In this document: positions 1 to 64,000 of the stretch, one piece after another | How the letters are laid out: every line of letters begins with the position of its first letter | Numbering within the stretch: the stretch's first letter is position 1 | NCBI GenBank assembly: GCA_034376725.1 | Contig: JAXMJH010000002.1 | Span: 12,541 to 76,540, forward strand | Origin: Lysobacteraceae bacterium | GTDB lineage: Bacteria > Pseudomonadota > Gammaproteobacteria > Xanthomonadales > Xanthomonadaceae | Reading direction: 5' to 3' | Length of the DNA: 64,000 bases | Notes under the pieces: generated by a model | Told to the model about the DNA's origin: nothing | Database searches by the model: none | What the model saw: the letters and a program-made list of their open reading frames with translations, nothing else | Made by a program: the position numbers and the translations under genes

Positions 1-724
1 CCACGTCACCAAGGAGGGCGGCATCGCCGGCCCGCGTGTGCTGGAGCACATGGTGGACGCGGTGCTGTATTTCGAAGGCGAATCCGGCAGCCGGTTCCGG
101 GTGCTGCGGGCGTTCAAGAACCGCTTCGGCGCGGTCAACGAGCTGGGCGTGTTCGCGATGACCGACAAGGGACTCAAGGAGGTTCCCAACCCATCGGCGA
201 TCTTCCTGTCCGGCAGCGCCGAACCCCAGCCCGGCAGTGCCGTGATGGTGACCCGCGAAGGCACCCGCCCGCTGCTGGTCGAAGTGCAGGCGCTGGTCGA
301 CCAGAGCCCGCTGGCCAATCCGCGTCGGGTGGCGCTGGGTCTGGAGCAGAATCGCCTGGCCATGCTGCTGGCCGTGCTGCACCGGCACGGCGGCGTCGGG
401 GTGTTCGATCAGGACGTGTTCGTCAACGTGGTCGGCGGGATTCGCCTGCAGGAGACGGCGGCCGATCTGCCGGTCCTGCTGGCCGTGCTGTCCAGCCTGC
501 GCAACGCACCACTGGCGGACAAGACCGTGGCCTTCGGCGAAGTGGGACTGTCCGGCGAGATCCGCCCGGTGCCCAACGGCGAGGAGCGCCTGAAGGAAGC
601 GGCCAGCCATGGCTTCAAACGCGCCATCGTGCCCCGCGCCAACGCCCCGAAGACCGGCGGCTACAAGGGCCTGGAAATCATCGCCGTAGAGCGCCTGTCG
701 GAGGCAATGGAGGCGGCCAACTGA
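1..724 (+). CDS. radA: DNA repair protein RadA/Sms, C-terminal part (5' end upstream of window)
   Basis: The frame of track ORF 38..724 stays open to the window edge. Translation VLYFEGESGSRFRVLRAFKNRFGAVNELGVFAMTDKGL plus the C-terminal Lon-protease-like segment (GEVGLSGEIRPV) is typical of RadA. Confidence 0.9.
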   Translation, partial: HVTKEGGIAGPRVLEHMVDAVLYFEGESGSRFRVLRAFKNRFGAVNELGVFAMTDKGLKEVPNPSAIFLSGSAEPQPGSAVMVTREGTRPLLVEVQALVDQSPLANPRRVALGLEQNRLAMLLAVLHRHGGVGVFDQDVFVNVVGGIRLQETAADLPVLLAVLSSLRNAPLADKTVAFGEVGLSGEIRPVPNGEERLKEAASHGFKRAIVPRANAPKTGGYKGLEIIAVERLSEAMEAAN

Positions 725-802
725 TGCGTGGACAATGAGCGGCGCGGCATCGGCGCTTGCAGGGCGAAGACCGTGTGACGGGTACGCATCGGGCAGTTGG
801 TA

Positions 803-2080
803 TCAGTCATTCGCGCCGGCGGAGTCGGCGGTGTACATCCGCACCTTGCGCACCACATTGTCCTGGACTTCCTCGACGGTCATCCGGTATCCCTCGATCT
901 CCAGGCCGGTGCCGGGCAAGGGCAGGGATTCCAGGTGGTTGACGATCAGCCCGCTCAGCGTGTTGGCGTCTTCGGTGGGCAGGTTGAAATCCAGGCGCCG
1001 GTTGAGGCTGTGCACCGCGATGCGCCCGTCGACCAGGATGCTGCCGTCGGGCTGATGTTCGATGCGCCGGGTGTTCTGTTTGGGTTCGGAGGTGAACTCG
1101 CCGACGATTTCCTCAAGGATGTCGGCCAGGGTCACCAGCCCGGCAATATCGCCGTACTCGTCGACCACCAGCGCAAGCCGCCGACGCTGGCGTTGGAACT
1201 CGGCCAGCTGCTGGGTCAGCCGTGCGCCTTCCGGAATGAAGTAGGGCTTGCGCAGTCGTGAGACGACCAGCGCCGGCGTGATCGCGGTGCCGGCGCGCAG
1301 GTCGACCAGATCGCGCAGGTTCAGCACGCCTTCCACCTGATCGATGGTGTCGCGATAGACCACCGCACGACTGAACGGAAACTCTGCCAGCAGCGCCGGC
1401 AGCTCGGCAGGGTCATCGTCCAGGTCGATGCCGACGATCTCATTGCGCGGCACCATGATGTCCTCCACCCGCGCTTCTTCGAGTGCGAGGATATTGAGAA
1501 ACATCTTGCGGTGACTGGCTGGGATCAGGCTGCCGCCGTGTTCGAGCAGGGTGCGCAATTCGTCCTGCGAAATTTCGCCGTCGTCCTTGTCGCTGTCGCG
1601 GTGACCAAACAGGCGAAGCACCACGCCGGCCAGCAGATTGATGACCCAGACCACCGGGTAGGCCACCTTCATCAGCGGCCAGAGCACGAACGATGCGGGC
1701 AGAGCGACCCGCTCGGGCTTGAACGCGGCCAGCGTCTTCGGCGCGACTTCAGCGAAGATCAGCACAACCACCGTCAACACCATCGAGCCGACGAACACGC
1801 CGGCCTCGCCGACCAGGCGCATGAACACCACCGTGGTAATACCGGCGGCCAGGATGTTGACGAAATTGTTGCCGAGCAGGATCAGGCCGATCAGCCGATC
1901 CGGGCGCTCGAGCAGTTTCTGTGCCAGTTGGGCACCGCGCACGCCACTGCGTGCCAGGTGCAGGAGCCGGTAGCGGTTGATGGTCATCAGCGCCGTCTCC
2001 GACCCGGAGAAGAACGCCGACAACATCAGCAAGCCGATGAGGCTGATGACGAGTGTAGTGAGCGGTATGTCGTCCATCAC
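803..2080 (-). CDS. HlyC/CorC (CNNM) family membrane transporter (DUF21 + CBS pair + CorC_HlyC C-terminal domain)
   Basis: 425-aa ORF. The N-terminus FFSGSETALMTINRYRL is the DUF21 signature, followed by a CBS-like region and a CorC-type C-terminus. It lies 12 bp downstream of the YpjD-like gene on the same strand, matching the ffh / ypjD-yfjD arrangement of enterics. Confidence 0.85.
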   Translation of the reverse strand: MMDDIPLTTLVISLIGLLMLSAFFSGSETALMTINRYRLLHLARSGVRGAQLAQKLLERPDRLIGLILLGNNFVNILAAGITTVVFMRLVGEAGVFVGSMVLTVVVLIFAEVAPKTLAAFKPERVALPASFVLWPLMKVAYPVVWVINLLAGVVLRLFGHRDSDKDDGEISQDELRTLLEHGGSLIPASHRKMFLNILALEEARVEDIMVPRNEIVGIDLDDDPAELPALLAEFPFSRAVVYRDTIDQVEGVLNLRDLVDLRAGTAITPALVVSRLRKPYFIPEGARLTQQLAEFQRQRRRLALVVDEYGDIAGLVTLADILEEIVGEFTSEPKQNTRRIEHQPDGSILVDGRIAVHSLNRRLDFNLPTEDANTLSGLIVNHLESLPLPGTGLEIEGYRMTVEEVQDNVVRKVRMYTADSAGAND

Positions 2081-2092
2081 GGGGCGCCGGGC

Positions 2093-2890
2093 CTACAGGC
2101 CTCGGCGCAAAATAATCTCCAGCACGAACTTCGAGCCAAAAAATGCCAGGGCCAGCAGCGCCGTAGCGATGAGTGTCAGCTGCACGGCCCGCCGGCCACG
2201 CCAGCCGAACCGCCAGCGGCCGAACAGCAGGCTGCCAAAGACCAGCCAGGCCATGACCGAAAGCACGGTCTTGTGTACCAAATGCTGGGCCAGCAGATCG
2301 TCGACGAACACCAGGCCGGTTATCAATGCCAGGGTCAACAGGGCGAAGCCGGCTCCGATGCTGCGAAACAGCAGCAGTTCCAACTGGGTCAGCGGCGGCA
2401 GCGCGCGCAGCGCGGCGGTGAAGCGTCGCTGCCTGAGCGCACGCTCCTGAAGCCAGAGCATCACCGCCAGCACGGAGGCCACCGCCAGCGTGGCATAGGC
2501 CAGCAGGGCCAGGACTGCATGCAGACGGATGCCCCAGTCGAGGGATTCCGGCGCCTGACCGGTGCCGACTCCCACCAGCGCATAGGCGATCAGAGTCAGG
2601 GCGGCCAGCGGAAACACCACCACGCCCAACGCCTCAAGGCGCTGCTTCTGCGCGGCGAACACGGTGAGCGCCGCCATGCCCAGGCCAACCATCGAGGCAG
2701 CGGACAGAAAGTGCAGGTCCGGCCCCCCCGAAAGCCGCCAGGAATCGGCATGCAGCGCGAAGTGCAACAGCGCGCCGACGCCGCCGATCAGCAAGCCGGT
2801 CTGTCTTGAGTAATCCGGTATCCAGGCCAGTCGGGCCAGATGGAAGGCGCCGACCAGATAGGCGGTAGCGGCGGCAAGGGCGGTCATCAT
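2093..2890 (-). CDS. cytochrome c assembly (CcsA/YpjD-like) family inner-membrane protein
   Basis: Polytopic membrane protein. I trimmed the start to the ATGATG at 2890. The extra 68 codons of track ORF 2093..3094 are only a Pro-rich read-through of the heptamer repeat. Confidence 0.75.
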   Translation of the reverse strand: MMTALAAATAYLVGAFHLARLAWIPDYSRQTGLLIGGVGALLHFALHADSWRLSGGPDLHFLSAASMVGLGMAALTVFAAQKQRLEALGVVVFPLAALTLIAYALVGVGTGQAPESLDWGIRLHAVLALLAYATLAVASVLAVMLWLQERALRQRRFTAALRALPPLTQLELLLFRSIGAGFALLTLALITGLVFVDDLLAQHLVHKTVLSVMAWLVFGSLLFGRWRFGWRGRRAVQLTLIATALLALAFFGSKFVLEIILRRGL

Positions 2891-2937
2891 CGCGCGCAGT
2901 TTGGCATGGCTTTGTTGCTGGGCCAAGGAGGGAGGGC

Positions 2938-3028
2938 CGGGATTCGGGAATGGGGAATCGGGAATCGGGAATCGGGAATGGGGAATGGGGAATGGGGAAT
3001 GGGGAGGCGGGAGGCGGGGGGCGGGGGG
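2938..3028. repeat. G-rich heptanucleotide microsatellite, about 13 tandem units ([C/G]GGGAAT decaying to CGGGAGG/CGGGGGG)
   Basis: Read directly: CGGGATT, CGGGAAT, GGGGAAT, CGGGAAT x3, GGGGAAT x3, GGGGAGG, CGGGAGG, CGGGGGG x2. G-rich sequence continues to about 3070. It sits in the divergent intergenic region between the YpjD-like gene (start 2890) and ffh (start 3112). Confidence 0.9.
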
Positions 3029-3111
3029 CGGATTGGGCTGGGGTGGTCGGTTGGGGTTGGGTGGGGTGGCCTCGGATATACTTGGCGGTCCCATACCAGA
3101 CTCCGCTTGCC

Positions 3112-4485
3112 ATGTTCGAATCTCTTTCCCAGCGCCTGTCCAGCACCTTCGAGCGCGTCCGCGGCCGCGGGCGGCTGAGCGATGAGAACATTCGCAGCTC
3201 CCTGCGCGAAGTCCGGGTCGCGCTGTTGGAGGCCGATGTGGCGTTGCCGGTGGTGCAGGCGCTGATCGAGCGGATCAAGGTGCGCGCGGTCGGCCAGGAG
3301 GTGTTGAAGAGCCTCACGCCCGGCCAGGCGTTGATCAAGGTGGTGCGCGACGAGTTGGCGGCGGTGATGGGCGCGCACAGCGCCGAGCTCAACCTCAACG
3401 TGCCGGCGCCGGCGGTGATCCTGATGGCCGGCCTTCAGGGCGCCGGCAAGACCACCACCGTTGCCAAGCTGGCCCTGCATCTGAAGAGCCGGCGCAAGAA
3501 GAAAGTGATGGTGGTCAGCTGCGACGTGTATCGCCCGGCGGCCATCGAGCAGCTGAAGACGCTGGCGGCGCAGGTCGAGGTGATCTTTCATCCGTCCCAG
3601 GCCGGCGACAGCCCGGAAGCGATCGCGCGCGGCGCGGTCGATGCCGCGCGGAAGCAATTCGTCGACGTGTTGCTGGTCGATACCGCCGGTCGCCTCGCGG
3701 TCGACGAGGCGATGATGGCCGAGATCAAGGCGCTGCATGCCGCGCTCGATCCGGTCGAGACGCTGTTCGTCGTCGATTCGATGACCGGCCAGGATGCCGC
3801 CAATACCGCCAAGGCGTTTTCCGAAGCCTTGCCGCTGACCGGCGTGGTGCTGACCAAGACCGATGGCGACGCGCGTGGCGGCGCCGCGCTGAGCGTGCGC
3901 TACGTGACCGGCCGTCCGATCAAGTTCATCGGCGTCAGCGAAAAGCCCGACGGGCTGGATGTGTTCCACCCCGACCGGGTGGCCAGCCGCATCCTGGATA
4001 TGGGCGACGTGCTGTCGCTGGTCGAGCAGGTCGAGCAGCAGGTCGATCAGGAGAAGGCCGCCAAGCTCGCGCAGAAAGTGGCCAAGGGCAAGAAATTCGA
4101 TCTCGAGGACATGCGCGACCAGCTCGAGCAGATGCAGAACATGGGCGGCATCGGCGCGCTGATGGACAAGCTGCCGGGCATGGGTAAGGTTCCGGATCAG
4201 CTCAAGAGTCAGGTCGGGGGCAAGGAGGTGCCCAGGATGATCGCCATCATCGGTTCGATGACGCGCAAGGAACGCCGGCATCCGGCCATCCTCAACGGCT
4301 CGCGCCGGGCGCGGATCGCGCGCGGTTCGGGCACCACGCCGGCTGACGTCAACCGGCTGCTGAAGCAGTATCAGCAGATGGAAAAGATGATGGGCAAACT
4401 GTCGCGCGGCGGCATGAAAGGCATGATGCGCGGGATGCAGGGCCTGATGGGCGGTCGTGGCCCCGGCGGGATGCCGATGCGCTGA
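3112..4485 (+). CDS. ffh: signal recognition particle protein Ffh
   Basis: Starts MFESLSQRLSSTFERVRGRGRLSDENI. GTPase motifs GLQGAGKTTT and DTAGR are present, with a Met-rich M domain at the C-terminus. The start was moved from 2950 to the ATG at 3112. Confidence 0.95.
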   Translation: MFESLSQRLSSTFERVRGRGRLSDENIRSSLREVRVALLEADVALPVVQALIERIKVRAVGQEVLKSLTPGQALIKVVRDELAAVMGAHSAELNLNVPAPAVILMAGLQGAGKTTTVAKLALHLKSRRKKKVMVVSCDVYRPAAIEQLKTLAAQVEVIFHPSQAGDSPEAIARGAVDAARKQFVDVLLVDTAGRLAVDEAMMAEIKALHAALDPVETLFVVDSMTGQDAANTAKAFSEALPLTGVVLTKTDGDARGGAALSVRYVTGRPIKFIGVSEKPDGLDVFHPDRVASRILDMGDVLSLVEQVEQQVDQEKAAKLAQKVAKGKKFDLEDMRDQLEQMQNMGGIGALMDKLPGMGKVPDQLKSQVGGKEVPRMIAIIGSMTRKERRHPAILNGSRRARIARGSGTTPADVNRLLKQYQQMEKMMGKLSRGGMKGMMRGMQGLMGGRGPGGMPMR

Positions 4486-4504
4486 GCGCGGCGCAGCAGC
4501 GGCG

Positions 4505-5059
4505 TCAGCCGCCGAGCAGCCCGGTGGCCGGCGCCAGGTAGAGCGACAGCGCCGCCAATGCGCTGCCCACCACGGTTGCCGCCAGCACGTCGCTGGGGTA
4601 GTGCAGGCCCAGTACCACCCGCGAAACCGCCACGCTGGCGGTGAACGGAATCAGCAGCCAGGCCAGGGTCGGATAGTGGGACAGTGCGACCACGGTGAAA
4701 GCCACGGCGTGCAGCGTGTGTCCGGATGGAAAGCTGAATTCGTCAAGCGGCGCCACCAGGGCGCGGATGCGGGCATCGCGGGCACAGGGCCGCGGCCTGC
4801 GGGTCCAGCGCTTGAGCGCTTTGTACAGGATCAGCGCCGTCAAGCCGGTTGCCGCCATGTGGGTCGATGCCGCCAGGCCGGCGAGGCCGTCGGCCAGCAC
4901 GGTCAGCGCCATCAGCGCGTACCAGAACAGCCCGTCGCCCAGCCGACTGACCGCCGCGAAATAACGCCGGACCCGGAGTCGTCGACCCCACAGGTTGGCC
5001 AGCAGGCACCAGGTGTGCTCGCGTTCGACCAGGGAGCGTCCGCTGGCGCGCAGGTTCAT
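4505..5059 (-). CDS. PAP2 superfamily membrane phosphatase
   Basis: Acid-phosphatase motifs KxxxxxxRP (KALKRWTRRPRP), PSGH (FPSGHT) and SRxxxxxHxxxD (SRVVLGLHYPSD) are all present. Confidence 0.8.
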   Translation of the reverse strand: MNLRASGRSLVEREHTWCLLANLWGRRLRVRRYFAAVSRLGDGLFWYALMALTVLADGLAGLAASTHMAATGLTALILYKALKRWTRRPRPCARDARIRALVAPLDEFSFPSGHTLHAVAFTVVALSHYPTLAWLLIPFTASVAVSRVVLGLHYPSDVLAATVVGSALAALSLYLAPATGLLGG

Positions 5060-6207
5060 GCCGCTGCTCCCTGCAATCTGGATGACGCGCCGGCCAGTTC
5101 GGTCAGCAGGGCGGCGAAGTGTTCGGTCACCGAGTCCGGGCTCAGTTCAGAGACCGCTTGGCGTGCCGCCTCGCCCATGCGTCGCCGGGCCTGCCGATCG
5201 TCGGCAATGAGACACGAACGGTGGACGAAACCATCCTCGTCGTCGAGCGCCAGGGCCGCGCCGTGCAGGCCATCGCGCAGATGCTCGCGCGCGGCGCCGT
5301 AGTCGAAGGCAATCACCGGCAGGCCGCTGGCCATCGCCTCCAGTGTGACATTGCCAAAGGTTTCGCTGGTGCTGGGAAACACGAACAGATCGCCGCTGGC
5401 GAAGTGCCGGGCCAGATCCTCGCCGCGCTTGACTCCGAGGAACAGAAAATCCGGGTTGGCCTCGGCCAGGGCGGTTCGATCCGGGCCGTCGCCGACCCAG
5501 ACGAAGCGGGCATCGGGTTGGCTGCGCTGAATGGCGCGGAAGGTCCGAACCGCCAGCGGAAGGTTTTTCTCCGGCGCAATCCGGCCGACGTGAATGACAG
5601 CCAGTTGGTCTTCGCCCAGACCCCATTCGCGGCGCAGCGCCTCGTCCCGGCGCATCGGGTCGAACAGCTGCGTATCGACTGCGCGTTTCAGCAGATCGAC
5701 CTGCCGGAAGCCGCTCTTTCGCAGAAATCTGGCCAGCTCCTGGGTCGGCACCAGGGTGGTCAGCGCGCGATTGTGGAAATGCCGCATCCAGGCGAACACC
5801 GCCGGTCTGAGAAACTCACCCGCGTAGCGCCCGGCGTAGTCGTCGAACCGGGTGTGCAGTCCGGTACAGACCGGGATGCCCAGCCGCCGCGCCGAGCGAA
5901 CCGCCGACCATCCGAGCGGCCCCTCGGTCGCCACGTAGACGGCATCCGGGCGCTGCCTGTGCCAGAGCGCTGCAAGCCTGCGTCCGGCCGGCAGGCCGAA
6001 GCGCAGGCCGGGGTAGCGCGGCACCGGCAGGCCGCTCACCCGCACGATGCCATCGAGCTGCGCGCCATTCGCTTCGCCATCCTGCTGCGGCCGGATCAGA
6101 GTGATCTCATGACCCAGCCGGCGCAGTCCGGTCTCCAGCGAGTGCACGGTCAGTGCGACGCCATTGACCTCAGGCGGATAGGTTTCTGTGACAAGTGCGA
6201 ATCGCAT
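5056..6207 (-). CDS. glycosyltransferase family 4 (GT-B fold)
   Basis: Start trimmed to MRFALVTETYPPEVNGVA (ATG at 6207). An EX7E-type motif (FPSTSETFGNVTLEAMASGLPVIA) is present. Its stop overlaps the PAP2 start in an ATGA. Confidence 0.8.
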   Translation of the reverse strand: MRFALVTETYPPEVNGVALTVHSLETGLRRLGHEITLIRPQQDGEANGAQLDGIVRVSGLPVPRYPGLRFGLPAGRRLAALWHRQRPDAVYVATEGPLGWSAVRSARRLGIPVCTGLHTRFDDYAGRYAGEFLRPAVFAWMRHFHNRALTTLVPTQELARFLRKSGFRQVDLLKRAVDTQLFDPMRRDEALRREWGLGEDQLAVIHVGRIAPEKNLPLAVRTFRAIQRSQPDARFVWVGDGPDRTALAEANPDFLFLGVKRGEDLARHFASGDLFVFPSTSETFGNVTLEAMASGLPVIAFDYGAAREHLRDGLHGAALALDDEDGFVHRSCLIADDRQARRRMGEAARQAVSELSPDSVTEHFAALLTELAGASSRLQGAAA

Positions 6208-6311
6208 GCGCGGCGTAGTCTCGACCGTGGCCTGATCACATGCTGGGCGGGAAACATGTGCCGGCCATGACCGGTCGACGACAGTTCGGTGACAGTGCGG
6301 CGCGCGTTGGC

Positions 6312-7826
6312 TCAGCCGGGATCGATGCTCAGCGTCAGGCCGGCGTCGGCCAGATAGGCCACCTCGGTTTCCAGATCCGCTCCGGTGAGGCGGTGCGACT
6401 CGAGCCACTTTCGCGGCAGCCGCAGGCGAAGCTCCAGGCCATCGGCTTCGAGCGAGAGATCGGGCAATCCAGCCGGGTCGTGACTGCGGTGCAGCAGCAC
6501 GGCCAGACGCAATGGCACCAGGCACAGCAACGCCGGGCCGGACAGCCGCTCGGGCAAGACCTGGAGCACACCGACCGCAACCGATCGGCGCTGGCTGCGG
6601 ACGAGTGCCGCCAGCAGTTGCTGCTCCTGACGCGAGAAGCCGGCGATGTCGGAGTGCTCGATCACGTAGGCACCGTGCTGGTGGTACTGACTGTGTGCGA
6701 TTGCCAGACCGATTTCATGGATACGGCAGGCCCAGGCCAGCATGCGGCGCATGTCCTCGCCGAGGCCCCACTCGGTTTCGATTTGATCGAACAGGCGCAA
6801 TGCGGTTGCTTCGACCCGTTCGGCCTGCGCAACGTCGGCACCGTAGCGCAGCGCCAGCGCGCGGATCGATGCGTTGCGCGGGTCCTGGTCTGTCGCCCTG
6901 CCGACCATGTCGTAGAGCACGCCTTCGCGCATGGCATTCTTACTGACATGCAGCTGGCGTAATTTCAGTTCGTTGAACGCCGCCTCCAGAATCAGCAAAC
7001 CGCCCGCGAATACCGGACGACGCTCGGCGGACAGGCCGGGAAGGGCGATGTCGTCGATCCGCCCGAAACTCAGCAGACGAGTGCGGATCTCGGCAACCGC
7101 CTCAGCTGTTACGGTGCCCTTGCCCAGCCGCATCGCACTGGACACCTGGCCGATCGCCTTGATGGTGCCCGACGCGCCGAGCGCCTGCTGCCATCCGCGC
7201 TGCCGGTAGGCCGCGGCAAACTGCTGGAACTCGGCGGAAACTTCGGTAAGCGCATCGTGCCAACGCTTCCTGCCGAGCTTCCCATTGCGGAAAAAACGCC
7301 GGGTAGTGGCTACGCATCCCACCTGCAGCGACTCGCGCTCGATGGTCTCGAAACCCTCGCCGATGATGAACTCGGTCGAACCGCCGCCGATGTCCATCAC
7401 CAGACGCCGTCCGTCGCCGGGCGGCGTGGCGTGGGCGACGCCGAGATAGATGAGACGGGCCTCCTCGCGGCCCGACACCACCTCGATGCCGTGACCCAGG
7501 GCGGTTTCGGCCGGAATGAGAAAGGATTGCGGGTGGGCCAGCTGGCGCACCGAATTGGTGGCGATCGCTCGTACCCGACCCATCGGCAGCGCCCGCAGGC
7601 GTTGCCCGAAGCGCGACAGAGTGTCCAGCGCGCGCTGCATGACCGCAGCGTCCAGCCCGCCTCGGCCGTTGAGGCCTTCGGCCATGCGCACGGTCTCGCG
7701 CAGGCGGTCGACGACGCGGATCTGACCCAGAACATACTGGGCGACGACCATGTGGTAGCTGTTGGAGCCCAGATCGACGGCGGCCAGCAGATCGCCATCG
7801 AGCAACTTTCTGCCGCTTCCGGGCAT
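6312..7826 (-). CDS. ppx: exopolyphosphatase (Ppx/GppA family)
   Basis: Start trimmed to the ATG at 7826, 3 nt after the ppk stop. The N-terminus AAVDLGSNSYHMVV and DIGGGSTEF are the Ppx/GppA ASKHA-fold motifs. Confidence 0.9.
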   Translation of the reverse strand: MPGSGRKLLDGDLLAAVDLGSNSYHMVVAQYVLGQIRVVDRLRETVRMAEGLNGRGGLDAAVMQRALDTLSRFGQRLRALPMGRVRAIATNSVRQLAHPQSFLIPAETALGHGIEVVSGREEARLIYLGVAHATPPGDGRRLVMDIGGGSTEFIIGEGFETIERESLQVGCVATTRRFFRNGKLGRKRWHDALTEVSAEFQQFAAAYRQRGWQQALGASGTIKAIGQVSSAMRLGKGTVTAEAVAEIRTRLLSFGRIDDIALPGLSAERRPVFAGGLLILEAAFNELKLRQLHVSKNAMREGVLYDMVGRATDQDPRNASIRALALRYGADVAQAERVEATALRLFDQIETEWGLGEDMRRMLAWACRIHEIGLAIAHSQYHQHGAYVIEHSDIAGFSRQEQQLLAALVRSQRRSVAVGVLQVLPERLSGPALLCLVPLRLAVLLHRSHDPAGLPDLSLEADGLELRLRLPRKWLESHRLTGADLETEVAYLADAGLTLSIDPG

Positions 7827-7828
7827 GG

Positions 7829-9946
7829 TCAGATATCTCTGTGCCGGGCCAGCAGCGAGGCCTGGGCGCAGTGCGGCATCTCGTCGTCGCCCGGTTCGAT
7901 GCGGGTGTATTCGCCGTCGGCGTGCAGTGCCCAGGCCTCGGTGTTGTCGGCCAGATAGGTTTCGAGTTCTTCGTGATACACCCGCCGGGCGAGTTCCCGA
8001 TCGCGAATCGGAAAGCACACCTCGACCCGGCGCAGCAGGTTGCGCTCCAGCCAGTCGGCGCTGGCGCAATAGATTTCCGGGTCGCCGGCATTGGCAAACC
8101 AGTACACCCGGCTGTGTTCGAGGAATCGCCCGACGATCGAGCGCACCCGGATGTTTTCCGAAACGCCGGGTACGCCGGGCCTGAGACAGCAGGCGCCGCG
8201 CACGATCAGATCGATCTGCACGCCGGCCTGCGAGGCGGCATACAGCGCCTGCATGATGGTGGGCTCGTTGATCGCGTTGATCTTGACGATCAGTCGGCCG
8301 CCGGCACCGGAGCGGGCGTGGCGCGCCTCGCGCTGGATCTTGTCGATGAGACTGGAGTGCAGGGTGAATGGCGATTGCAGCAGCTGTTTCAGGCTGATCA
8401 GCGGAGCCAGGCCAGAGAGCTGCTGAAACACTTGGTGGACGTCATCGCTGATGTCCTCGCGTGCGGTCAACAAGCCGATGTCGGTGTAGGCCCGTGATGT
8501 GCCGGCGTGGTAGTTGCCGGTGCCCAGGTGCACGTAGCGGCGAAGCTTGCGGCCCTCGCGGCGGACGATCAGCAGCATCTTGGCGTGGGTCTTGTAGCCG
8601 ACTACGCCATAAACCACCTGCACGCCGGCTTCCTGCAGCCGGTCGGCCAGGCGGATGTTGGTTTCCTCATCGAATCGCGCGCGCAGCTCGACCACTACGG
8701 TGACATCCTTGCCGGCCTGCGCGGCGCGGATCAGGTGTTCGACCAGGGTGGCGTCGCTGCCGGTGCGATACAGGGTTTGTTTGATTGCCAGAACGTCCGG
8801 GTCGTCGGCTGCCTGTTCGACCAGGTCGAGTACGGCGCTGAACGCATCGAACGGCTGATGCAGCAGGATGTCGCGCTCGCGCAGCGTCGCGAACATCTGC
8901 TCGCTGTCGTTGCCGAGGGTGCGCGGCCGAAAGGGCGGGTACTTAAGCTCCGGGCGGTCGACCAGATCGTAGACCTGGCTGGCCCGGTTCAGATTGACCG
9001 GACCGTTGATCCGGTACACGGCGGTTTCGGGCAGGTCGAAATTCTTCAGCAATATCTTGACGATGTTGCGCGGGCAGTGATGCGCGATCTCCAGCCGGAT
9101 GGCGCGTCGGAAGCCGCGCCCGGCCAACTCGTCCTTGAGCGCATGGGCGAGGTTTTCCACTTCTTCCTCGTCGACGAACAGCTCGGAGTTGCGGGTGACG
9201 CGGAATTGGTAGACGCCCTTGACCTTCATGCCGGGAAACATTTCCGCGACGAAGGCCGACAGCACCGCCGAGAGAAACACGAAGTGATCGCCGTCTCCGG
9301 TCACCTCGCCGGGCACCCGGATGATCCGCGGCAGCGAGCGCGGTGCGCGCACGATGGCCATGTGGCCGGCGCGGCCGAAGGCGTCCTTGCCGCTGAGCAC
9401 CACGACGATATTCAGCGATTTGTTGAGAATCCGTGGAAACGGATGGGCCGGGTCGAGGCCCATCGGCGAGAGCACCGGCGCAATCTCTTCGCGGAAGTAG
9501 GCACGCAGCCAGCGTCTGAGGCGTGCGTTCCATGCTTCGCGCGGCAGTATCTGGATGCCGGCCTGTTCCAGCGCCGGGCGCAGCACGTCATTCCATTCGC
9601 GGTACTGGTCTTCGACCAGGTCGCCCGCCTTGTCGTAGATCCGCTTGAGGATGGTCGCCGCACCCAGGCCGTCGGCTGCCGGTGCGCCACCATATTTGAG
9701 CTGGCTGCGGATGGCGGGTACCCGGACCTCGAAGAATTCATCGAGGTTGGTGCAGCTGATACAGAGAAAGCGCAGCCGTTCCAACAAGGGAACGCGCGGA
9801 TCCTGTGCCTGGGCCAATACCCGGCGATTGAAGGCGATCTGGGAAATTTCCCGGTTCAGATACAGCGCCGGATCGGAAAGCGCGCGCGCGGGCTGTTCGG
9901 TCGGTCCGTCGCCGGCAGTTTCGGATTTTTTGGTGGGTGTGGGCAC
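7829..9946 (-). CDS. ppk: polyphosphate kinase 1
   Basis: 705 aa. LYLNREISQIAFNRRVL and VGYKTHAKMLLIVRRE (phosphohistidine region) are PPK1 hallmarks. Confidence 0.95.
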   Translation of the reverse strand: MPTPTKKSETAGDGPTEQPARALSDPALYLNREISQIAFNRRVLAQAQDPRVPLLERLRFLCISCTNLDEFFEVRVPAIRSQLKYGGAPAADGLGAATILKRIYDKAGDLVEDQYREWNDVLRPALEQAGIQILPREAWNARLRRWLRAYFREEIAPVLSPMGLDPAHPFPRILNKSLNIVVVLSGKDAFGRAGHMAIVRAPRSLPRIIRVPGEVTGDGDHFVFLSAVLSAFVAEMFPGMKVKGVYQFRVTRNSELFVDEEEVENLAHALKDELAGRGFRRAIRLEIAHHCPRNIVKILLKNFDLPETAVYRINGPVNLNRASQVYDLVDRPELKYPPFRPRTLGNDSEQMFATLRERDILLHQPFDAFSAVLDLVEQAADDPDVLAIKQTLYRTGSDATLVEHLIRAAQAGKDVTVVVELRARFDEETNIRLADRLQEAGVQVVYGVVGYKTHAKMLLIVRREGRKLRRYVHLGTGNYHAGTSRAYTDIGLLTAREDISDDVHQVFQQLSGLAPLISLKQLLQSPFTLHSSLIDKIQREARHARSGAGGRLIVKINAINEPTIMQALYAASQAGVQIDLIVRGACCLRPGVPGVSENIRVRSIVGRFLEHSRVYWFANAGDPEIYCASADWLERNLLRRVEVCFPIRDRELARRVYHEELETYLADNTEAWALHADGEYTRIEPGDDEMPHCAQASLLARHRDI

Positions 9947-9985
9947 GGCGACAGATTACCGCAGCCGGTTGCATGGCGCCGGCAT

Positions 9986-11311
9986 TCAATGCCCTCGCTC
10001 GACGATTTCCGGCTCCGCGAGTCTGACCCGGGACGGCGGAAAAATGCAGCTGAACGTGCTGCCCCGGCCCATCTCGCTGGCGATCTCAAGCCGGGCATCG
10101 TGCAGGTTCAGCACATGCTTGACGATCGCCAGTCCAAGGCCGGTGCCGCCATTTTCACGCGACCGGCTGGGCGACACCCGGTAGAAGCGCTCGGTAATCC
10201 GCGGCAGGTGCTGGCGCGCGATACCCGGACCGGTGTCGCGCACCCGGAATGCCAGCTCTCCCTGATCGTTCACCTCGCAACCCAGGGTGACCGAACCGCC
10301 TTGCGGCGTGTACCGCACGGCATTGCCCACCAGGTTGGAAAACGCGCTGTGCAGTTCTTTGGTCGAGCCGGAGAGGTCGGCGTCGCAGGCATCTTCGACC
10401 ACGATCCGGTGCCGGCCCAGGCTGAGCGCCTCTCCCTCACGTCGAAGCGTTTCCAGCAATGGCCGCAGCGCCACGGTTTCTTCATTGACGTGGGCGCTGG
10501 CTTCCAGTCGCGACAGGGTGAGCAGGTCCTCGACCAGTTGCGCCATACGCGAAGACTGGCGGCGCATTTCGGTGAGCATCTCGACGTGGTTGGGCATGTC
10601 CTCGGGTTCGATCATGTCGAGGTAGCCATGGATCACGGTCAGCGGCGTGCGCAGCTCGTGCGATACGTTGGCCACGAAGTCGCGCCGCACCTGCTCCAGA
10701 TGCATCAGTTTGCTCACGTCGCGGGCGACCACCAGCCATTCGCGATTGCCGTAGTCGATCAGCCGAAGGCTCAAGCGACTGCGTTCATCGGCAGGCGCCG
10801 GCACGTCCAGCAACGGCTCGTCGGTCTGGCGCTGATCGAGCCAGTCGAGCACCCGGGGATTGCGCACCAGATTGTGGAAGCGTGCGCCGATGTCGCGCGG
10901 GTAGCGCAGGCCGAGCAGACGGGTGGCGGCTTCGTTGAACCAGGCGATCTGCAGATCGCCATCGAGAATCACGATTCCGTCGGGAAGTGCGGCGAAGGCG
11001 CGCCGGTAAGACCGGACCATGTCCAGCAGTCGCCGCCTGCGCTGCCAGGACTCGCTCTGGCGCTTGTGCAGTTGGGTGTCGAGCTCGGCCCACAGACCGC
11101 GGCCATCAGGCAGTCGAAAGCGCTGACGGCGGGCCAGCATGCACAGCGCCCGCCACAAGCGCCGATAGTGCCAGGCGACCAGTGCCGTGGAGGCCAGTGC
11201 GAGGGCCGGCCAGAATTGGCCCAGTACGATGCCAATCACCGCCGTGGAGGCATAGACGGCGGCCAGATTCCAGAGCGATTGCTGAGTGGAGCGGCCGAGA
11301 AAGTAGTTCAT
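9986..11311 (-). CDS. phoR: phosphate regulon sensor histidine kinase PhoR
   Basis: Two N-terminal TM segments, a PAS-like region, H-box FVANVSHELRTPLT and ATPase G-box GTGLGLAIVKH. It is immediately downstream of phoB. Confidence 0.9.
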   Translation of the reverse strand: MNYFLGRSTQQSLWNLAAVYASTAVIGIVLGQFWPALALASTALVAWHYRRLWRALCMLARRQRFRLPDGRGLWAELDTQLHKRQSESWQRRRRLLDMVRSYRRAFAALPDGIVILDGDLQIAWFNEAATRLLGLRYPRDIGARFHNLVRNPRVLDWLDQRQTDEPLLDVPAPADERSRLSLRLIDYGNREWLVVARDVSKLMHLEQVRRDFVANVSHELRTPLTVIHGYLDMIEPEDMPNHVEMLTEMRRQSSRMAQLVEDLLTLSRLEASAHVNEETVALRPLLETLRREGEALSLGRHRIVVEDACDADLSGSTKELHSAFSNLVGNAVRYTPQGGSVTLGCEVNDQGELAFRVRDTGPGIARQHLPRITERFYRVSPSRSRENGGTGLGLAIVKHVLNLHDARLEIASEMGRGSTFSCIFPPSRVRLAEPEIVERGH

Positions 11312-11325
11312 GCCGCAGGAGTGGC

Positions 11326-12015
11326 TCAGGTGGCGGTGGAGAAACGATACCCCGCACCGCGCACGGTTTGTATCATCGGATCGAGCCGGAACGGCTCAAG
11401 CGTCTTGCGCAAACGTCGGATATGAACATCGACCGTGCGCTCTTCGACGTAGACGTTGCCACCCCAGACGTGGTCCAGCAGCTGGGCGCGCGAGTACACC
11501 CGCTCCGGGTGGGTCATGAAGAAGTGCAGCAGGCGATATTCGGTCGGACCGATCGCTACCGGATCGTCGTTGGCGAATACCCGATGGCCAGCGCCGTCGA
11601 TCCGCAGATCGCCGAGCGACACGCTGCCGTCAGCCTCATCGGGGCGGCTGCGGCGCAGCACCGCCCGGATGCGCGCCAGCAATTCGCGCGCCGAAAAGGG
11701 CTTGACCACGTAGTCGTCGACGCCGGCATCCAGGCCGCTGACCCGATCATTCTCCTCGCCGCGCGCGGTCAGCATGATGATCGGGATTTCCCGCGTCAGC
11801 GTCTCCTTGCGCCAGCGTCTAGCCAGTTCGAGGCCACTGATTCCCGGCAGCATCCAGTCGAGGAGAATCAGGTCGGGCACTCGCCCGGCAATGGCGTTCT
11901 GCGCTTCGCGGGCATCCTGAGCCGGAACCGGGTCGAATTCGCCCTTGCGCAGCGCGTAAACGATCATGTCGCGGATCGATGCCTCGTCCTCTACGACCAG
12001 GATGCTCTTGTGCAC
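11326..12015 (-). CDS. phoB: phosphate regulon response regulator PhoB (OmpR family)
   Basis: GTG start at 12015 gives [11 protein letters not shown]... Receiver domain ([14 protein letters not shown]) plus winged helix ([27 protein letters not shown]). The longer track ORF to 12369 has no support. Confidence 0.9.
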
Positions 12016-12054
12016 GGGCCCACCAAAAGCGGAATGAATGATGGCTATCAGTAC

Positions 12055-12083
12055 ATAACACTTTTGTGGCCATTTTATGACAA
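12055..12083 (-). promoter_or_regulatory. putative Pho box upstream of phoB
   Basis: The minus strand reads TTGTCAT-AAAA-TGGCCAC-AAAA-GTGTTAT. These are three 7-mers with 11-bp phasing resembling the CTGTCAT-N4-CTGTCAT PhoB site. The patch is AT-rich, 40-70 nt upstream of the phoB GTG. Confidence 0.55.
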
Positions 12084-12124
12084 TGCGGCCCCGATCACGC
12101 CCGTGGAGGGCTCGGTTCGCGCCG

Positions 12125-13789
12125 TCAGCCGCGCGGCGAATTGCGGCCGCCGGGCTCCAGCCCCTGACGCTGCAATTCGAGAATGAATGGCGTGATCGCC
12201 GCGATTCGCGCGTCGACCCGCGAGCGGGTGATGTAGTCCAGGTCTTCGCGCGCCAGCAGCCGGCGATACTGGTCGAGGGCGTCGAAGGCACGGCCGCTGA
12301 GCAAGGCGACCTCGGCATAGGCTTCCGTCGCGCGGATCGCGTCGCCAGCCAGTTCGGCGGCACGGGCATAGAGTTGTTGCAGGCTGGCGTCGTTGCCGGC
12401 GGTATCGATCAGCGGGCGAATGACCGTCAGTGCGCGCCGTGCGGCGTCCGGATCCTGAAGATGAACCAGTGCCTGGACGTGGGACAGAACGATGGCGCGG
12501 TTCTCGGGAAGCGCCGTGTTCAGGCCTTCATAGCGGGCCAGCGACTGCGCCACCAGGCCCGCGCGCAGCTCGGCCTCGGCCAGCGCCAGCGCACCCCACA
12601 GGTCGCCCGGGTTCTGGTCCGAGAGTTCCCTCAGCAGGGGCAGGGCATCGGCAGCGCGGTCGGCGCGGGTCAGCGCCAGGGCGAAACCGTAGCGCTGCGC
12701 CGGGGTGAGCTGCTCGTAAAGTCCGTCGACAATGTTGCGGTAGAAGCCGATCGCCTCATTGGGGGATGCGCTGCTCAGTACGCGCATGCGCTCGCGAACC
12801 CACTCGAAGCGCTCCGGATACTGGCCGTGCGCGCCGATCGCGTCTTCCAGCCGGGGCTGGAGCTCATCGGGGATCAGCGGATGCAGGGGGCCGTCGCTGG
12901 CGGTGGCCTGAAACTCGCCGGCGGTGAAGTGACATTCCAAGACCGTTCCGTCGGTTTCGCTGACACAGGACGTTCCGCCGGCCGCGCCCTGCTGACGCAG
13001 GCCGATCTGACGGGCCCGGTCGCGGGCTTCGGCGATGCGGGTGCTGGTAACCGGGTGAGTGCGCAGAAAGTCGGGAAACCCGAACGGGTTCGAGGTGCGG
13101 AAGGCGCGCCCGAAGAAGTCGGCCATGGCCTCCGGGTTGTAGCCGGCGCGGGCCAGCATCTGGATGCCCAGCCGGTCGGCTTCGTGCTCGCTGGCGCGTG
13201 TGTGGTTGATCTGACGCTGGAGCATCAGCCCCTGGCCGCCCATGATGGCCGCCTGCGCGGCGTCCGGGCTGCCGCTGCTGGCGCCAGCGATGACCGCCGC
13301 CAGCATGCCCAGCAGAATGGGAATGGAGTCCTGCTGTGAGCGCTCGACCTGGCGCACGATGTGCCGCTGGGTGGTGTGGGAGATTTCGTGGGCCAGCACT
13401 GCCGCCACTTCGTCCTCGTACTCTGCCGCCATCGCCAGACCGGCATTGATGCCGATATAGCCGCCCAGCGTGGCGAAGGCATTAATCTCTTGCGAGCGGA
13501 CCAGAAAAAAGGTGAAGCCATTGTCCGGACGGTCGCTGGCGGCGACCAGCGAATAGGCCATGTCGTTGAGCCACTCGTCGAGCAGCGGGTCCTCGATCAG
13601 CAAACCGCCGCGCCGAAGCTGGCGGCGGGTCTGTTCGCCGAACAGTCGCTCCTGGGCCGGCGTGATCAGGCTTTGCGCTGACGAGCCGATATCCGGCAGC
13701 GCGGACGAAGCCGCCTGGGCTCGAACCGGGGCCGGAATCGCAAAGGCGAATACGAGCGCTGCAATCAGAAGAAGGCGGGACAGGGGCAC
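12125..13789 (-). CDS. M48 family zinc metalloprotease with TPR region (BepA/YfgC-like)
   Basis: Signal peptide [26 protein letters not shown], zinc motif HEISH ([12 protein letters not shown]) and a C-terminal TPR-like helical repeats. Confidence 0.8.
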
Positions 13790-13982
13790 AGGGAACTCCG
13801 TTTAAATAATTGGAGCGCGGTCGCGGATCGTCCAAAGTATCGCATCGGCGGGTGAACCCCGAGTTAAGCGCGGCGGCCCTTCCGGATATGGAACGGGCTC
13901 GCCGGCTTTGCGAACGCGCGGCGCTGGTAAATATGCGACCACACCCCCATATTTCGAGTTCCCCGACCAACGGAGTGCCCCT

Positions 13983-14243
13983 GTGGCCGACATACAGATT
14001 TATACCACCGCCATTTGTCCTTATTGTCTGGCGGCCAAGCAGTTTTTGACCAGCCGCAACCAGACCTATAGCGAGACCCGCGTCGATATCGACCGCGACA
14101 AGCGCCAGGAAATGGTCACTCTAAGCGGCCGGACCAGCGTGCCGCAGATATTCATCAACGGCACCCACGTCGGCGGCTACGACGACATGGTGGCGCTCAA
14201 CCGGGCCGGCGGCCTGCAACCCTTGCTGGATGCCGCACCATGA
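13983..14243 (+). CDS. grxC: glutaredoxin 3
   Basis: GTG start preceded by GGAG. IQIYTTAICPYCLAAKQFL carries the CPYC active site, followed by TSVPQIFINGTHVGGYDD. Confidence 0.85.
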   Translation: MADIQIYTTAICPYCLAAKQFLTSRNQTYSETRVDIDRDKRQEMVTLSGRTSVPQIFINGTHVGGYDDMVALNRAGGLQPLLDAAP

Positions 14244-14632
14244 CCGACGCCGGCGACAGGGACAGGATTGCCGAGTTCACCGAGTTCAGGAAGCGCATGA
14301 ACGAGCGCATCCTGGCCGAGGACAACCAGGTGGTTCGCCGGTTTTTCGCGCTCGACAGCCAGACCTACCGGCCGGGCGCGCTGGACGGCAAGACCAAGGA
14401 GCTGCTGGGGCTGGTCGCCTCGCTGGTGCTGCGCTGCGACGATTGCATCAGCTACCACGTGGCCCAGTGCCGACAGGCCGGAGCCAGTCGCGAAGAACTG
14501 TTCGAGACATTTTCGGTCGGCCTGGTGGTCGGCGGCTCGATCGTGATCCCTCATCTGCGCCGCGCGGTCGATTTTCTCGACCGGCTGGAATCCGGCGCGA
14601 CGGCGGTGCCCGCCGCGCACGGCCACGAATGA
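14240..14632 (+). CDS. carboxymuconolactone decarboxylase (AhpD-like) family protein
   Basis: 130 aa with the CxxC-containing helix LVLRCDDCISYH typical of the CMD/AhpD fold. Its ATG overlaps the grxC stop (ATGA). Confidence 0.7.
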   Translation: MTDAGDRDRIAEFTEFRKRMNERILAEDNQVVRRFFALDSQTYRPGALDGKTKELLGLVASLVLRCDDCISYHVAQCRQAGASREELFETFSVGLVVGGSIVIPHLRRAVDFLDRLESGATAVPAAHGHE

Positions 14633-14838
14633 CCACGGATCGACAGGCGTTGGGCTGCGCCTGAGCCGCGGCCCGGGTGGCCGGTCGGCATCTGTGCCCG
14701 TACGGCGCATCAGACTGATGTCGAGTGCCTTTTCCGGCATTTTCGCGCGGCTGGCGCGCGGTCGGGCGTACGGTCGGGCATAATTTGTGCACTCGCGGCT
14801 TTTCTTGCCGCGTCTGTCTTAACGAGGTGTCTCAATTC

Positions 14839-15843
14839 ATGAATCAAACCATTGCAGTGCTGCGCGGCGACGGAATCGGCCCGGAAATCATGGATGCAAC
14901 CCTGCATGTGCTCGATGCTCTGCAAGTCGGCCTGGATTACGAGTTCGTCGATGCAGGCCTGGTGGCGCTGGAGAAAACCGGCGAACTGCTGCCTCAGGCC
15001 ACGCTCGATGCCATCGGCAAGCATCGCATCGCGCTGAAGAGCCCGCTGACCACCCCGATCGGCGCCGGCTTCTCGTCGTTGAACGTGGACCTGCGCCGGC
15101 GCTTCGATCTGTACGCCAACATCCGGCCGGCGATCAGTTTTCCCAACACCCGGTCGCGGTACGAGAACATCGACCTGATCACGGTGCGCGAAAATACCGA
15201 AGGCGCCTACATCGGTGAAGGCATGGAAGTGTCGGCCGACGGCGAAGTGGCGACACTCACCCAGAAGATCACCCGACGCAACTCATCGCGCATCGTGCGC
15301 TATGCGTTCGAGCTGGCGCGCCGGCTCGGGCGGAAGAAGGTCACTGCGGTCCATAAGGCGAATATCCTCAAGTCGACCTCCGGCCTGTTCCTGAAGGTGG
15401 CCCGCGAGGTCGCCGAGGAATACCCCGACATCGAGTTCACCGAGATCATCATCGACGCCTGCTGCATGAAGCTGGTCATGACGCCCGAGCAGTTCGACGT
15501 GATCGTCACCACCAATCTGTTCGGCGACATTCTGTCCGACCTGTGTGCCGGGCTGATCGGTGGGCTGGGGCTTGCGCCGGGCGCCAACATCGGTGCCGAT
15601 GCCGCCATTTTCGAAGCCGTGCACGGCTCTGCCCCGGACATTGCCGGGCAGGGCATCGCCAACCCGTGCGCGCTGCTGCTGGCCGCTGCCCAGATGCTCG
15701 ACCACCTGGGCAAGCTCGACAAATCCCGGGCGCTGCGCGCCGCCATCGTCGCCACCCTCGAAGCCCGCGACAGCGTCACGCCGGATCTGGGCGGCAGCGG
15801 AAGCACCGGCTCGTTCGCCAGAGCCATCGCCAGCCGGGTATAG
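14839..15843 (+). CDS. isocitrate dehydrogenase, NAD-dependent type (isocitrate/isopropylmalate dehydrogenase family)
   Basis: Start trimmed to MNQTIAVLRGDGIGPEI. LKSPLTTPIG..SLNVDLRRRFDLYANIRP and NLFGDILSD are family motifs. At 334 aa it resembles IDH3-like NAD-IDHs. Confidence 0.75.
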   Translation: MNQTIAVLRGDGIGPEIMDATLHVLDALQVGLDYEFVDAGLVALEKTGELLPQATLDAIGKHRIALKSPLTTPIGAGFSSLNVDLRRRFDLYANIRPAISFPNTRSRYENIDLITVRENTEGAYIGEGMEVSADGEVATLTQKITRRNSSRIVRYAFELARRLGRKKVTAVHKANILKSTSGLFLKVAREVAEEYPDIEFTEIIIDACCMKLVMTPEQFDVIVTTNLFGDILSDLCAGLIGGLGLAPGANIGADAAIFEAVHGSAPDIAGQGIANPCALLLAAAQMLDHLGKLDKSRALRAAIVATLEARDSVTPDLGGSGSTGSFARAIASRV

Positions 15844-16018
15844 CCCAGGCATTGCCGACTACCTGCGGGCGCGCTTGGGACGACCGGGCGCGCCACACGC
15901 CCCTATGCACACGACCCCACCTTGCAGGGTGAGCGACCTTGCGGGTTGGATCCAGAAGCGGCGAAACGCGTTGATGTGCCTCCCTCCGGCGAGCCAAAGC
16001 ACGATCGCCCGCCAGATA

Positions 16019-16057
16019 TTGACTGCGGTCAAGTGCCAATTGTGAGAAAGGTATTAA
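16019..16057 (+). promoter_or_regulatory. FNR/CRP-family type palindrome TTGAC-TGCG-GTCAA plus candidate -10 TATTAA
   Basis: Perfect TTGA-N6-TCAA dyad at 16019..16032. TATTAA at 16052..16057 would put the dyad centre near -40 of a start about 16065, the geometry of a class II FNR-type promoter. It lies about 100 nt upstream of the first cytochrome gene. Confidence 0.5.
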
Positions 16058-16131
16058 GATCGACCTGAGCCTTTTTCTTACGCGCCTGACGGTCTCCAAG
16101 GCGCATCAAAAAAAACAAAGGAATCAATGCT

Positions 16132-16461
16132 ATGAAAACACATCTCGTTATGGTTCCGGTTCTTGCGCTGGCCTTTGTCGTCTCTCCGCTGCGCGCGGCG
16201 GACGAATCTGCCGCCATGGATCTGATCAAGGCAAGCAAGTGCTCGACCTGCCACAGCGTCGACAAGGACAAGGATGGCCCGTCTTTCAAGAGCGTCGCTG
16301 ATGAGTACCGGGATGATCCCGAGGCCGTGGCCAAGTTGATCGACGTGGTGAGCAAACCGCACATGATCGAGATCGATGGCGAAGAAGAGGAGCACGGAGT
16401 GGTCAAGACCCGGGATGCGGCCAAGATCGAGAACCTCGTCCAGTGGATTCTTTCCCTGTGA
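16132..16461 (+). CDS. periplasmic monohaem class I c-type cytochrome (c551/c8-like; MtoD-like position)
   Basis: Signal peptide, a single CSTCH motif, and a downstream DGPSFKSVADEY resembling the VGPAYKDVA segment of c551. SD AAGGAA lies 8 nt before the ATG. Confidence 0.8.
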   Translation: MKTHLVMVPVLALAFVVSPLRAADESAAMDLIKASKCSTCHSVDKDKDGPSFKSVADEYRDDPEAVAKLIDVVSKPHMIEIDGEEEEHGVVKTRDAAKIENLVQWILSL

Positions 16462-16532
16462 CCGTTTGATCGACCTCCGGCACTCAGCCGGACACTCGAT
16501 CCGTTCGTAAACACTCACGGGACTGCCTCAAA

Positions 16533-17171
16533 ATGAAACGGATATGGAGTGGTATTCGCCGGTTCGGGCTCCTCAAGACCTTCTTGAGCGCGACTCTGGT
16601 GCTGTTCGTCGCTGTTCTTCTGGTGGTTGGCGGAGCTGCCGGATTGGCTTGGACCAACACCGAGGCGTTCTGCATTTCCTGTCACGAAATGAAGGACAAC
16701 GTTTACGCCGAGTTCAAGGGCACCATCCACGACACCAACCGCAGCGGCGTTCGCGCGGTGTGCTCGGATTGTCATGTGCCCCGGCAACCGGTGGATACCA
16801 TCAAACGCAAATTTGCGGCCAGTCTCGAGCTTTATCACGCGCTGCGCGGCACCATCAATACGCCGGAAAAATTCGAGGCGCGGCGTTTCCAGATGGCAGT
16901 CAAGGTCTGGACGCGCATGAAGAAAACCGACTCCATCGAGTGCCGCAACTGTCACCACCGGGACGCCATGAGCCCCGACCTGCAGTCGGCGCGCGCCCAG
17001 CGTCGACACGCCAAGGCGGACGAGGATGGCATGACCTGTATCGACTGCCACTTCGGAATCGCGCACGGCGAACCCACCGGGGATTTCGGGCCGCGCGATA
17101 TTCAGGTGAACCATGGGGCAGTGACTTTGCCGGATCCGGTGGCGGTACGTAACGCATCGGTCGAAAAATGA
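16533..17171 (+). CDS. NapC/NirT/TorC/CymA family membrane-anchored tetrahaem cytochrome c (copy 1)
   Basis: N-terminal TM helix followed by four CXXCH motifs (CISCH, CSDCH, CRNCH, CIDCH). Family context FC.SCHEM and NRSGVRA.CSDCHVP is present. Confidence 0.9.
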   Translation: MKRIWSGIRRFGLLKTFLSATLVLFVAVLLVVGGAAGLAWTNTEAFCISCHEMKDNVYAEFKGTIHDTNRSGVRAVCSDCHVPRQPVDTIKRKFAASLELYHALRGTINTPEKFEARRFQMAVKVWTRMKKTDSIECRNCHHRDAMSPDLQSARAQRRHAKADEDGMTCIDCHFGIAHGEPTGDFGPRDIQVNHGAVTLPDPVAVRNASVEK

Positions 17172-17247
17172 CGCGGATCGGGCCAAGCCATGTGGCGCGG
17201 TCCGATCCGACCTTAGAAGGTCTTAAGTCAAACGTGAGGAACGGATC

Positions 17248-18126
17248 ATGAAGAACACATTGCTGGGGCTGCTCGCCGCCGTCTCGTTGCTGATTGCAGC
17301 GCACGGATCGGCGGGCGCGCAGGAATTGTCGGCCGACGCCCTCGATCGATTGTCGTCTCAAGGCGTCGGCGCTGCGGTCTGCGCCGAATGTCACGAGTCC
17401 GAGGTCACGGTCAGCGTATTCCACAGGGACTGTCAGGCCTGCCATACCAATGCGACCGAGCACGCGACGGCACGCCGGCCGGCACGGGTCGAGCCCGGCA
17501 AGCCGGGCGTCGCACAGTGCGAGGGATGCCACGCCAAAGACGCCGAGCGGATGAATTTTGCCTTCAGCGATCACCACAAGGCGGGCCTGGAGTGCAGCGA
17601 TTGTCATGGCGTGCACGGGCCCAAACTCAAGGTTGGCGGGCAGAGCATCATCCAGCACCGCACCCAGGAAGGCTCGGCGTTGTGCGCAACCTGCCACCAG
17701 GACGTCCTGGCGCGCTTCAATATGCCGTCGCATCACCCGGTGCTGGAAGGCGGGGTTTCCTGTCTCGGCTGTCACGACCCGCATTCGAGCAAGAAGCTCA
17801 GTCTGGCCGACCAGACACAGCAGTGCCTCGATTGCCATCAGCGCCTGCGCGGCCCGCACGTCTTCGAGCACGCTCCAGTGGTCGAGGATTGCGCCAACTG
17901 CCACGATCCACACGGCTCGCCGAATGCCCGACTGCTGGTCGCCGGTCAGCCCATGCTTTGTCTGCAGTGCCACTCGCTGCCCAACAATCGTCACGGCTTG
18001 ACCGGATCCAACGCGCTCACCAGCGCTGCGCTGAGCCAGCGCACGCCGGGTGCGGTACTGCGCGATTGCGTCGCCTGCCATGGTCAGATTCACGGCAGCG
18101 CGCAGGATCAGCACCTTCGCTATTAG
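17248..18126 (+). CDS. MtrA/DmsE/PioA/MtoA family periplasmic decahaem cytochrome c (copy 1)
   Basis: Signal peptide and ten CXXCH motifs in 292 aa (CAECH, CQACH, CEGCH, CSDCH, CATCH, CLGCH, CLDCH, CANCH, CLQCH, CVACH). C-terminal CHGQIHGS resembles the family end. Confidence 0.85.
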   Translation: MKNTLLGLLAAVSLLIAAHGSAGAQELSADALDRLSSQGVGAAVCAECHESEVTVSVFHRDCQACHTNATEHATARRPARVEPGKPGVAQCEGCHAKDAERMNFAFSDHHKAGLECSDCHGVHGPKLKVGGQSIIQHRTQEGSALCATCHQDVLARFNMPSHHPVLEGGVSCLGCHDPHSSKKLSLADQTQQCLDCHQRLRGPHVFEHAPVVEDCANCHDPHGSPNARLLVAGQPMLCLQCHSLPNNRHGLTGSNALTSAALSQRTPGAVLRDCVACHGQIHGSAQDQHLRY

Positions 18127-18203
18127 CGGCTGCACCGGTGGGCTGGCTCACGGCGAGCCCACCGGCAAATCGAACTTGAGAGTTCTGAATTGGAGGCAAT
18201 GCC

Positions 18204-20438
18204 ATGAAAACGCGCACTTCGCTCAGCCTGATGCTGCCGACAGTGTTTCTGCTTGCCGGGGGGCCGCTCTATGCAGCCGACGAGTCGGCGGAAGTTGAAG
18301 GCCAGGTAAACGAGTCGTCCACAGCCACCGAGATAACCGCTGCGACGACGACCACCAGCGAAACCCGTACGACTGGTGAGATCACGACCAAGCTTTACGT
18401 ATTCGACTATTTCAGCGGCTTCGGTGAGGACCGCACCCAGTTCGTTGAGCGATACAACTATCAGAAGGGGTTCTCCGGCGATCGTCGGTCCGATTTCTTC
18501 GTGGATGCCGACTTCCGCCTGAAAGTGGTGGACGATGATCGCGAGCTGCTGAGCATCGAGCGTCTCGGATTCGGTCGTCACAATCAACGCGGCACGCTGG
18601 AAGCCAATCGCGAGACCTTCGGTATCGAAGCGTACTACTCGCAGTTCCGTTCGGCGACCGGCGGTCTCGACTGGTTGTTCAGCCCGAACCAGGTGCCGGG
18701 CGGCACCGAGCTGGCCGCGTTTTTCCCGGCGCAGACCAACACCAACTCCGGCTTCCTTGCCCAGTTCAATGACGACTCCGGTCGCACCCGGTTCGACGTC
18801 AAGCGGGTCAGCTATGGCGCTGCGGTAAAAATCAAGCCGGTGGTGTTTGAGGATCGAGGGTCGATCAAGGTCGGCTACGACGGCTATCAGCGCACCGGAA
18901 ACCAGCTCACCAGTTTTGTTCTGGGCGGAGGCGACATCCGGGAGGCCGGGACCAATGCCCAAACCAGCGGCCGGGTGTTGCAGCGCTGGCGTGGCATCAA
19001 CCAGGACATCGACGAAAGCGTGAATCGCTTCAAGTTGACCCTGGCCGGAACGCCGGGCAACAAGTTGGTATTGGCCTACGATTTCTCGTGGGACAAGTTC
19101 AACAACAACGGCACGGATCTGATTCACAGCGACGTGGTGCCGTTCCTGGGCTCGGAGTGGCAATACAACACGGGCGGCGATGCCACCCGGCCGCTCGGCT
19201 TCGCGCCGGAGAGTCATCAATTCAGACACGGGCTGAGGGCGTCGCGCACGTTCGGAAAGACCGCGATTTCCGGTGGCTTCGGTCAGTCCTGGCTTGAACA
19301 GGACAGCTTCACCCAGCCGCAGACGCGCGCCGGTTTTGTTGGCAAGACCAGCACCGACAATGCGTTCTTCAACATCGCGAGCAATGTGGTGGCTGGCGTC
19401 AGGCTGGAGGGCTTCCTGCGCTACTACCAGCGCGACAACGACTCCACCTTTCCTGCGCCAGGTCTGATCGACCCGTTCGCTGGCGAGCAACTTGGCGTTC
19501 GCGTCAATGAGATCGAAACCTACACCTACGGCGCGAATGCCTCGTGGCGCAGCCGAACGCTCGATTCGAACTTCATCCTCGGGTGGAAGCACGAGGACAA
19601 GCAGCGCGATCTGACCTTTTCCGGTGCATCGGTCGATCCGACGCTGAACGGCATCACCGCCGAGCGCTCGTTGTTCCGCGAGGACACCGAGTACGACGAG
19701 GTGTCGCTGAAGATCGTTTCCCGCCTGGGCAACAGTACGACTCTGCGTCTGACGCCGTCCTACCTGTGGGCCGACAAGGTCGGCCTGGTGACCGATCCGG
19801 AAACTTCGTTCCAGTTCAAAAGCAATCTGGGACACGTGACCGAGGCAGGTACCTTGTTCAACGCCTATTACAACTACCGTGGCCGGAAAAACAACGACCT
19901 GTCGTTCCTCGGCACCGACGGCAACCTGGCAACCCAGGACCTCGATCGCTCCACCCAGTCGGCCGGGCTATCGGTCGGTTGGAACCCGAGCGAGTGGATC
20001 AGCGCGCAGACCAGCATTGCCTGGCTTCAGGACGACTTTACGGCGCTGTTCTACGGCAGCAATCGCCGTCGATTCGAAGGACCGAACAACCCGGTGATCT
20101 TTTTCCTCCGAGACGAATCCAGTTACGACGTCGACACCTATGTCGCAACGGCCTCGGCCGACTGGCAGGCCAGCGACAGTTTGAGCTACCAGTTCGGTTA
20201 CACATTTTCGAGATCCGACGGCAAGACCGCCAGCGGCGTGATTTTCGATGAGCTTCCGACCCAGGACGGCAGAATCGACAATACGCTGCATAGCCTCCAG
20301 GTTGGCTTGCGCTACCAGTACACCCAAAAGATCGGCGTTTCGGGCATGTATGTCATCGATTACTACACCGATGACGCGTTCGATGATCTGACCGGTGGCG
20401 TACACTCGCTGATGCTGGGGCTGACGGTTGCATTCTGA
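18204..20438 (+). CDS. putative MtrB/PioB-like outer-membrane beta-barrel porin (copy 1, divergent)
   Basis: 744 aa with a signal peptide and a Thr-rich linker. Alternating beta-strand-like composition rich in Y/G/D/N, with terminal aromatic ...LGLTVAF. It sits immediately after the decahaem gene. The assignment rests mainly on context and composition. Confidence 0.6.
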   Translation: MKTRTSLSLMLPTVFLLAGGPLYAADESAEVEGQVNESSTATEITAATTTTSETRTTGEITTKLYVFDYFSGFGEDRTQFVERYNYQKGFSGDRRSDFFVDADFRLKVVDDDRELLSIERLGFGRHNQRGTLEANRETFGIEAYYSQFRSATGGLDWLFSPNQVPGGTELAAFFPAQTNTNSGFLAQFNDDSGRTRFDVKRVSYGAAVKIKPVVFEDRGSIKVGYDGYQRTGNQLTSFVLGGGDIREAGTNAQTSGRVLQRWRGINQDIDESVNRFKLTLAGTPGNKLVLAYDFSWDKFNNNGTDLIHSDVVPFLGSEWQYNTGGDATRPLGFAPESHQFRHGLRASRTFGKTAISGGFGQSWLEQDSFTQPQTRAGFVGKTSTDNAFFNIASNVVAGVRLEGFLRYYQRDNDSTFPAPGLIDPFAGEQLGVRVNEIETYTYGANASWRSRTLDSNFILGWKHEDKQRDLTFSGASVDPTLNGITAERSLFREDTEYDEVSLKIVSRLGNSTTLRLTPSYLWADKVGLVTDPETSFQFKSNLGHVTEAGTLFNAYYNYRGRKNNDLSFLGTDGNLATQDLDRSTQSAGLSVGWNPSEWISAQTSIAWLQDDFTALFYGSNRRRFEGPNNPVIFFLRDESSYDVDTYVATASADWQASDSLSYQFGYTFSRSDGKTASGVIFDELPTQDGRIDNTLHSLQVGLRYQYTQKIGVSGMYVIDYYTDDAFDDLTGGVHSLMLGLTVAF

Positions 20439-20482
20439 CGATTCCGCGTCCCGGAATACCGCAAGACAGATTGGTTGAATCC

Positions 20483-20510
20483 AACCCTCTCCCGCTGGGA
20501 GAGGGTTTTG
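20483..20510 (+). terminator. rho-independent terminator after module 1
   Basis: AACCCTCTCCC-GCT-GGGAGAGGGTT (11-bp perfect stem) followed by TTTG, 45 nt after the stop at 20438. Confidence 0.75.
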
Positions 20511-20891
20511 CGCTGGAGAGCCGTTGGGCCGCACAGTCCACCGCGCTTTTCGCCGTATCTACTGACCTTTTCCGGGCTTTTGGGCCGAATTTCTCTCTGA
20601 GGCGCAAGGCGCTCTCCGGGCGTTGGTAGGCCGGACTTCAAATCCCTCCTTGAGAGTCGTCTCCGCCGATTCCTGAACCATGGTGGCGCTATGGCTCGTA
20701 GAGCCGCCGAACATCTGTCCTTACGGCCGACAATCGATTGGACCGGCAATGCCCGGCAGGCCACCGGTTGCTTCAAGCGTGTGCGCCAGGGCGGTCATGG
20801 CCGTTTCGCTCGATTGCTGTTCTGCCTTGGTGCGCCGCTCTCAGACGGCCCCGCCGCGCCTCTCACTGATTGATTCGACGCCCCGCCAGGA

Positions 20892-20905
20892 TTGACATCA
20901 ATCAA
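20892..20905 (+). promoter_or_regulatory. second FNR/CRP-type palindrome TTGAC-ATCA-ATCAA
   Basis: TTGA-N6-TCAA, matching 9 of 10 positions of TTGAT-N4-ATCAA, about 140 nt upstream of the second NapC-like gene. A weak -10 candidate TGTTAG at 20925..20930 has the same spacing to the dyad as in module 1. A TGATTGAT at 20867..20874 is the inverted complement of ATCAATCA at 20897..20904. Confidence 0.45.
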
Positions 20906-21042
20906 CTGGCGGATGTAAAGACTGTGTTAGCTTGTGCCGTGCCGAATACCCCTAAAAGGCCCGGACAACGGCCCGCAGAGGACGCAAGACCCAGAGCCGC
21001 GCTGGAAGCCTTCAGCGCCGCGACCAGAGGGAGATCATTCGG

Positions 21043-21651
21043 ATGGCACGTATTTTCGAGCACTGGCGCGAGGCGTTTCGCAAGTCGCGCGTTGCGTTTC
21101 TTGGCCTCCTGCTGATCGGCCTGTTGCTGGGAGCAATCGCGCTGGCCGGCACGGCGGTGGTGGTGGAGTCGACCAGCACCCTGGAATTCTGTACCTCCTG
21201 TCACGAGATGGAGGCCTTCGTATTCCAGGAATACAAGGAAACCCACCATTACCAGAATCGCACCGGCGTACGCGCCGAGTGCTCCGACTGCCATGTGCCG
21301 AAGCCGCCGTTGGCCAAGATGGCGCGCAAGATCCGCGCGACCTTCACCGAGGTTCCCGGCCATTTCCTGGGCCGGATCGACACTCGGGAGAAGTTCGAGG
21401 CGCATCGGCTGACCATGGCCGAGCGGGTCTGGGCCGAGATGAAGGCCAACGATTCGCGCGAGTGCCGCGATTGCCATGATCGCGAGGCGATGCTGATGGA
21501 CAAGCAGCGCCCACGCTCGCGCAATCAGCACGAAAGCGCCATCGCCAGCGGCGAAACCTGCATCGATTGCCACAAGGGCATCGCCCACAAGAAACCCACG
21601 CTGCCCGAAGACGAGGCCAGCGAAGAGGAAGAGACCGATTTCAGCCTGTGA
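21043..21651 (+). CDS. NapC/NirT/TorC/CymA family membrane-anchored tetrahaem cytochrome c (copy 2)
   Basis: TM helix plus four CXXCH motifs (CTSCH, CSDCH, CRDCH, CIDCH). It is clearly paralogous to the 16533..17171 product and has an acidic C-terminal tail. Confidence 0.9.
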   Translation: MARIFEHWREAFRKSRVAFLGLLLIGLLLGAIALAGTAVVVESTSTLEFCTSCHEMEAFVFQEYKETHHYQNRTGVRAECSDCHVPKPPLAKMARKIRATFTEVPGHFLGRIDTREKFEAHRLTMAERVWAEMKANDSRECRDCHDREAMLMDKQRPRSRNQHESAIASGETCIDCHKGIAHKKPTLPEDEASEEEETDFSL

Positions 21652-21698
21652 TTCGACCCATCCCCGGGTCAGTGCATGCGCATCCAGTGGAGACCGTT

Positions 21699-22664
21699 AT
21701 GAACACAACCAACGTTAGTCAGATTTCTGTCTGCGGCTTGCCGCGCAGCCTGCTCGCCGTCGCGCTGATGCTTGCCGCCGGCTGGGCGCAGGCGGTCGAC
21801 TGGAGTGGCGTTCCGGCAACCGACGTGCCGCTGTTCTATCCCGGACAGGCGTCATGGGAATGGGTGATGACCGAAAAGGATCACAGCGGCGCACCCAACT
21901 TCCGCAGCGGGAAGAACTGCAAAGCCTGTCATGACGGCGAACAGGGCGATATCGGCAACACCATCGTGTCCGGCGAGAAACTGGTGCCGGCCCCTGTCGC
22001 TGGCCGTCCCGGAGGAATCTCGCTGCATGTGCAGACCGCCCGCGATGCCGAACGGTTGTATTTCCGGCTGCGCTGGAAAGCCGGCTCAGGCGCGCCAGCG
22101 CTGGACGCCGACACCGCCGCGCGGGTGACTGTGATGATCGACGACGGCACGGTAAAAGAAGCCGCGCGGGCCGGCTGCTGGGGCAGCTGTCACGACGACA
22201 GCATCGGCATGGCCAGTGCATCGGCCGACGGAAGAACCGCCAAATATCTGAGTGCTTCGCGCAGCAAACTCACCCGGCAGGGCGGTGGCGAGAACATCAA
22301 GCCGGCTGCGGATCTGGCGGCGCTCAAGTCGAGCGGCGCCTTTCTCGAATACTGGCAGGCCAAGCTCAATCCCGGACAGCCGGCCAAGGCCGTGTCCGGC
22401 TACATCCTCGACAAGCGCCACGAGACGACGGGCACGGCGGTGGCCGCCGATGCCACGTTCGAGGGCGGCGAGTGGACGGTGGTGTTGAGTCGTCCGCTGG
22501 CGGCCGCTGGCGAAGGCAGCAAGTCGATCGTGGCCGGCAAGACCTACAACATCGGCTTCGCCGTGCATGACGATCACGCCGACCACAGGCATCACCACGT
22601 TTCGTTCGAATACACCCTCGCGCTCGACGGAAGCGGCAGCGATTTTGTTGCCAGGGCGAAGTAG
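21699..22664 (+). CDS. periplasmic EB_dh-like (ethylbenzene dehydrogenase gamma / type II DMSO-reductase haem subunit-like) domain protein with c-type haem motif(s)
   Basis: Start trimmed to the ATG at 21699 (GGAG 8 nt upstream) with signal peptide ...AAGWAQA|VD. One CKACH, one CWGSCH (CX3CH) and a His cluster HDDHADHRHHH. Segments LYFRLRWKA, FLEYWQAK, GGEWTVVLSRPL and GKTYNIGFAVHDD resemble the EB_dh domain pattern from memory. Confidence 0.65.
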   Translation: MNTTNVSQISVCGLPRSLLAVALMLAAGWAQAVDWSGVPATDVPLFYPGQASWEWVMTEKDHSGAPNFRSGKNCKACHDGEQGDIGNTIVSGEKLVPAPVAGRPGGISLHVQTARDAERLYFRLRWKAGSGAPALDADTAARVTVMIDDGTVKEAARAGCWGSCHDDSIGMASASADGRTAKYLSASRSKLTRQGGGENIKPAADLAALKSSGAFLEYWQAKLNPGQPAKAVSGYILDKRHETTGTAVAADATFEGGEWTVVLSRPLAAAGEGSKSIVAGKTYNIGFAVHDDHADHRHHHVSFEYTLALDGSGSDFVARAK

Positions 22665-22715
22665 CCCGAAATCCGGAGCAGTCGAGGCAGACATCGCAAG
22701 TATCTGGAGAACGTC

Positions 22716-23693
22716 ATGAAAAAAGCCCTTGCACTCTTGCTCGGGACCGGACTGTCGGCCATCGTGCTGCTAGCCTCAGGGGTCGGCCCTGCCGCGGCGC
22801 AGTTGCTGAGCGAGCAACCGGAGAACCAGTCCGGAAAAACCGGCGCAGAGGCGGTGCGTACCTGCACCCGCTGTCACGACGAATCCAGCGAATATCCGGT
22901 GCTGTCGATCCTCAAGTCCAAGCACGCGGTGGTGGCCGACGGCCGCACCCCGTTCGCCGACAAGGCCTGTGCTTCCTGTCACGGCGCCAGCCTCGATCAC
23001 ATGGAGGCGGTGGGCGACGGCGCCACGCGGGCAGCGCCGGACATCGTTTTCTCGAAGTCCGGTCCGACTTCAAAGCACGATCAGAACGCCGTGTGCATGG
23101 ATTGCCACAAGGGCAGTGCGCGCATCCACTGGCAGGGCAGCGTCCACGAGCAGCAGGACGTGGGCTGCGTCGACTGTCACCAGTCGCATGTCGGCGATGA
23201 CCCGGTGTTGGCCGCACAGACCCAGTCCGACCAGTGCTTTGCCTGCCACAAGGAAAAGCGCGCCGAGATTCATCGCCCGTCCAGTCACCCGATTCGCGAA
23301 GGCAAGGTGGCATGCAGCGACTGCCACAACCCGCATGGTTCCAACGGTCCCAAGCTGCTGACCAAGGCCACGCTCAACGAGACCTGCTACGACTGCCACA
23401 CCGAGAAGCGCGGCCCGTTCCTGTGGGAGCACCAGCCGGTGCGCGAGGATTGCTCGCTGTGCCACAAGCCGCATGGCTCGGTGCATGACAACCTGCTGGT
23501 CACGCGCGGCCCGTGGCTGTGCCAGCAGTGTCATATGGCGCAGTTCCACCCGAGCACGGCCTTCAGCGGCACCGGCCTGCCGGGCGCCAGCACACCATCG
23601 GGAGCGCAGCAGGTGCTGGGCAAGAACTGCCTCAACTGCCATTCGCAGATCCATGGTTCCAATCACCCGTCCGGTGTGCGCAAGACGCGTTAG
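22716..23693 (+). CDS. MtrA/DmsE/PioA/MtoA family periplasmic decahaem cytochrome c (copy 2)
   Basis: Signal peptide and ten CXXCH motifs in 325 aa (CTRCH, CASCH, CMDCH, CVDCH, CFACH, CSDCH, CYDCH, CSLCH, CQQCH, CLNCH). Canonical family C-terminus CLNCHSQIHGSNHPSG. Confidence 0.9.
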   Translation: MKKALALLLGTGLSAIVLLASGVGPAAAQLLSEQPENQSGKTGAEAVRTCTRCHDESSEYPVLSILKSKHAVVADGRTPFADKACASCHGASLDHMEAVGDGATRAAPDIVFSKSGPTSKHDQNAVCMDCHKGSARIHWQGSVHEQQDVGCVDCHQSHVGDDPVLAAQTQSDQCFACHKEKRAEIHRPSSHPIREGKVACSDCHNPHGSNGPKLLTKATLNETCYDCHTEKRGPFLWEHQPVREDCSLCHKPHGSVHDNLLVTRGPWLCQQCHMAQFHPSTAFSGTGLPGASTPSGAQQVLGKNCLNCHSQIHGSNHPSGVRKTR

Positions 23694-23767
23694 CGCGGAC
23701 GAAACGACAGATGCCGGCCCGCCAAGGCGTGGCCGGCGAAGCGAAAAACGCAACGGCGAGGTGTCCC

Positions 23768-26086
23768 ATGAAACGCAATCGCAACCCATCAAGCTCCCAG
23801 AACCGGGATGGCCCGGTCCGCGTGCTGGCCCGCCGGCCGCTCTACCTGCTGCTGATGATGAGTCTGGCCATGCCGGCCGTCGCCCTGGCTCAGGACGATG
23901 ATCCGTTTGCGCTCGACGAGCCAACCGCCCCGGCGATGAGCGAAGCACAGATCAGGGATCTGACCGAAATCCGCAGCGTGGTCGAGATCGGCATCGGTTT
24001 CGTCACCCAGGATTCGTTCCGCTTCGGCAAGTTCAACGGTCTGGAGGACGACGGCCCCTACGGCGTTTTCAATCTCGACTACTACAAGCGCGGCGCGTGG
24101 GACGGCGACAGCGCAGATTACGTGCGCATCCGGGCCGACAACCTGGGTCTCGATTCGCGTTCGGTCGATGCCGAAGTCGGCCGACAGGGCGACTATCGGG
24201 TTCGGGTGAGTTACGACGAGATTCCCAGCAATCGCAGCGATTCGGCGCAGACCATCTTTCAGGGTGCCGGCGGCAACAACCTCACCCTGCCTCCGGACTG
24301 GGTGCCGGCGCAGAACACGGCGGGAATGACCAATCTGCTTTCCAGCCTGCGTGATGTCGAGCTGCGCACTGAGCGTCAGCGGTTCGGCGCGGGCCTGGAC
24401 AAGCTGCTTCCCGGCGACCTGTCGTTCTCGATCGATTACCAGTACGAGGAAAAGGACGGCCTGAAAGGTTTGGCCGGCACGTTCGGCAATACCGGCGGCA
24501 ATCCGCGTTCGGTGCTGCTGCCCGAGCCGGTCGACTACGAAACCCACAAGATCGATCTGGTCGGTCGCTACATCCAGGACAAGATGCAGGTCGAGCTGCG
24601 CTATCACGCCTCGATTTTCAACAACGACAACGCCTCGCTGCGCTGGCAGAACCCGTTCAGTGCGATCAATGGCTGGGTGCCTTCGGCGGGTTTCCCCACC
24701 GGCGTGGGCGAGATGGCCCTGCCGCCCGACAACACCTTCCATCAAGGTACGGCGCTGTTCGGCTACAACTTCGATAATCGCAACCGCATCGTCGCCGACA
24801 TCGCCATCGGACGGATGAGTCAGAACGACCCATTCCTGGCGTTCACCGTCGACCCGATTCTCGCGGCGGGGATCACCGAACCACTGCCCCGGGATTCGCT
24901 GGATGGCCGCATCGATACCATGGTGGCCAACCTGCGTTATTCCGGTCGGCTGACCGACCGGCTGAACCTCAACGCCAGCTACCGCTACGACGAGCGCGAC
25001 AACGAGACGCCCAGGGATCGCTACGCGATGATTTCGGCCGACTCGATCGCACAGGACCTCAGCCCGACCAGCAGCCGCGTTCGCTTCAATCAACCCTACA
25101 GCTACGAGGAGAACCAGCTCCGGCTGGACCTGAACTACCGGCTGGCCGCCCGTACCCGGGTCAATGTGCTCGGCGAATATCGCGATATCGATCGCACATT
25201 CACCGAGCGCAACAGCTCCGAGGAGTGGACCTACGGCGCCGGGCTGATCCATCAGCTGTCCGACACGCTGGACCTGAATCTGAAGCTCTCGCGCGCCGAG
25301 CGGGATGGTTCGCAGTACGACGGCACGGCGCCGTTCCGCTCCGGGTTCACGCCGGAGCATGTCGCCTCGCTGCCCGGTGGTTTCGAGAACCCGCCGCAAC
25401 TGCGTCGGTTCCACCTGGCCAACCGCGACCGCGATCTGGCGGGCATTCTGGCCACCTGGACACCGTCGGAGTTCTGGTCGGTCGGCCTGGACGTGAACTA
25501 CAGCCGGGACGATTACACCGACTCCGAACTGGGTCTGACCGGCGCGCGGATTCGAGCCTATACCCTGGAATTCAACGCCACGCCGGTGCGCGATCTGTCG
25601 ACCTACGCGTTCTTCACCCACGAGGAAAACGACTATGACCAGAACGGCGTGAGCTTTCAGGGCGGAGCGAACCGCGTCAACCAGGTGAACGATCCGAATC
25701 GGTTCTGGCAGGCGCTGCACCGCGAGCGTATCGATACCGCCGGCTTGGGCTTCGCCTGGAAGCCCAATGACGGTCGCTACCAGTTCGGTCTCGACCTGGT
25801 GAGCACGCTGTCTAAGGCCGATGTTGCGGTAAGCACGGGATCGGCGCTCAGCTCGGCGCCGCTGCCCAGCAGTCGCGTTCGGCTCAACTCGGCCACGCTG
25901 TTCGGTACCTTCGCAATCACCGACGATCTGGCCGTGCGCGGCGACATCTGGCACGAGCGCTATCGCAGCGAGGACTTCGCGTTGGATATCCCGGCCAACC
26001 AGCTGGCCAACGTGATCCTGTTCGGCGAAGAAGCGCCCGACTTCGATGTGACCTTCGTCAGCCTGTCGCTGATCTATCGGTTCTGA
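23768..26086 (+). CDS. MtrB/PioB family decahaem-associated outer-membrane beta-barrel protein (copy 2)
   Basis: Start trimmed to the ATG at 23768, with signal peptide ...AVALA|QDD. The N-terminal pattern FRFGKFNGLEDDGPYGVFNLDYY...NLGLDSR...GDYRV...YDEIP is typical of the MtrB/PioB family. C-terminus LSLIYRF. Confidence 0.85.
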   Translation: MKRNRNPSSSQNRDGPVRVLARRPLYLLLMMSLAMPAVALAQDDDPFALDEPTAPAMSEAQIRDLTEIRSVVEIGIGFVTQDSFRFGKFNGLEDDGPYGVFNLDYYKRGAWDGDSADYVRIRADNLGLDSRSVDAEVGRQGDYRVRVSYDEIPSNRSDSAQTIFQGAGGNNLTLPPDWVPAQNTAGMTNLLSSLRDVELRTERQRFGAGLDKLLPGDLSFSIDYQYEEKDGLKGLAGTFGNTGGNPRSVLLPEPVDYETHKIDLVGRYIQDKMQVELRYHASIFNNDNASLRWQNPFSAINGWVPSAGFPTGVGEMALPPDNTFHQGTALFGYNFDNRNRIVADIAIGRMSQNDPFLAFTVDPILAAGITEPLPRDSLDGRIDTMVANLRYSGRLTDRLNLNASYRYDERDNETPRDRYAMISADSIAQDLSPTSSRVRFNQPYSYEENQLRLDLNYRLAARTRVNVLGEYRDIDRTFTERNSSEEWTYGAGLIHQLSDTLDLNLKLSRAERDGSQYDGTAPFRSGFTPEHVASLPGGFENPPQLRRFHLANRDRDLAGILATWTPSEFWSVGLDVNYSRDDYTDSELGLTGARIRAYTLEFNATPVRDLSTYAFFTHEENDYDQNGVSFQGGANRVNQVNDPNRFWQALHRERIDTAGLGFAWKPNDGRYQFGLDLVSTLSKADVAVSTGSALSSAPLPSSRVRLNSATLFGTFAITDDLAVRGDIWHERYRSEDFALDIPANQLANVILFGEEAPDFDVTFVSLSLIYRF

Positions 26087-26103
26087 TCCCCAGCGAAGGG
26101 ACG

Positions 26104-26143
26104 GCCTCGCCTCGCGCGTCACTCTCCGCGCGCGGGGCGAGGC
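26104..26143 (+). terminator. GC-rich hairpin after module 2 (possible terminator, no U-tract)
   Basis: GCCTCGCC(T)CGCGCG - loop - CGCGCG(G)GGCGAGGC, an interrupted stem of about 14 bp starting 18 nt after the stop. It is followed by GATCGC rather than a T-run. Confidence 0.4.
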
Positions 26144-26367
26144 GATCGCTTGATGCGATCAGGGTTGTTGCATTCTGAGGAATGGCCTTCGGCCGATGCT
26201 GGCTCAGAGATGCGGCGGGCCGGCCCGCTTGTCCCGGATCGAAGCGTGGCGCGAATGCCGCCGATCGAAACCCCACACTGTCACGCCTGATCCAGACTCC
26301 CGGCCTTCGGCCCGGACTGGGCTTTACGGTCTACCTGAATGGCGCTGCCAAGTGGCGCTGCCCGCCG

Positions 26368-27186
26368 TTAACGTGTGCTGCCAGCCGGTGCGTTGCGCCA
26401 GAAAGGATCCAGCGCGCTGATCGCCGAGCGTCCCGGCCGATAGGCGGCTGCCAGCGCTCCGTGCAGGTAATGCCCGGCCTGTTCGCAGGCCGCTGCCAGC
26501 GGCAGGCCGAGGCAAAGATTGGCGGCAATGGCGGATGCCAGCGTGCATCCGCTGCCGTGGCCGTCGATCATCAGGCGCGGGTGGCGAAATCGATGGACCC
26601 TGCCGCCCTCGGACAGGCGATCGATGACCGGATCGCCGGGCAAATGACCGCCTTTGAGCAGCACCGCGCCGGCGCCCAGCGTGGTCAGTTCGTCGAGCGC
26701 CTGCTCGGCCTGGTCATGATCGGCGATGGCGCGGCCGACCAGTAGTTCGGCTTCCGGAATATTGGGGGTTATCACCGTGGCCATGGGCAACAGCCGGCGC
26801 AGGGCGTCGAGCGCGGCCGGATCCAGCAGGCGCGCGCCGGAGCTGGCCACCATGACCGGGTCGAGCACGATGCTGTCCGGGCGATAGTGGCTCAGCGCTG
26901 CCGCCACGGCCTCGATGAGTTCGGCGCTGGCCAGCATGCCCAGCTTGACCGCACCGATGTCGAAGTCGTCGAACACGGCATCGATCTGCGCGCGCAGAAA
27001 ATCGGCAGGCGGCGTATGCACCGCGGTCACCGCGCGGGTGTTCTGCGCGGTCAGCGCAGCGATGGCGCTCAAGCCGTGAAGACCGTGCGCGGCAAAGGTT
27101 TTCAGATCGGCCTGGACACCCGCGCCGCCGCCCGAATCCGAGCCGGCGATGGTGAGCACGCAGCGCCAAGGCGGTGATGCGGTCAT
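26368..27186 (-). CDS. thiD: hydroxymethylpyrimidine/phosphomethylpyrimidine kinase
   Basis: Only the last 272 aa of track ORF 26368..27840 are real. [22 protein letters not shown] and [14 protein letters not shown] are ThiD motifs. The ATG at 27186 overlaps the stop of the upstream GNAT gene (ATGA). Confidence 0.9.
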
Positions 27187-27824
27187 TTTTGCAGTTCCTC
27201 GAACAGATCGTCCAACTCGCTTCGCGCCCTTTGCAGCAAGACCGGGCGGGCCTTCTGCGGCCGGGTCAGGTCGAGCTCCACCCGAGCCACGCCGCCACTG
27301 TCGGGCACGTGGATGTGCTCGAAACCCAACTGCCGGGCCAGCGTCAGCATGGCGGTATTTTCTTCGAGGACATCTCCGTAGATCCGTTTCAGCTTGCGTC
27401 GCCGGGCGTAACCGATCAATCGCGTCATCAGCAGCCGGCCGAGGCCGAATCCGGCAACGAAGTGGGAGACCAGGATGGCGAACTCGGCCTCGCACCGATC
27501 CACATCGATCGACAACCGGGCGACCGCGCCAACCAGCGCCTCGCCGGGAGGCAGCGGCTCGGCCGCCACCAGCACGAACGCACGGCCTTGTTCCGGATGG
27601 GTGAGATCGTGAAGGTAATCGGGCGACAGCGACTTGACCAGATGCAGGTAACGCAGGCGGATCTCTTCGGGGCTCAGCAGACTGAATGCCGAGTCGATCG
27701 GGCCAGCGTCTTCGGGGCGGATACGCCGCAGCCACAGCACGCGGCCATTGGCCAGGCGCAAACGCTCGTTCCAGGCGCCGGGCAGCTTCTGTCGACGGAT
27801 AGGGATGACGGGTGAGCTTTTCAC
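27183..27824 (-). CDS. GNAT family N-acetyltransferase
   Basis: 213 aa. The acetyl-CoA motif-A-like segment is [37 protein letters not shown]. Confidence 0.7.
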
Positions 27825-27885
27825 ATGCCAAGACTGCCATACCGGTCGGAACGGGCGCTCTAATGTGTTCAGCCGCCAGCCGGTC

Positions 27886-29043
27886 TCAGCCGCTCAAGGC
27901 CGCGAGAACCGCCGCCACGGTCCCTCTGAGTTCGGGAACCCAGCGCAGGACGATCACCAGATCGTGAACCTCGTCGATGTAGATATAGTGACCGCCGAAG
28001 CCTGCGGCCCAGTAGGCCGACTCCGGCGCCTCCGGAATCGCCTGCCGGCCGGTGTTCAACCACCACAGGAAGCCATAGTCTGGCTTGGCCTCGGTGGGTG
28101 CGCGGATCAGATCGAACCAGGCATCGGGCAGCAATCGCTGCTCGCCCCAAACCCCCCGCCGCAGCATCAGCAGGCCGAACCGGGCATGGTCCTCGGCGCC
28201 GACGAACATGCCGCCACCGAAATGGCCGCCGCCGGAAACCGACTGGATCTTTTGGCCGTCCAGTGTCAACCAGGAGTTCTCGTAGCCGTGCCAGCGCCAG
28301 GTCGGACTGGCGCCGATCGGATCCATGATGCGCTCGCGAAGCAGCTCGGGCAGCGGCTGGCGGGCGACGTGAAGCAGGCTCAGCGCCAGCAGATTGATGC
28401 GTACGTCGTTGTATTTGAAGCGGCTTCCGGGCGCGCTGAGCGGGCGGTTGGGCCAGTCGGCCTCGGTCTCGCCCTCCGGTCGGTCGGCCCAGTCCGGAAC
28501 CTCCCACAGCGTGCCCTGCCAGTCCGAAGTCTGCTGCAACAGGTGGCGCCAGGTGATCGGCGCGTTTTGCTCCGATGCAAACAGGCCCGGCTCGATATAA
28601 CCGGCGACGCGATGATCGAAATCGGCAATCCGGCCATCGGCCCAGAGCAGGCCGGCGACCGTGGCCAGGTAGCTTTTCACCGCGCTGAAGGTCATGTCCG
28701 GGCGCTGCACGTCGCCCCACTCGGCCACCTTGTAGCCGTGGCGCAGGATGATGCCGGCGCTGCCCACCCGGTCGCGGGTCGGTCCGAGAATCCGGTAGTT
28801 CGGTTCGCGACCGGTGTAGTTGTCGAGCAGCACCTGGCGCATGTCCGAGGGTTCGGTCACGGCACGGGCCTGGGCAAATGCCACGGCTTGCGTCAGCTTG
28901 CCGGCATCGAAGCCCAGCTCGGCCGGGCTTCGTGATTGCCAGTCGTGCCGGGGCGGAACGTAATCGCCGGTGCCTTGGGCGAGCGCGCCGCCAGCAGCGA
29001 GCGCGGCGACCAGCAGCAGGAGCGTTCGGATGCGGGCGATCAT
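27886..29043 (-). CDS. serine hydrolase, beta-lactamase/transpeptidase-like family (secreted)
   Basis: Start trimmed to MIARIRTLLLLVAALAAGGALA (signal peptide). SxxK motif in TFSAVKSYL. Confidence 0.7.
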   Translation of the reverse strand: MIARIRTLLLLVAALAAGGALAQGTGDYVPPRHDWQSRSPAELGFDAGKLTQAVAFAQARAVTEPSDMRQVLLDNYTGREPNYRILGPTRDRVGSAGIILRHGYKVAEWGDVQRPDMTFSAVKSYLATVAGLLWADGRIADFDHRVAGYIEPGLFASEQNAPITWRHLLQQTSDWQGTLWEVPDWADRPEGETEADWPNRPLSAPGSRFKYNDVRINLLALSLLHVARQPLPELLRERIMDPIGASPTWRWHGYENSWLTLDGQKIQSVSGGGHFGGGMFVGAEDHARFGLLMLRRGVWGEQRLLPDAWFDLIRAPTEAKPDYGFLWWLNTGRQAIPEAPESAYWAAGFGGHYIYIDEVHDLVIVLRWVPELRGTVAAVLAALSG

Positions 29044-29151
29044 GGTCTGCACTCCGGTGACAGGTCGTACACGATAACCCGAACCGCAGGCGTCGTTCAC
29101 TGCTGCAGGGCAGACGATCCAGCACGCTGCCGGGCTCGATGAAGCGCCCGC

Positions 29152-30009
29152 TCAGGCAGGCGGTTTGATCCACTCGACGACCGAGTCTGCGCGCTGTTCG
29201 CCCAGTAGCTTGCGCAGCTCGGGCAGGGCCTTCTTGAGCGCTGGCTCCAGTCCCCAGGGCGGATTGCAGATCAGTACGCCGCTGCCGTTCATGCGCAGCG
29301 GCGAGTCGGCCGGACGAACCAACAGCTCCACGCGCAGCGCCGAGGCCATCGGCAAGGCCGCCATGCGCCGCACCTGCCGGGCCATGCTGTGCCGCAATTT
29401 GATGGGATACCAGAGCATGAACACCCCTTGCGGCCAACGCCTCAGGCCGTCGGCAATGGCCGGCAGCGCGGTGTCGAACTCCTTGTCCTGGGCCTCGAAC
29501 GGCGGGTCGACCAGAACCAGGCCGCGTGCGAAGCGTTGCCCGCCCAGTCGTGGCGGCAACAGTGCCTTCAGCGCCTCGTAGCCGTCGTCGGCCTGAACGC
29601 TCACCTGCCCGTTGCCGTCGAACAGCGTTTTCAGGGCTTGCGCCTCTTCGGGTTGGGTTTCCCGGCACACCATGCGGTCCTGTTCGCGCAGGCGCTGGGC
29701 GATCAGCGCGGGCGAACCGGGGTAGGTGAGCAGCCGACCGCTCGGGTTGTGCGCCATCACCGCCATCAGATAGCTGGCCAATGTCTCATCCGCCGGAGGC
29801 TGACTGGCCAGCCGGACGATGCCGGCATCGGCCTCGGCGCTCTTTCTGGCCTCGTGACCGGCCAACTGATAGCTGCCGCGCCCGGCATGGGTGTCGAGCA
29901 CGAAGATGGGCGAGGGTTTTTTTCGCAGCAGGTCCAGCGCGGCCAGCAGCACCGCGTGTTTGAGCACATCGGCGTGGTTGCCGGCGTGGTAGGCGTGTCG
30001 GTAATTCAT
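29152..30009 (-). CDS. rlmJ: 23S rRNA (adenine2030-N6)-methyltransferase
   Basis: MNYRHAYHAGNHADVLKH is the characteristic RlmJ N-terminus, and DPPFE (VLVDPPFEAQ) is the methyltransferase motif IV. Confidence 0.9.
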   Translation of the reverse strand: MNYRHAYHAGNHADVLKHAVLLAALDLLRKKPSPIFVLDTHAGRGSYQLAGHEARKSAEADAGIVRLASQPPADETLASYLMAVMAHNPSGRLLTYPGSPALIAQRLREQDRMVCRETQPEEAQALKTLFDGNGQVSVQADDGYEALKALLPPRLGGQRFARGLVLVDPPFEAQDKEFDTALPAIADGLRRWPQGVFMLWYPIKLRHSMARQVRRMAALPMASALRVELLVRPADSPLRMNGSGVLICNPPWGLEPALKKALPELRKLLGEQRADSVVEWIKPPA

Positions 30010-30118
30010 CGCGCCAGACTACCCGATCCCCGAACGCGGGGGCTGTTCGCCCGACGGTTCTGGCGTTAGTCTCGACGCTCTTTCCGGCATCGGCCGGCTT
30101 GCATGATGGGGAGCGGGC

Positions 30119-31939
30119 ATGAAACGCGCGATCAGGTGGACGTTAGCGGCGGTGTTGTTGCTGGTACTGGTTTCGAGCGCGCTGTTGGCGCATACCGTGT
30201 GGTTCAAGCCGCTGAAAATAAATTGGTTTTTCGAGCGCGTGTTCATCGAGTTCGCCATCGACGATCCGCAGATTCTGTCCAGCCTGCGTATCCTGCCGGC
30301 TTGGCTGGACTGGTACAGCGATGACCTTACCGATCAATCGCTGGAGCGCGGCGACCGGCTGTCGAAGAAAGTCGCCGACGATCTTCGCATGCTCAGGCGC
30401 TACGACCGATCTGCGCTTGATGAGGACACCCGGCTCTCCTACGACATCCTTGAACATTTCCTGTCGGTCCAGGTGGACGGCCAGCCGTTCCGCTATCACA
30501 ACTATCCGCTGAACCAACTGTTCGGAATCCAGAACGGCATTCCCACCTTCCTGGCGACCCAACACCCGGTCGGCAGCGCCAAGGATGTCGCGAACTACCT
30601 GTCCCGCCTTGGCCAGATCGCCACGGTGTTCTCGCAGGTGATGGATGGCCTGAGGCTTCGCGAGCAGCAGGGCATCATCCCGCCGCGCTTCGTGGTGGAG
30701 AAAGTGCTGGCCGAAATGGAGTCCTTCGTCGCCGCGCCGCCGTCTGAGAACGTACTGTATTCCAGCCTTGCCGAAAAACTCGACGCATTAGGCGACGACA
30801 TCGGCGCAGACGAGCGCGAGCGTCTGCTGGCACAGACTTCGCAGTTGCTGTCGGAGTCGGTGTACCCGGCGTATCGAACCCTGATCGCCTACTACCGCGA
30901 ACTGCTGCCGCGCGCGCGGCCCAACAACGGTGTCTGGGATCTTCCCCAGGGCGCCGATTTCTACGCCTGGGCGGTGCGGATGCACACCACGACCGACATG
31001 ACGCCAGCGCAGGTGCACGCCATGGGCGTGTCCGAAGTGGCGCGCATCGAAGTCGAGATGGATGCCATTCTGCGCGCCGAGGGTCTGGAGGAGGGCAGCG
31101 TCGGCGAACGGGTTCAGGTCATCGCACAGCGTGAGGATCAGCTTTACCCGGACACCGACGAAGGCCGCCAGCAGATCATCGATGACTTCCAGGCGATCAT
31201 CGACGATGCCGATTCCCGGCTGGATTTCGCCTTCGACCTGCGGCCGAAGGCCGGCGTGAAGGTTGAGCGGGTGCCCGAGTTCCGCGAAAAGACCGCGCCC
31301 GGCGCCTACTACCAGCCACCGGCGTTCGATGGCTCGCGTCCAGGCATGTTCTACATCAACCTGCGCAACACCGCCGAGGTGGCGCGCTTCGGCATGCGTA
31401 CGCTGGCCTACCACGAGGCGATTCCCGGCCATCACTATCAGATTGCCCTGCAGCAGGAAATCACCGGCGTGCCGACGTTCCGCAAGATGCTGCCGTTCAC
31501 TGCGTTCGCCGAGGGATGGGCGCTGTACAGCGAGCGGGTGGCGGCCGAGTCCGGGTTCCTGCCCACGCCGCTCGACGACCTGGGCCGGCTGCAGGCGGAA
31601 ATGTTCCGCGCGGTGCGGCTGGTGGTCGATACCGGCCTGCACGATCAGCGCTGGACGCGCGAGCAGGCCATCGCCTACATGCTCGAAAAGACCGGCATGC
31701 CGGAAACCGACGTGGTCGCCGAGATCGAGCGCTACATCGTGATGCCCGGTCAGGCGCTGGCCTACAAGGTGGGCATGAATCACATTCTGGCGCTGCGCGA
31801 TGAGGCGCAGGCTGCGCTCGGCGAGCAGTTCGACCTGCGCGCCTTCCACCGTCTGCTGCTGACCGGTGGTTCGATGCCGATGACCCTGGTGAGCGAGCGG
31901 GTCGGGCAGTGGGCCGAGCAGACAAAGGCGGGCAACTGA
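30119..31939 (+). CDS. DUF885 family protein (putative metallopeptidase-like, exported)
   Basis: 606 aa with an N-terminal TM/signal and the HEAIPGHHYQ motif typical of DUF885. Confidence 0.8.
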   Translation: MKRAIRWTLAAVLLLVLVSSALLAHTVWFKPLKINWFFERVFIEFAIDDPQILSSLRILPAWLDWYSDDLTDQSLERGDRLSKKVADDLRMLRRYDRSALDEDTRLSYDILEHFLSVQVDGQPFRYHNYPLNQLFGIQNGIPTFLATQHPVGSAKDVANYLSRLGQIATVFSQVMDGLRLREQQGIIPPRFVVEKVLAEMESFVAAPPSENVLYSSLAEKLDALGDDIGADERERLLAQTSQLLSESVYPAYRTLIAYYRELLPRARPNNGVWDLPQGADFYAWAVRMHTTTDMTPAQVHAMGVSEVARIEVEMDAILRAEGLEEGSVGERVQVIAQREDQLYPDTDEGRQQIIDDFQAIIDDADSRLDFAFDLRPKAGVKVERVPEFREKTAPGAYYQPPAFDGSRPGMFYINLRNTAEVARFGMRTLAYHEAIPGHHYQIALQQEITGVPTFRKMLPFTAFAEGWALYSERVAAESGFLPTPLDDLGRLQAEMFRAVRLVVDTGLHDQRWTREQAIAYMLEKTGMPETDVVAEIERYIVMPGQALAYKVGMNHILALRDEAQAALGEQFDLRAFHRLLLTGGSMPMTLVSERVGQWAEQTKAGN

Positions 31940-31960
31940 GACAGTCGGCAGGCGCAGGGG

Positions 31961-31996
31961 GCGAGCAAAGGGCCGAGCAAAGGGCCGAGCAAAGGG
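31961..31996. repeat. 12-bp tandem repeat x3 ([G/C]CGAGCAAAGGG)
   Basis: GCGAGCAAAGGG CCGAGCAAAGGG CCGAGCAAAGGG, read directly, 22 nt after the DUF885 stop. Confidence 0.9.
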
Positions 31997-32005
31997 ATTT
32001 TATTT

Positions 32006-32042
32006 GCGCAGGGAACGGGCTATACTTCTCCGTTCCCTGCGC
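32006..32042. promoter_or_regulatory. 13-bp perfect inverted repeat with TATACT in the loop, upstream of rpsP
   Basis: GCGCAGGGAACGG - GCTATACTTCT - CCGTTCCCTGCGC, preceded by the AT-rich ATTTTATTT, 45 nt upstream of the rpsP ATG. Its function is unknown (operator, promoter element or terminator). Confidence 0.4.
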
Positions 32043-32086
32043 CCAACAGGCGCGGCCTTTCCCAGCTCAGAAAGAGTCCCAAACAC

Positions 32087-32344
32087 ATGGTCAAGATCCG
32101 TCTGACCCGCGGTGGCGCCAAAAAGCGTCCCTTCTATCACGTCATCGTCACCGACAGCCGCAACAAGCGCGACGGTCGCGCCATCGAGCGTCTGGGTTAC
32201 TACAACCCGATCGCTGCCGGTCAGGACAAGCGCGTCGAGATCGACACCGCACGCGTCGACCATTGGGTTGGCCAGGGCGCGCAGTTGACCGACAAGGTCG
32301 CCAACCTGGTCAAGCAGGCGCGTTCGCAGGCAGCTTCGGCCTGA
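32087..32344 (+). CDS. rpsP: 30S ribosomal protein S16
   Basis: [31 protein letters not shown]. Confidence 0.97.
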
Positions 32345-32398
32345 GCCTGGGTCGGGCTTTGCGCCCGACACTGAGCGGCCTGCCTGTTCGTCCCGGTC

Positions 32399-32932
32399 AT
32401 GGCCTTGCCCACTGAACCCCAAGCCGCACGTGGCGACCGTCCGGTGCTGCTCGGGCGCATCGTGGGCGCCCATGGCATCAAGGGCCAGTTGCAGTTGCAA
32501 TCGTGGACCGATCCGCCGGAGGCCATTCTCGGCTACCGCCCGTGGCTGCTGTGCCACAACGGCTCGGAGCGCACGGTCACCAGCTTCCGCTCCAGGATGA
32601 CCGACAAGGGGCTGCTGATCAGCCTTCCGGATATCGAGGATCGGACCCAGGCCGAGGCCCTGAAAGGTGCCGAAGTGCGGGTGCTGCGCTCGCAACTGCC
32701 GCCGCCGGCGCCGGGCGAATACTACTGGGTCGATCTTGAGGGGCTGCTGGTCAGGACGGTGGAGGGCGTCGAACTCGGACGGGTCGAGCGCGTCCTGCCG
32801 ACCGGCGCCAACGATGTGCTCGAAGTGCACGGCGACCGGCTGCGTTTTCTGCCTTTCGTGATTGGCGAGTACGTCAAATCGGTGGACATCGATGACGGCC
32901 TGATCGTGATCGATTGGGACCCGGAATTCTGA
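32399..32932 (+). CDS. rimM: ribosome maturation factor RimM
   Basis: [16 protein letters not shown], a PRC barrel C-terminus, and position between rpsP and trmD. Confidence 0.9.
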
Positions 32933-32940
32933 ATCGCGCC

Positions 32941-33699
32941 GTGCGCATCGACGTCGTCAGCCTGTTCCCCGAATTCATCCGACAATGTGCCGCGCTGGGC
33001 GTGGTCGGCCGTGCCGGCGAGCGCGGTCTGATCGAGGTGGAAACCTGGAATCCGCGCGACTTTGCCACCGGCAACTATCGGCGGGTCGATGACCGACCGT
33101 TTGGCGGCGGGCCGGGCATGGTGATGACCATCGACCCGCTGCGCGCCTGCCTCGCCGCAGTCCGCGAAGCCAACAGCGGTCCGGCTCCGGTGGTCTATCT
33201 CAGCCCCCAGGGCGAGCGCCTCACCCAGGGCGTCGTGCGTCGGTTGGCGGCACTGCCGGCGATGATTCTGCTCTGCGGCCGCTACGAGGGCGTCGATGAA
33301 CGCCTGCTGGCGGCCGAGGTGGACGAAGAAATCTCGATCGGCGACTACGTGCTGTCGGGCGGCGAACTGGCCGCAGCCGTGGTCATCGACGCCGTTGGCC
33401 GTTTGCAAGAGGGCGCGCTCGGGCACGCCGACTCGGCAAGCCAGGACAGCTTCGAGGACGGCCTGCTGGATTGCCCGCACTACACCCGACCGGATCGGCA
33501 CGCGCTGGGCGATGTGCCCTCGGTGCTGATGAGCGGCGATCATGCGGCCATCGCGGCGTGGCGGCGGCAGCAGGCGCTCGGCCGCACCTGGCTGCGTCGC
33601 CCGGATCTTCTGTCCCGTCTGTCGCTTGACCGGGCCGACCGCGCACTGCTGGACGGTTTCATCAGCGAATGGCGGCGAAACCCGCCAGCGGCCGATTGA
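32941..33699 (+). CDS. trmD: tRNA (guanine37-N1)-methyltransferase
   Basis: [12 protein letters not shown]...[14 protein letters not shown]...[11 protein letters not shown] prefer the GTG at 32941. The ATG at 32914, overlapping rimM, is an alternative start. Confidence 0.9.
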
Positions 33700-33884
33700 C
33701 AGACTGGCGCACGGCTTTAATTTCGGACTATAATTGCCGACTTGGCTGGGTCCAAGGCCCACCGTCGCGGCCCGTCGAGGGCAGACTTGCCAGTCGGACT
33801 TGCCAGTCCAATCGTTCGAAACAATCCGTCCCAGACCGGTTTCCTGCCGAGACCGACGCATCCATTGGTGCCACCATGAGCAAT

Positions 33885-34256
33885 CTCAACAAATCCATCA
33901 TTGCCGAATTCGAAGCCGAGCAGATGCAGCGCGTGCTGCCTGCCTTTGGTCCGGGCGACACCGTGATCGTCAACGTCAAGGTGAAGGAAGGCAATCGCGA
34001 GCGGGTCCAGGCGTTCGAGGGCGTGGTCATCGCCAAGCGCAATCGCGGCCTGAATTCTGCGTTCACGGTTCGCAAGATTTCCCACGGCTTCGGCGTCGAG
34101 CGCGTGTTCCAGAGCTACAGCCAGGTGATCGACTCGGTCGAAGTCAAGCGCCGCGGCAAGGTCCGCGCCGGCAAGCTGTACTACCTTCGCGATCTGGAAG
34201 GCAAGAAGGCGCGCATCCGGGAAGACCTCAACTACCGCGCGCCTGCGGAGAAGTAA
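33885..34256 (+). CDS. rplS: 50S ribosomal protein L19
   Basis: Start trimmed to [54 protein letters not shown]. Confidence 0.97.
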
Positions 34257-34298
34257 TCGGCGCAGTCCGGCCGCGCATTCCGCAGCCTGTCGCCCCGC

Positions 34299-34334
34299 CA
34301 AACGGCCGCCCACGAGGCGGCCGTTTGCGTTTGG
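34299..34334 (+). terminator. rho-independent terminator of the rpsP operon
   Basis: CAAACGGCCGCC-CACGA-GGCGGCCGTTTG (12-bp stem) followed by CGTTTGG. Confidence 0.7.
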
Positions 34335-34498
34335 CGCCTCAGCGCAGGCGGGAGCGCCGCTGTCTGTCGGCCGAACGGTCAGCGCAGTCAAGACCGGGCT
34401 AGCGGGGGCAGCGGCCCCGGCTGCCATGCGGTGCGGTCTGGCCCCGCGCGGTGCCGTGATCATGCTGCGCTGTCGAGCCTCGGGCTGGGCCGCGCAGC

Positions 34499-34526
34499 CT
34501 TGAAACCGGCGTTCGCGCGCCCATCT
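34499..34526 (+). promoter_or_regulatory. sigma32 (RpoH)-type heat-shock promoter of htpG
   Basis: CTTGAAA - 13 nt - GCCCATCT, compared with the consensus CTTGAAA-N13-15-CCCCATNT. It is about 30 nt upstream of the htpG ATG. Confidence 0.65.
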
Positions 34527-34558
34527 TGACTGCATCCCGTAGACACCCCGGAGACGCC

Positions 34559-36439
34559 ATGGCCGCTGTCCAGCCCGAGACCCACGACTTTCAGGCCGAA
34601 GTGCAGCAGGTGCTGCAACTGGTCATCCACTCGCTGTATTCCAATCGCGACATCTTCCTGCGCGAGCTGATCTCCAACGCTTCCGACGCCTGCGACAAGC
34701 TGCGATTCCAGGCGCTGCAGGACAGCACGCTGTTGGCCGACCAGCCTGATCTGCATATCGAAATCGAGGCCGACGCCGAGGCACGGACCCTGACCGTACG
34801 CGATACCGGCGTGGGCATGAGCCGCGAGGAACTGCTGGAGAATCTGGGTACCATCGCCCGATCCGGCACCAAGCGCTTTCTTGAAGCGCTCAGCGAAGGC
34901 CAGAAGGCCGATGCCAGCCTCATCGGCCAGTTCGGTGTGGGTTTCTATTCGGCATTCATTGTCGCGGATCAGGTGTCGGTGATCAGCCGCCGCGCAGGCG
35001 ACGCACAGGCCTGGATCTGGCGCTCGAGCGGCGACGGCCAGTTCACCGTCGCCCCCGGGCCCGACGACGCGCCGCGCGGCACCGCAGTGCAGTTGCATCT
35101 TCGCGAGGGCGAGGACGCCTATCTCGACGACTGGAAACTGCGCTCCCTGGTGCGCACCTATTCCGACCATATCGGGTTTCCGATCCGCATGCACAAGGCG
35201 GCCGGCGACGATGCGCCGGACAAGGACTGGGAAACCGTCAATCACAGCTCGGCCCTGTGGACCCTGCCGAAAAGCGAAATCAGCGACGACGACTATCAGG
35301 CGTTCTACAAGCATGTCGCTCACGACTTCGGCGACGCGCTGGCCTGGACTCACAACCGGGTGGAAGGCAACCAGAACTTCACTTCCCTGCTGTACATCCC
35401 GGCCAAGGCGCCGTTCGATTTTCAGTACGGTCGCGATGAGCGCAAGGGGCTGAAGCTCTACATCAAGCGGGTGTTCATCACCGATGCATCCGAGTCGATG
35501 CTGCCCGGCTACCTGCGCTTCGTGCGCGGCGTACTGGATTCCGATGACCTGCCGCTCAACGTGAGCCGCGAGACGCTGCAAAACAACCGGCAGGTGGAGC
35601 GCATCAAGGGCGCGCTGACCAAGCGCGTGCTGGATCTGCTCGATCGCACCGCCAGCGAGGACCGGAGCAGGTACGACACCTTCTGGCGCGAGTTCGGCAA
35701 CGTGCTCAAGGAGGGCGTGTCGGAAGACTTCGCCAACCGCGAGCGGGTGCTGAAACTGCTGCGCTACCCTTCGACGCGCAGCGCAAGCGCAGACCAGTGG
35801 GTGTCGCTGGACGACTATCTGTCCCGCGTGGTCGACGGCCAGGACGAGATCTACTATCTCACCGCCGACAGCTGGAATGCGGCCGCCAACAGCCCGCAGC
35901 TGGAGGCGCTGAAGGCGCGTGGCGTCGAGGTGCTGCTGATGCACGAGCGGATCGACGAGTGGCTGGCCGGCTACCTGAGCGAATACCAGGGCAAGCGATT
36001 GCGCAACGTCGCCAAGGGCGAGTTCGATCTGACCAAGCTGGGTGATCCCGCCGACAAGGCCGAGCGCGAGCAAAGCGCCAAGGACGCCGAGCCGGTGCTG
36101 GCCAGACTCAAGGCCCTGTTGGGCGACGCCGTCAAGGACGTGCGGGTGTCGGACCGGCTGACCGATTCCGCCGCCTGTCTGGTACTGGAAGAGCATGACA
36201 TGGCCCTGCACATGCAGCGCCTGCTGCAACAGGCCGGCCAGGACGCCCCGGCGGCCAAGCCCAATCTCGAGATCAATCCGGGCCATGCGCTGGTGCGGCG
36301 CCTGGCCGATGAAGGCGATGAAGCGCGTGCCGCCGATCTGGGCTGGCTGCTGTTCGAGCAGGCGCAGCTGGCCGGCGGTGGCGGGCTGGATGACCCGGCC
36401 CGCTTCAACGCCCGTATCAACCGGCTGCTGGTCGGCTGA
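34559..36439 (+). CDS. htpG: molecular chaperone HtpG (Hsp90)
   Basis: FQAEVQQVLQLVIHSLYSNRDIFLRELISNASDACDKLRF. The ATG at 34559 is preferred; the ORF opens at 34526. Confidence 0.95.
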   Translation: MAAVQPETHDFQAEVQQVLQLVIHSLYSNRDIFLRELISNASDACDKLRFQALQDSTLLADQPDLHIEIEADAEARTLTVRDTGVGMSREELLENLGTIARSGTKRFLEALSEGQKADASLIGQFGVGFYSAFIVADQVSVISRRAGDAQAWIWRSSGDGQFTVAPGPDDAPRGTAVQLHLREGEDAYLDDWKLRSLVRTYSDHIGFPIRMHKAAGDDAPDKDWETVNHSSALWTLPKSEISDDDYQAFYKHVAHDFGDALAWTHNRVEGNQNFTSLLYIPAKAPFDFQYGRDERKGLKLYIKRVFITDASESMLPGYLRFVRGVLDSDDLPLNVSRETLQNNRQVERIKGALTKRVLDLLDRTASEDRSRYDTFWREFGNVLKEGVSEDFANRERVLKLLRYPSTRSASADQWVSLDDYLSRVVDGQDEIYYLTADSWNAAANSPQLEALKARGVEVLLMHERIDEWLAGYLSEYQGKRLRNVAKGEFDLTKLGDPADKAEREQSAKDAEPVLARLKALLGDAVKDVRVSDRLTDSAACLVLEEHDMALHMQRLLQQAGQDAPAAKPNLEINPGHALVRRLADEGDEARAADLGWLLFEQAQLAGGGGLDDPARFNARINRLLVG

Positions 36440-36441
36440 CC

Positions 36442-36864
36442 GTGCCGGTCACAGACCCGCCGGGCAGCCCGACCGAGCTCGGCGTTCGCCTCGATGTCTG
36501 GCTGTGGGCGGCGCGGATGTTCAAGACCCGGGCGCTGGCCAAGCAGGCCATCGAGACCGGCAAGATCGAGGTCAATGCCACGGCGGTCGGCAAGCCTGCC
36601 AAGCTGATCCGGATAGGCGACAGTCTGCGGGTTCGGCGCGGCGAAGAGTGCTTCGAGGTCGAGGTGACCGGGCTGAGCGAAAAGCGCGGCTCGGCCAGCG
36701 TCGCGCAAACACTGCTCAGCGAAACCGAGGCCAGCCGCGTCGCGCGCGAGGCGGAGCGCGCCCGTCGCAGCGCGCAGCGCAGCGGGTATCGGGCACCCGA
36801 GACGAAGCCCGACAAGCGCGCGCGTCGGCTGATCCGGGCCCTGGGCGACATCGACGCCCTGTAG
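36442..36864 (+). CDS. hslR: ribosome-associated heat shock protein Hsp15 (S4 RNA-binding domain)
   Basis: VRLDVWLWAARMFKTRALAKQAIETGKIEVN is an S4 domain, followed by a basic C-terminal tail. The GTG start is 2 nt after the htpG stop. Confidence 0.8.
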   Translation: MPVTDPPGSPTELGVRLDVWLWAARMFKTRALAKQAIETGKIEVNATAVGKPAKLIRIGDSLRVRRGEECFEVEVTGLSEKRGSASVAQTLLSETEASRVAREAERARRSAQRSGYRAPETKPDKRARRLIRALGDIDAL

Positions 36865-37141
36865 CCGGCCGCCCCGCTTCGCGACCGCCCCGAGCCGCGC
36901 CTGGTTTCCGGAAATGCTTCGCAGCTGCGCGGCCATTAGAATAGCGATCCCCCACCCGAGCCGCATGCCCGCGATCAAGCGGCTCGGGTGGCCTTGCCGC
37001 AAATTGGCGCGCCATCCGGTGCGCCGCACTCCGAACTGCTTCTGGAAATTCGATGATGGATCACAGTGATTGCCTGATTCCAACGCGCTGCATGCTGGCG
37101 ACCGCCTTGGGCCGGGCGCCGTGACCGGGCCGGACCAGCCC

Positions 37142-38680
37142 ATGGACATCGGGTCGAACGACGAGTCGCTGCTGGCACAGGTGCGCGCCGCGCTTTCGCT
37201 GCTCGAACGCCTCGCCGACGACGCCGCGTTGAGGGAACGGCTGCCGGGCGAGGAGCGCGAGCGATTGCATCGTTGCGTCGGCCGGATATTCAGCCCGGAT
37301 CCGGTGCAGCGCCGCAAGCAGCGCCGGGCGGCCGCGCGCGAGCGCAACAAGGCCAGGATTCAGAGCGAGGAGGCGATTCTCAACGAAACCGGCATCCGCG
37401 CACTGCGACGCAAGCCGATATTCACCACGCCCAACGTGTTTCCGCCTGCCGGGCCTGCGCCGCATGGCGCCGATGACGACGAGCCGGATCGGCGCGAGGC
37501 GCTTGAACCGCAGCACTGCTATGTGTGCAAGGAAAAGTACACGCGCATCCACCACTTCTACGATCAGTTGTGCCCGAGCTGCGCCGAGTTCAATTTTCAA
37601 AAGCGCGGCGAGCTGGCCGACCTGCGCGGCCGGGTGGCGCTGCTGACCGGCGGGCGGGTCAAGATCGGCTACCAGGCAGGCCTGAAGCTGCTGCGCGCGG
37701 GCGCGCAGCTGATCGTCACCACGCGCTTTCCGCGCGATTCGGCCGAGCGCTATGCCCAGGAGCCCGATTTCGAGCAATGGCAGGACCGGCTGGAAATCTT
37801 CGGGCTGGACCTGCGCCACACGCCGAGCGTGGAGGCGTTCTGCCAACAGTTGCTGGACAGCCGGTCGCGGCTCGATTTCATCATCAACAATGCCTGCCAG
37901 ACGGTGCGCCGGCCGCCTGAATTCTATGCGCACATGATGGCCGGCGAGACCGCGCTGCGCGAGGCGCCCGAGCGCGTCCGCCGGTTGCTGGGCAGCTACC
38001 GGGGCATGGACGCCGAGCGACTGCGGGCCGAGAGCGCGACGGCCACGGCGGTTTCCGCCGGGCGGCGGGGGCAGGTTCTCGGGTCTGCGGAGCTGTCGCA
38101 GATTCCGCTCCTGCCGGAAGAGTTTCTGGCGCAGTCCCATCTGTTTCCCGAGGGGCGGCTCGATCAGGACCTGCAGCAGGTCGATTTGCGTGGCCGCAAC
38201 TCCTGGCGCCTGCAGATGGCCGAAGTGCCGTCGGTGGAATTGCTGGAAGTGCAGCTGGTGAACGCGATCGCGCCCTTCATCATCAACGCCCGTCTGAAGC
38301 CGCTGATGTTGCGCACGCCAGAGCGCGACAAGCACATCGTCAACGTCTCGGCCGTGGAAGGCCAGTTCTACCGGAATTTCAAGACCACCCGCCACCCGCA
38401 CACCAATATGGCCAAGGCCGCGCTCAACATGATGACGCGCACCGCCGCGACCGATTACCACAACGACGGCATTCACATGAACAGCGTCGATACCGGCTGG
38501 GTGACCGACGAAGACCCGGCCGAAATCGCCGCCCGCAAGATTCTGCAAGAGCGTTTCCATCCACCGTTGGATATCGTCGACGGCGCCGCGCGCATCGTCG
38601 ATCCGATCATCGCCGGCATCAATACCGGGGAGCACGTCTGGGGCCGGTTTCTCAAGGACTACCGACCCACCGATTGGTGA
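37142..38680 (+). CDS. atypical SDR-family oxidoreductase with N-terminal helical extension and Cys4 (CxxC...CxxC) element
   Basis: Rossmann motif LLTGGRVKIGYQAGLKLL and NNA (IINNACQ) are present. CYVCKEKYTRIHHFYDQLCPSC precedes the SDR core. The ORF opens at a TTG at 37070; the ATG at 37142 is used here and the start is uncertain. Confidence 0.7.
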   Translation: MDIGSNDESLLAQVRAALSLLERLADDAALRERLPGEERERLHRCVGRIFSPDPVQRRKQRRAAARERNKARIQSEEAILNETGIRALRRKPIFTTPNVFPPAGPAPHGADDDEPDRREALEPQHCYVCKEKYTRIHHFYDQLCPSCAEFNFQKRGELADLRGRVALLTGGRVKIGYQAGLKLLRAGAQLIVTTRFPRDSAERYAQEPDFEQWQDRLEIFGLDLRHTPSVEAFCQQLLDSRSRLDFIINNACQTVRRPPEFYAHMMAGETALREAPERVRRLLGSYRGMDAERLRAESATATAVSAGRRGQVLGSAELSQIPLLPEEFLAQSHLFPEGRLDQDLQQVDLRGRNSWRLQMAEVPSVELLEVQLVNAIAPFIINARLKPLMLRTPERDKHIVNVSAVEGQFYRNFKTTRHPHTNMAKAALNMMTRTAATDYHNDGIHMNSVDTGWVTDEDPAEIAARKILQERFHPPLDIVDGAARIVDPIIAGINTGEHVWGRFLKDYRPTDW

Positions 38681-38705
38681 AGCGTGGCCTGCAGCCGGCG
38701 CGTCC

Positions 38706-39212
38706 TCATTGGTCGGTCGGTTGGTCGGCGTAAACCGGCAACTCCGGGTTGCGGCGGAACTCGAAGATCAGATGGGTTTCGATATGCGCCACTTCCGGGC
38801 GTTCGGTGAAGGCGCTCAGGGCGAAATCGCGGAGGGCGAAGTCGCGCAGGTGATCGCTGTCGCGCACGCCGACGTGGACGAGGTAATCGTCGGCCCCGGC
38901 GACGTGATAGAAGGCCATCACCTCGGGCAGGGTCATCAGGTGCTGGTGAAAGGTCTCCAGCAGTTCGCGCGAGTGGCGGGTGAGATGGCGCCCGGCATTG
39001 CGCCAGGTCTGCTCCGGCTGTCTGTCGGCATCGCGCATGTCGATGATCTGTGGTTGAATCTGTCGCAGGCGCTCGACGCTACCCGCCACCTGATCGCCGA
39101 CGCGGCGTGAGCCGGCAGCCGTTGGGCCAGTTGGCGGCGGGCCGGCAGCAGAGGCTCGAATCGGTGGCCGAAGCCCCAACCGAAGCGGGCCGTGGCTTAC
39201 GATAGGCGACAT
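38706..39212 (-). CDS. Lrp/AsnC-family protein (clear C-terminal ligand-binding domain; N-terminal HTH weak or uncertain)
   Basis: The C-terminal TLPEVMAFYHVAGADDYLVHVGVRD...ERPEVAHIETHLIF is an AsnC_trans_reg domain. Upstream, RRVGDQVAGSVERLRQIQPQII only loosely resembles the HTH. Either the ATG at 39212 (168 aa) or the ATG at 39038 (110-aa stand-alone domain) could be the start. The rest of track ORF to 39689 is unsupported. Confidence 0.55.
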   Translation of the reverse strand: MSPIVSHGPLRLGLRPPIRASAAGPPPTGPTAAGSRRVGDQVAGSVERLRQIQPQIIDMRDADRQPEQTWRNAGRHLTRHSRELLETFHQHLMTLPEVMAFYHVAGADDYLVHVGVRDSDHLRDFALRDFALSAFTERPEVAHIETHLIFEFRRNPELPVYADQPTDQ

Positions 39213-39840
39213 GAGCACGCTATCGATGTCTGCACAGCATCCAGGCCGAATGCATCGGCCATCGCAAGTCGGACTTTCCGACGATGGGCCGGAAGGTCCG
39301 CTTCCCGGTGCCGCCGATTCCGGGTGCAGACGCCACCGCCATTGGCCGTTGAAGGTCTTGGCGTGCGTTCTGGCCCTGTCGATGTCGTGCGCTGCCCTGG
39401 CCGGCAAACCCGCGCCCGACGCGCTGGCCGAGGCCGGCCAGCGGGAGATCGTCGCGCTGCATGACTTCTTCCAGGCCTGGTATCGCGGCACGGCTGACGA
39501 TCGGGATTTCCGGCAATTCGAGGCAGCGCTGGCCGATGATTTCGTCATCGTCGTGCCCGACGCCCGCATTCTCCAGCGCGAAGCGATCATCGATGCGGTG
39601 CGCGGGCAGCGCGCGTCGGATCCCGGCATCGTCGTCGAGATCCGCAACGTGCGCGCCCACCGCAGCGACAGCGACAGTGCCGTGTTCACCTACGAAGAGT
39701 GGCAGATGCGCACCGGCGAACCGCCGCGCGGACTGTTGAGCACCGTGGTGTTCGCGCTCGACCCGAATGCCCGCGGTGGCCTGCGCTGGCTGCACGTGCA
39801 CGAAACCTGGTTGCCGGCTGACGCAAATGCTGCGCGCTGA
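39211..39840 (+). CDS. DUF4440/SnoaL-like (NTF2-fold) protein, probably exported
   Basis: FFQAWYRGTADDRDFRQFEAALADDFVIVVPD...VFTYEEWQ resembles DUF4440. The hydrophobic LKVLACVLALSMSCAALA suggests a signal peptide. The true start may be downstream, for example the TTG at 39349. Confidence 0.5.
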   Translation: MSTLSMSAQHPGRMHRPSQVGLSDDGPEGPLPGAADSGCRRHRHWPLKVLACVLALSMSCAALAGKPAPDALAEAGQREIVALHDFFQAWYRGTADDRDFRQFEAALADDFVIVVPDARILQREAIIDAVRGQRASDPGIVVEIRNVRAHRSDSDSAVFTYEEWQMRTGEPPRGLLSTVVFALDPNARGGLRWLHVHETWLPADANAAR

Positions 39841-39985
39841 CGATACCTCTACCACGATGATGCGATGGGAGCGTTTCCGGCGGATTCGGGAGATCAGTGC
39901 GCGATGCATGCCGTGCAGGGCCGCGCCGGGCGCGTGATGTCGTTCGCCTGGCGACACTAGCCGCGCCAAGGTTGAAGCAAGAGGG

Positions 39986-40390
39986 TTGACTTCGGAGAGT
40001 TGGCAGATGAGTACACCGCTTCGCGTTGTGTTGTCGGCTGCGGCGTTCGTGATGGTGTATCTGCTTTGCTTTCTGGCCTGGCTGATGGTTTCGCCGGGCG
40101 GGCTGAGCTGGTTGGCCGGGTTTCTTGGTCTGCTTGGCGGTGCGACCGCCACCGCGCTGGCTTGGCGGCATGCCGGGAGCGCGCCGGATTCGGCGTGGAA
40201 GATGGCGCTATATGGCGCAGCGCTGGTCGGTGCGATCGGCTTTGTCGGGGGATTTTTCGGGCCCATGATCTTCGCGCCCGACGCCAATCAGGGGCCGCTG
40301 CTTGGGCTGCTGATCACCGGTCCGGGAGGCGCGGTTCTCGGCGCGGTGGGTGGCCTGCTGTACGGGCTGGGTCGCGGACGGCGAGGCTGA
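39986..40390 (+). CDS. hypothetical small Gly-rich membrane protein
   Basis: 134-aa ORF with about 4 hydrophobic segments (VVLSAAAFVMVYLLCFLAWLMV, LAGFLGLLGGATATALA, LYGAALVGAIGFVGGFFGPMIF, LLGLLITGPGGAVLGAVGGLLYGL). No family recognised. Confidence 0.45.
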   Translation: MTSESWQMSTPLRVVLSAAAFVMVYLLCFLAWLMVSPGGLSWLAGFLGLLGGATATALAWRHAGSAPDSAWKMALYGAALVGAIGFVGGFFGPMIFAPDANQGPLLGLLITGPGGAVLGAVGGLLYGLGRGRRG

Positions 40391-40498
40391 GCAACGCCTG
40401 TCCGGACGGTGTGCCTTGGCAGGCGGCAACGGCATGGCGGCGGCAGACGACCGCCGTTCGGTCGATTGCCGGACGGCCGCCGGGGCGGACGGGGTCGG

Positions 40499-43138
40499 CT
40501 ACAGCATGGCCCGCAAGCGGTACAGCGCTTCCAGCGCCTGTTTCGGCGTCAGCTCGTCCGGGTCGATGGCGGCCAGCGCTTCCAGGGCGGGCGACGGTCC
40601 GGCGAACAGCGGCATCTGCATCGGCTTGTCGAGCGCATCGGGCGCGAGGCTGCCGGCGTGCGAGCGGCTGCGCGCTTCGAGTTCGGCCAGGAAGCCACGG
40701 GCATTGGCCAGGGTGGGGCGGGGCAGGCCGGCCAGCGCGGCGACCTGCAGGCCGTAGCTGCGGTCGGCCGGTCCGGGTTTGACCGCGTGCATGAACACCA
40801 GCGCGTCGCCATGTTCGACGGCATCGAGGTGCACGTTGGCGATGCCGCTTTCGCCGCCGTCCTGATTGCCGCTGGCCAGCGCGGTGAGTTCGAAATAGTG
40901 GGTGGCGAACAGGGTCATGGCGCGGTTGACCTCGGCCAGATGCAGGGCGCAGGCCTGGGCCAGGGCCAGGCCGTCGTAGGTCGATGTGCCGCGGCCGATC
41001 TCGTCCATCAGCACCAGCGAATGCGGCGTTGCGTGGTGCAGGATATAGGCGGTTTCGCTCATTTCCACCATGAAGGTGGATTGGCCGCGCGCCAGGTCGT
41101 CGCCAGCGCCGATTCGGGTGAGGATGCGGTCTATTGGGCCGATTTCGGCGCGCGCGGCCGGCACGAAACTGCCGATGTGGGCGAGCAGCACGATCAACGC
41201 GTTCTGCCGCATGTAGGTGCTCTTGCCGCCCATGTTCGGGCCGGTGACGATCAGCATCCGGCGCGCCGGGCCAAGCACAAGGTCGTTGGGTTCGAACGGC
41301 TCGTCGCGGGCCGCTTCCACCACCGGGTGACGACCGCGCTCGATCAAGATGCCGGGCTCCGCCGATAGCGCAGGGCGCGACCAGTCGAGCGCTTCGGCGC
41401 GCTCGGCGAACGCCGCCAGCACATCGATCGCAGCCAACGCCGCAGCGCATTGCCTGAGCGGCTCCAGGCGTTGGCCGAGGGTGTCGAGCAATTCCTCGTA
41501 AAGCACTTTCTCCCGGCTGAGCGCACGCTCGCGCGCGGAGAGCACCTTGTCCTCGAAGTTCTTCAGCTCTTCGGTGATGTAGCGCTCGGCATTGGTGAGG
41601 GTTTGCCGGCGGGTGTAGTGGGTCGGCGCGCGTTGCGACTGGCCCTTGCTGATTTCGATGTAGTAACCGTGCACGCGGTTGTAGCCAAGCTTGAGCGTGG
41701 CGATGCCGGTGGCTTCGCGCTCGCGGGCTTCCATCTCGGTGAGGAAGCCGTCGGCCTGGGTGGAAAGCATGCGCAGTTCGTCGAGCTCGGCATCGAAGCC
41801 GTCGGCGATCACGCCACCGTCGGACAGTTTCAAGGCCGGCTGTGGCGCGATGGCACGGGCCAGCAGATCGGCGTTGCCGGCATGCTCGCCGAGCGAGTCG
41901 TGCAGTGAATCCAGCAGGGGGCTGCTGTTCAGCGCCGCGCGGCCGGCCGACTCCGACCCGAGCGGCGAAGTCCCCCGGTCGGACGGTCGCAGGAGACCGC
42001 GAATCGCGGGCAACTGCGCCAGGCCATCGCGCAGGGTGGACAGGTCGCGGGGCCGGGCCGAGCGCAGGGCGACGCGGGACAGGATGCGCTCGAGATCGCC
42101 GAGTGCGCGAAATCGCTCGCGCAAGGTATCCAAAACGTCCGATTCGATCAGGCTGGCTACCGCCTGGTGACGCCTGGCCAGGGTGTCGCGGTCGCGCAAC
42201 GGCCGGTGCAGCCAGCGCCGCAGCAGGCGTCCTCCCATCGGAGAAATGGTCGAATCCAGTACGCCGAGCAGCGTGTGCCTGCGCTCGCCGTCGATCCGGG
42301 TATCGAGCTCCAGATGCCGCCGGCTGGCGGCATTGATGGCAATGGCCTCATCGGGCGTTTCCAGCAGGATCGACGTGAGGTGGGGCAGCTGTTGCTTCTG
42401 GGTTTCTTCCAGATAGCCCAGCAGGGCGCCGGCCGCAGCTATCGCCAAGGCGCGGCTCTCGATGCCGAATGCGTCGAGGTCGCGGGTGCCGAAATGGCGC
42501 AGCAGACGGCGTCGTCCGGCATCCTGGTCGAAATGCCATGGCGCACGGCGCCGGCTGCCACCGAGCGTGTTGAGCCAGGCCGGCCAAGCGTCTTCGTCGG
42601 GTATCAGGATTTCGGCCGGCTCCAGCCGTGCCAGTTCGGCGGCCAGGGCATCCTCGTCGTTCAGCTCCGAGACCAGAAACCGGCCGCCGGCCAGATCGAC
42701 CCAGGCCAGGCCGAAGCCCTCCCGTCCGCGCGCGACTGCCGCCAGCAGCGCCTCGCGGCGGTCGTTGAGCAGCGCCTCGTCGGTCACCGTGCCCGGCGTG
42801 ACGATGCGCACCACCTTGCGCTCCACCAGGCCCTTGCTGGCCGCCGGGTCGCCAATCTGCTCGCAGATCGCGACCGATTCGCCGAGCGCCACCAGGCGCG
42901 CCAGATAGCTTTCGCAGGCATGCACCGGCACGCCGGCCATGGGAATCGGCTGGCCGGCCGAGGCACCGCGCTGGGTAAGGGTTATGTCGAGCAGGCGTGC
43001 GGCCTTTCGGGCATCGTCGTAGAACAGCTCGTAGAAATCGCCCATCCGGAACAGCAGCAGCAAATCCGGGTGCTCCGCCTTGGCGGCGAAGAACTGCTTC
43101 ATCAGCGGGGTGTGTTCGGGATCGGCGGCAGTCGACAT
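40499..43138 (-). CDS. mutS: DNA mismatch repair protein MutS
   Basis: [31 protein letters not shown]-terminus, Walker [10 protein letters not shown], and [10 protein letters not shown]. Confidence 0.97.
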
Positions 43139-43275
43139 AGGACTGCGATTCTACCGGCCCCGGCGGGCGGACCCGGAAACTGGCCGCCAGATTGTGCAAA
43201 GCGGCGCGCGGTGCTCTAAAGTTGAGCGCGCGCCGGGTGCGCGTGCTCCCTCCCTCCCCCAGTTTCGAGGTTTGC

Positions 43276-44553
43276 ATGACAACGACCGAGTCTCCCCGCA
43301 TCGCCATCATCGGCCTGGGCTACGTGGGCCTTCCGCTTGCGCTGGAGTTCGGTCGGCAGTTCGAAACGTTGGGCTTCGACATCAATCGGACGCGCGTGGC
43401 CGAGCTGCGCGCCGGCCACGACCGGACGGGTGAGGCGCAGGCCGACGAACTGGCCAATGCCCCTCAATTGAGCTTCAGCTCCGACCCAGCCGATCTGCTC
43501 GGCTGCTCGATCTACATCGTCACCGTGCCGACGCCGATTGACGCCGACAAGCGGCCCGACTTCAGCCCGCTGATTTCCGCCAGCCGTACCGTGGGCGGCG
43601 TGCTGCGCAAGGGCGATCTGGTGATCTACGAGTCCACGGTCTATCCCGGCGCTACCGAGGAAGTGTGCGTGCCGGAGCTGGAGCGGGTGTCCGGGCTGCG
43701 TTTCAATGCCGACTTTGCGGTCGGCTACAGCCCGGAGCGGATCAACCCCGGCGACCGCCAGCATCGCCTGACCACGATTCCAAAAGTGACTTCAGGCTCG
43801 ACGCCCGAGGCGGCCGAACTGGTCGACACGCTTTACCGTCGGATCATCACCGCCGGTACTCACCGGGCACCCAGCATCAAGGTGGCCGAAGCCGCCAAGG
43901 TGATCGAAAACACCCAGCGCGACGCCAATATCGCGCTGATAAACGAGTTTGCGCTGATTTTTCACCGGCTCGGCATCGACACCCAGGAAGTGCTGGAAGC
44001 GGCCGGCACCAAATGGAATTTTCTGCCTTTCCGACCTGGGCTGGTCGGCGGTCACTGCATCGGAGTCGACCCGTACTATCTGATCCAGAAGGCCCAGTCG
44101 GCTGGCTACTACCCGGATATCCTGCTCGCCTGCCGACGGATCAACGACGCGATGGGCCAGCATGTCGCCGCAGAAGTGATCAAGCTGATGATTCATCGCG
44201 GACACACGATCAAGGGCAGTCGGGTGCTGGTGCTGGGCCTGACCTTCAAGGAAAACTGTCCGGACCTGCGCAATACCCGGGTGGTCGATCTGGTCCACGA
44301 GTTCGAGAGTTTCGGCGTCGAGGTCGATGTCCACGATCCCTGGGTCGATGCCGAGGAGGCTCGCCGCGAGTACGGTCTGGAGGTGCTGCCCGAGCTGTCC
44401 AAGGGCGACTACGACGGCATCGTGGTGGCGGTCGCCCACCGGCAGTTCAGCGAACTCGGCGCGGCGGGAATGCGCGCCCTGGCCAACGGCCGCGCAGTGA
44501 TCTACGACATCAAGGGCTTGCTGCCCAGGGACGCCGTCGACGGCCGGCTTTGA
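43276..44553 (+). CDS. nucleotide-sugar dehydrogenase (UDP-N-acetyl-hexosamine 6-dehydrogenase type, TviB/WbpO/CapL-like)
   Basis: Start trimmed to MTTTESPRIAIIGLGYVGLPLAL (Rossmann). GGHCIGVDPYYL contains the catalytic Cys. Confidence 0.8.
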   Translation: MTTTESPRIAIIGLGYVGLPLALEFGRQFETLGFDINRTRVAELRAGHDRTGEAQADELANAPQLSFSSDPADLLGCSIYIVTVPTPIDADKRPDFSPLISASRTVGGVLRKGDLVIYESTVYPGATEEVCVPELERVSGLRFNADFAVGYSPERINPGDRQHRLTTIPKVTSGSTPEAAELVDTLYRRIITAGTHRAPSIKVAEAAKVIENTQRDANIALINEFALIFHRLGIDTQEVLEAAGTKWNFLPFRPGLVGGHCIGVDPYYLIQKAQSAGYYPDILLACRRINDAMGQHVAAEVIKLMIHRGHTIKGSRVLVLGLTFKENCPDLRNTRVVDLVHEFESFGVEVDVHDPWVDAEEARREYGLEVLPELSKGDYDGIVVAVAHRQFSELGAAGMRALANGRAVIYDIKGLLPRDAVDGRL

Positions 44554-44582
44554 ACCCACCTGCCGACATCAGGAAACATCCC

Positions 44583-45104
44583 ATGACACCGCCCGAAGCC
44601 GCGACCGAGTTCGATGATGCCGCGTTGGACGCACTGGCCGCCCGGGTGGGCGATGCGCTGCGCGCCAATCACCTGATGCTGGTGACCGCCGAGAGCTGCA
44701 CTGGCGGCTGGATCGCCAAGGTGATCACCGATACGCCAGGCTGTTCGGCGTGGTTCGACTGCGGCATGGCGGCTTACAGCTACGAGGCCAAGCAGGGGCT
44801 GCTCGGCGTTCGCCCGGAGACCCTGATGGAATGCGGTGCGGTCAGCGAGGAAACCGCCATCGAGATGGTCTCGGGTGCGTTGATCCACTCCGGCGCCAGC
44901 GTCGCGGTGGCGGTGACCGGGATCGCCGGGCCGGGCGGCGGCACGCCGGACAAGCCGGTGGGCACCGTCTGGATCGCCTGGAAGCGGCGCGGTGGCTACC
45001 CGCGCGCCAAGGTTTTCGCGTTTCCTGGCGGTCGTGAGGAAGTCCGCAGACGCACGGTTGCCACTGCGCTCAGTGGACTGCTGGCGATCGCAGCCTCCGG
45101 TTGA
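44583..45104 (+). CDS. pncC: nicotinamide-nucleotide amidohydrolase (CinA C-terminal domain)
   Basis: Only the last 173 aa of track ORF 43665..45104 are real. LVTAESCTGGWIAKVITDTPGCS and AVAVTGIAGPGGGTPDKPVGTVW are present. Confidence 0.85.
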   Translation: MTPPEAATEFDDAALDALAARVGDALRANHLMLVTAESCTGGWIAKVITDTPGCSAWFDCGMAAYSYEAKQGLLGVRPETLMECGAVSEETAIEMVSGALIHSGASVAVAVTGIAGPGGGTPDKPVGTVWIAWKRRGGYPRAKVFAFPGGREEVRRRTVATALSGLLAIAASG

Positions 45105-45121
45105 GACGATGCCGGGGGCTT

Positions 45122-45141
45122 ACCCGCAGATGCGGGTTTTT
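45122..45141 (+). terminator. rho-independent terminator after pncC
   Basis: ACCCGC-AGAT-GCGGGT followed by TTTTT. Confidence 0.65.
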
Positions 45142-45298
45142 CCTACCCGCACGCGGGCCTGTCGACGGCGGCTTCGCGCAGCCCTGTGGGATACTGTCGA
45201 TCTCCGTGGCGGTTCGATTCTCCGACTCCGGCAGTCTCAGCCGTTGAGAACGCGGCCCCTCACACTTGTGCCCAATCCGAATTCCACGAGGTAGCAGA

Positions 45299-46333
45299 AT
45301 GGACGAAAACAGAAAACGCGCGCTGTCCGCAGCCCTGGGCCAGATCGAGAAACAATTCGGCAAGGGTGCCGTGATGCGCATGGGTGACCGCAGCGCCGAG
45401 CCGGCCGAGGTCTACGGCACCGGTTCGCTGATGCTGGACATCGCGCTGGGTATCGGTGGTCTGCCGCGTGGCCGGGTCATCGAAATCTACGGCCCGGAGT
45501 CCTCCGGCAAGACCACCCTGACCCTGCAGGTCATCGCCGAGTGCCAGAAAGTGGGTGGCACCGCCGCGTTCGTCGACGCCGAGCACGCGCTCGATCCGAT
45601 CTACGCGCAGAAGCTGGGCGTCAAGGTCGAGGATCTGCTGGTCAGCCAGCCCGATACCGGCGAGCAGGCCCTGGAAATCACCGACATGCTGGTCCGTTCC
45701 GGCGGCGTGGATGTGGTGGTCATCGACTCGGTGGCCGCGCTGACGCCGCGCGCGGAGATCGAGGGCGAGATGGGCGAGTTGCAGGTCGGCCTTCAGGCCC
45801 GGCTGATGAGTCAGGCGCTGCGCAAGCTTACCGGCAACATCAAGCGCAGCAATTGCATGGTCATCTTCATCAACCAGTTGCGCATGAAGATCGGCATGAT
45901 GATGCCTGGCCAGAACCCGGAGACCACCACCGGCGGCAATGCGCTCAAGTTCTACGCGTCGGTGCGCCTGGATATTCGCCGGATCGGCGCGATCAAGAAG
46001 GGCGACGAGATCATCGGCAACCAAACCAAGATCAAGGTGGCGAAAAACAAGATGGCGCCACCGTTCAAGGTCATCGTCACGGAAATCCTGTACGGCGAGG
46101 GCATCTCGCGTGAGGGCGAATTGATCGACATGGGCGTGGCCGCCAAGCTGGTGGAGAAATCCGGCGCCTGGTACAGCTACGGCGAAGAACGAATCGGCCA
46201 GGGCAAGGAAAATGCGCGCCAGTGGCTGAAGGACAACCCGGCCGCAGCCGCCGAGCTGGAAGCCAAGCTGCGCGAGAAGTTCGTACCTCAGCTGGAGATC
46301 GGGCCTGCCGAAACCGATGAGGTCGAGGCCTGA
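45299..46333 (+). CDS. recA: recombinase RecA
   Basis: [30 protein letters not shown] and Walker [10 protein letters not shown]. Confidence 0.97.
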
Positions 46334-46820
46334 GTTGTCCGATGACCGGCCCCGTCGCCGGCCTGCCAAGCCGGCGGCAGATGCCTACCAGCAGGCGCTC
46401 GGCCTGCTGGTGCGGCGCGAGCGCTCGCGCGCCGAGTTGAGCCGCAAGCTGCGTGAGCGCGGCGTCGATCCGGCCGAAGCGGATGCGACCATCGACCGGC
46501 TGTCCGGTCAGGGTTACCAGGACGACGACCGTTTCGCGGGCGCCTTGGCCCGGACCCGCGCAGCGGCCGGCTACGGGCCGCAGCGGATCCGCATGGAGCT
46601 CAATCAGCACGGAATTCGAGGTCAGGCGCAGGACGCTGCGCTGGACACCTGCGAAGTCGATTGGTCGGCTTCGGCGCTCGATCTGCTGACCCGGCGCTAC
46701 AGCCCGGCCCAACTCGATGACCGCGCGGTACGGCACAAGGCGCTCGCCCTGCTGCTTCGTCGCGGATTCGATCAGGAAACCGCGTACGCCGCGATCGATT
46801 CGCTTCGACGCGGGGGCTAG
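46317..46820 (+). CDS. recX: recombination regulator RecX
   Basis: [28 protein letters not shown]...GYQDDDRFA repeats, immediately after recA. The start is uncertain: the ATG at 46317 overlaps recA by 17 nt, and an in-frame TTG at 46335 is an alternative. Confidence 0.85.
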
Positions 46821-47097
46821 CAATCTTTCCGGCCTTGGCGCTCGATTTTCCCCGGCGAACCGTCGCATCCGGCTGGTCCGGAAATCGTTGCCGCCGGGTA
46901 GTCGATAAGGCGTGTCGGTGTCCGGCGTCCGCCTGCGGTTACGGCGCGCGGGTTGCGTCCCTGTTACTCTTTGCCTCCCGATCGGCGCCGCTGGCCTGTC
47001 CTGTTCCTTGTCTGCACTTTGACGGGGGACGCGGCTGGCTGCCCGGAGCACCGTCTCGTTCCGACAGAATTCGTATCCTGCTAGTCAAACCGGCCCA

Positions 47098-49746
47098 ATG
47101 AAAACCAGCAACCAGATTCGCGCGGATTTTCTCGACTATTTCCGACGCAACGGCCACGAAGTGGTCGCTTCGAGTTCCCTCGTGCCGGGCAACGACCCGA
47201 CCCTGCTGTTCACCAATGCCGGCATGGTGCAGTTCAAGGATGTGTTTCTCGGTGCCGAAAAGCGATCGTATGTGCGAGCGGTAACGTCGCAGCGCTGCGT
47301 GCGTGCCGGCGGCAAGCACAACGATCTCGACCAGGTCGGTTACACCGCGCGTCATCACACGTTTTTCGAGATGCTGGGCAACTTCAGCTTCGGCGACTAC
47401 TTCAAGCGCGATGCCATCCGGTTCGCCTGGGAGCTGTTGACTGAAGTCTGGGGAATCCCGGCCGACAAGCTCCTGGTCACCATCTACCATACCGACGACG
47501 AAGCCTTCGATCTCTGGCATCGGCAGATCGGGCTGCCGGTCGAGCGGATCATCCGGATTGGAGACAACAAGGGCGCGCCCTATGCCAGCGACAACTTCTG
47601 GCAGATGGCTGATACCGGCCCGTGCGGCCCGTGCACCGAAATTTTCTACGATCACGGCCCGCACATTGCCGGAGGCCCGCCCGGATCGCCGGACGAAGAT
47701 GGCGATCGGTTCATCGAAATCTGGAATCTGGTGTTCATGCAGTTCGACCGGCAGTCCGACGGCAGCCTGTTGCCGCTGCCGGCACCCTGCGTTGACACCG
47801 GCATGGGTCTTGAGCGCCTGGCAGCCGTGCTCCAGCATGTCCATTCGAACTACGAGATCGATCTGTTCTCCTATCTCATCAAGGCCGCCGCGCGGATCGC
47901 CGGCAGCGAGGACCTCGACAACAAGTCGCTGCGGGTGATCGCCGATCACATTCGCGCCTGCGCCTTTCTGATCGTCGATGGCGTACTGCCGTCGAACGAA
48001 GGCCGCGGCTATGTGCTGCGTCGGATCATCCGGCGAGCGGTCAGGCACATCTGGAAGCTCGGTGCGCTCGCTTCGGAGGGTGCATTCTGGAAAATGGTGT
48101 CACCCCTGGTCGCGCAGATGGGCGAGGCCTATCCCGAACTGGCACGCGGCCAGGCCCGGGTGGAACAGGTCATCAAGTCCGAAGAGGCCGCTTTCGCCCA
48201 GACACTGGATGCCGGAATGCAGCGGCTCGGCGGACTGCTCGACAAGTCCGGCGACGTGCTGGACGGCGAGGCGTTGTTCCAGCTCCACGATACGTTCGGC
48301 TGTCCGCCGGATCTGATCCTCGACATCCTGCGCGAGCGCGGGGCGACGCTGGCTGACGACGCCATGACCGTCTACCAGCGATCGATGAACGAACAGCGTG
48401 AGCGTGCGCGTTCGGCGAGCCGGTTCACCGGGGGCAGCAGCCTGCCGGGCGAATGGGTTGCCCGGCTGGAGCCAACCCGGTTCGAGGGCTACGACGCGCT
48501 CGCCTCGAGCGGCTGCCGGGTGGTGGTACTGATGAAAAACGGCGCGCCGGTCGAGTCGCTGATCGCTGGTGATGAGGGCGCAGTGATCCTCGATCGCACG
48601 CCGTTCTACGCCGAGTCCGGTGGACAGGTCGGCGATGTGGGGCAGCTGTGCGGCGAGTCGGCGCGCTTCGAGGTTTCTGACACCCAGAAAGTCTCTGCGG
48701 TATTTCACGGCCATTTCGGGCGGCTGCTGGAGGGCGCGATTGCGCTTGGCGATCTGCTCGATGCGCGAGTGGAAGGCGATTGCCGGGCGGCGACTGTCCT
48801 CAACCACTCCGCCACCCATCTGCTGCACGCGGCCCTGCGAGCGCAACTGGGCGAGCACGTTCAGCAGAAGGGCTCGCTGGTGGCGCCGGATCGGCTGCGG
48901 TTCGATTTTTCGCATTTCGAGCCGATCCGGCGCGAGCAGCTGGCGCGCATCGAAGAAATGGTGAATGCGGAAATCCGTCGCAACGAACAGGCCGAAGTGC
49001 ACCAGATGTCGATGCAGGAAGCGCTCGATTTTGGCGCGCTGGCCCTGTTCGGCGAAAAATACGGCGAGCGGGTGCGTGTGCTGCGCATGGGCTCGTTCTC
49101 GACCGAGCTTTGCGGCGGTACCCATGTGCGCCGCACCGGCGATATCGGCGTATTCAAGATCGTGTCCGAGAGCGGCATCTCGGCAGGCGTGAGGCGTATC
49201 GAAGCGGTTACCGGCCAGCGGGCGCTGGACCATATTGCCGACCAAGAGCGCGCGCTGGATCAGGTCGCCAGCCTGCTTGGTGCCGGCCGCAGCGATGCTG
49301 CCGAGCGGCTGGCCCAACTCATCGAGCGGCAGAAGAAGCTGGAGCGCGAACTGGAAGCGTTCAGGGCGCGGGCGACTGCCGGAGCCAGTGCCGATCTGGC
49401 CGCCGAAGCGACCGATGTCGACGGGATCAAAGTGATCGCCGCTCGGGTGGAGGGCATGGCCGCTAAAGATCTGCGCGAGGCGGTCGATAACCTCAAGAAC
49501 CGGCTCGGTGACGCGGTAATCATTCTCGCCGCTGTAGTTGACGGCAAAGCGTCGCTGGTCTCGGGGGTCTCGGGTGTTGCGTTGAAGTCGATCAAAGCGG
49601 GCGACCTGCTTTCGCACGTCGCCGCGCAGATTGGCGGCAAGGGCGGCGGTCGCGCCGACCTCGCCCAGGGCGGCGGGCCCGATGGCCCGGCGCTGGCCGC
49701 CGCGCTTTCCGAGGTTGCCTCGTGGGTGTCTGAACGCGTGCAGTGA
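47098..49746 (+). CDS. alaS: alanine--tRNA ligase
   Basis: 882 aa. [20 protein letters not shown]...[13 protein letters not shown]...WNLVFMQF. Confidence 0.97.
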
Positions 49747-49888
49747 GACCAATGTCATTGCGTCCAGGTGTCCCGCTTGGCTACCATCCGGGCCAGGGGC
49801 GTGAAAAAGGGCGAACTGCCAAGCCGGCGGTTCGCGAAATCAAGGACACAACCCGGTTCAAGGATGCCCGGGCCAGGAGGATCGCGCT

Positions 49889-50095
49889 ATGTTGATATTG
49901 ACTCGCCGAGTTGGCGAAACCCTGATGATCGGTGACTCGGTGACCGTGACGGTGCTCGGGGTGAAGGGAAATCAGGTGCGGATAGGCATCACCGCTCCGA
50001 AAGACGTTGCAGTGCATCGTGAAGAGATCTACCAACGCATCCACCGGGGCGAATCGCCTCCGGCCGACAAGGGCACGCACGAACCGCCGGAGTGA
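49889..50095 (+). CDS. csrA: carbon storage regulator CsrA/RsmA
   Basis: [48 protein letters not shown]. Confidence 0.97.
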
Positions 50096-50168
50096 GTGAG
50101 CGGTTCGTGGTTGCTCTGAGGTTGCTTTGCCGGTAATCTGCGTGGCTGCGTTGCAGTGCACACGTTTT

Positions 50169-50261
50169 GGAGAGATGCCCGAGTGGCTGAAGGGGCTCCC
50201 CTGCTAAGGGAGTATAGGGTTTATAGCCTTATCGAGGGTTCGAATCCCTCTCTCTCCGCCA
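50169..50261 (+). tRNA. tRNA-Ser (anticodon GCT)
   Basis: Acceptor GGAGAGA/TCTCTCC, anticodon arm CTCCC-CTGCTAA-GGGAG, long variable arm, T-arm GAGGG-TTCGAAT-CCCTC, encoded CCA. Confidence 0.9.
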
Positions 50262-50301
50262 GACACACGAAGGGGCCCCCAGCGGGCCCCTTCGTGTGTC
50301 T
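50261..50301 (+). terminator. 18-bp perfect hairpin directly after tRNA-Ser (terminator or processing structure)
   Basis: AGACACACGAAGGGGCCC-CCAGC-GGGCCCCTTCGTGTGTCT. There is no T-run after it. Confidence 0.5.
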
Positions 50302-50431
50302 GGCTCCCTGCGATGCGCGTCGAACGGTTCGGTTGGACGGATGTTCCGTCGTTCCGCGCGGGCGGGACCGGCGTGGGTGGGTCAGGGCGAAGACCGTCCG
50401 CCATCATCGATCGAAAAGGCAGATTTGCTCG

Positions 50432-50460
50432 TTGACGCGGAGCGGGAGTCTGGCCATAAT
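50432..50460 (+). promoter_or_regulatory. sigma70-type promoter for the downstream tRNA array
   Basis: TTGACG - 17 nt - CATAAT, followed by a GC-rich discriminator GTTGCGC, 12 nt before tRNA-Arg. Confidence 0.6.
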
Positions 50461-50472
50461 GTTGCGCTCAGC

Positions 50473-50549
50473 GCGCCCGTAGCTCAGTTGGATAGAGTAC
50501 CAGGCTACGAACTTGGTGGTCGGGAGTTCGAATCTCTCCGGGCGCGCCA
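50473..50549 (+). tRNA. tRNA-Arg (anticodon ACG)
   Basis: GCGCCCGTAGCTCAGTTGGATAGAG..., anticodon loop CTACGAA, T-loop TTCGAAT, encoded CCA. Confidence 0.9.
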
Positions 50550-50676
50550 TTTACAAGGAGAGGGCCGGCCAGGCGTCGGCCCTTTCGTTTTTCCGGTTTT
50601 CGTTGACGGCCTCGCGGTCGGGTTTTACCATTTGTACGATTCGAGATTGGCGCTGCATGGCCTCGGTCATCTCCGC

Positions 50677-50753
50677 CGGGGTATAGCTCAGCCTGGTAGA
50701 GCGCCAGCTTTGGGAGCTGGATGTCGTGGGTTCGAATCCCTCTGCCCCGACCA
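50677..50753 (+). tRNA. tRNA-Pro (anticodon TGG)
   Basis: CGGGGTATAGCTCAGCCTGGTAGAGC, anticodon arm CCAGC-TTTGGGA-GCTGG, encoded CCA. Confidence 0.9.
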
Positions 50754-50822
50754 ATCCCGCTGCCAGGGCGCGAAGGGTGGATATGCGCGCTGCGTCGGGC
50801 GCGGGTATCATGTCCGGCCGTT

Positions 50823-50899
50823 GCGCCCGTAGCTCAACCGGATAGAGCACCGGCCTTCTAAGCCGACGGTTACAGGTTCGAGTCCTGTCGGGCGCGCCA
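50823..50899 (+). tRNA. tRNA-Arg (anticodon TCT)
   Basis: GCGCCCGTAGCTCAACCGGATAGAGC, anticodon loop CTTCTAA, T-loop TTCGAGT, encoded CCA. Confidence 0.85.
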
Positions 50900-50959
50900 C
50901 CCGCTCAGGGGTAAAGGCAGGCGGCGCTACAGGGAGGCGTGACCGGACAAAGCGTTTAT

Positions 50960-51037
50960 GGTGGATGTAGCTCAGTTGGTTAGAGCACTGGATTGTGATT
51001 CCAGATGTCGCGGGTTCGAGTCCCGTCTTCCACCCCA
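50960..51037 (+). tRNA. tRNA-His (anticodon GTG, encoded G-1)
   Basis: G-GTGGATGTAGCTCAGTTGGTTAGAGC, anticodon arm CTGGA-TTGTGAT-TCCAG, encoded CCA. Confidence 0.9.
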
Positions 51038-51101
51038 CTCACAGGATGCGGCACAATACCCCGCTTCCAAGGACATCCGCCAAGGCGGTTGAGGTTGTCA
51101 G

Positions 51102-51177
<76 letters not shown>

Positions 51178-51214
51178 TCCTCACCTTGAAAACACCCCAT
51201 CCGACCTTGACAGG

Positions 51215-51299
51215 GCGAAAGTGGCGGAACTGGTAGACGCGCTGGATTTAGGTTCCAGTGGGGCAACCCGTGAGAGTTCGAGTCTCTCCTTTCGCACCA
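51215..51299 (+). tRNA. tRNA-Leu (anticodon TAG)
   Basis: GCGAAAGTGGCGGAACTGGTAGACGC, anticodon arm CTGGA-TTTAGGT-TCCAG, long variable arm, encoded CCA. Confidence 0.9.
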
Positions 51300-51376
51300 T
51301 CGGCTTTCATGGTCGGCCGGATCGCCCGGAATCGGGCTTCGACTCAACAGCAGGTGCGATCGTGGCAGGAGAAAAC

Positions 51377-52684
51377 ATGCAGGTTTCAGTTGAAAGCGTC
51401 GGCGCGCTCGAGCGCAAGTTGACCGTGAGTGTTCCCACCGACCGACTCGACAGCGTGGTCAGCGCGAAGGTGGGCGAGTTGACCCGCACCGCACAGATCA
51501 AGGGCTTCCGTCGAGGCAAGGTGCCGCGTCGGGTGATCGAACAGCGCTATGGTCAACAGATTCGCAACGAAGCGATGTCCGACCTGCTCGGCAGCACTTT
51601 CGACCAGGCCCTGCGCGAGCAGAGCCTGCGTCCGGCCGGCGCGCCCAGCATCAAGACCGTGGACGATGCCGCCGAAGGCGAAATTCAGTACGTCGCCACC
51701 TTCGAGGTGCTTCCCGACTTCGGCGAAATCGATGTCTCCGATCTGGCGATCACCCGCTACACCTCGACCGTCGAAGACACCGACATCGACGCGATGATCG
51801 AAACCCTCCGGGCGCAGCGCCGCGGTTGGCGCAAGGTCGAGCGGCCGGCCGCCGAAGGCGATGCCGTGGCGATCGAGTCGCATTCGGTGATCGACGGTGT
51901 GCGCAAGCCGGCCGAAGGCGTCGAGCGCGGCGCGGTGATTCTCGGCGCCGAAGGCATGCTGCCCCAGGTTGGCGAAGCGCTGATCGGTAAGAGCGCCGGC
52001 GACGATGTCGAGATCGACACTGTGTACCCCGACAACTGGCGGGTTCAGGACGTGGCCGGCAAGTCGGCCCATATCAGCGTCCGCGTGGTCGGAGTCTCCG
52101 AACCGCACGTGCCCGAGGTCGACGCCGAGTTCATCGCCAGTTTCGGCATCGCCGAGGGCGACGTCGAACGTTTCCGCGCCGAAGTGCGTGCCAATCTCGA
52201 GCGCGAACTGAAGTCGGCGCTGCTGGCGCGTCTGCGCAACCAGGTCGCCGAGAAGATATTCGAGCGCTACGGCGAGCACGATCTGCCCAAAGGGATGATC
52301 GAGGCCGAGGCGAAAGAGCTTGCCCGGCGCACCCAGGCGCAGGCCGAGGAGCAGGGCCAGAAAGACATCGCGATTTCGCCGGAGGCGTTCCAGGCATCCG
52401 GTCGGCGCCGGGTTGCGGTGGGGCTGGTGCTTTCCGAGCTGGCCCGCCAGAAGAGCATCCGGCTCGATCCGCAGCGGGTGAATCAATCGCTGATGAGCAT
52501 CGCCTCCACCTACGAGGAGCCGGAGCAGGTGGTCGAGCTGTATCGCTCCGATGAGCGGCTGCTGGAAGGTCTGCGGGCCAGCGTTCTCGAGGAACAGGTC
52601 ATGGAGTGGATCGCCGATCACGCCACGGTTTCGGAAGAAGCGCTGCCGTTCAGCGACGCGATGCAGTCCTCACGTGCCGGCTGA
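51377..52684 (+). CDS. tig: trigger factor
   Basis: Start trimmed to MQVSVESVGALERKLTVSVP (GGAG 8 nt upstream). The upstream part of the track ORF is read-through of tRNA-Leu. Confidence 0.95.
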   Translation: MQVSVESVGALERKLTVSVPTDRLDSVVSAKVGELTRTAQIKGFRRGKVPRRVIEQRYGQQIRNEAMSDLLGSTFDQALREQSLRPAGAPSIKTVDDAAEGEIQYVATFEVLPDFGEIDVSDLAITRYTSTVEDTDIDAMIETLRAQRRGWRKVERPAAEGDAVAIESHSVIDGVRKPAEGVERGAVILGAEGMLPQVGEALIGKSAGDDVEIDTVYPDNWRVQDVAGKSAHISVRVVGVSEPHVPEVDAEFIASFGIAEGDVERFRAEVRANLERELKSALLARLRNQVAEKIFERYGEHDLPKGMIEAEAKELARRTQAQAEEQGQKDIAISPEAFQASGRRRVAVGLVLSELARQKSIRLDPQRVNQSLMSIASTYEEPEQVVELYRSDERLLEGLRASVLEEQVMEWIADHATVSEEALPFSDAMQSSRAG

Positions 52685-52711
52685 TACGGTATCCTGAACG
52701 ATCAACGGCAG

Positions 52712-53368
52712 ATGGAGCAGCGAATGAGCAGCACGACCTCGGGGCGTTTCGACACCCAGGCCCTGAATCTGGTGCCGATCGTGGTCGAGCAGACCGCGCG
52801 TGGCGAACGGTCCTACGACATCTATTCGCGTCTGCTCAAGGAGCGGGTGATTTTTCTCGTCGGCCCGGTCGAGGACCACGTCGCCAACGTGATCATCGCC
52901 CAGTTGTTGTTCCTGGAGGCCGATAACCCCGAGAAGGACATCAGCCTGTACATCAATTCTCCCGGCGGTCTGGTGACTGCCGGTCTGGCGATCTACGACA
53001 CCATGCAGTTCGTTCGCCCCGACGTGAGCACCATCTGCGTGGGTCAGGCGGCCAGCATGGGAGCGTTGCTGCTGGCGGCCGGTGCCGCCGGTAAGCGCCA
53101 CTCGCTGCCCAACTCACGGGTGATGATCCATCAGCCGCTGGGCGGCTTTCAGGGCCAGGCCAGCGATATCGACATTCACGCGCGAGAGATACTCACCATG
53201 CGCGATACGCTCAATCAGATACTGGCCAAGCACACCGGCCAGCCGATCGAGCAGATCGCCAAGGACACCGACCGCGACAACTTCAAGAATGCGATCCAGG
53301 CCCGGGAATACGGCCTGATCGACCACGTCCTCGATCGTCGCGGCGACGAGACCATCCAGCCCGGTTGA
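52712..53368 (+). CDS. clpP: ATP-dependent Clp protease proteolytic subunit
   Basis: [30 protein letters not shown]...[14 protein letters not shown] (catalytic Ser)...MIHQP. An alternative ATG lies at 52724. Confidence 0.95.
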
Positions 53369-53485
53369 TCGGGTCCGGAAAGCGGCCCCAGAGGCCGGTC
53401 ACAGCTCCGAGCGGGGGTGAACGCATCCCCCTGCCGGGCTGTGCTATTCTCCGATCAGACCGACCCCAGAACAGGCAATGCCAGC

Positions 53486-54766
53486 ATGTCCGATAGCCAG
53501 GGCCGATCCCCCGACAGCGGAAAAATTCTTTACTGCTCCTTCTGTGGCAAGAGCCAGCATGAAGTGCGCAAGCTCATCGCCGGGCCCAGCGTGTTCATCT
53601 GCGATGAATGCGTGGAACTGTGCAATGACATCATCCGCGAGGAGCTTGAGGAAAAAGCCCAGGCGGCGCGCAGCCACCTGCCCAAGCCGCGCGAGATCAT
53701 GGATGTGCTCGACCAGTACGTCATCGGCCAGCGGCGGGCCAAAAAGACGCTTTCGGTGGCGGTTTACAACCACTACAAGCGCATGGAAAGCCGCCAGAAG
53801 AACGACGATGTCGAGCTGGCCAAATCCAATATCCTGCTGATCGGGCCGACCGGCTCGGGCAAGACGCTGCTGGCGGAGACGCTGGCGCGGCTGCTCAACG
53901 TCCCGTTCACCATCGCCGACGCAACCACGCTGACCGAGGCCGGCTACGTCGGTGAGGACGTGGAAAACATCATCCAGAAGCTGTTGCAGAACTGCGACTA
54001 CGATGTCGAGAAGGCCCAGTCGGGCATCGTCTACATCGACGAGATCGACAAGATTTCCCGCAAGGCCGAGAATCCCTCGATCACCCGCGACGTGTCGGGC
54101 GAGGGCGTTCAGCAGGCGCTGCTCAAGCTGATCGAGGGAACGGTCGCCTCGGTGCCGCCTCAGGGTGGCCGCAAGCATCCCCAGCAGGAATTCCTGCAGG
54201 TCGATACCCGCAACATCCTGTTCATCTGCGGCGGCGCGTTCGCCGGGCTCGAGAAAGTCATCGAACAGCGCAGCACCGATGCCGGTGGCATCGGTTTCGG
54301 GGCCAAGGTGAAGAGCAAGACCCGAAAGACCGAGATCGGCAAGGTGCTGGCAGCGGTCGAGCCGGAGGACCTGATCAAGTTCGGGTTGATCCCGGAGTTC
54401 GTCGGTCGCCTGCCAGTCGTGGCCACGCTGGAGGAGCTTGATGAGGCGGCCTTGGTGCAGATCCTCACCGAGCCCAAGAACGCCGTTACCAAGCAGTTCA
54501 AGAAGCTGTTCGAGATGGAAGGCGTGGATCTGGAAATCCGCGCCGACGCCCTGGCGGCGATCGCTCAGAAGGCCCTCAAGCGAAAGACCGGCGCCCGCGG
54601 CCTGCGCACGATCCTGGAGGGCGTGCTGCTGGACACCATGTTCGAGCTTCCCTCGCTTGAGAATGTCAGCAAGGTCGTGGTCGACGACTCGGTGATCAGC
54701 AACCAGGCCGAGCCGTACCTGATCTATTCCGGCGTTCAGGCTCCGCCCAAGGCTGCGGCGGAGTAG
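53486..54766 (+). CDS. clpX: ATP-dependent Clp protease ATP-binding subunit ClpX
   Basis: Start trimmed to MSDSQGR. Zinc finger [26 protein letters not shown] and Walker A GPTGSGKT. Confidence 0.97.
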
Positions 54767-54835
54767 CACAGCGCTACGCAAGTCACTGATCCTGATGCCC
54801 CGCAGCTTGCATCGCGCGGGGCGACTCGACTCTTG

Positions 54836-54864
54836 CTTGCATCCTGGCGGGAGAGCCCCCATAA
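54836..54864 (+). promoter_or_regulatory. sigma32-type heat-shock promoter of lon
   Basis: CTTGCAT - 14 nt - CCCCATAA, about 50 nt upstream of the lon ATG. Confidence 0.5.
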
Positions 54865-54916
54865 ACTAGGCTGGAGCGGCCCGCCCGGGCTGCCAAGGTT
54901 CGTTTGGAGCTCTACG

Positions 54917-57358
54917 ATGGTCACCACTCCCCAGACGTCTATGACGCTGCCGGTTCTTCCGCTGCGCGATGTCGTGGTTTATCCCCACATGGTCATCCCG
55001 CTGTTCGTGGGTCGCGAAAAATCCATTCGTGCGCTCGATGCAGTCATCGAGGCGGACAAGCGCATCATTCTCGTTGCCCAGATCAGCCCCGATGTCGACG
55101 ATCCGGGTGCCGACGATCTCTACCGCGTGGGCACGGTTGCCCAGGTGCTTCAGCTGCTCAAGCTCCCGGACGGCACCACCAAGGTGCTGGTCGAGGGCGA
55201 GCAACGCGTGGTGATCAGTCGTCTCCAGGACGAGGATGGCGCGCTGTCCGCGCGGGCCGAACTGGCGGCGACCGACTCGAAGGTCGAGGCGCGCGAACTG
55301 GAAGCCACTGCCCGGACCCTGCTCGGCCTGTTCGAGCAGTACGTCAAGATGAACCGGAAACTGCCGCCCGAGCTGCTGACCACGCTGTCTGGCATCGACG
55401 ATCCGGACCGCCTTGCCGACACCATCGCCGCGCACCTGGGCGTGCGCCTTGCGGACAAGCAGAAACTGCTGGAGACGCTGGACACTGCGGCGCGTCTGGA
55501 ACTGCTGATCGGCCTGGTCGACGGCGAACTCGACGTGCAGCAGATGGAGAAGCGGATCCGCGGGCGGGTCAAGTCGCAGATGGAGAAGAGTCAGCGGGAG
55601 TATTACCTCAACGAGCAGATGAAGGCGATCCAGCGCGAGCTGGGTGAGGGCGAGGATGCGCCGAACGAACTCGAGGAGCTGGCCAAGAAGATCGCCGAGG
55701 CCGGCATGCCCAAGGTGGTCGAAACCAAGGCCCGGGCCGAGCTCAACAAACTCAAGCAAATGCCGCCGATGTCGGCCGAGGCGACCGTGGTGCGCAACTA
55801 CGTCGACTGGCTGGTCGGCGTCCCGTGGAAGAAGCGCTCCAAGGTCCGCAAGGATCTGCGCGCAGCCCAGGAAGTGCTGGATGCCGATCACTACGGTCTG
55901 GAAAAGGTGAAGGAGCGCATCCTCGAGTACCTGGCCGTGCAGACCCGGGTCAAGCAGATGAAGGGCCCGATTCTGTGCCTGGTCGGGCCTCCGGGCGTCG
56001 GCAAGACCTCGCTGGGCCAGAGCATCGCGCGTGCGACCAACCGCAAGTTCGTTCGGATGAGCCTCGGTGGCGTGCGCGACGAAGCGGAGATCCGCGGTCA
56101 TCGGCGAACCTACATCGGCTCTATGCCGGGCCGCATCGTGCAGAACCTGAGCAAGATCGGTGCGCGCAATCCGCTGATGATGCTCGATGAGATCGACAAG
56201 ATGAGCATGGACTTCCGCGGCGATCCGTCGTCGGCGCTGCTCGAAGTGCTCGATCCCGAGCAGAACCATACCTTCAACGACCATTACCTCGAGGTCGATC
56301 TGGATCTTTCCGAGGTGATGTTCGTCGCGACCGCCAATACGCTGAACATTCCGGGACCGCTGCTCGATCGGATGGAGGTGATCCGCATTCCGGGCTACAC
56401 CGAGGAAGAGAAACTCAATATCGCCGAGCGTTACCTGGTGCCCAAGCAGATCAAGGCCAATGGTCTCGTTGCGGAGGAGCTGCGCATAACCGAAGGCGCG
56501 CTGCGCGACATCGTGCGTTATTACACGCGCGAGTCGGGCGTACGCAACCTGGAGCGGGAGATCGCCAAGATCTGCCGGAAGGTGGTCAAGGAGATTGCCC
56601 TGGCCGGCCCGCGCGCGTCCAAGGGCAAGGGCCGGGCCAAGCCAGTGCAGGTGAGTCCGAAGAATCTGTCGAAATACCTGGGCGTGCAGCGCTTCGATTT
56701 CGGCCGGGCCGAAAAGGCCAATGAGATCGGTCTGGTGACCGGCCTGGCCTGGACCGAAGTCGGCGGCGATCTACTGCAAATCGAAGCCACTTTGTTGCCG
56801 GGCAAGGGAACGCTCACGCTCACCGGAAAGCTGGGAGATGTGATGCAGGAGAGCGCAAAGGCGGCGCTGTCGGTGGTCCGTGCCCGCGCTCAGGCGCTGG
56901 GGCTGGATGCCGATTTCCACAAGTCGAACGATATTCACGTCCATGTGCCCGAGGGCGCCACGCCAAAGGACGGACCGAGTGCAGGCATCGCAATGGTGAC
57001 CGCCCTGGTCTCGGTCCTGTCCCGGGTGCCGGTCCGCGCGAACGTCGCAATGACCGGAGAGATCACGCTTCGTGGCCGCGTTCTGCCGATTGGCGGATTG
57101 AAGGAAAAGCTGCTGGCAGCTTTGCGTGGCGGTATCGACACGGTAATCATCCCCGAGGAAAACCGGAAGGATCTCGTCGACTTGCCGAAGACTCTTGTCG
57201 AGAACCTTGAGATCATTCCGGTTCGGTGGATCGATCAGGTGCTGGACATCGCACTGGAGAGCGCGTTGACGCCGGGCTCGCAAAAGGAAGAGCTGCCGAC
57301 GACGACGAAGGCTGCCGTCGCAACTGAAGACAGCGAAACCCCGGCACACCGACACTGA
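54917..57358 (+). CDS. lon: endopeptidase La (Lon protease)
   Basis: Start trimmed to [33 protein letters not shown] (GGAG upstream). Walker [10 protein letters not shown] and catalytic [11 protein letters not shown]. Confidence 0.97.
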
Positions 57359-57382
57359 ATCCGGCGAATTGTCAAGTGATCC

Positions 57383-57406
57383 GCCATGCCCTGCGGGGCA
57401 TGGCGA
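57383..57406 (+). terminator. hairpin after lon (possible terminator, no U-tract)
   Basis: CGCCATGCCC-TGCG-GGGCATGGCG, 25 nt after the lon stop. Confidence 0.4.
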
Positions 57407-57443
57407 GAGCCCGGAAAGGCGCATGATTACTGGCTGTTTCGTG

Positions 57444-57472
57444 TTGCGCCTTGCGCGGTGCGCTGGTATAAA
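57444..57472 (+). promoter_or_regulatory. candidate sigma70 promoter of hupB
   Basis: TTGCGC - 17 nt - TATAAA, about 135 nt upstream of the hupB ATG. Confidence 0.4.
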
Positions 57473-57608
57473 ACCCGCAGGCGCGCTGCATGTATCCTCT
57501 TCCATCGGCGTGACCCAGGTCGATCGTCCGTTGCCACTGTTCCAACGCGCAGCGGGTCGATTGAAAACGGGATTGCGGGGAAACCTTGCTCATAGGGAGT
57601 CACAGTAA

Positions 57609-57881
57609 ATGAATAAATCTGAATTGATCGATGCCGTCGCCGCCGCCTCCGACCTGTCCAAAGCGGATTCCGGTCGTGCCATTGACGCATTCGTGGAAGT
57701 GGTCAAGAAGGCGCTCAAGAAGAACGACACCGTCACCATGGTGGGCTTCGGCACGTTCCAGGTGCGCAAGCGCGCAGCTCGCACCGGCCGCAATCCGCGC
57801 ACCGGCGACACCATCAAGATCAAAGCCTCGAAAGTTCCAGGCTTCAAGGCTGGCAAAGGCCTCAAGGATGCTGTAAACTGA
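57609..57881 (+). CDS. hupB: DNA-binding protein HU-beta
   Basis: [29 protein letters not shown]...[30 protein letters not shown]. Confidence 0.97.
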
Positions 57882-57893
57882 CCAGCTTCGCCT

Positions 57894-57968
57894 GGGTGCT
57901 TAGCTCAGCGGTAGAGCATCGCCCTTACAAGGCGAGGGTCGGGGGTTCGAAACCCTCAGCACCCACCA
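57894..57968 (+). tRNA. tRNA-Val (anticodon TAC)
   Basis: GGGTGCTTAGCTCAGCGGTAGAGC, anticodon arm TCGCC-CTTACAA-GGCGA, encoded CCA. Confidence 0.9.
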
Positions 57969-58051
57969 GCATCCAGTCGGGTTGCCGGTTGCATGCGTCC
58001 GACGTTGTAGTTTTGCAGTAGCACGCTTTCGAGCGAACAGTTTCACGGCGC

Positions 58052-58128
58052 GGAGTGGTAGTTCAGTCGGTTAGAATACCGGCCTGTCACGCCGGGGGTC
58101 GCGGGTTCGAGTCCCGTCCACTCCGCCA
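58052..58128 (+). tRNA. tRNA-Asp (anticodon GTC)
   Basis: GGAGTGGTAGTTCAGTCGGTTAGAAT, anticodon arm CCGGC-CTGTCAC-GCCGG, encoded CCA. Confidence 0.9.
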
Positions 58129-58136
58129 TTTACACC

Positions 58137-58165
58137 AAGGGCGCCTTTCAGGCGCCCTTGCCGTT
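58137..58165 (+). terminator. terminator after tRNA-Asp
   Basis: AAGGGCGCC-TTTCA-GGCGCCCTT followed by GCCGTTTG. Confidence 0.6.
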
Positions 58166-58215
58166 TGTGAACCCGGGCGGTCCGTGACCGCCCTCCGGTG
58201 AAGGCCTGAACAAAC

Positions 58216-60126
58216 ATGCTTCAGAAACTTCGAGAGAAAACCACGGGCGGCTGGCTGGCTGGCGTCATCGTTGCCATTCTGGTCGTGCCGTTCGCATTTT
58301 TCGGCGTCAACAATTATTTCTCGTCGGCCGTGTCCAGTTATGTCGCCAAGGTTGGCGAGACGGAGATCACGCCCGATGCGTTCCGCGCCCGATTCGAGCA
58401 GTATCGTCAAAGCCAGCGACAGCAGCTGGGCGAACGCTACGACCCGCGGCAAGTGGATACACCGATCGCCCGACGCCAGCTGCTGGAGCAGATGGTCGAC
58501 GAGGAGCTGTTGCTGCTGGCCTCGGAAAAAATGGGCCTGACGGTGACCGCTGGACAGATACGCGACGCCATCGCAGCCATTCCGGCGTTTCAGGTCGATG
58601 GTCGCTTCGACACGACGCAGTACCGGTTGCTGCTTGCTGCGCAGGGGATGACGCCGCGCGCGCTGGAGCGGGATATCAGTCGCGACATGCTGCTCCGTCA
58701 GCTGCCCGTTCAGTTGCTCGAAAGCGCGTTCATCACCGATGCCGAGCTCGATGACTTTCTTCGCTTGGCCGACCAGACCCGGGACATCGAGTATCTGGCC
58801 ATCGAGCCGCCTGAACTGGGGTCCCAGAGCCCTGATTCGGAGGCATTGACGGCATGGTTTGAGGCCAACAGTGGACGCTATCGGAGCGAGGAGCAGGTCG
58901 CGATCGAATACGTCGAGCTGTCCAGCGACGATGTGCCGGCCGAGTCGACTGTCGATGAGGAGAGCCTGCGGCAACGCTTTGAGGAGCAGAAAAATCGTTA
59001 CGTGGAGCCCGAGCAACGTCTCGCCTCGCATCTCCTGATCAAGCTGCCGGCCGATGCGGACGCATCGGTGGTTGCCAGTGCGCAGTCGCGGGCGATCGAG
59101 CTGGCTGAGCGGATTCGTTCCGGAGACGATTTTGCGGCGCTGGCAAGCGAGTTTTCCGAAGACCTGGGTTCCCGGGCAGCGGGTGGTGAGCTGGGTTGGA
59201 TCGAGCCAGGGTTGATCGATGCCGAACTCGATGCCGCAGTATTCGCCGCTGAGCCGAATCAGGTCAGCGGCCCGGTGCGCAGCAACGAAGGCTGGCATCT
59301 GGTGTGGGTGTCGGAGGTGCGTGAGGGCAGCGCGGTGCCGTTCGAGCAGGTGCGCGCCGAGCTCGAGCAGGAGTACCTTGAAGGGGAGCGCGAACGTTCC
59401 TACAGCGAACTCTCGGGTCGCCTTGTCGATGCCAGCTATCGCGACCCGTCGTCGATTGCATCGGCTGCCGAGTCCTTGGGTCTGGAAGCGAAAGCCACCG
59501 AACTGTTCACGCGCGAAGGCGGTGAGGGTGTTGCCAGTCATCCTGAAGTGATTTCGACGGCCTTTTCGCGGCAACTCATCGAAGAAGGCTTGGCCAGCGA
59601 TCCGATCGAACTCGGCAGTAACCGGATGGTTCTAGTTCGGGTCATCGATCACAAGCCATCGCAGACCTTGCCGCTGGACCAGGTCCGTGAGCGCGTCGAG
59701 AGCGATTTCCAGGCGCATCAGCTGGATGAGGCGGCGCGCAGCAAGGCAGATGCCTTGCTCGCGAAGGTCCAGGCGGGCGCAACCCTGACCGAAGTCGCGG
59801 ACGAGGCCGGCGGCTCGCCCGAAGTGGCGCTGTCGCTCAGGCGTTTCGCAACCAGTCCCGACCCGGCAATCGTCGAAACCGCGTTTCGCCTGCCGATTCC
59901 TGGCGAGGGCAGACTCAGCTACGGGCTGGCCGAATTCGGTCCGGGCCGGTTTGCGCTCATCGCCCTGTCGGGCGCGACCAATGGAAATCCGGAAGCGCTT
60001 GATCCGGTCAGCCGCAACTCCGTGCGTCAGCAGCTCACTGGCCTGACTGGCGATCAGGAACTGCGCGCCTACCTTGCCGCCCTGCGCAAGACGATTCCGG
60101 TCACTATCGTCGAAGAGGCGCTCTGA
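58216..60126 (+). CDS. ppiD: periplasmic chaperone / peptidylprolyl isomerase PpiD
   Basis: MLQKLREKTTGGWLAGVIVAILVVPFAFFGV N-terminal anchor, a parvulin-like region (GGELGWIEPG...GPVRSNEGWHLVWV), and position after hupB. Confidence 0.9.
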   Translation: MLQKLREKTTGGWLAGVIVAILVVPFAFFGVNNYFSSAVSSYVAKVGETEITPDAFRARFEQYRQSQRQQLGERYDPRQVDTPIARRQLLEQMVDEELLLLASEKMGLTVTAGQIRDAIAAIPAFQVDGRFDTTQYRLLLAAQGMTPRALERDISRDMLLRQLPVQLLESAFITDAELDDFLRLADQTRDIEYLAIEPPELGSQSPDSEALTAWFEANSGRYRSEEQVAIEYVELSSDDVPAESTVDEESLRQRFEEQKNRYVEPEQRLASHLLIKLPADADASVVASAQSRAIELAERIRSGDDFAALASEFSEDLGSRAAGGELGWIEPGLIDAELDAAVFAAEPNQVSGPVRSNEGWHLVWVSEVREGSAVPFEQVRAELEQEYLEGERERSYSELSGRLVDASYRDPSSIASAAESLGLEAKATELFTREGGEGVASHPEVISTAFSRQLIEEGLASDPIELGSNRMVLVRVIDHKPSQTLPLDQVRERVESDFQAHQLDEAARSKADALLAKVQAGATLTEVADEAGGSPEVALSLRRFATSPDPAIVETAFRLPIPGEGRLSYGLAEFGPGRFALIALSGATNGNPEALDPVSRNSVRQQLTGLTGDQELRAYLAALRKTIPVTIVEEAL

Positions 60127-60167
60127 CCACAGTCGAGCGCCCATTCGGTTGTCGATCAGGCATCGGA

Positions 60168-60192
60168 AGGCTCGACACTGTCGAGCCTTTTT
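60168..60192 (+). terminator. rho-independent terminator of ppiD
   Basis: AGGCTCGAC-ACT-GTCGAGCCT followed by TTTT. Confidence 0.8.
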
Positions 60193-60372
60193 GTCGAACG
60201 GGAGTCCGCCAGACCTTGGCCGGTGTGGCTTATCGTGCTCGAACGGTTTCGGAACGCGGGCTGGCGCGACGTTTGCATCGCGCCACCGGCCTTGGGACGG
60301 CACCCCGGCCAGCCCAAAAGTTCGACGGGACGGGCGCGTCTGGGTGCGCCGCGCAAGTCGCCTTGAAGGTTT

Positions 60373-61164
60373 TCAACTGCCGTCGATGCCCGTCATGCCC
60401 AGGATGTTGTAGCCGGCATCGACATAGGTGACCTCGCCGGTCACCCCGGCCGCGAGATCCGAGCACAGAAATGCCGCGACATTGCCGACGTCCTCGATGG
60501 TGACCGTGCGTCGCAAGGGTGCGTGGCTCTCCACGTGACCGAGCATTTTCCGGAAGTTGGCGATGCCGGCAGCGGCAAGCGTCTTGATCGGACCGGCGGA
60601 AATGGCGTTGACCCGGGTGCCTTCCGGCCCGAGGTTGAGCGCCAGATAGCGCACGCTGGCTTCGAGCGACGCCTTGGCCACTCCCATCACGTTGTAGTTG
60701 GCGAGCGCGCGAGCCGCACCCAGATAGGTGAGCGTGAGGATGGCGCCATTGCGGCCCTTCATCATCGGCCGCGCGGCCTTGGCGAGTGCCGAGAGGCTGT
60801 AGCTGGAAATGTCGTGGGCGATGCGAAAATTCTCCCGGGTCAGTCCATCGAGATACCCGCCTTCGATGGCCTCGCGCGGCGCGAATCCGACCGAATGGAT
60901 GAGGATGTCGAATCCATCCCAGTGCGTGCCCAGTGCCTCGAAGACGCTGTCGATCTGAGCGTCGTCGGCGACATCCAGCGGCAGCACGATGTTGGAGCCG
61001 CACTCGGCCGCCGCCGCTTCGACGCGGGACCTCAATTTGTCGTTCTGATAGGTGAAAGCCAGCTCGGCGCCCTCGCGGTGCATCGCCTCGGCGATGCCGC
61101 TGGCGATGGAGCGTTGGCTGGCGATGCCGACAATGAGGGCGCGCTTGCCTTTGAGAAATGCCAC
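60373..61164 (-). CDS. fabI: enoyl-[acyl-carrier-protein] reductase (NADH) FabI
   Basis: [28 protein letters not shown]...[13 protein letters not shown] (Y-x6-K). Confidence 0.95.
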
Positions 61165-61288
61165 AGGTGTGTCTCCAGGTTGCGGTGGGATGTGACGACG
61201 GTCCGGGTCGAAAGCTTATGTCATTTGCCGGGTCCGTGCCGGCACGCTGGATCTCGGAGATCCGGCCCGATATCCGCCCCGAGCGCCA

Positions 61289-62494
61289 TCAAGGCGCCAG
61301 TCGAAGCAGCTGTCCGGGCTTCAGTATGGTTCCGGGCTTAATGCCGTTCCAGGCCATGAGGTCGGCCAGAGCCAGTCCGTGCTGGCGGGCAATTTTCCAC
61401 AGACTGTCGCCTGACTTCACTCGGTGTTCCAGCACCGGCGCGCGGGCCAGCGCAAGCAGATCGGCTGCCTGAGGCTGCGCGGTGGCCGCCACCAGCAGTT
61501 CGCGCGGACTCGAAGCGCGTACCCGGTCGCCGAGGTGGCCGCCATTGAGTCGTCTCAACGCTGCGGCATCGGTTCCCAGGGCGGTCGCCAGCTCGGGCAG
61601 CGCAAACTCGCCCGGCGGCAACACGAGGAGGGTCGGCGCTGCTCGCTCGATCGGTTTTGCGAAGTCCAGGCCGTGGCGTTCAGGGGATGCGATCAGGCAG
61701 GCCAGCGCCCGCAGCTTGGCGACATAGGCGTAGGTGATCGGCGCCAGGCCGGGTGGCAGTCGGCGTTCGGCGGAAATCTCGTCCGATCCGGCGGCACGCA
61801 GCGCAGCCAGCAGCCGGTGCTCGCCGGCGTTGTAGGCCATCGCGGCGGCCCGCCAGTCGCCGAAACGGCGGTACAGGTCGCCGAGATGTTCGATGGCGGC
61901 GACCGTCGACTGATGCACCGACAGCCGGCCATCGAAGCGCGAGTCGATGCGCAGGCCAAGCCCTCGTCCCGTGGACGGCATGAACTGCCAGAGGCCGACA
62001 GGGCCGCCCTGGCCCTTTGCCTCGGGTCGGTAGTTGCTTTCGATGAAAGGAATGAGCGCAAACTGCGTCGGCAGTCCTGCGGCTTCGACGCGATCCAGCA
62101 CATGTCCAAGCAGATCTCCGGCCTTTATCAGGTGGTCGTCGATGCGCCGCGACGGGGCCCGATATCGCGTCACCCAAAGCGCGACGGCCTGCTCCTCGCC
62201 GCATGTCGGCTCGGCGAAGCCTGCCACCAATCGCTCGAACACGGTTTCGGCCGCTGGCCCGCCGAGGCCATCAGTGGTCTGCTGCTGTTGAGGAGTCCCA
62301 TCCGGTGCGCGCGGCGAAGCTGAGGGTGTTCGTCGGGACAGTGCCGGGCTGTCAGCTGGTTCCGGCACCGACGGCACTGCGGCTGCCGGAGGCTCCGGTG
62401 CACTGCGCTGCGGCGGCGTCTGACAGGCGGCCAGCAGCAGGCAGAGGGCCGGTGTCAGGCCGAACCCGGCGGTCCGCAGACTCGGGCCGGTCAT
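61289..62494 (-). CDS. lytic murein transglycosylase lipoprotein with SLT and LysM domains (MltD-like)
   Basis: Start trimmed to the ATG at 62494 (overlaps the gloB stop, ATGA). Lipobox LLLAAC, SLT motif IESNYRPEAKGQGGPVGLWQFMPSTG, and C-terminal LysM HRVKSGDSLWKIARQHG. Confidence 0.85.
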   Translation of the reverse strand: MTGPSLRTAGFGLTPALCLLLAACQTPPQRSAPEPPAAAVPSVPEPADSPALSRRTPSASPRAPDGTPQQQQTTDGLGGPAAETVFERLVAGFAEPTCGEEQAVALWVTRYRAPSRRIDDHLIKAGDLLGHVLDRVEAAGLPTQFALIPFIESNYRPEAKGQGGPVGLWQFMPSTGRGLGLRIDSRFDGRLSVHQSTVAAIEHLGDLYRRFGDWRAAAMAYNAGEHRLLAALRAAGSDEISAERRLPPGLAPITYAYVAKLRALACLIASPERHGLDFAKPIERAAPTLLVLPPGEFALPELATALGTDAAALRRLNGGHLGDRVRASSPRELLVAATAQPQAADLLALARAPVLEHRVKSGDSLWKIARQHGLALADLMAWNGIKPGTILKPGQLLRLAP

Positions 62495-63246
62495 GCCTTG
62501 AATTCGTCCTTCCACGCGCGGATGGCCGCGAAGTTCTGGTCGTCGTCGCACGGCGGATGACCAAGTCGACGCTGCGCTGCCGCGCGAAGCGCTGGGGATT
62601 CGACCCGAAGGAACGGGTTGCAGGCGCGCTCGTTGGCGATCGTGCTGGGCAGCGTGATCCGTCCTTCCTGCCGAAGTCGCACCACTTCCAGCGCGCGTTC
62701 GCGCAGTTGGGGGTTGTCGGGATCGACCGCGAGGGCAAATGCGGCGTTGGCTTGGGTGTACTCGTGGGCGCAGCAGACCAGCGTCTCGTCGGCCAGCGCC
62801 GCCAGCCGGCCGAGCGACGCGCGCATCTGGGTCGGCGTGCCCTCAAACAGCCGGCCGCAGCCGAGGCTGAACAGGGTGTCGCCGCAGAACAGCACGCCTT
62901 CGCCATGAAACGCGATGTGGGTACGGGTGTGGCCGGGCACTTCGATCACGGTGTAGCGCTGGCCGCACACTTCGATGCGGTCGCCCTCGCCGACGCGCTC
63001 CAGCGGGCCCGGAATGCGCGGATCATGCGGGCCGTAACATGGCAGCCGGAATCTTTCGCGCAGCTCATCGACGCCACCGATATGGTCGGCATGATGATGA
63101 GTGATGAGGATCGCGCCCAGCGCGACGCCCGCTTCGGCGGCAGCGACCACCGGGCCAGCCTCGCCCGGATCGACCACGACCGCGCCCGCGCCGGTGTCGC
63201 GCAGCCAGATGTAATTGTCGTTGAAGGCGGGCAAGGCGGTGAGCAT
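62491..63246 (-). CDS. gloB: hydroxyacylglutathione hydrolase (glyoxalase II)
   Basis: Start trimmed to MLTALPAFNDNYIWL. Metallo-beta-lactamase motif THHHADHIGG. Confidence 0.9.
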   Translation of the reverse strand: MLTALPAFNDNYIWLRDTGAGAVVVDPGEAGPVVAAAEAGVALGAILITHHHADHIGGVDELRERFRLPCYGPHDPRIPGPLERVGEGDRIEVCGQRYTVIEVPGHTRTHIAFHGEGVLFCGDTLFSLGCGRLFEGTPTQMRASLGRLAALADETLVCCAHEYTQANAAFALAVDPDNPQLRERALEVVRLRQEGRITLPSTIANERACNPFLRVESPALRAAAQRRLGHPPCDDDQNFAAIRAWKDEFKA

Positions 63247-63317
63247 GATCGATATCCATCGAGGGTCTAGAGCCGGGCCGGGTGACCCGCGCGCCGGGAT
63301 GGCGCAAAATTGCGACC

Positions 63318-64000
63318 ATGCCCGGCAACGCACCAACCCGTCAAGCACCCGCCACCTCGAGCGGGTGGTTCGAAAGCCCCTTGGCGCAGGCGTTGATGGC
63401 CGAGACCTTGCGACAGGCCAGCCCGGTTATTGCCCGGGTTTACGGTCGCTGGGCGCTGCATCTGCGGCCGTGCGAGGGCGCATCCTGCGCCCTGACGGGC
63501 CACCGGGCCAACCGATTGCTCAACCTGACACGGTCTGGCGATCGGCTGTCCGGGGATGCGCAATGCCGGGACGATGCGCTGCCGGTGGCCGATGCCTCGG
63601 TGGCATTGATCGTGGCGCAGCATGTGCTTGAAACTTCCGATCGACCAGAACAACTGATTGCTTCGCTCGCCCGCATCCTCGAACCGGAAGGAACCCTGAT
63701 GATTCTGCTTTTGAACCCACTCGGACCCGCCCGCCTGCGCTGGCGCGGCTGCGGCCTGCGCCCGCCCGGCGCGGCGGTGGTTCGCCAATGGCTGCATGAT
63801 AACGACCTTCAGGTCGACAGCTGCTCCGGGCTGGGGCCGTTGTGGGGTCCGCCCGACGCGGTCGATCCCGACCCGTCGGCCCGGCGCCGGTATCTGGAGC
63901 GGTTTCTGTTCGCCAGGCTGGTCATCGCCCGCAAGCACCAGGCTGGCCTGATACCGATCCGGCCGGGCCGACGCGCCCTGCGACTGGGTTCCGGGGTACA
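63318..64000 (+). CDS. putative class I SAM-dependent methyltransferase (YafS-like), 3' end beyond window
   Basis: Not in the supplied track because it has no stop in the window. My translation from the ATG at 63318 stays open to nt 64000: MPGNAPTRQ...WFESPLAQALMAETLRQASPVIARVYGRWALHL...ALPVADASVALIVAQHVLETSDRPEQLIASLARILEPEGTLMILLLNPLG. It is divergent from gloB, as yafS is in enterics. Confidence 0.55.
   Translation, partial: MPGNAPTRQAPATSSGWFESPLAQALMAETLRQASPVIARVYGRWALHLRPCEGASCALTGHRANRLLNLTRSGDRLSGDAQCRDDALPVADASVALIVAQHVLETSDRPEQLIASLARILEPEGTLMILLLNPLGPARLRWRGCGLRPPGAAVVRQWLHDNDLQVDSCSGLGPLWGPPDAVDPDPSARRRYLERFLFARLVIARKHQAGLIPIRPGRRALRLGSGV

Follow-up and report, generated by a model that had tools for sequence, protein, structure and literature searches.

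Two strongly diverged decahaem–barrel gene modules in tandem in a Lysobacteraceae genome

Why would one chromosomal site carry two different sets of genes of the kind that link the quinone pool to the cell surface, and which way might electrons pass through them? The question is raised by a locus in the window studied here (the whole 64,000-nt stretch of Lysobacteraceae contig JAXMJH010000002.1), which a first-pass annotation described as two tandem porin–cytochrome modules set between housekeeping genes. Those flanks are confirmed (an isocitrate/isopropylmalate-dehydrogenase-family gene at 14839–15843 on the left and thiD at 26368–27186, minus strand, on the right), and an ORF check finds two operons' worth of plus-strand genes, eight in number, at the coordinates originally reported: module 1 is g1–g4 (16132–20438) and module 2 is g5–g8 (21043–26086).

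16132–16461, plus strand: g1, 109 aa, monohaem cytochrome c, MtoD-like, 1 CXXCH
16533–17171, plus strand: g2, 212 aa, NapC/NirT family, 4 CXXCH
17248–18126, plus strand: g3, 292 aa, decahaem, type 1, 10 CXXCH
18204–20438, plus strand: g4, 744 aa, barrel, type 1, 0 CXXCH
21043–21651, plus strand: g5, 202 aa, NapC/NirT family, 4 CXXCH
21699–22664, plus strand: g6, 321 aa, EB_dh-like, 1 CXXCH plus CX3CH 'CWGSCH'
22716–23693, plus strand: g7, 325 aa, decahaem, canonical MtrA/MtoA type, 10 CXXCH
23768–26086, plus strand: g8, 772 aa, barrel, canonical MtrB/MtoB/PioB type, 0 CXXCH

The mechanical ORFs of g6 and g8 begin earlier, at 21567 and 23513; the starts adopted here have ribosome-binding sites and reproduce the gene lengths annotated in a near-identical contig. 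Direct counting returned the same tally of 30 CXXCH motifs plus one CX3CH across the eight genes, and Pfam and NCBIfam profiles uphold the gene families first named for the two modules (PF03264 for g2 and g5, PF09459 for g6, PF09699 for g3 and g7, PF11854 for g4 and g8). Each module is indeed a full set, consisting of a NapC/CymA-type tetrahaem protein, a periplasmic carrier, a decahaem and a large barrel, and the two sets are strongly diverged.

From this gene content we consider it likely that the locus encodes two independent cell-envelope electron conduits in two operons. In each, a membrane-anchored NapC/CymA-type tetrahaem protein would pass electrons to or from the quinone pool, a small secreted haem protein would ferry them through the periplasm, and a decahaem cytochrome threaded in a ~26-strand MtrB-like barrel would conduct them across the outer membrane. 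With no MtrC-type surface cytochrome in either module, the outer end of the barrel would itself meet an extracellular redox partner. The reported lack of an MtrC/OmcA-type surface cytochrome and of Cyc2 holds across the window, where no further ORF of at least 100 aa with coding-like base composition contains CXXCH and a signature search found no Cyc2-type cytochrome–porin. In module 2 the periplasmic carrier would be the EB_dh/DOMON-fold protein g6, and module 1 would follow the same design, using MtoD-like and CymA-like proteins with a deep-branching decahaem and barrel.

By their layout the two modules read as two separate operons: genes within each are 47–77 nt apart, and the g4–g5 spacer is 604 nt long and contains a terminator-like hairpin, which a consensus terminator scan missed because it has only four T.

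16019–16032: FNR/CRP-family-type palindrome TTGACTGCGGTCAA; g1 starts 113 nt downstream
20485–20509, plus strand: terminator-like hairpin, CCCTCTCCC-GCT-GGGAGAGGG then TTTT, 46 nt past the g4 stop
20892–20905: FNR/CRP-family-type palindrome TTGACATCAATCAA; g5 starts 151 nt downstream
26104–26143, plus strand: strong hairpin past g8, stem of 16 bp (fold of 26087–26200)

The hairpin after g8 is probably the end of operon 2. The window contains five matches to TTGA-N6-TCAA against 0.3 expected, a count reached in 0/100 shuffles, and two of the five are at the two operon promoters. Boxes of this form precede mtoD in 10 of 16 module-1 cassettes (8/14 non-redundant) and NapC in 22 of 63 module-2-type loci, the background rate being 2.2% per 380-nt stretch, and a box identical to TTGACATCAATCAA sits at −150 in L003 and L042 (labels of this form denote comparison loci, contigs or genomes). 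An FNR-type box in each promoter region makes induction of the two operons under low oxygen probable. The end points chosen in the first-pass annotation, 16019 and 26143, coincide with the first palindrome and the last hairpin.

The core of module 2 (g7 and g8) is, by sequence comparison, of canonical MtrAB/MtoAB type. Specifically, g7 passes TIGR03508 (297.8 versus a cut-off of 192.2), is 46% identical to Sideroxydans MtoA and scores 273 bits against MtrA (6R2Q_A), while g8 passes TIGR03509 (465.3 versus 240), matches the full PF11854 model (504.7 bits), and is recognizably related to both MtrB (6R2Q_B, E 9.2e-70) and MtoB (28% identity, E 5e-38). The accompanying g5 is of CymA/ImoA type (PF03264, 226.5 bits), sharing 51% identity with CymA/ImoA of Sideroxydans lithotrophicus ES-1 and 52% with g2.

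Both modules had been assigned to the MtrAB/MtoAB/PioAB type, an assignment that curated cut-offs bear out for module 2 and not for module 1, as g3 fails TIGR03508 (166 versus 192) and g4 has no match to TIGR03509. The decahaem g3 shares 33% identity with MtoA and 32.5% with g7, and scores 110 bits against MtrA (6R2Q_A). The phylogeny of MtrA copies that the first-pass annotation had called for places the two decahaems in separate deep clades: in a neighbour-joining tree MtrA and MtoA group with g7, g3 falls in the other deep clade, and the decahaems sort cleanly in two (type 1 with 30 members, type 2 with 52). The barrel g4 matches only part of the PF11854 model (66 bits), and found no BLASTP match in MtoB or g8 and no phmmer match in PDB MtrB; hhalign relates it to the canonical barrels (97% probability, E 1e-10), and its AlphaFold2 model (pLDDT 76.7) has MtrB (6R2Q_B) as its best Foldseek match (E 9.5e-20, TM 0.58/0.66; runner-up 1.6e-10). 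We therefore predict that g4 is a large MtrB-like beta-barrel, and the relation of the barrels to MtrB, originally set as a refutation test, stands, in that g8 passes the curated model and the g4 model folds like MtrB. Membership of the families of Geobacter GSU2203/GSU2204 (NCBIfam NF041028 and NF041027) was considered and rejected, as the best NCBIfam match of g3 (169.6 bits) is far under the cut-off of 325, and that of g4, which has no CXXCH, is 45.4 bits versus 350.

The accessory proteins of module 1 have closer relatives. The description of g1 as a monohaem class I cytochrome is right as to the single haem, and can be made more exact: g1 is an MtoD homologue, matching PDB 4XXL (MtoD) at E 4.1e-20 and sharing 44% identity with ES-1 MtoD (BLASTP). 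Its haem motif is C37-C40-H41, the second histidine ligand H88 is conserved, and these histidines align with the MtoD haem ligands His47 and His95 (PMC4412085). Similarly, g2 is of CymA/ImoA type (PF03264, 214.7 bits; 49% identical to ES-1 CymA/ImoA) with an N-terminal membrane helix, and scores under the cut-off for TIGR02161. On these comparisons module 1 is a mtoD-cymA-decahaem-barrel cassette, homologous but remote, from a deep unnamed clade.

How do these modules compare with known systems? The Mto locus of ES-1 (mtoD-mtoA-mtoB-cymA/imoA-pmcA, used here as L040) likewise lacks a surface cytochrome and encodes a decahaem housed in an MtrB-like barrel, alongside a tetrahaem of the NapC family and a small periplasmic cytochrome, but its gene order is unlike that of either module. 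Module 1 shares its MtoD and CymA homologues, whereas the decahaem and the barrel (the latter with no BLAST match) come from the other deep clade; module 2 lacks MtoD, and in place of the small monohaem cytochromes of ES-1 has the EB_dh-like protein. ImoA of ES-1 has as its redox partner the small cytochrome encoded by the adjacent gene, pmcA, a precedent for NapC–carrier pairing (PMC13390432), and PmcA itself has no BLASTP match among the eight locus proteins. MtoD of ES-1 was found to interact with neither ImoA nor MtoA (PMC13390432), so the shuttle role given to g1 above may be wrong and g1 may instead feed a high-potential acceptor. Shewanella MtrCAB/CymA (6R2Q) has the same decahaem-in-barrel core, but it has the MtrC/OmcA-type surface cytochrome missing from both modules, its periplasmic carriers differ, and its NapC-type gene is not inside the operon as it is in each operon here. 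Precedents for more than one conduit or quinol dehydrogenase per locus are Shewanella mtrDEF-omcA-mtrCAB, Geobacter ombB-omaB-omcB and ombC-omaC-omcC, and a single Rhodoferax ferrireducens cluster with two cymA genes and mtrABC (PMC8805035, PMC6295460 and PMC5566968 for the group). Those are duplicates of one cluster type, whereas modules 1 and 2 represent two deep clades, with barrels unalignable by BLAST, decahaems at the low identity given above, and different accessory proteins.

The first-pass annotation called such a tandem unusual. Two complete, diverged sets are present as it stated, but the claim of rarity is weaker, as both cassettes are common in metagenome-assembled genomes and contigs. 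Of 30 genome loci, 14 have the mtoD-napC-decahaem-barrel cassette, as does L122, and the four-gene cassette of module 2 (NapC, EB_dh-like, decahaem, barrel) is common in metagenomes: the gene immediately upstream of the EB_dh-like one is NapC in 61 of 65 loci, the gene immediately downstream is a decahaem in 45 of 53, and a barrel comes next in 26 of 30. The synteny survey proposed at the outset found both types together in two further Lysobacteraceae genomes, in which the module-1 cassette lies beside a canonical decahaem–barrel pair; tandem conduits thus recur in the family and are not unique.

The least familiar component is g6, a secreted EB_dh/DOMON-like protein (PF09459, 123.9 bits). Its AlphaFold2 model, of moderate confidence (pLDDT 73), has EbdC (2IVF_C, 1.2e-9) and NxrC (7B04_C, 1.1e-6) as leading Foldseek matches, and the PF09459 fold is common to these and to archaeal CbsA/FoxC. 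In contrast to EbdC and NxrC, which are gamma subunits of the type II DMSO-reductase family, g6 lies in a locus without alpha or beta catalytic subunit genes and has NapC as its constant neighbour. In a single phmmer alignment a leucine of g6 stands opposite the methionine that we take to be the haem b ligand of EbdC. A CX3CH motif alone is no guarantee of a haem site; because C74, C77 and H78 (CXXCH) and C160, C164 and H165 (CX3CH) are all invariant in 25 homologues, covalent c-type haem is suggested, and g6 probably carries it on these two motifs, unlike the reference gamma subunits, which bind haem b (EbdC: PMC10654088).

We propose that g6 is the periplasmic partner of g5. It could instead be a surface-exposed terminal oxidoreductase, an analogue of MtrC on the barrel's outer end, since its gene immediately precedes that of the decahaem, where mtrC stands in mtrCAB clusters (PMC8805035), and this order is kept in the 45 of 53 loci noted above. 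Archaeal EB_dh-like haem proteins are moreover tied to Fe(II) oxidation, with FoxC modelled as EbdC-like (PMC10654088), and g6 weakly matches TIGR03154 (CbsA). We regard a surface position as unlikely: the neighbouring NapC is kept more strictly than the neighbouring decahaem, the NapC–EB_dh pair is found without MtrAB (L008, L087, L109) and with Cyc2-like proteins, and the signal peptide of g6 is of ordinary Sec type, with no conserved lipobox, although CbsA itself is extracellular. We infer that NapC and the EB_dh-like protein form a portable inner-membrane/periplasm unit, which in other loci is coupled to MtoAB-type pairs and in a few contigs to Cyc2-like cytochrome–porins. We found no description in the literature of this widespread NapC-linked EB_dh-like accessory haem protein.

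Comparison with near-identical contigs bears on how the tandem arose.

15838–20812: presence/absence segment, 4,975 bp, with all of module 1 inside

In those contigs the segment is replaced by 172 bp including a terminator-like hairpin; by blastn, L003 1–8941 corresponds to window 6897–15837 at 97.3%, and L003 9114–20966 to window 20813–32679 at 96.6%. The alignments indicate that module 1 is a presence/absence polymorphism in one species-level population. Its absence from the nearest relatives, and a GC content of 0.60–0.61 versus 0.65–0.66 in the flanks, could also point to an assembly chimera, with module 1 drawn from another organism of the metagenome. We consider this very improbable, as the segment is internal, with ~9 kb (left) and ~12 kb (right) of homology at about 97%, so that two chimeric joins would be needed, and as in the more distant syntenic genome L011 the same two flanking genes enclose a module-1 cassette together with a canonical pair; L010 likewise pairs the two types. 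Module 1 probably stood at this site of the chromosome ancestrally and disappeared from the sister strains. The origin of the locus, first called unclear, is thus clearer in part, through the presence/absence of module 1. The reported absence of a flanking direct repeat holds: no convincing direct or inverted repeat flanks the locus, no tRNA gene was seen near it, and the segment has no convincing target-site duplication or terminal repeat.

The last question is the direction of flow. Characterised reducing systems have a surface cytochrome, while MtoAB and PioAB do without (PMC8805035, PMC5566968), and the lack of an MtrC/OmcA-type protein in the window, together with the MtoD homologue in module 1, speaks against the same architecture serving as anaerobic outlets that pass quinol electrons to Fe(III), Mn(IV), humics or similar. 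Outward flow is nonetheless possible, if doubtful in our view. The classical role of NapC/CymA-type proteins is that of quinol dehydrogenase, both operons and their relatives have FNR-type boxes upstream, and in the closest relative of module 1 frdABCD and a UbiE-family methyltransferase gene come after the cassette, the frdABCD also fitting anaerobic respiration. Such boxes and NapC-type quinol dehydrogenases are just as characteristic of anaerobic respiration with electrons flowing outward, which counts against uptake. In addition, MtoA and PioA form no function-specific clade apart from MtrA, and MtrAB-type conduits are reversible in the laboratory (PMC8805035). On balance we lean slightly towards electron uptake, in which, under micro-oxic or denitrifying conditions, extracellular Fe(II), reduced minerals or humics would be oxidised and the electrons delivered to the quinone pool. 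Also weighing against outward flow, the NapC–EB_dh pair is followed by a Cyc2-signature protein in four loci on four contigs, and Fe(II) oxidation by Cyc2 has been demonstrated (PMC8406198).

Eight genes on the + strand, with a coding-type base composition, lie between a dehydrogenase-family gene and thiD, and the remainder of the window encodes core housekeeping functions (ppx, ppk, phoBR, htpG, mutS, recA, alaS, tig, clpX, lon, ppiD), as the first-pass annotation had it in placing the locus amid housekeeping genes. The genes fall into two groups of four, g1–g4 (module 1) and g5–g8 (module 2).

Features of the two-module locus (window positions)
14839-15843: isocitrate/isopropylmalate-dehydrogenase-family gene, left flank
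16132-20438, + strand: module 1, comprising g1 (MtoD-like cytochrome), g2 (NapC/NirT family, PF03264, 214.7 bits), g3 (type-1 decahaem; multihaem cytochrome with doubled CXXCH in Pfam/NCBIfam) and g4 (type-1 barrel; MtrB_PioB, PF11854, 66 bits)
20485-20509: 9-bp, GC-rich hairpin followed by TTTT, found by folding
21043-26086, + strand: module 2, comprising g5 (NapC/NirT family, PF03264, 226.5 bits), g6 (EB_dh-like haem protein, PF09459, 124 bits), g7 (type-2 decahaem; multihaem cytochrome with doubled CXXCH in Pfam/NCBIfam) and g8 (canonical barrel; MtrB_PioB, PF11854, 505 bits)
3′ of g8: hairpin with a 16-bp stem, found by folding
26368-27186, - strand: thiD, right flank

Intergenic gaps within each group are 47-77 nt, the groups are separated by a 604-nt spacer containing a hairpin, and a second hairpin follows g8; we therefore interpret them as two operons. 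Scans for sigma-70 promoter and terminator consensus sequences gave no score exceeding those of shuffles, and Rfam returned no RNA family match within 15000-27000. From g1 to g8 the genes contain 1, 4, 10, 0, 4, 1, 10 and 0 CXXCH motifs by direct count, reproducing the earlier totals of 30 CXXCH and one CX3CH, the latter being ‘CWGSCH’ in g6. The reported lack of an MtrC/OmcA-type gene and of Cyc2 in the window likewise held: no other ORF of at least 100 aa with coding-like composition has a CXXCH, and a search of all six reading frames for a relaxed form of the Cyc2 signature (PxFAR[Q/K][T/Y] followed by CXXCH and PxL, protein length 365 aa or more; PMC8406198) gave no match. PF22113 matches weakly and inside the periplasmic cytochromes, and the locus does not have the make-up of an MtrCAB-type reducing conduit.

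The core of module 2 is of the canonical MtrAB/MtoAB type. The HMM check proposed at first pass was run and upheld the assignment of its decahaem and barrel to the MtrA/MtrB family: g7 reaches TIGR03508 with 297.8 bits (curated cut-off 192.2) and g8 reaches TIGR03509 with 465.3 bits (cut-off 240), the latter also covering PF11854 at full length (504.7 bits, model positions 3-635/635). Compared with the reference mto locus of Sideroxydans lithotrophicus ES-1, recovered by way of its MtoD sequence, g7 is 46% identical to MtoA, g8 28% identical to MtoB (E 5e-38) and g5 51% identical to CymA/ImoA; against the Shewanella Mtr complex (6R2Q), g7 matches MtrA with 273 bits and g8 MtrB at E 9e-70. In the PDB table this MtrA chain (6R2Q_A) carries the misleading label ‘Cystathionine beta-synthase’. 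The decahaems g3 and g7 have 10 CXXCH each in 292 and 325 aa, within the size range of MtrA/MtoA/PioA/DmsE decahaems (~290-360 aa), and g2 and g5 each have four CXXCH and an N-terminal membrane helix, as do CymA/ImoA-type members of the NapC/NirT family (signal peptides of g3 and g7 and membrane helices of g2 and g5 were judged by eye from translations). Neither g2 nor g5 reaches the equivalog cut-offs for NapC and TorC, so that strictly they are neither of these proteins.

Module 1 appears to be the same design drawn from a separate deep lineage. Its first gene clearly encodes a predicted MtoD homologue that keeps the CXXCH and the second histidine ligand: g1 matches 4XXL (MtoD) at E 4.1e-20, is 44% identical to native ES-1 MtoD, and its H41 and H88 align with MtoD His47 and His95, both histidine ligands being conserved. 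The adjoining g2 is 49% identical to ES-1 CymA/ImoA. The decahaem g3 falls short of TIGR03508 (166.4 bits, cut-off 192.2) and shares 33% identity with MtoA and 32.5% with g7. For the barrel g4 there is no TIGR03509 match at E up to 0.01 (cut-off 240 bits), no BLASTP match to MtoB or g8, and no phmmer match to MtrB. It does match PF11854 with 66 bits (positions 22-463/635), exceeding the Pfam cut-off of 23, and profile-profile comparison of its family with canonical barrels (hhalign) gives 97% probability at E 1e-10 over 469 columns. The AlphaFold2 model of g4 is a large barrel (pLDDT 76.7) whose best PDB match in Foldseek, by far, is MtrB (6R2Q_B; E 9.5e-20, TM 0.58/0.66), as compared with E 1.6e-10 and TM ~0.35 for TonB-dependent receptors. 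The profile and the predicted fold thus argue for a real, remote homology of g4 to MtrB-type barrels, and the first-pass expectation that both barrels would match MtrB/PioB models holds for g8 on TIGR03509 and PF11854, and for g4 on PF11854 and fold and not on TIGR03509.

The depth of this division is reflected in the decahaems. Those collected from all loci form two clear-cut sets, 30 of the g3 type and 52 of the g7 type, and the type-1 decahaem lies directly upstream of the g4-family barrel in 28/30 genome loci, the remaining two being truncated. The two MtrA copies, described previously as diverged, are so in a midpoint-rooted neighbour-joining tree, although only g7 groups with Shewanella MtrA and Sideroxydans MtoA; g3 lies in the other deep clade, which has neither. 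We rejected recent duplication as the source of both modules, with decahaems 32.5% identical and barrels that BLAST does not align. Also rejected, for module 1, were PCC3/PCC4 (He et al. 2017; PMC5566968), as the conserved five-helix inner-membrane protein of those clusters and the very large surface cytochromes of PCC3 are both absent here, and the GSU2203/2204 families, whose scores are far under cut-offs.

Each module is a conserved cassette. The g4 family has few members (93 representatives at E <=1e-3 among 1.84 billion), and a scan of species-representative genomes found it at 30 loci, all in metagenome-assembled genomes, from Lysobacteraceae/Lysobacterales, Thioalkalivibrio, Sulfuritalea, Rhodocyclales, Thiobacillus, Methylotenera, Gallionellaceae, Verrucomicrobia and Opitutia, Acidobacteria, and Desulfurivibrio. 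The complete mtoD-napC-decahaem-barrel cassette is present in 14 of these loci, and the others have the decahaem-barrel pair. The g6 family is larger (>1,000 clusters at E <=1e-5), and at the 80 loci of a metagenome scan NapC lies directly upstream of the g6-family gene in 61 of the 65 evaluable loci, a type-2 decahaem directly downstream in 45/53 and the barrel next in 26/30; a module-1-type gene was found in none of the 80. As the module 1 lineage fails both TIGR03508 and TIGR03509, surveys relying on these models would underestimate the potential for electron transfer in Lysobacterales, Rhodocyclales, Thiobacillus, Verrucomicrobia and other groups. Variants of the type-1 proteins include Verrucomicrobia/Opitutia cytochromes of ~250 aa with 8, not 10, CXXCH (L030, L031, L032, L035) and four ~1,190-aa proteins (P0083-P0085, P0337) in which an N-terminal region of ~470 aa, matching PF13505 and PF10082, is fused to a g4-like barrel of 700 aa. 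In Gammaproteobacteria bacterium RIFCSPHIGHO2_12_FULL_63_22 a lone module-1 cassette lies beside the cytochrome c maturation genes ccmABCEFGH (L001:14035-20623).

The EB_dh-like protein g6 probably combines an EB_dh scaffold with c-type haem and acts as a periplasmic partner of NapC. In 25 homologues, 53-72% identical to g6, the motifs C74-x2-C77-H78 and C160-x3-C164-H165 are invariant, and so are a number of histidines, methionines and lysines. The structures closest to its model (pLDDT 73) are EbdC and Kuenenia NxrC, with CBM9 and DOMON folds next. With type II DMSO-reductase gamma subunits it has only the fold in common: scores against their models are far below cut-off (TIGR03477, 45.9 against 169.85; NF042980 for EbdC, 21.5 against 400), and there are no genes for molybdoenzyme alpha or beta subunits at the locus. 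The position of the methionine that we take to be the haem b ligand of EbdC is a leucine in g6, in one phmmer alignment. We favour a NapC partner over a surface protein because linkage to NapC is tighter than to the decahaem, because the NapC-EB_dh pair exists without MtrAB (as in L008), and because in four contigs the pair directly precedes a ~410-aa protein that has a signal peptide and a signature close to that of Cyc2 (PAF[A/S]R.T…CxxCH….PxL).

Cyc2-like genes directly following an EB_dh-like gene (contig:position)
L081:1201
L082:8003-9262
L088:8000-9235
L089:2146

This suggests that a NapC-EB_dh-Cyc2-like cassette exists, although the published Cyc2 motif (PMC8406198) has Q or K where the proteins of the four contigs have A or S. 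In ES-1, pmcA adjoins imoA and encodes the actual partner of ImoA, and MtoD interacts with neither ImoA nor MtoA (PMC13390432); the former supports the adjacency logic applied to g5-g6, and the latter is a caution against taking g1 as the shuttle of module 1. Longer EB_dh-domain proteins also occur, one of 446 aa directly after a type-1 barrel (L034:2430-3770) and one of 547 aa near the NapC-EB_dh pair of L008, beside a sigma-54 two-component system (L008:14622-16265). Many EB_dh-like proteins (P0088 and others) carry the misleading JGI name ‘cytochrome c-type protein NapC’. If g6 is indeed a periplasmic partner, current models of Mto-type pathways are without a common component, one that is easily overlooked: it almost always adjoins NapC, and marker-gene tools based on MtoA, MtrB or Cyc2 would miss such proteins. 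A literature search, mostly of non-subscription journals and hence weak evidence, found nothing relevant on an EB_dh, DOMON or ethylbenzene-dehydrogenase-like component in mto/mtr clusters.

Both modules carry a candidate regulatory box. TTGA-N6-TCAA occurs five times in the window (0.3 expected), with one site 113 nt upstream of g1 and another 151 nt upstream of g5; the other palindromes lie at 49582-49595, 60363-60376 and 61545-61558. Relatives carry the box as TTGA[C/T]-N4-[A/G]TCAA (background 2.2%).

Cassettes with the box upstream of the first gene
Module 1, overall: 10/16
Module 1, non-redundant Gammaproteobacteria: 8/8
Module 1, Betaproteobacteria: 0/6
Module 2: 22/63

We infer that these boxes are the phylogenetic footprint of an FNR-family regulator, which would imply induction at low oxygen.

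The composition of both modules supports their reading as putative conduits linking the quinone pool to the cell surface. We lean slightly towards electron uptake as the physiological direction because there is no MtrC-type protein, an MtoD homologue is present, and the NapC-EB_dh unit is linked to Cyc2-like proteins. Electron output, which we consider a less probable but serious alternative, would fit control by FNR, the role that NapC-type enzymes usually have, and the context of the closest relative of module 1 (L122:1008-9639, barrel ~71% identical), where frdABCD and a gene for a UbiE-family methyltransferase come after the cassette. Porin-cytochrome conduits are well known, including their modular accessory proteins, horizontal transfer and duplicates (PMC6295460, PMC5566968, PMC8805035), and are the basis of iron cycling by microbes, of corrosion and of bio-electrochemical technology; what determines their direction of flow, and which partners they use, is a standing question in the field. 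We found no report of MtoA in Xanthomonadales or Lysobacteraceae, again in mostly non-subscription journals and hence as weak evidence. Taken jointly, and offered tentatively, at less than even confidence, NapC and the EB_dh-fold c-type haem protein might form an undescribed, widespread inner-membrane/periplasm unit, interchangeable between MtoAB-type and Cyc2-type outer-membrane iron oxidases, with module 1 as a new family, sister to every characterised MtrAB/MtoAB/PioAB complex and seen so far only in uncultured bacteria, and with both conduits co-induced at low oxygen, at different potentials or in opposite directions. Were this so, the organism would lend itself naturally to testing what determines the direction in which electrons pass through porin-cytochromes.

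Module 1 is polymorphic at strain level. Contigs L003-L005 and L042, ~97% identical to the window, share its flanks and module 2 and are without module 1: where the window has 15838-20812 (4,975 bp), they have 172 bp with a terminator-like hairpin, and the break point coincides exactly with the dehydrogenase stop codon. The GC content of the segment is 0.60-0.61, as compared with 0.65-0.66 in the flanks, which hints at a gain of module 1. Over gain by recombination we favour that module 1 was ancestral at the site and then lost in the sister strains, as is hinted by a more distant Lysobacteraceae genome (L011) with two modules at the same site. There the flanks are shared (dehydrogenase 79% and thiD 64% identical), module genes are 54-73% identical to those of the window and flanking genes 64-80%, and a module-1 cassette and a canonical decahaem-barrel pair lie in between. 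After that cassette come genes (L011:12752-20792) for a tetrahaem protein of 444 aa, for an MtoD-like cytochrome and for a 716-aa protein of MtoC/CbcL type, which has nine haems as well as a cytochrome b561 domain, and then for the canonical decahaem and barrel, next to thiD; the accessory proteins of the canonical pair have been swapped at one chromosomal site. L010 likewise pairs both module types. Two-module loci therefore recur in Lysobacteraceae with accessory genes swapped, and of the tandem arrangement once called unusual, the two diverged modules stand and the rarity is less than was claimed. The sister strains offer a natural experiment, in which one species-level population has, at a single housekeeping site, either one or two conduits drawn from two deep lineages.

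No integrase or convincing flanking repeat was seen, in agreement with the first-pass annotation, and no tRNA gene lies within 24 kb; a 13-nt inverted repeat, the only one close to a boundary, was judged to be chance. Elsewhere in the window, Val and Asp tRNA genes follow lon (57894-58128), and seven tRNA genes (Ser, Arg, Pro, Arg, His, Lys, Leu) are clustered just upstream of tig (50169-51299); as the mechanical start of the tig ORF, at 51221, overlaps the tRNA-Leu gene, the true tig start is further downstream.

Follow-up and report, generated by a model that had tools for sequence, protein, structure and literature searches.

We provide evidence that the window (the whole stretch of 64,000 nucleotides analysed here, from contig JAXMJH010000002.1 of a Lysobacteraceae bacterium) carries a genuine gene for a cytochrome of the EB_dh fold between a NapC/NirT-type quinol dehydrogenase gene (cymA2) and an mtrA-mtrB pair, and that the linkage of this gene to mtrAB recurs in many other genomes. 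By sequence, the product belongs to the known but little-studied NirB/PcrO/NapO family of two-haem cytochromes. Given what the literature reports about these relatives, it probably serves as a soluble periplasmic dihaem relay between CymA2 and MtrA2. The features of the locus are listed in Table 1.

Table 1. Features of the EB_dh locus, in positions of the window.
Feature	Position	Strand	Details
EB_dh-fold putative dihaem c-type cytochrome gene, NirB/PcrO/NapO family	21699..22664	+	321 aa + stop
GGAG Shine-Dalgarno	21689..21692	+	6 nt before ATG at 21699, read from sequence
Predicted Sec signal peptide, residues 1-32, cleavage between AQA and VDW	21699..21794	+	Sequence features
CKACH, C74-H78, canonical haem-c motif	21918..21932	+	C74, C77, H78 invariant in 240 homologues wherever the region is covered
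CWGSCH, C160-H165, CX3CH/'CWXXCH' atypical haem-c motif	22176..22193	+	Invariant G-C-W-x-x-C-H-x-D, 240/240 homologues
HDDHADHRHHH, residues 290-300, C-terminal strand; candidate distal haem ligands H290, H299	22566..22598	+	Conservation
cymA2, membrane-anchored NapC/NirT-family tetrahaem quinol dehydrogenase, 202 aa, 4 CXXCH	21043..21651	+	Pfam Cytochrom_NNT E 2.4e-67
mtrA2, periplasmic decahaem cytochrome, 325 aa, 10 CXXCH	22716..23693	+	NCBIfam DmsE-family decahaem 297.8 bits vs cut-off 192.2
mtrB2, MtrB/PioB-family outer-membrane porin	23765..26086	+	Pfam MtrB_PioB E 5.6e-151; TIGR03509 465.3 bits vs cut-off 240

An earlier, sequence-only reading of this DNA had placed an exported open reading frame of 321 residues between the quinol dehydrogenase and the decahaem cytochrome of a module 2. 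This frame is present as read, together with every segment that had been quoted from it (LYFRLRWKA, FLEYWQAKLNP, GGEWTVVLSRPL, GKTYNIGFAVHDD, CKACH, CWGSCH and HDDHADHRHHH). The spacing is operon-like: cymA2, the EB_dh gene and mtrA2 lie on the same strand, with gaps of 47 nt before the EB_dh gene and 51 nt behind it. At the N-terminus of the protein, R16 is followed by the hydrophobic LLAVALMLAAGW and by the cleavage region, which together make up a Sec-type (SPase I-type) signal; neither a twin-arginine motif nor a lipobox is present in this N-terminus. The A-x-A and the subsequent [VIL]DW of the cleavage region are kept across the homologue alignment. Such a Sec signal without lipobox is consistent with a periplasmic location and with Ccm-dependent haem attachment. 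The mature protein contains four Cys in total, all of which are situated inside the two haem motifs. Exact-sequence look-ups of the window protein, and of proteins P0144 and P0231, yielded no match.

The EB_dh fold that had been recognised from the letters is borne out by profile and structure comparison. The protein matches Pfam EB_dh (PF09459) with an E-value of 1.4e-35 and 123.9 bits (cut-off 33.3), and the match covers profile positions 2-236 of 236 (residues 33-302). This is its sole Pfam match, and a class I cytochrome c fold (MtoD type) was not found. The AlphaFold2 model (pLDDT 78.1, pTM 0.80) drops in confidence around the haem motifs, to about 47-48 for residues 51-70 and about 56-61 for residues 161-180. 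When this model is searched with Foldseek against the PDB, the best match is EbdC (2ivf_C; E 2.9e-10, TM-score 0.60 normalised by target length), followed by NxrC (7b04_C; E 3.3e-7) and then by CBM9 modules. Both EbdC and NxrC share PF09459 and the beta-sandwich fold with the window protein, but they are non-covalent haem-b subunits of molybdoenzymes, whereas the window protein has no molybdoenzyme partner in the window. In comparison to EbdC, the window protein has some 85 additional residues between the strands on either side of the haem-ligand loop (bearing CWGSCH, M171 and K182) as well as an added N-terminal extension, which bears CKACH.

More than 1000 homologues were found, falling in 545 clusters of 50% identity at E<=1e-3, and several of them bear the NCBI name 'cytochrome C552'. 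Members of the NirB/PcrO/NapO family are described as combining an EB_dh domain with one CXXCH and one CWXXCH (PMC3884062); the window protein has all of these, and it likewise adjoins a NapC/NirT-type tetrahaem gene, to which other members are adjacent or fused. The assignment draws on this published description and on 35-41% identity to nirS-linked fusions over about 285 residues, the named proteins having been compared by description only. In the single comparisons, the nirS-linked fusions of loci L018, L019 and L021 are 33-35% identical to the window protein (E 3e-53 to 4e-56) and the one of Azospirillum is 41% identical (E 4e-56). Within the window, the gene is not linked to any periplasmic reductase of N-oxides or perchlorate (nirS, nap, pcr). 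The sequence-only reading had called the protein the most likely genuinely uncharacterised part of the locus, which goes too far: the family is named (NirB cytochrome c552, PcrO, NapO) and knockout phenotypes exist.

Residue conservation was scored over 240 homologues with 33-97% identity, consisting of 120 Mtr-type and 120 nir-type hits. Both haem motifs are invariant in this set (the first wherever its region is covered) and are therefore not there by chance. The protein putatively carries two covalent c-type haems. The motifs had earlier been thought to be acquired in this protein. Instead, the pair of CXXCH and CWXXCH is family-wide (240 out of 240) and was already published in 2014 for Dsui_0143/PcrO and NirB (PMC3884062). 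Besides the motifs, H62, M171, K182, H290 and H299 are invariant across the 240 homologues, and we regard these five as candidate axial ligands; R297 and S302, near the His-rich strand, are likewise invariant. The conserved M171 and K182 may allow for a non-covalent haem b as third haem, or for another function.

For the His-rich strand a role as special metal-binding feature had been put forward, which the conservation pattern does not support. Among the clustered His only H290 and H299 are family-invariant, and a dedicated metal-binding cluster is thus unsupported. Relatives have Y, F or H where the window protein has H293 and H298. A His at position 296 occurs in 113 of the 120 Mtr-type hits and in none of the 120 nir-type hits, whereas H300 is invariant in nir-type hits and varies between Y, H and F in Mtr-type hits. 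On this pattern we ruled out that the cluster is an inserted metal-binding tag. In the alignment with the EbdC model, the strand falls at the end of the model (protein residues 216-303 correspond to profile positions 115-203).

With an MtrA-like decahaem gene and an MtrB/PioB porin gene adjoining each other, the locus is a porin-cytochrome cluster of the Mtr/Mto/Pio kind. CymA2 scores 230.9 bits with NCBIfam napC_nirT, which is under the curated cut-off, and shares 55% identity with the NirT domain of the L018 fusion, which is nirS-linked, and 51% with CymA1. All open reading frames of the window of at least 600 residues with a Pfam match are ppk, mutS, alaS, lon, htpG, ppiD or an mtrB; no molybdopterin oxidoreductase occurs among them, in agreement with the earlier remark that an alpha/beta molybdoenzyme partner is missing from the window. 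A tblastn comparison of the window found no nirS, norB or norC. With these genes and a molybdoenzyme absent, and with mtrA and mtrB downstream, a nir/nor/nap context within the window was rejected.

The sequence-only reading had also proposed a survey of EB_dh-like genes beside mtrAB-like pairs, and co-occurrence is indeed found in many genomes. The order cymA-EBdh-mtrA-mtrB is present in loci L001-L010, L012, L016 and L017 and also in L023-L025, while L014 and L028 show EBdh-mtrA-mtrB without an adjacent cymA. Divergent EB_dh members with 33-42% identity (L028, L029, L031 and L032) are each followed by a MtrA with 10 CXXCH, the sequence of L029 stopping before the position where a porin gene could appear. 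Overall, wherever an Mtr-type locus includes downstream sequence, the EB_dh gene is followed by mtrA, and a cymA-type gene is located upstream in all related loci with upstream sequence except two. The Mtr-type loci come from Lysobacteraceae, Ahniellaceae, Rehaibacterium, Steroidobacteraceae, Caulobacteraceae, Rhodospirillaceae and metagenomes, with identities as low as 33%; one of them (L005) is from Rehaibacterium terrae DSM 25897, which is a named type strain. Regulators of the Crp/Fnr and PAS-kinase kinds are encoded close to the cluster in some loci. Across 17 genome loci the gene families held in common are cymA, EB_dh, mtrA and mtrB only, with neither a fifth conserved gene nor a molybdopterin subunit among them. 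To call the component specific to module 2 of the window, as had been done, is consequently an understatement, the four-gene arrangement being widespread. In module 1 of the window a 109-residue monohaem cytochrome c occupies the equivalent place.

A second arrangement is seen for nir-type relatives, in which NirT, encoded directly after nirS, carries the EB_dh domain as a C-terminal fusion (MAGs of Hahellaceae and Oleiphilaceae, and a plasmid of Azospirillum brasilense Sp7). Such NirT::EB_dh fusions are found in L018, L019, L021 and L026; PF03264 is listed for 37 of the 120 nir-type hits, and there are no fusions among the 120 Mtr-type hits. In these fusions the EB_dh part sets in at precisely the residue where the mature window protein begins (the same V[ND]W), and the signal peptide is replaced by a linker. 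Long homologues consist of tandem EB_dh domains, of NapC with two EB_dh domains, or of a class I cytochrome c with EB_dh, and a direct fusion of EB_dh and MtrA was not found among them. TorC, a NapC-type tetrahaem protein with an extra C-terminal monohaem c domain, has an architecture that parallels the NirT::EB_dh fusions; its extra domain, however, is not of the EB_dh fold, and the carrier in the window is encoded by a separate gene. CymA2 scores 223.7 bits with the TorC model, a match limited to the N-terminal half. In a neighbour-joining tree of unrooted quality the nir-linked fusions fall within the Mtr-linked diversity, which, on a reading that we consider unlikely, would mean that NirB, PcrO and NapO derive from an extracellular-electron-transfer module.

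The function of the relatives suggests what the window protein may do. PcrO and NapO of Azospira suillum PS (Dsui_0143 and Dsui_1177) are also PF09459 proteins with one CXXCH and one CWXXCH (PMC3884062), and they are encoded beside a NapC/NirT-type tetrahaem quinol dehydrogenase (PcrQ and NapC, respectively; PMC4623255). Genetics has shown both to be soluble intermediates between the dehydrogenase and a terminal reductase (PMC3884062, PMC4623255, PMC5845722). In Azospira suillum, both are soluble dihaem carriers, which deliver electrons to periplasmic PcrABC and NapAB. A mutant that lacks pcrO as well as napO does not grow anaerobically on nitrate or perchlorate, and either gene complements it (PMC5845722). 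Since NapO and PcrO are interchangeable towards two reductases, the Azospira genetics fit an interchangeable electron carrier, and the periplasmic shuttle role that had been suggested for the window protein fits in with them (PMC5845722). NirB (cytochrome c552) of the Pseudomonas/Stutzerimonas stutzeri nirSTBM cluster is similarly dihaem with both motifs, its gene following nirT (PMC3884062, PMC13086519). NirB differs in being nirS-linked and often NirT-fused, whereas the window has no nirS or norBC and its EB_dh gene is separate. The main difference with PcrO and NapO concerns the partner: these serve the soluble periplasmic PcrABC and NapAB, while the partner in the window is an outer-membrane MtrAB conduit.

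Going by the literature on these relatives, the family members act as obligate partners of a NapC/NirT-type tetrahaem quinol dehydrogenase and pass its electrons to a periplasmic acceptor. The acceptor here would be decahaem MtrA2, threaded through the MtrB2 porin, and we infer that the EB_dh-fold cytochrome contacts it directly. With MtrA2 in MtrB2 as acceptor, the four genes would therefore make up a single conduit that links the quinone pool to the outside of the cell (quinol <-> CymA2 <-> EB_dh-fold dihaem cytochrome <-> MtrA2/MtrB2 <-> outside). In such a conduit the cytochrome would bridge the periplasmic gap as STC and FccA do in Shewanella and as has been proposed for MtoD. MtoD of Sideroxydans lithotrophicus (mtoA-mtoB-mtoD-cymA) and STC/CctA and FccA of Shewanella are comparable as proposed periplasmic relays from a CymA-type protein to MtrA or MtoA (PMC5566968), but they are not homologous: MtoD belongs to the small monohaem cytochromes of class I and STC is tetrahaem, whereas the window protein is of the EB_dh fold with two haem motifs. 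Because all characterised relatives feed terminal reductases, we lean towards an outward flow, from quinol to an extracellular acceptor.

Other explanations have to be weighed against this relay. In a stronger version of it, the EB_dh cytochrome would be a fixed third subunit, docked on both the periplasmic end of MtrA and CymA, which yields a continuous trans-envelope haem wire and a distinct, ancient class of conduit; alternatively, the extra invariant Met and Lys would bind a third haem, of type b, or provide a reactive site for substrates that enter via MtrB. We consider these variants unlikely. At the other end of the scale, it is very improbable that the protein is a lone gamma subunit with haem b, belonging to a molybdoenzyme of the type II DMSO-reductase family whose alpha and beta genes lie at another place in the genome. 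The Pfam family and fold are shared with EbdC and NxrC, and the invariant M171 and K182 are suggestive, as Kloer et al. are said to have found in 2006 that the EbdC haem is ligated by Met and Lys. Yet the sequence similarity to EbdC is confined to the C-terminal third. Of Met108 and Lys201 of EbdC, its reported ligands, the former aligns with Leu209 and the region of the latter presumably with H299-V301; the invariant M171 and K182 lie elsewhere. The NCBIfam model DMSO_red_II_gam (TIGR03477) gives 45.9 bits against a cut-off of 169.85, on the C-terminal 80 residues or so only, and the EbdC equivalog (NF042980) gives 21.5 bits against 400, which agrees with the earlier view that this is not a canonical gamma subunit. 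Moreover, a molybdopterin subunit is found neither in the window nor among the families common to the 17 genome loci, the gene being linked to cymA and mtrAB, and gamma subunits as described are without two invariant haem-c motifs (PMC3884062). With profile scores below cut-off and no partner in the window, a gamma subunit with a molybdoenzyme nearby was rejected.

Gene order might rather suggest a cell-surface partner of MtrAB that replaces the absent MtrC and contacts minerals, humics or polysaccharide-bound metals through its CBM9/DOMON-like beta-sandwich. The EB_dh gene is directly upstream of mtrA, as mtrC is in Shewanella; no MtrC-like gene is conserved in the cluster, L014 and L028 retain EBdh-mtrA-mtrB without an adjacent cymA, and the fold is common to carbohydrate-binding CBM9 modules. 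Proteins of the MtrC type, however, are lipoproteins, whereas the SPase I-type signal of the window protein has no lipobox and is predicted to be cleaved between AQA and V. Nor does the protein resemble the MtrC/OmcA type in other respects, with two haem motifs (a short wire compared to decahaem MtrC) and no MtrC/MtrF Pfam domain. Since its relatives are joined to inner-membrane NirT on the side of the periplasm and work for NirS, which is periplasmic, and PcrO and NapO feed periplasmic PcrABC and NapAB (PMC5845722), we judge a surface location quite unlikely. Unlikely as well is a catalytic or binding function in the periplasm, for instance as a metallochaperone or Fe/Mn adaptor that acts via the His-rich strand, as a haem protein that senses a ligand or resembles a peroxidase, or as activator of the partner cytochrome. 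Seven His were counted within 11 residues (six in HDDHADHRHHH as written), of which H296 is kept in the Mtr-type hits and absent from the nir-type hits, and the invariant potential ligands (H62, M171, K182, H290 and H299) exceed the needs of two bis-ligated c-haems; in addition, NirT and NirB have been discussed as possible cd1 activators (PMC13086519). Against this, H293, H298 and H300 vary even in close relatives, H296 is restricted to the Mtr type, the His strand is the ligand-bearing end of the EB_dh model, and the Azospira genetics fit a carrier (PMC5845722). The dihaem relay between CymA2 and MtrA2 remains our preferred reading.

Summarizing, the dihaem family NirB/PcrO/NapO, its motif pair and its carrier role beside quinol dehydrogenases were already known, and what is new is the context: an EB_dh dihaem cytochrome inside an MtrAB conduit cluster, which is undescribed in the searchable literature. 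As the sequence-only reading had stated, the component falls outside the Mtr/Mto/Pio operons as described there. Its interpretation holds for the fold and the missing partner, agrees with the genetics of relatives for the shuttle role, and is not supported for motif acquisition, uncharacterised status and the metal cluster. An EB_dh/EbdC-type protein together with MtrAB, CymA or MtoA was not found in the searchable literature (most subscription journals being outside its scope), and Baker 2022 and He 2017 do not mention an EB_dh component of Mtr-type clusters. A recurring literature match, PMC10654088, concerns archaeal FoxC and is unrelated.

The result is of practical value for annotation: tools that call Mtr/Mto clusters skip the EB_dh gene, which is entered in databases as 'ethylbenzene dehydrogenase-related' or, incorrectly, as 'NapC'. 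A haem-b fold that comes in a haem-c form, and with a CX3CH site, is also interesting in itself. How electrons cross the periplasm is known in Shewanella (STC, FccA) and has been proposed in Sideroxydans (MtoD). For the clusters with MtrAB or MtoAB only that occur in genomes and metagenomes, the window locus and about two dozen related loci nominate a conserved and testable candidate carrier of the NirB/PcrO/NapO type, accompanied by mtrAB always and by cymA usually, and the named type strain Rehaibacterium terrae DSM 25897 among the carriers of the cluster offers an entry point for genetics. The pair of NapC/NirT and EB_dh cytochrome thereby appears to be a portable quinol-dehydrogenase module, which serves nitrite, nitrate and perchlorate reductases and, here, would serve extracellular electron transfer.

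The segments quoted by the sequence-only reading, including CKACH, CWGSCH and HDDHADHRHHH, are all found in the translated ORF of the EB_dh gene. The N-terminus of the product has the sequence features of Sec export, with R16, a hydrophobic core and AQA/VDW, and contains neither a twin-arginine motif nor a lipobox; the four cysteines of the mature protein all fall within CKACH or CWGSCH. The assignment to the EB_dh fold was correct: the Pfam EB_dh profile is matched over its full length (E 1.4e-35; 123.9 bits, cut-off 33.3), and an AlphaFold2 model (pLDDT 78.1, pTM 0.80; built from an alignment of 48 sequences) finds its best PDB matches in EbdC (2ivf_C, E 2.9e-10) and NxrC (7b04_C, E 3.3e-7), followed by CBM9 modules. 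Model confidence is lowest near H62 and near CWGSCH/M171, as would be expected for loops that fold round a cofactor.

Features of the window and of related loci (L handles)
Feature	Position	Strand	Remark
Module 1	15838-20812		
Monohaem cytochrome c	16132-16461		module 1; 109 aa
cymA1	16533-17171		module 1
mtrA1	17248-18126		module 1
mtrB1	18204-20438		module 1
cymA2	21043-21651		NapC/NirT tetrahaem gene; 47 nt before EB_dh gene
GGAG	6 nt 5' of EB_dh ATG	+	ribosome-binding site
EB_dh gene	21699-22664	+	intact ORF, 321 codons + stop
CKACH	C74-H78		EB_dh protein
CWGSCH	C160-H165		EB_dh protein; CX3CH
HDDHADHRHHH	290-300		EB_dh protein
mtrA2	22716-23693		decahaem mtrA-like gene; 51 nt after EB_dh gene
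mtrB2	23765-26086		MtrB/PioB porin gene; next after mtrA2
NirT::EB_dh fusions	L018:7224-8939; L019:341-2143; L021:7200-8972; L026:6269-7891		
Regulators beside cymA-EB_dh-mtrAB	L012:1875-5269 (also L013, L016)		Caulobacteraceae; Crp/Fnr-family regulator, PAS histidine kinase, LuxR-type response regulator
Regulator beside cluster	L010:6519-7259		Steroidobacteraceae; Crp/Fnr-family

Homologues about 320 aa long number more than 1000 in a large protein collection; with clustering at 50% they fall into 545 clusters when the cut-off is E<=1e-3 and into 98 when it is E<=1e-30. Relatives further off (33-41% identity) are fusions of a NapC/NirT tetrahaem domain with an EB_dh domain, carried by Hahellaceae and Oleiphilaceae MAGs and by plasmid p4 of Azospirillum brasilense Sp7. 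The fusion genes lie directly 3' of nirS, with norCB or nirN near, and 37 of 120 homologues of this nirS-linked kind (nir-type) also list PF03264. In the fusions the signal peptide gives way to a linker some 75-100 residues long with a high content of Ala, Glu, Lys and Pro, and the EB_dh domain begins at V[ND]W, the same point as the mature window protein; such a linker may tether the carrier yet let it reach periplasmic partners. Further architectures (P0241, 694 aa; P0242, 924 aa; P0329, 621 aa) comprise tandem EB_dh domains with both haem motifs in each, NapC/NirT with two EB_dh domains, and a class I cytochrome c domain with EB_dh. NCBI names several fusion-type homologues 'cytochrome C552' and otherwise uses 'ethylbenzene dehydrogenase-related protein', while many stand-alone EB_dh-only proteins are labelled 'cytochrome c-type protein NapC' at JGI, a label probably carried over from the fusions.

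Members of this family have been described. Dsui_0143 of Azospira suillum PS is an EbdC-like PF09459 protein whose gene adjoins a NapC-like gene (Melnyk et al. 2014, PMC3884062); the two have since received the names PcrQ/PcrO (PMC4623255). PcrO has a paralogue, NapO, and both are dihaem soluble carriers (Wang et al. 2018, PMC5845722); a pcrO napO double deletion abolishes anaerobic growth on nitrate or perchlorate, either gene complementing (PMC5845722). In Stutzerimonas NirT is a tetrahaem and NirB a dihaem cytochrome, and a Halomonas strain has a fused NirTB (2026 paper, PMC13086519). With one CXXCH and one CWXXCH already published for PcrO and NirB (PMC3884062), the haem-c motifs mark out the named subfamily NirB/PcrO/NapO and were not gained at this locus. 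The suggestion that the protein had "acquired" its haem-c motifs is therefore not borne out, the same motifs being invariant in the homologues, and its novelty was overstated, since it belongs to a named family with its unusual motifs already published.

We aligned the window protein with its 120 closest homologues (Mtr-type) and 120 nir-type homologues. Invariant are C74, C77, H78, C160, W161, C164, H165 and D167, as well as H62, M171, R188, R240, W259, H290, H299 and S302; K182 (239/240) and R297 (238/240) come close. Of the histidines in the His-rich stretch, H290 and H299 alone are conserved throughout the family. Positions 293 and 298 hold an aromatic residue (Y, F or H), and H300 is His in every nir-type match and Y, H or F in the Mtr-type. 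H296 (nt 22584-22586) is His in 113/120 Mtr-type and 0/120 nir-type matches, the residue in all of the latter being Ala, Ser, Gly, Arg or Thr; the position might govern partner specificity or serve as a ligand switch. By this conservation pattern the 'His cluster', previously read as a special metal-binding feature, is a decorated conserved H-x6-R-x-H-x-V-S strand and no inserted metal-binding tag. When protein residues 216-303 are aligned to positions 115-203 of the EbdC model, the strand comes to lie at the model's end. Kloer et al. reportedly identified Lys201 as the lysine haem ligand of EbdC in 2006. Since the strand matches the site of that ligand, H299 is a reasonable candidate for a distal haem ligand.

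A survey of other genomes for EB_dh-like genes beside mtrAB-like pairs found that their co-occurrence is widespread. Within the GTDB genome collection, loci with the order cymA - EB_dh - mtrA - mtrB come from Lysobacteraceae, Ahniellaceae, Rehaibacterium terrae DSM 25897, Chiayiivirga, Steroidobacteraceae, Caulobacteraceae and unclassified Gamma- and Alphaproteobacteria; a metagenomic relative (L023) with a 97% identical EB_dh protein shows this order as well. A Rhodospirillaceae MAG (L014) and a second locus (L028) keep EB_dh - mtrA - mtrB but have no cymA next to it. Both mtrA and mtrB are present in 14/14 genome loci with enough downstream sequence, and clustering all ORFs of 17 genome loci yielded no fifth conserved gene. 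The arrangement extends to divergent stand-alone members (33-42% identity), each of them followed by a 10-CXXCH MtrA, the sequence of one (L029) ending before the porin, and none of the 120 closest matches is fused to NapC. In a quick NJ tree, rooted at the midpoint and lacking support values, the nir-linked fusions form one clade within the spread of Mtr-linked sequences, a hint that the link with Mtr is an old one. In the literature searched we found no paper that connects the family to Mtr, Mto or Pio. Regulators neighbouring some clusters may reflect oxygen or redox control. Fragmentary, frame-broken EB_dh matches (three pieces, 28-45% identity) on a 2.9-kb contig assigned to a Bathyarchaeia MAG (L022:1384-2313) may stem from a pseudogene, from faulty assembly or from wrong binning of the contig.

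Despite its fold, the protein is, to judge from sequence models, not a gamma subunit, and it is very unlikely to serve a distant molybdoenzyme as such: with 45.9 bits it stays far under the cut-off of the curated gamma-subunit model TIGR03477 (169.85), and with 21.5 bits far under that of the EbdC equivalog (400), and EbdC and NxrC resemble it in sequence over the C-terminal third only. Pfam-matching window ORFs of at least 600 aa all belong to other families (ppk, mutS, alaS, lon, htpG, ppiD and two mtrB genes) and those outside these genes have no Pfam match, so that no molybdoenzyme alpha subunit is found at this length, in agreement with the sequence-only reading; neither is a molybdoenzyme common to the 17 genome loci. 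Gene order and the CBM9-like fold would suggest an outer-surface substitute for MtrC, but the signal is not of the lipoprotein type and all relatives occur in a periplasmic setting. A catalytic or metal-binding role keeps a slight probability: the invariant potential ligands outnumber the needs of two bis-ligated haems, and H296 is confined to Mtr-type matches; nothing positive supports such a role.

Module 1 is absent from L023, where the flanking DNA is 96-98% identical: isocitrate dehydrogenase is followed by a 398 bp gap and then cymA2, and about 5.0 kb of the window stands where L023 has 172 bp. Module 1 is thus a strain-level insertion directly upstream of module 2, or a deletion in L023. 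The modules are no recent duplicates: by BLAST, cymA1 and cymA2 are 51% and mtrA1 and mtrA2 33% identical, with no significant similarity between mtrB1 and mtrB2. The product of mtrB1 scores no more than 66 bits against MtrB_PioB, with a slight match to the Geobacter GSU2204 model as well, and that of mtrA1 stays under both decahaem cut-offs. Elsewhere in the window, a 972-aa ORF without Pfam match (8507-11425, plus strand) overlaps ppk (7829-9946, minus) and a 441-aa minus-strand ORF (9986-11311), the latter of the same length as the PhoR-type kinase gene beside ppk in L023; the 972-aa ORF is probably a high-GC shadow ORF and no gene.

Relatives of the window protein serve as intermediate carriers, next in line after a NapC-type quinol dehydrogenase (PMC5845722). 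We infer that it would likewise shuttle or bridge electrons between CymA2 and MtrA2, at the latter's periplasmic end, so that the products of the four genes would form a single path linking the quinone pool with the cell exterior. That natural fusions with NirT exist favours direct contact between the protein and the quinol dehydrogenase, and its persistent adjacency to mtrA favours MtrA as second partner. This role matches the one proposed for MtoD of Sideroxydans (PMC5566968), and the monohaem cytochrome of module 1 sits in the corresponding place. We lean towards outward electron flow on two weak grounds: the relatives that have been characterised all feed terminal reductases, and Crp/Fnr-type and PAS-kinase/LuxR-type regulators adjoin some loci. 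The point of interest is the conserved, widespread recruitment of a NirB/PcrO/NapO-type carrier into MtrAB clusters, which sets apart a four-gene form of the porin-cytochrome conduit and makes the EB_dh cytochrome a concrete candidate for its periplasmic electron-transfer step.
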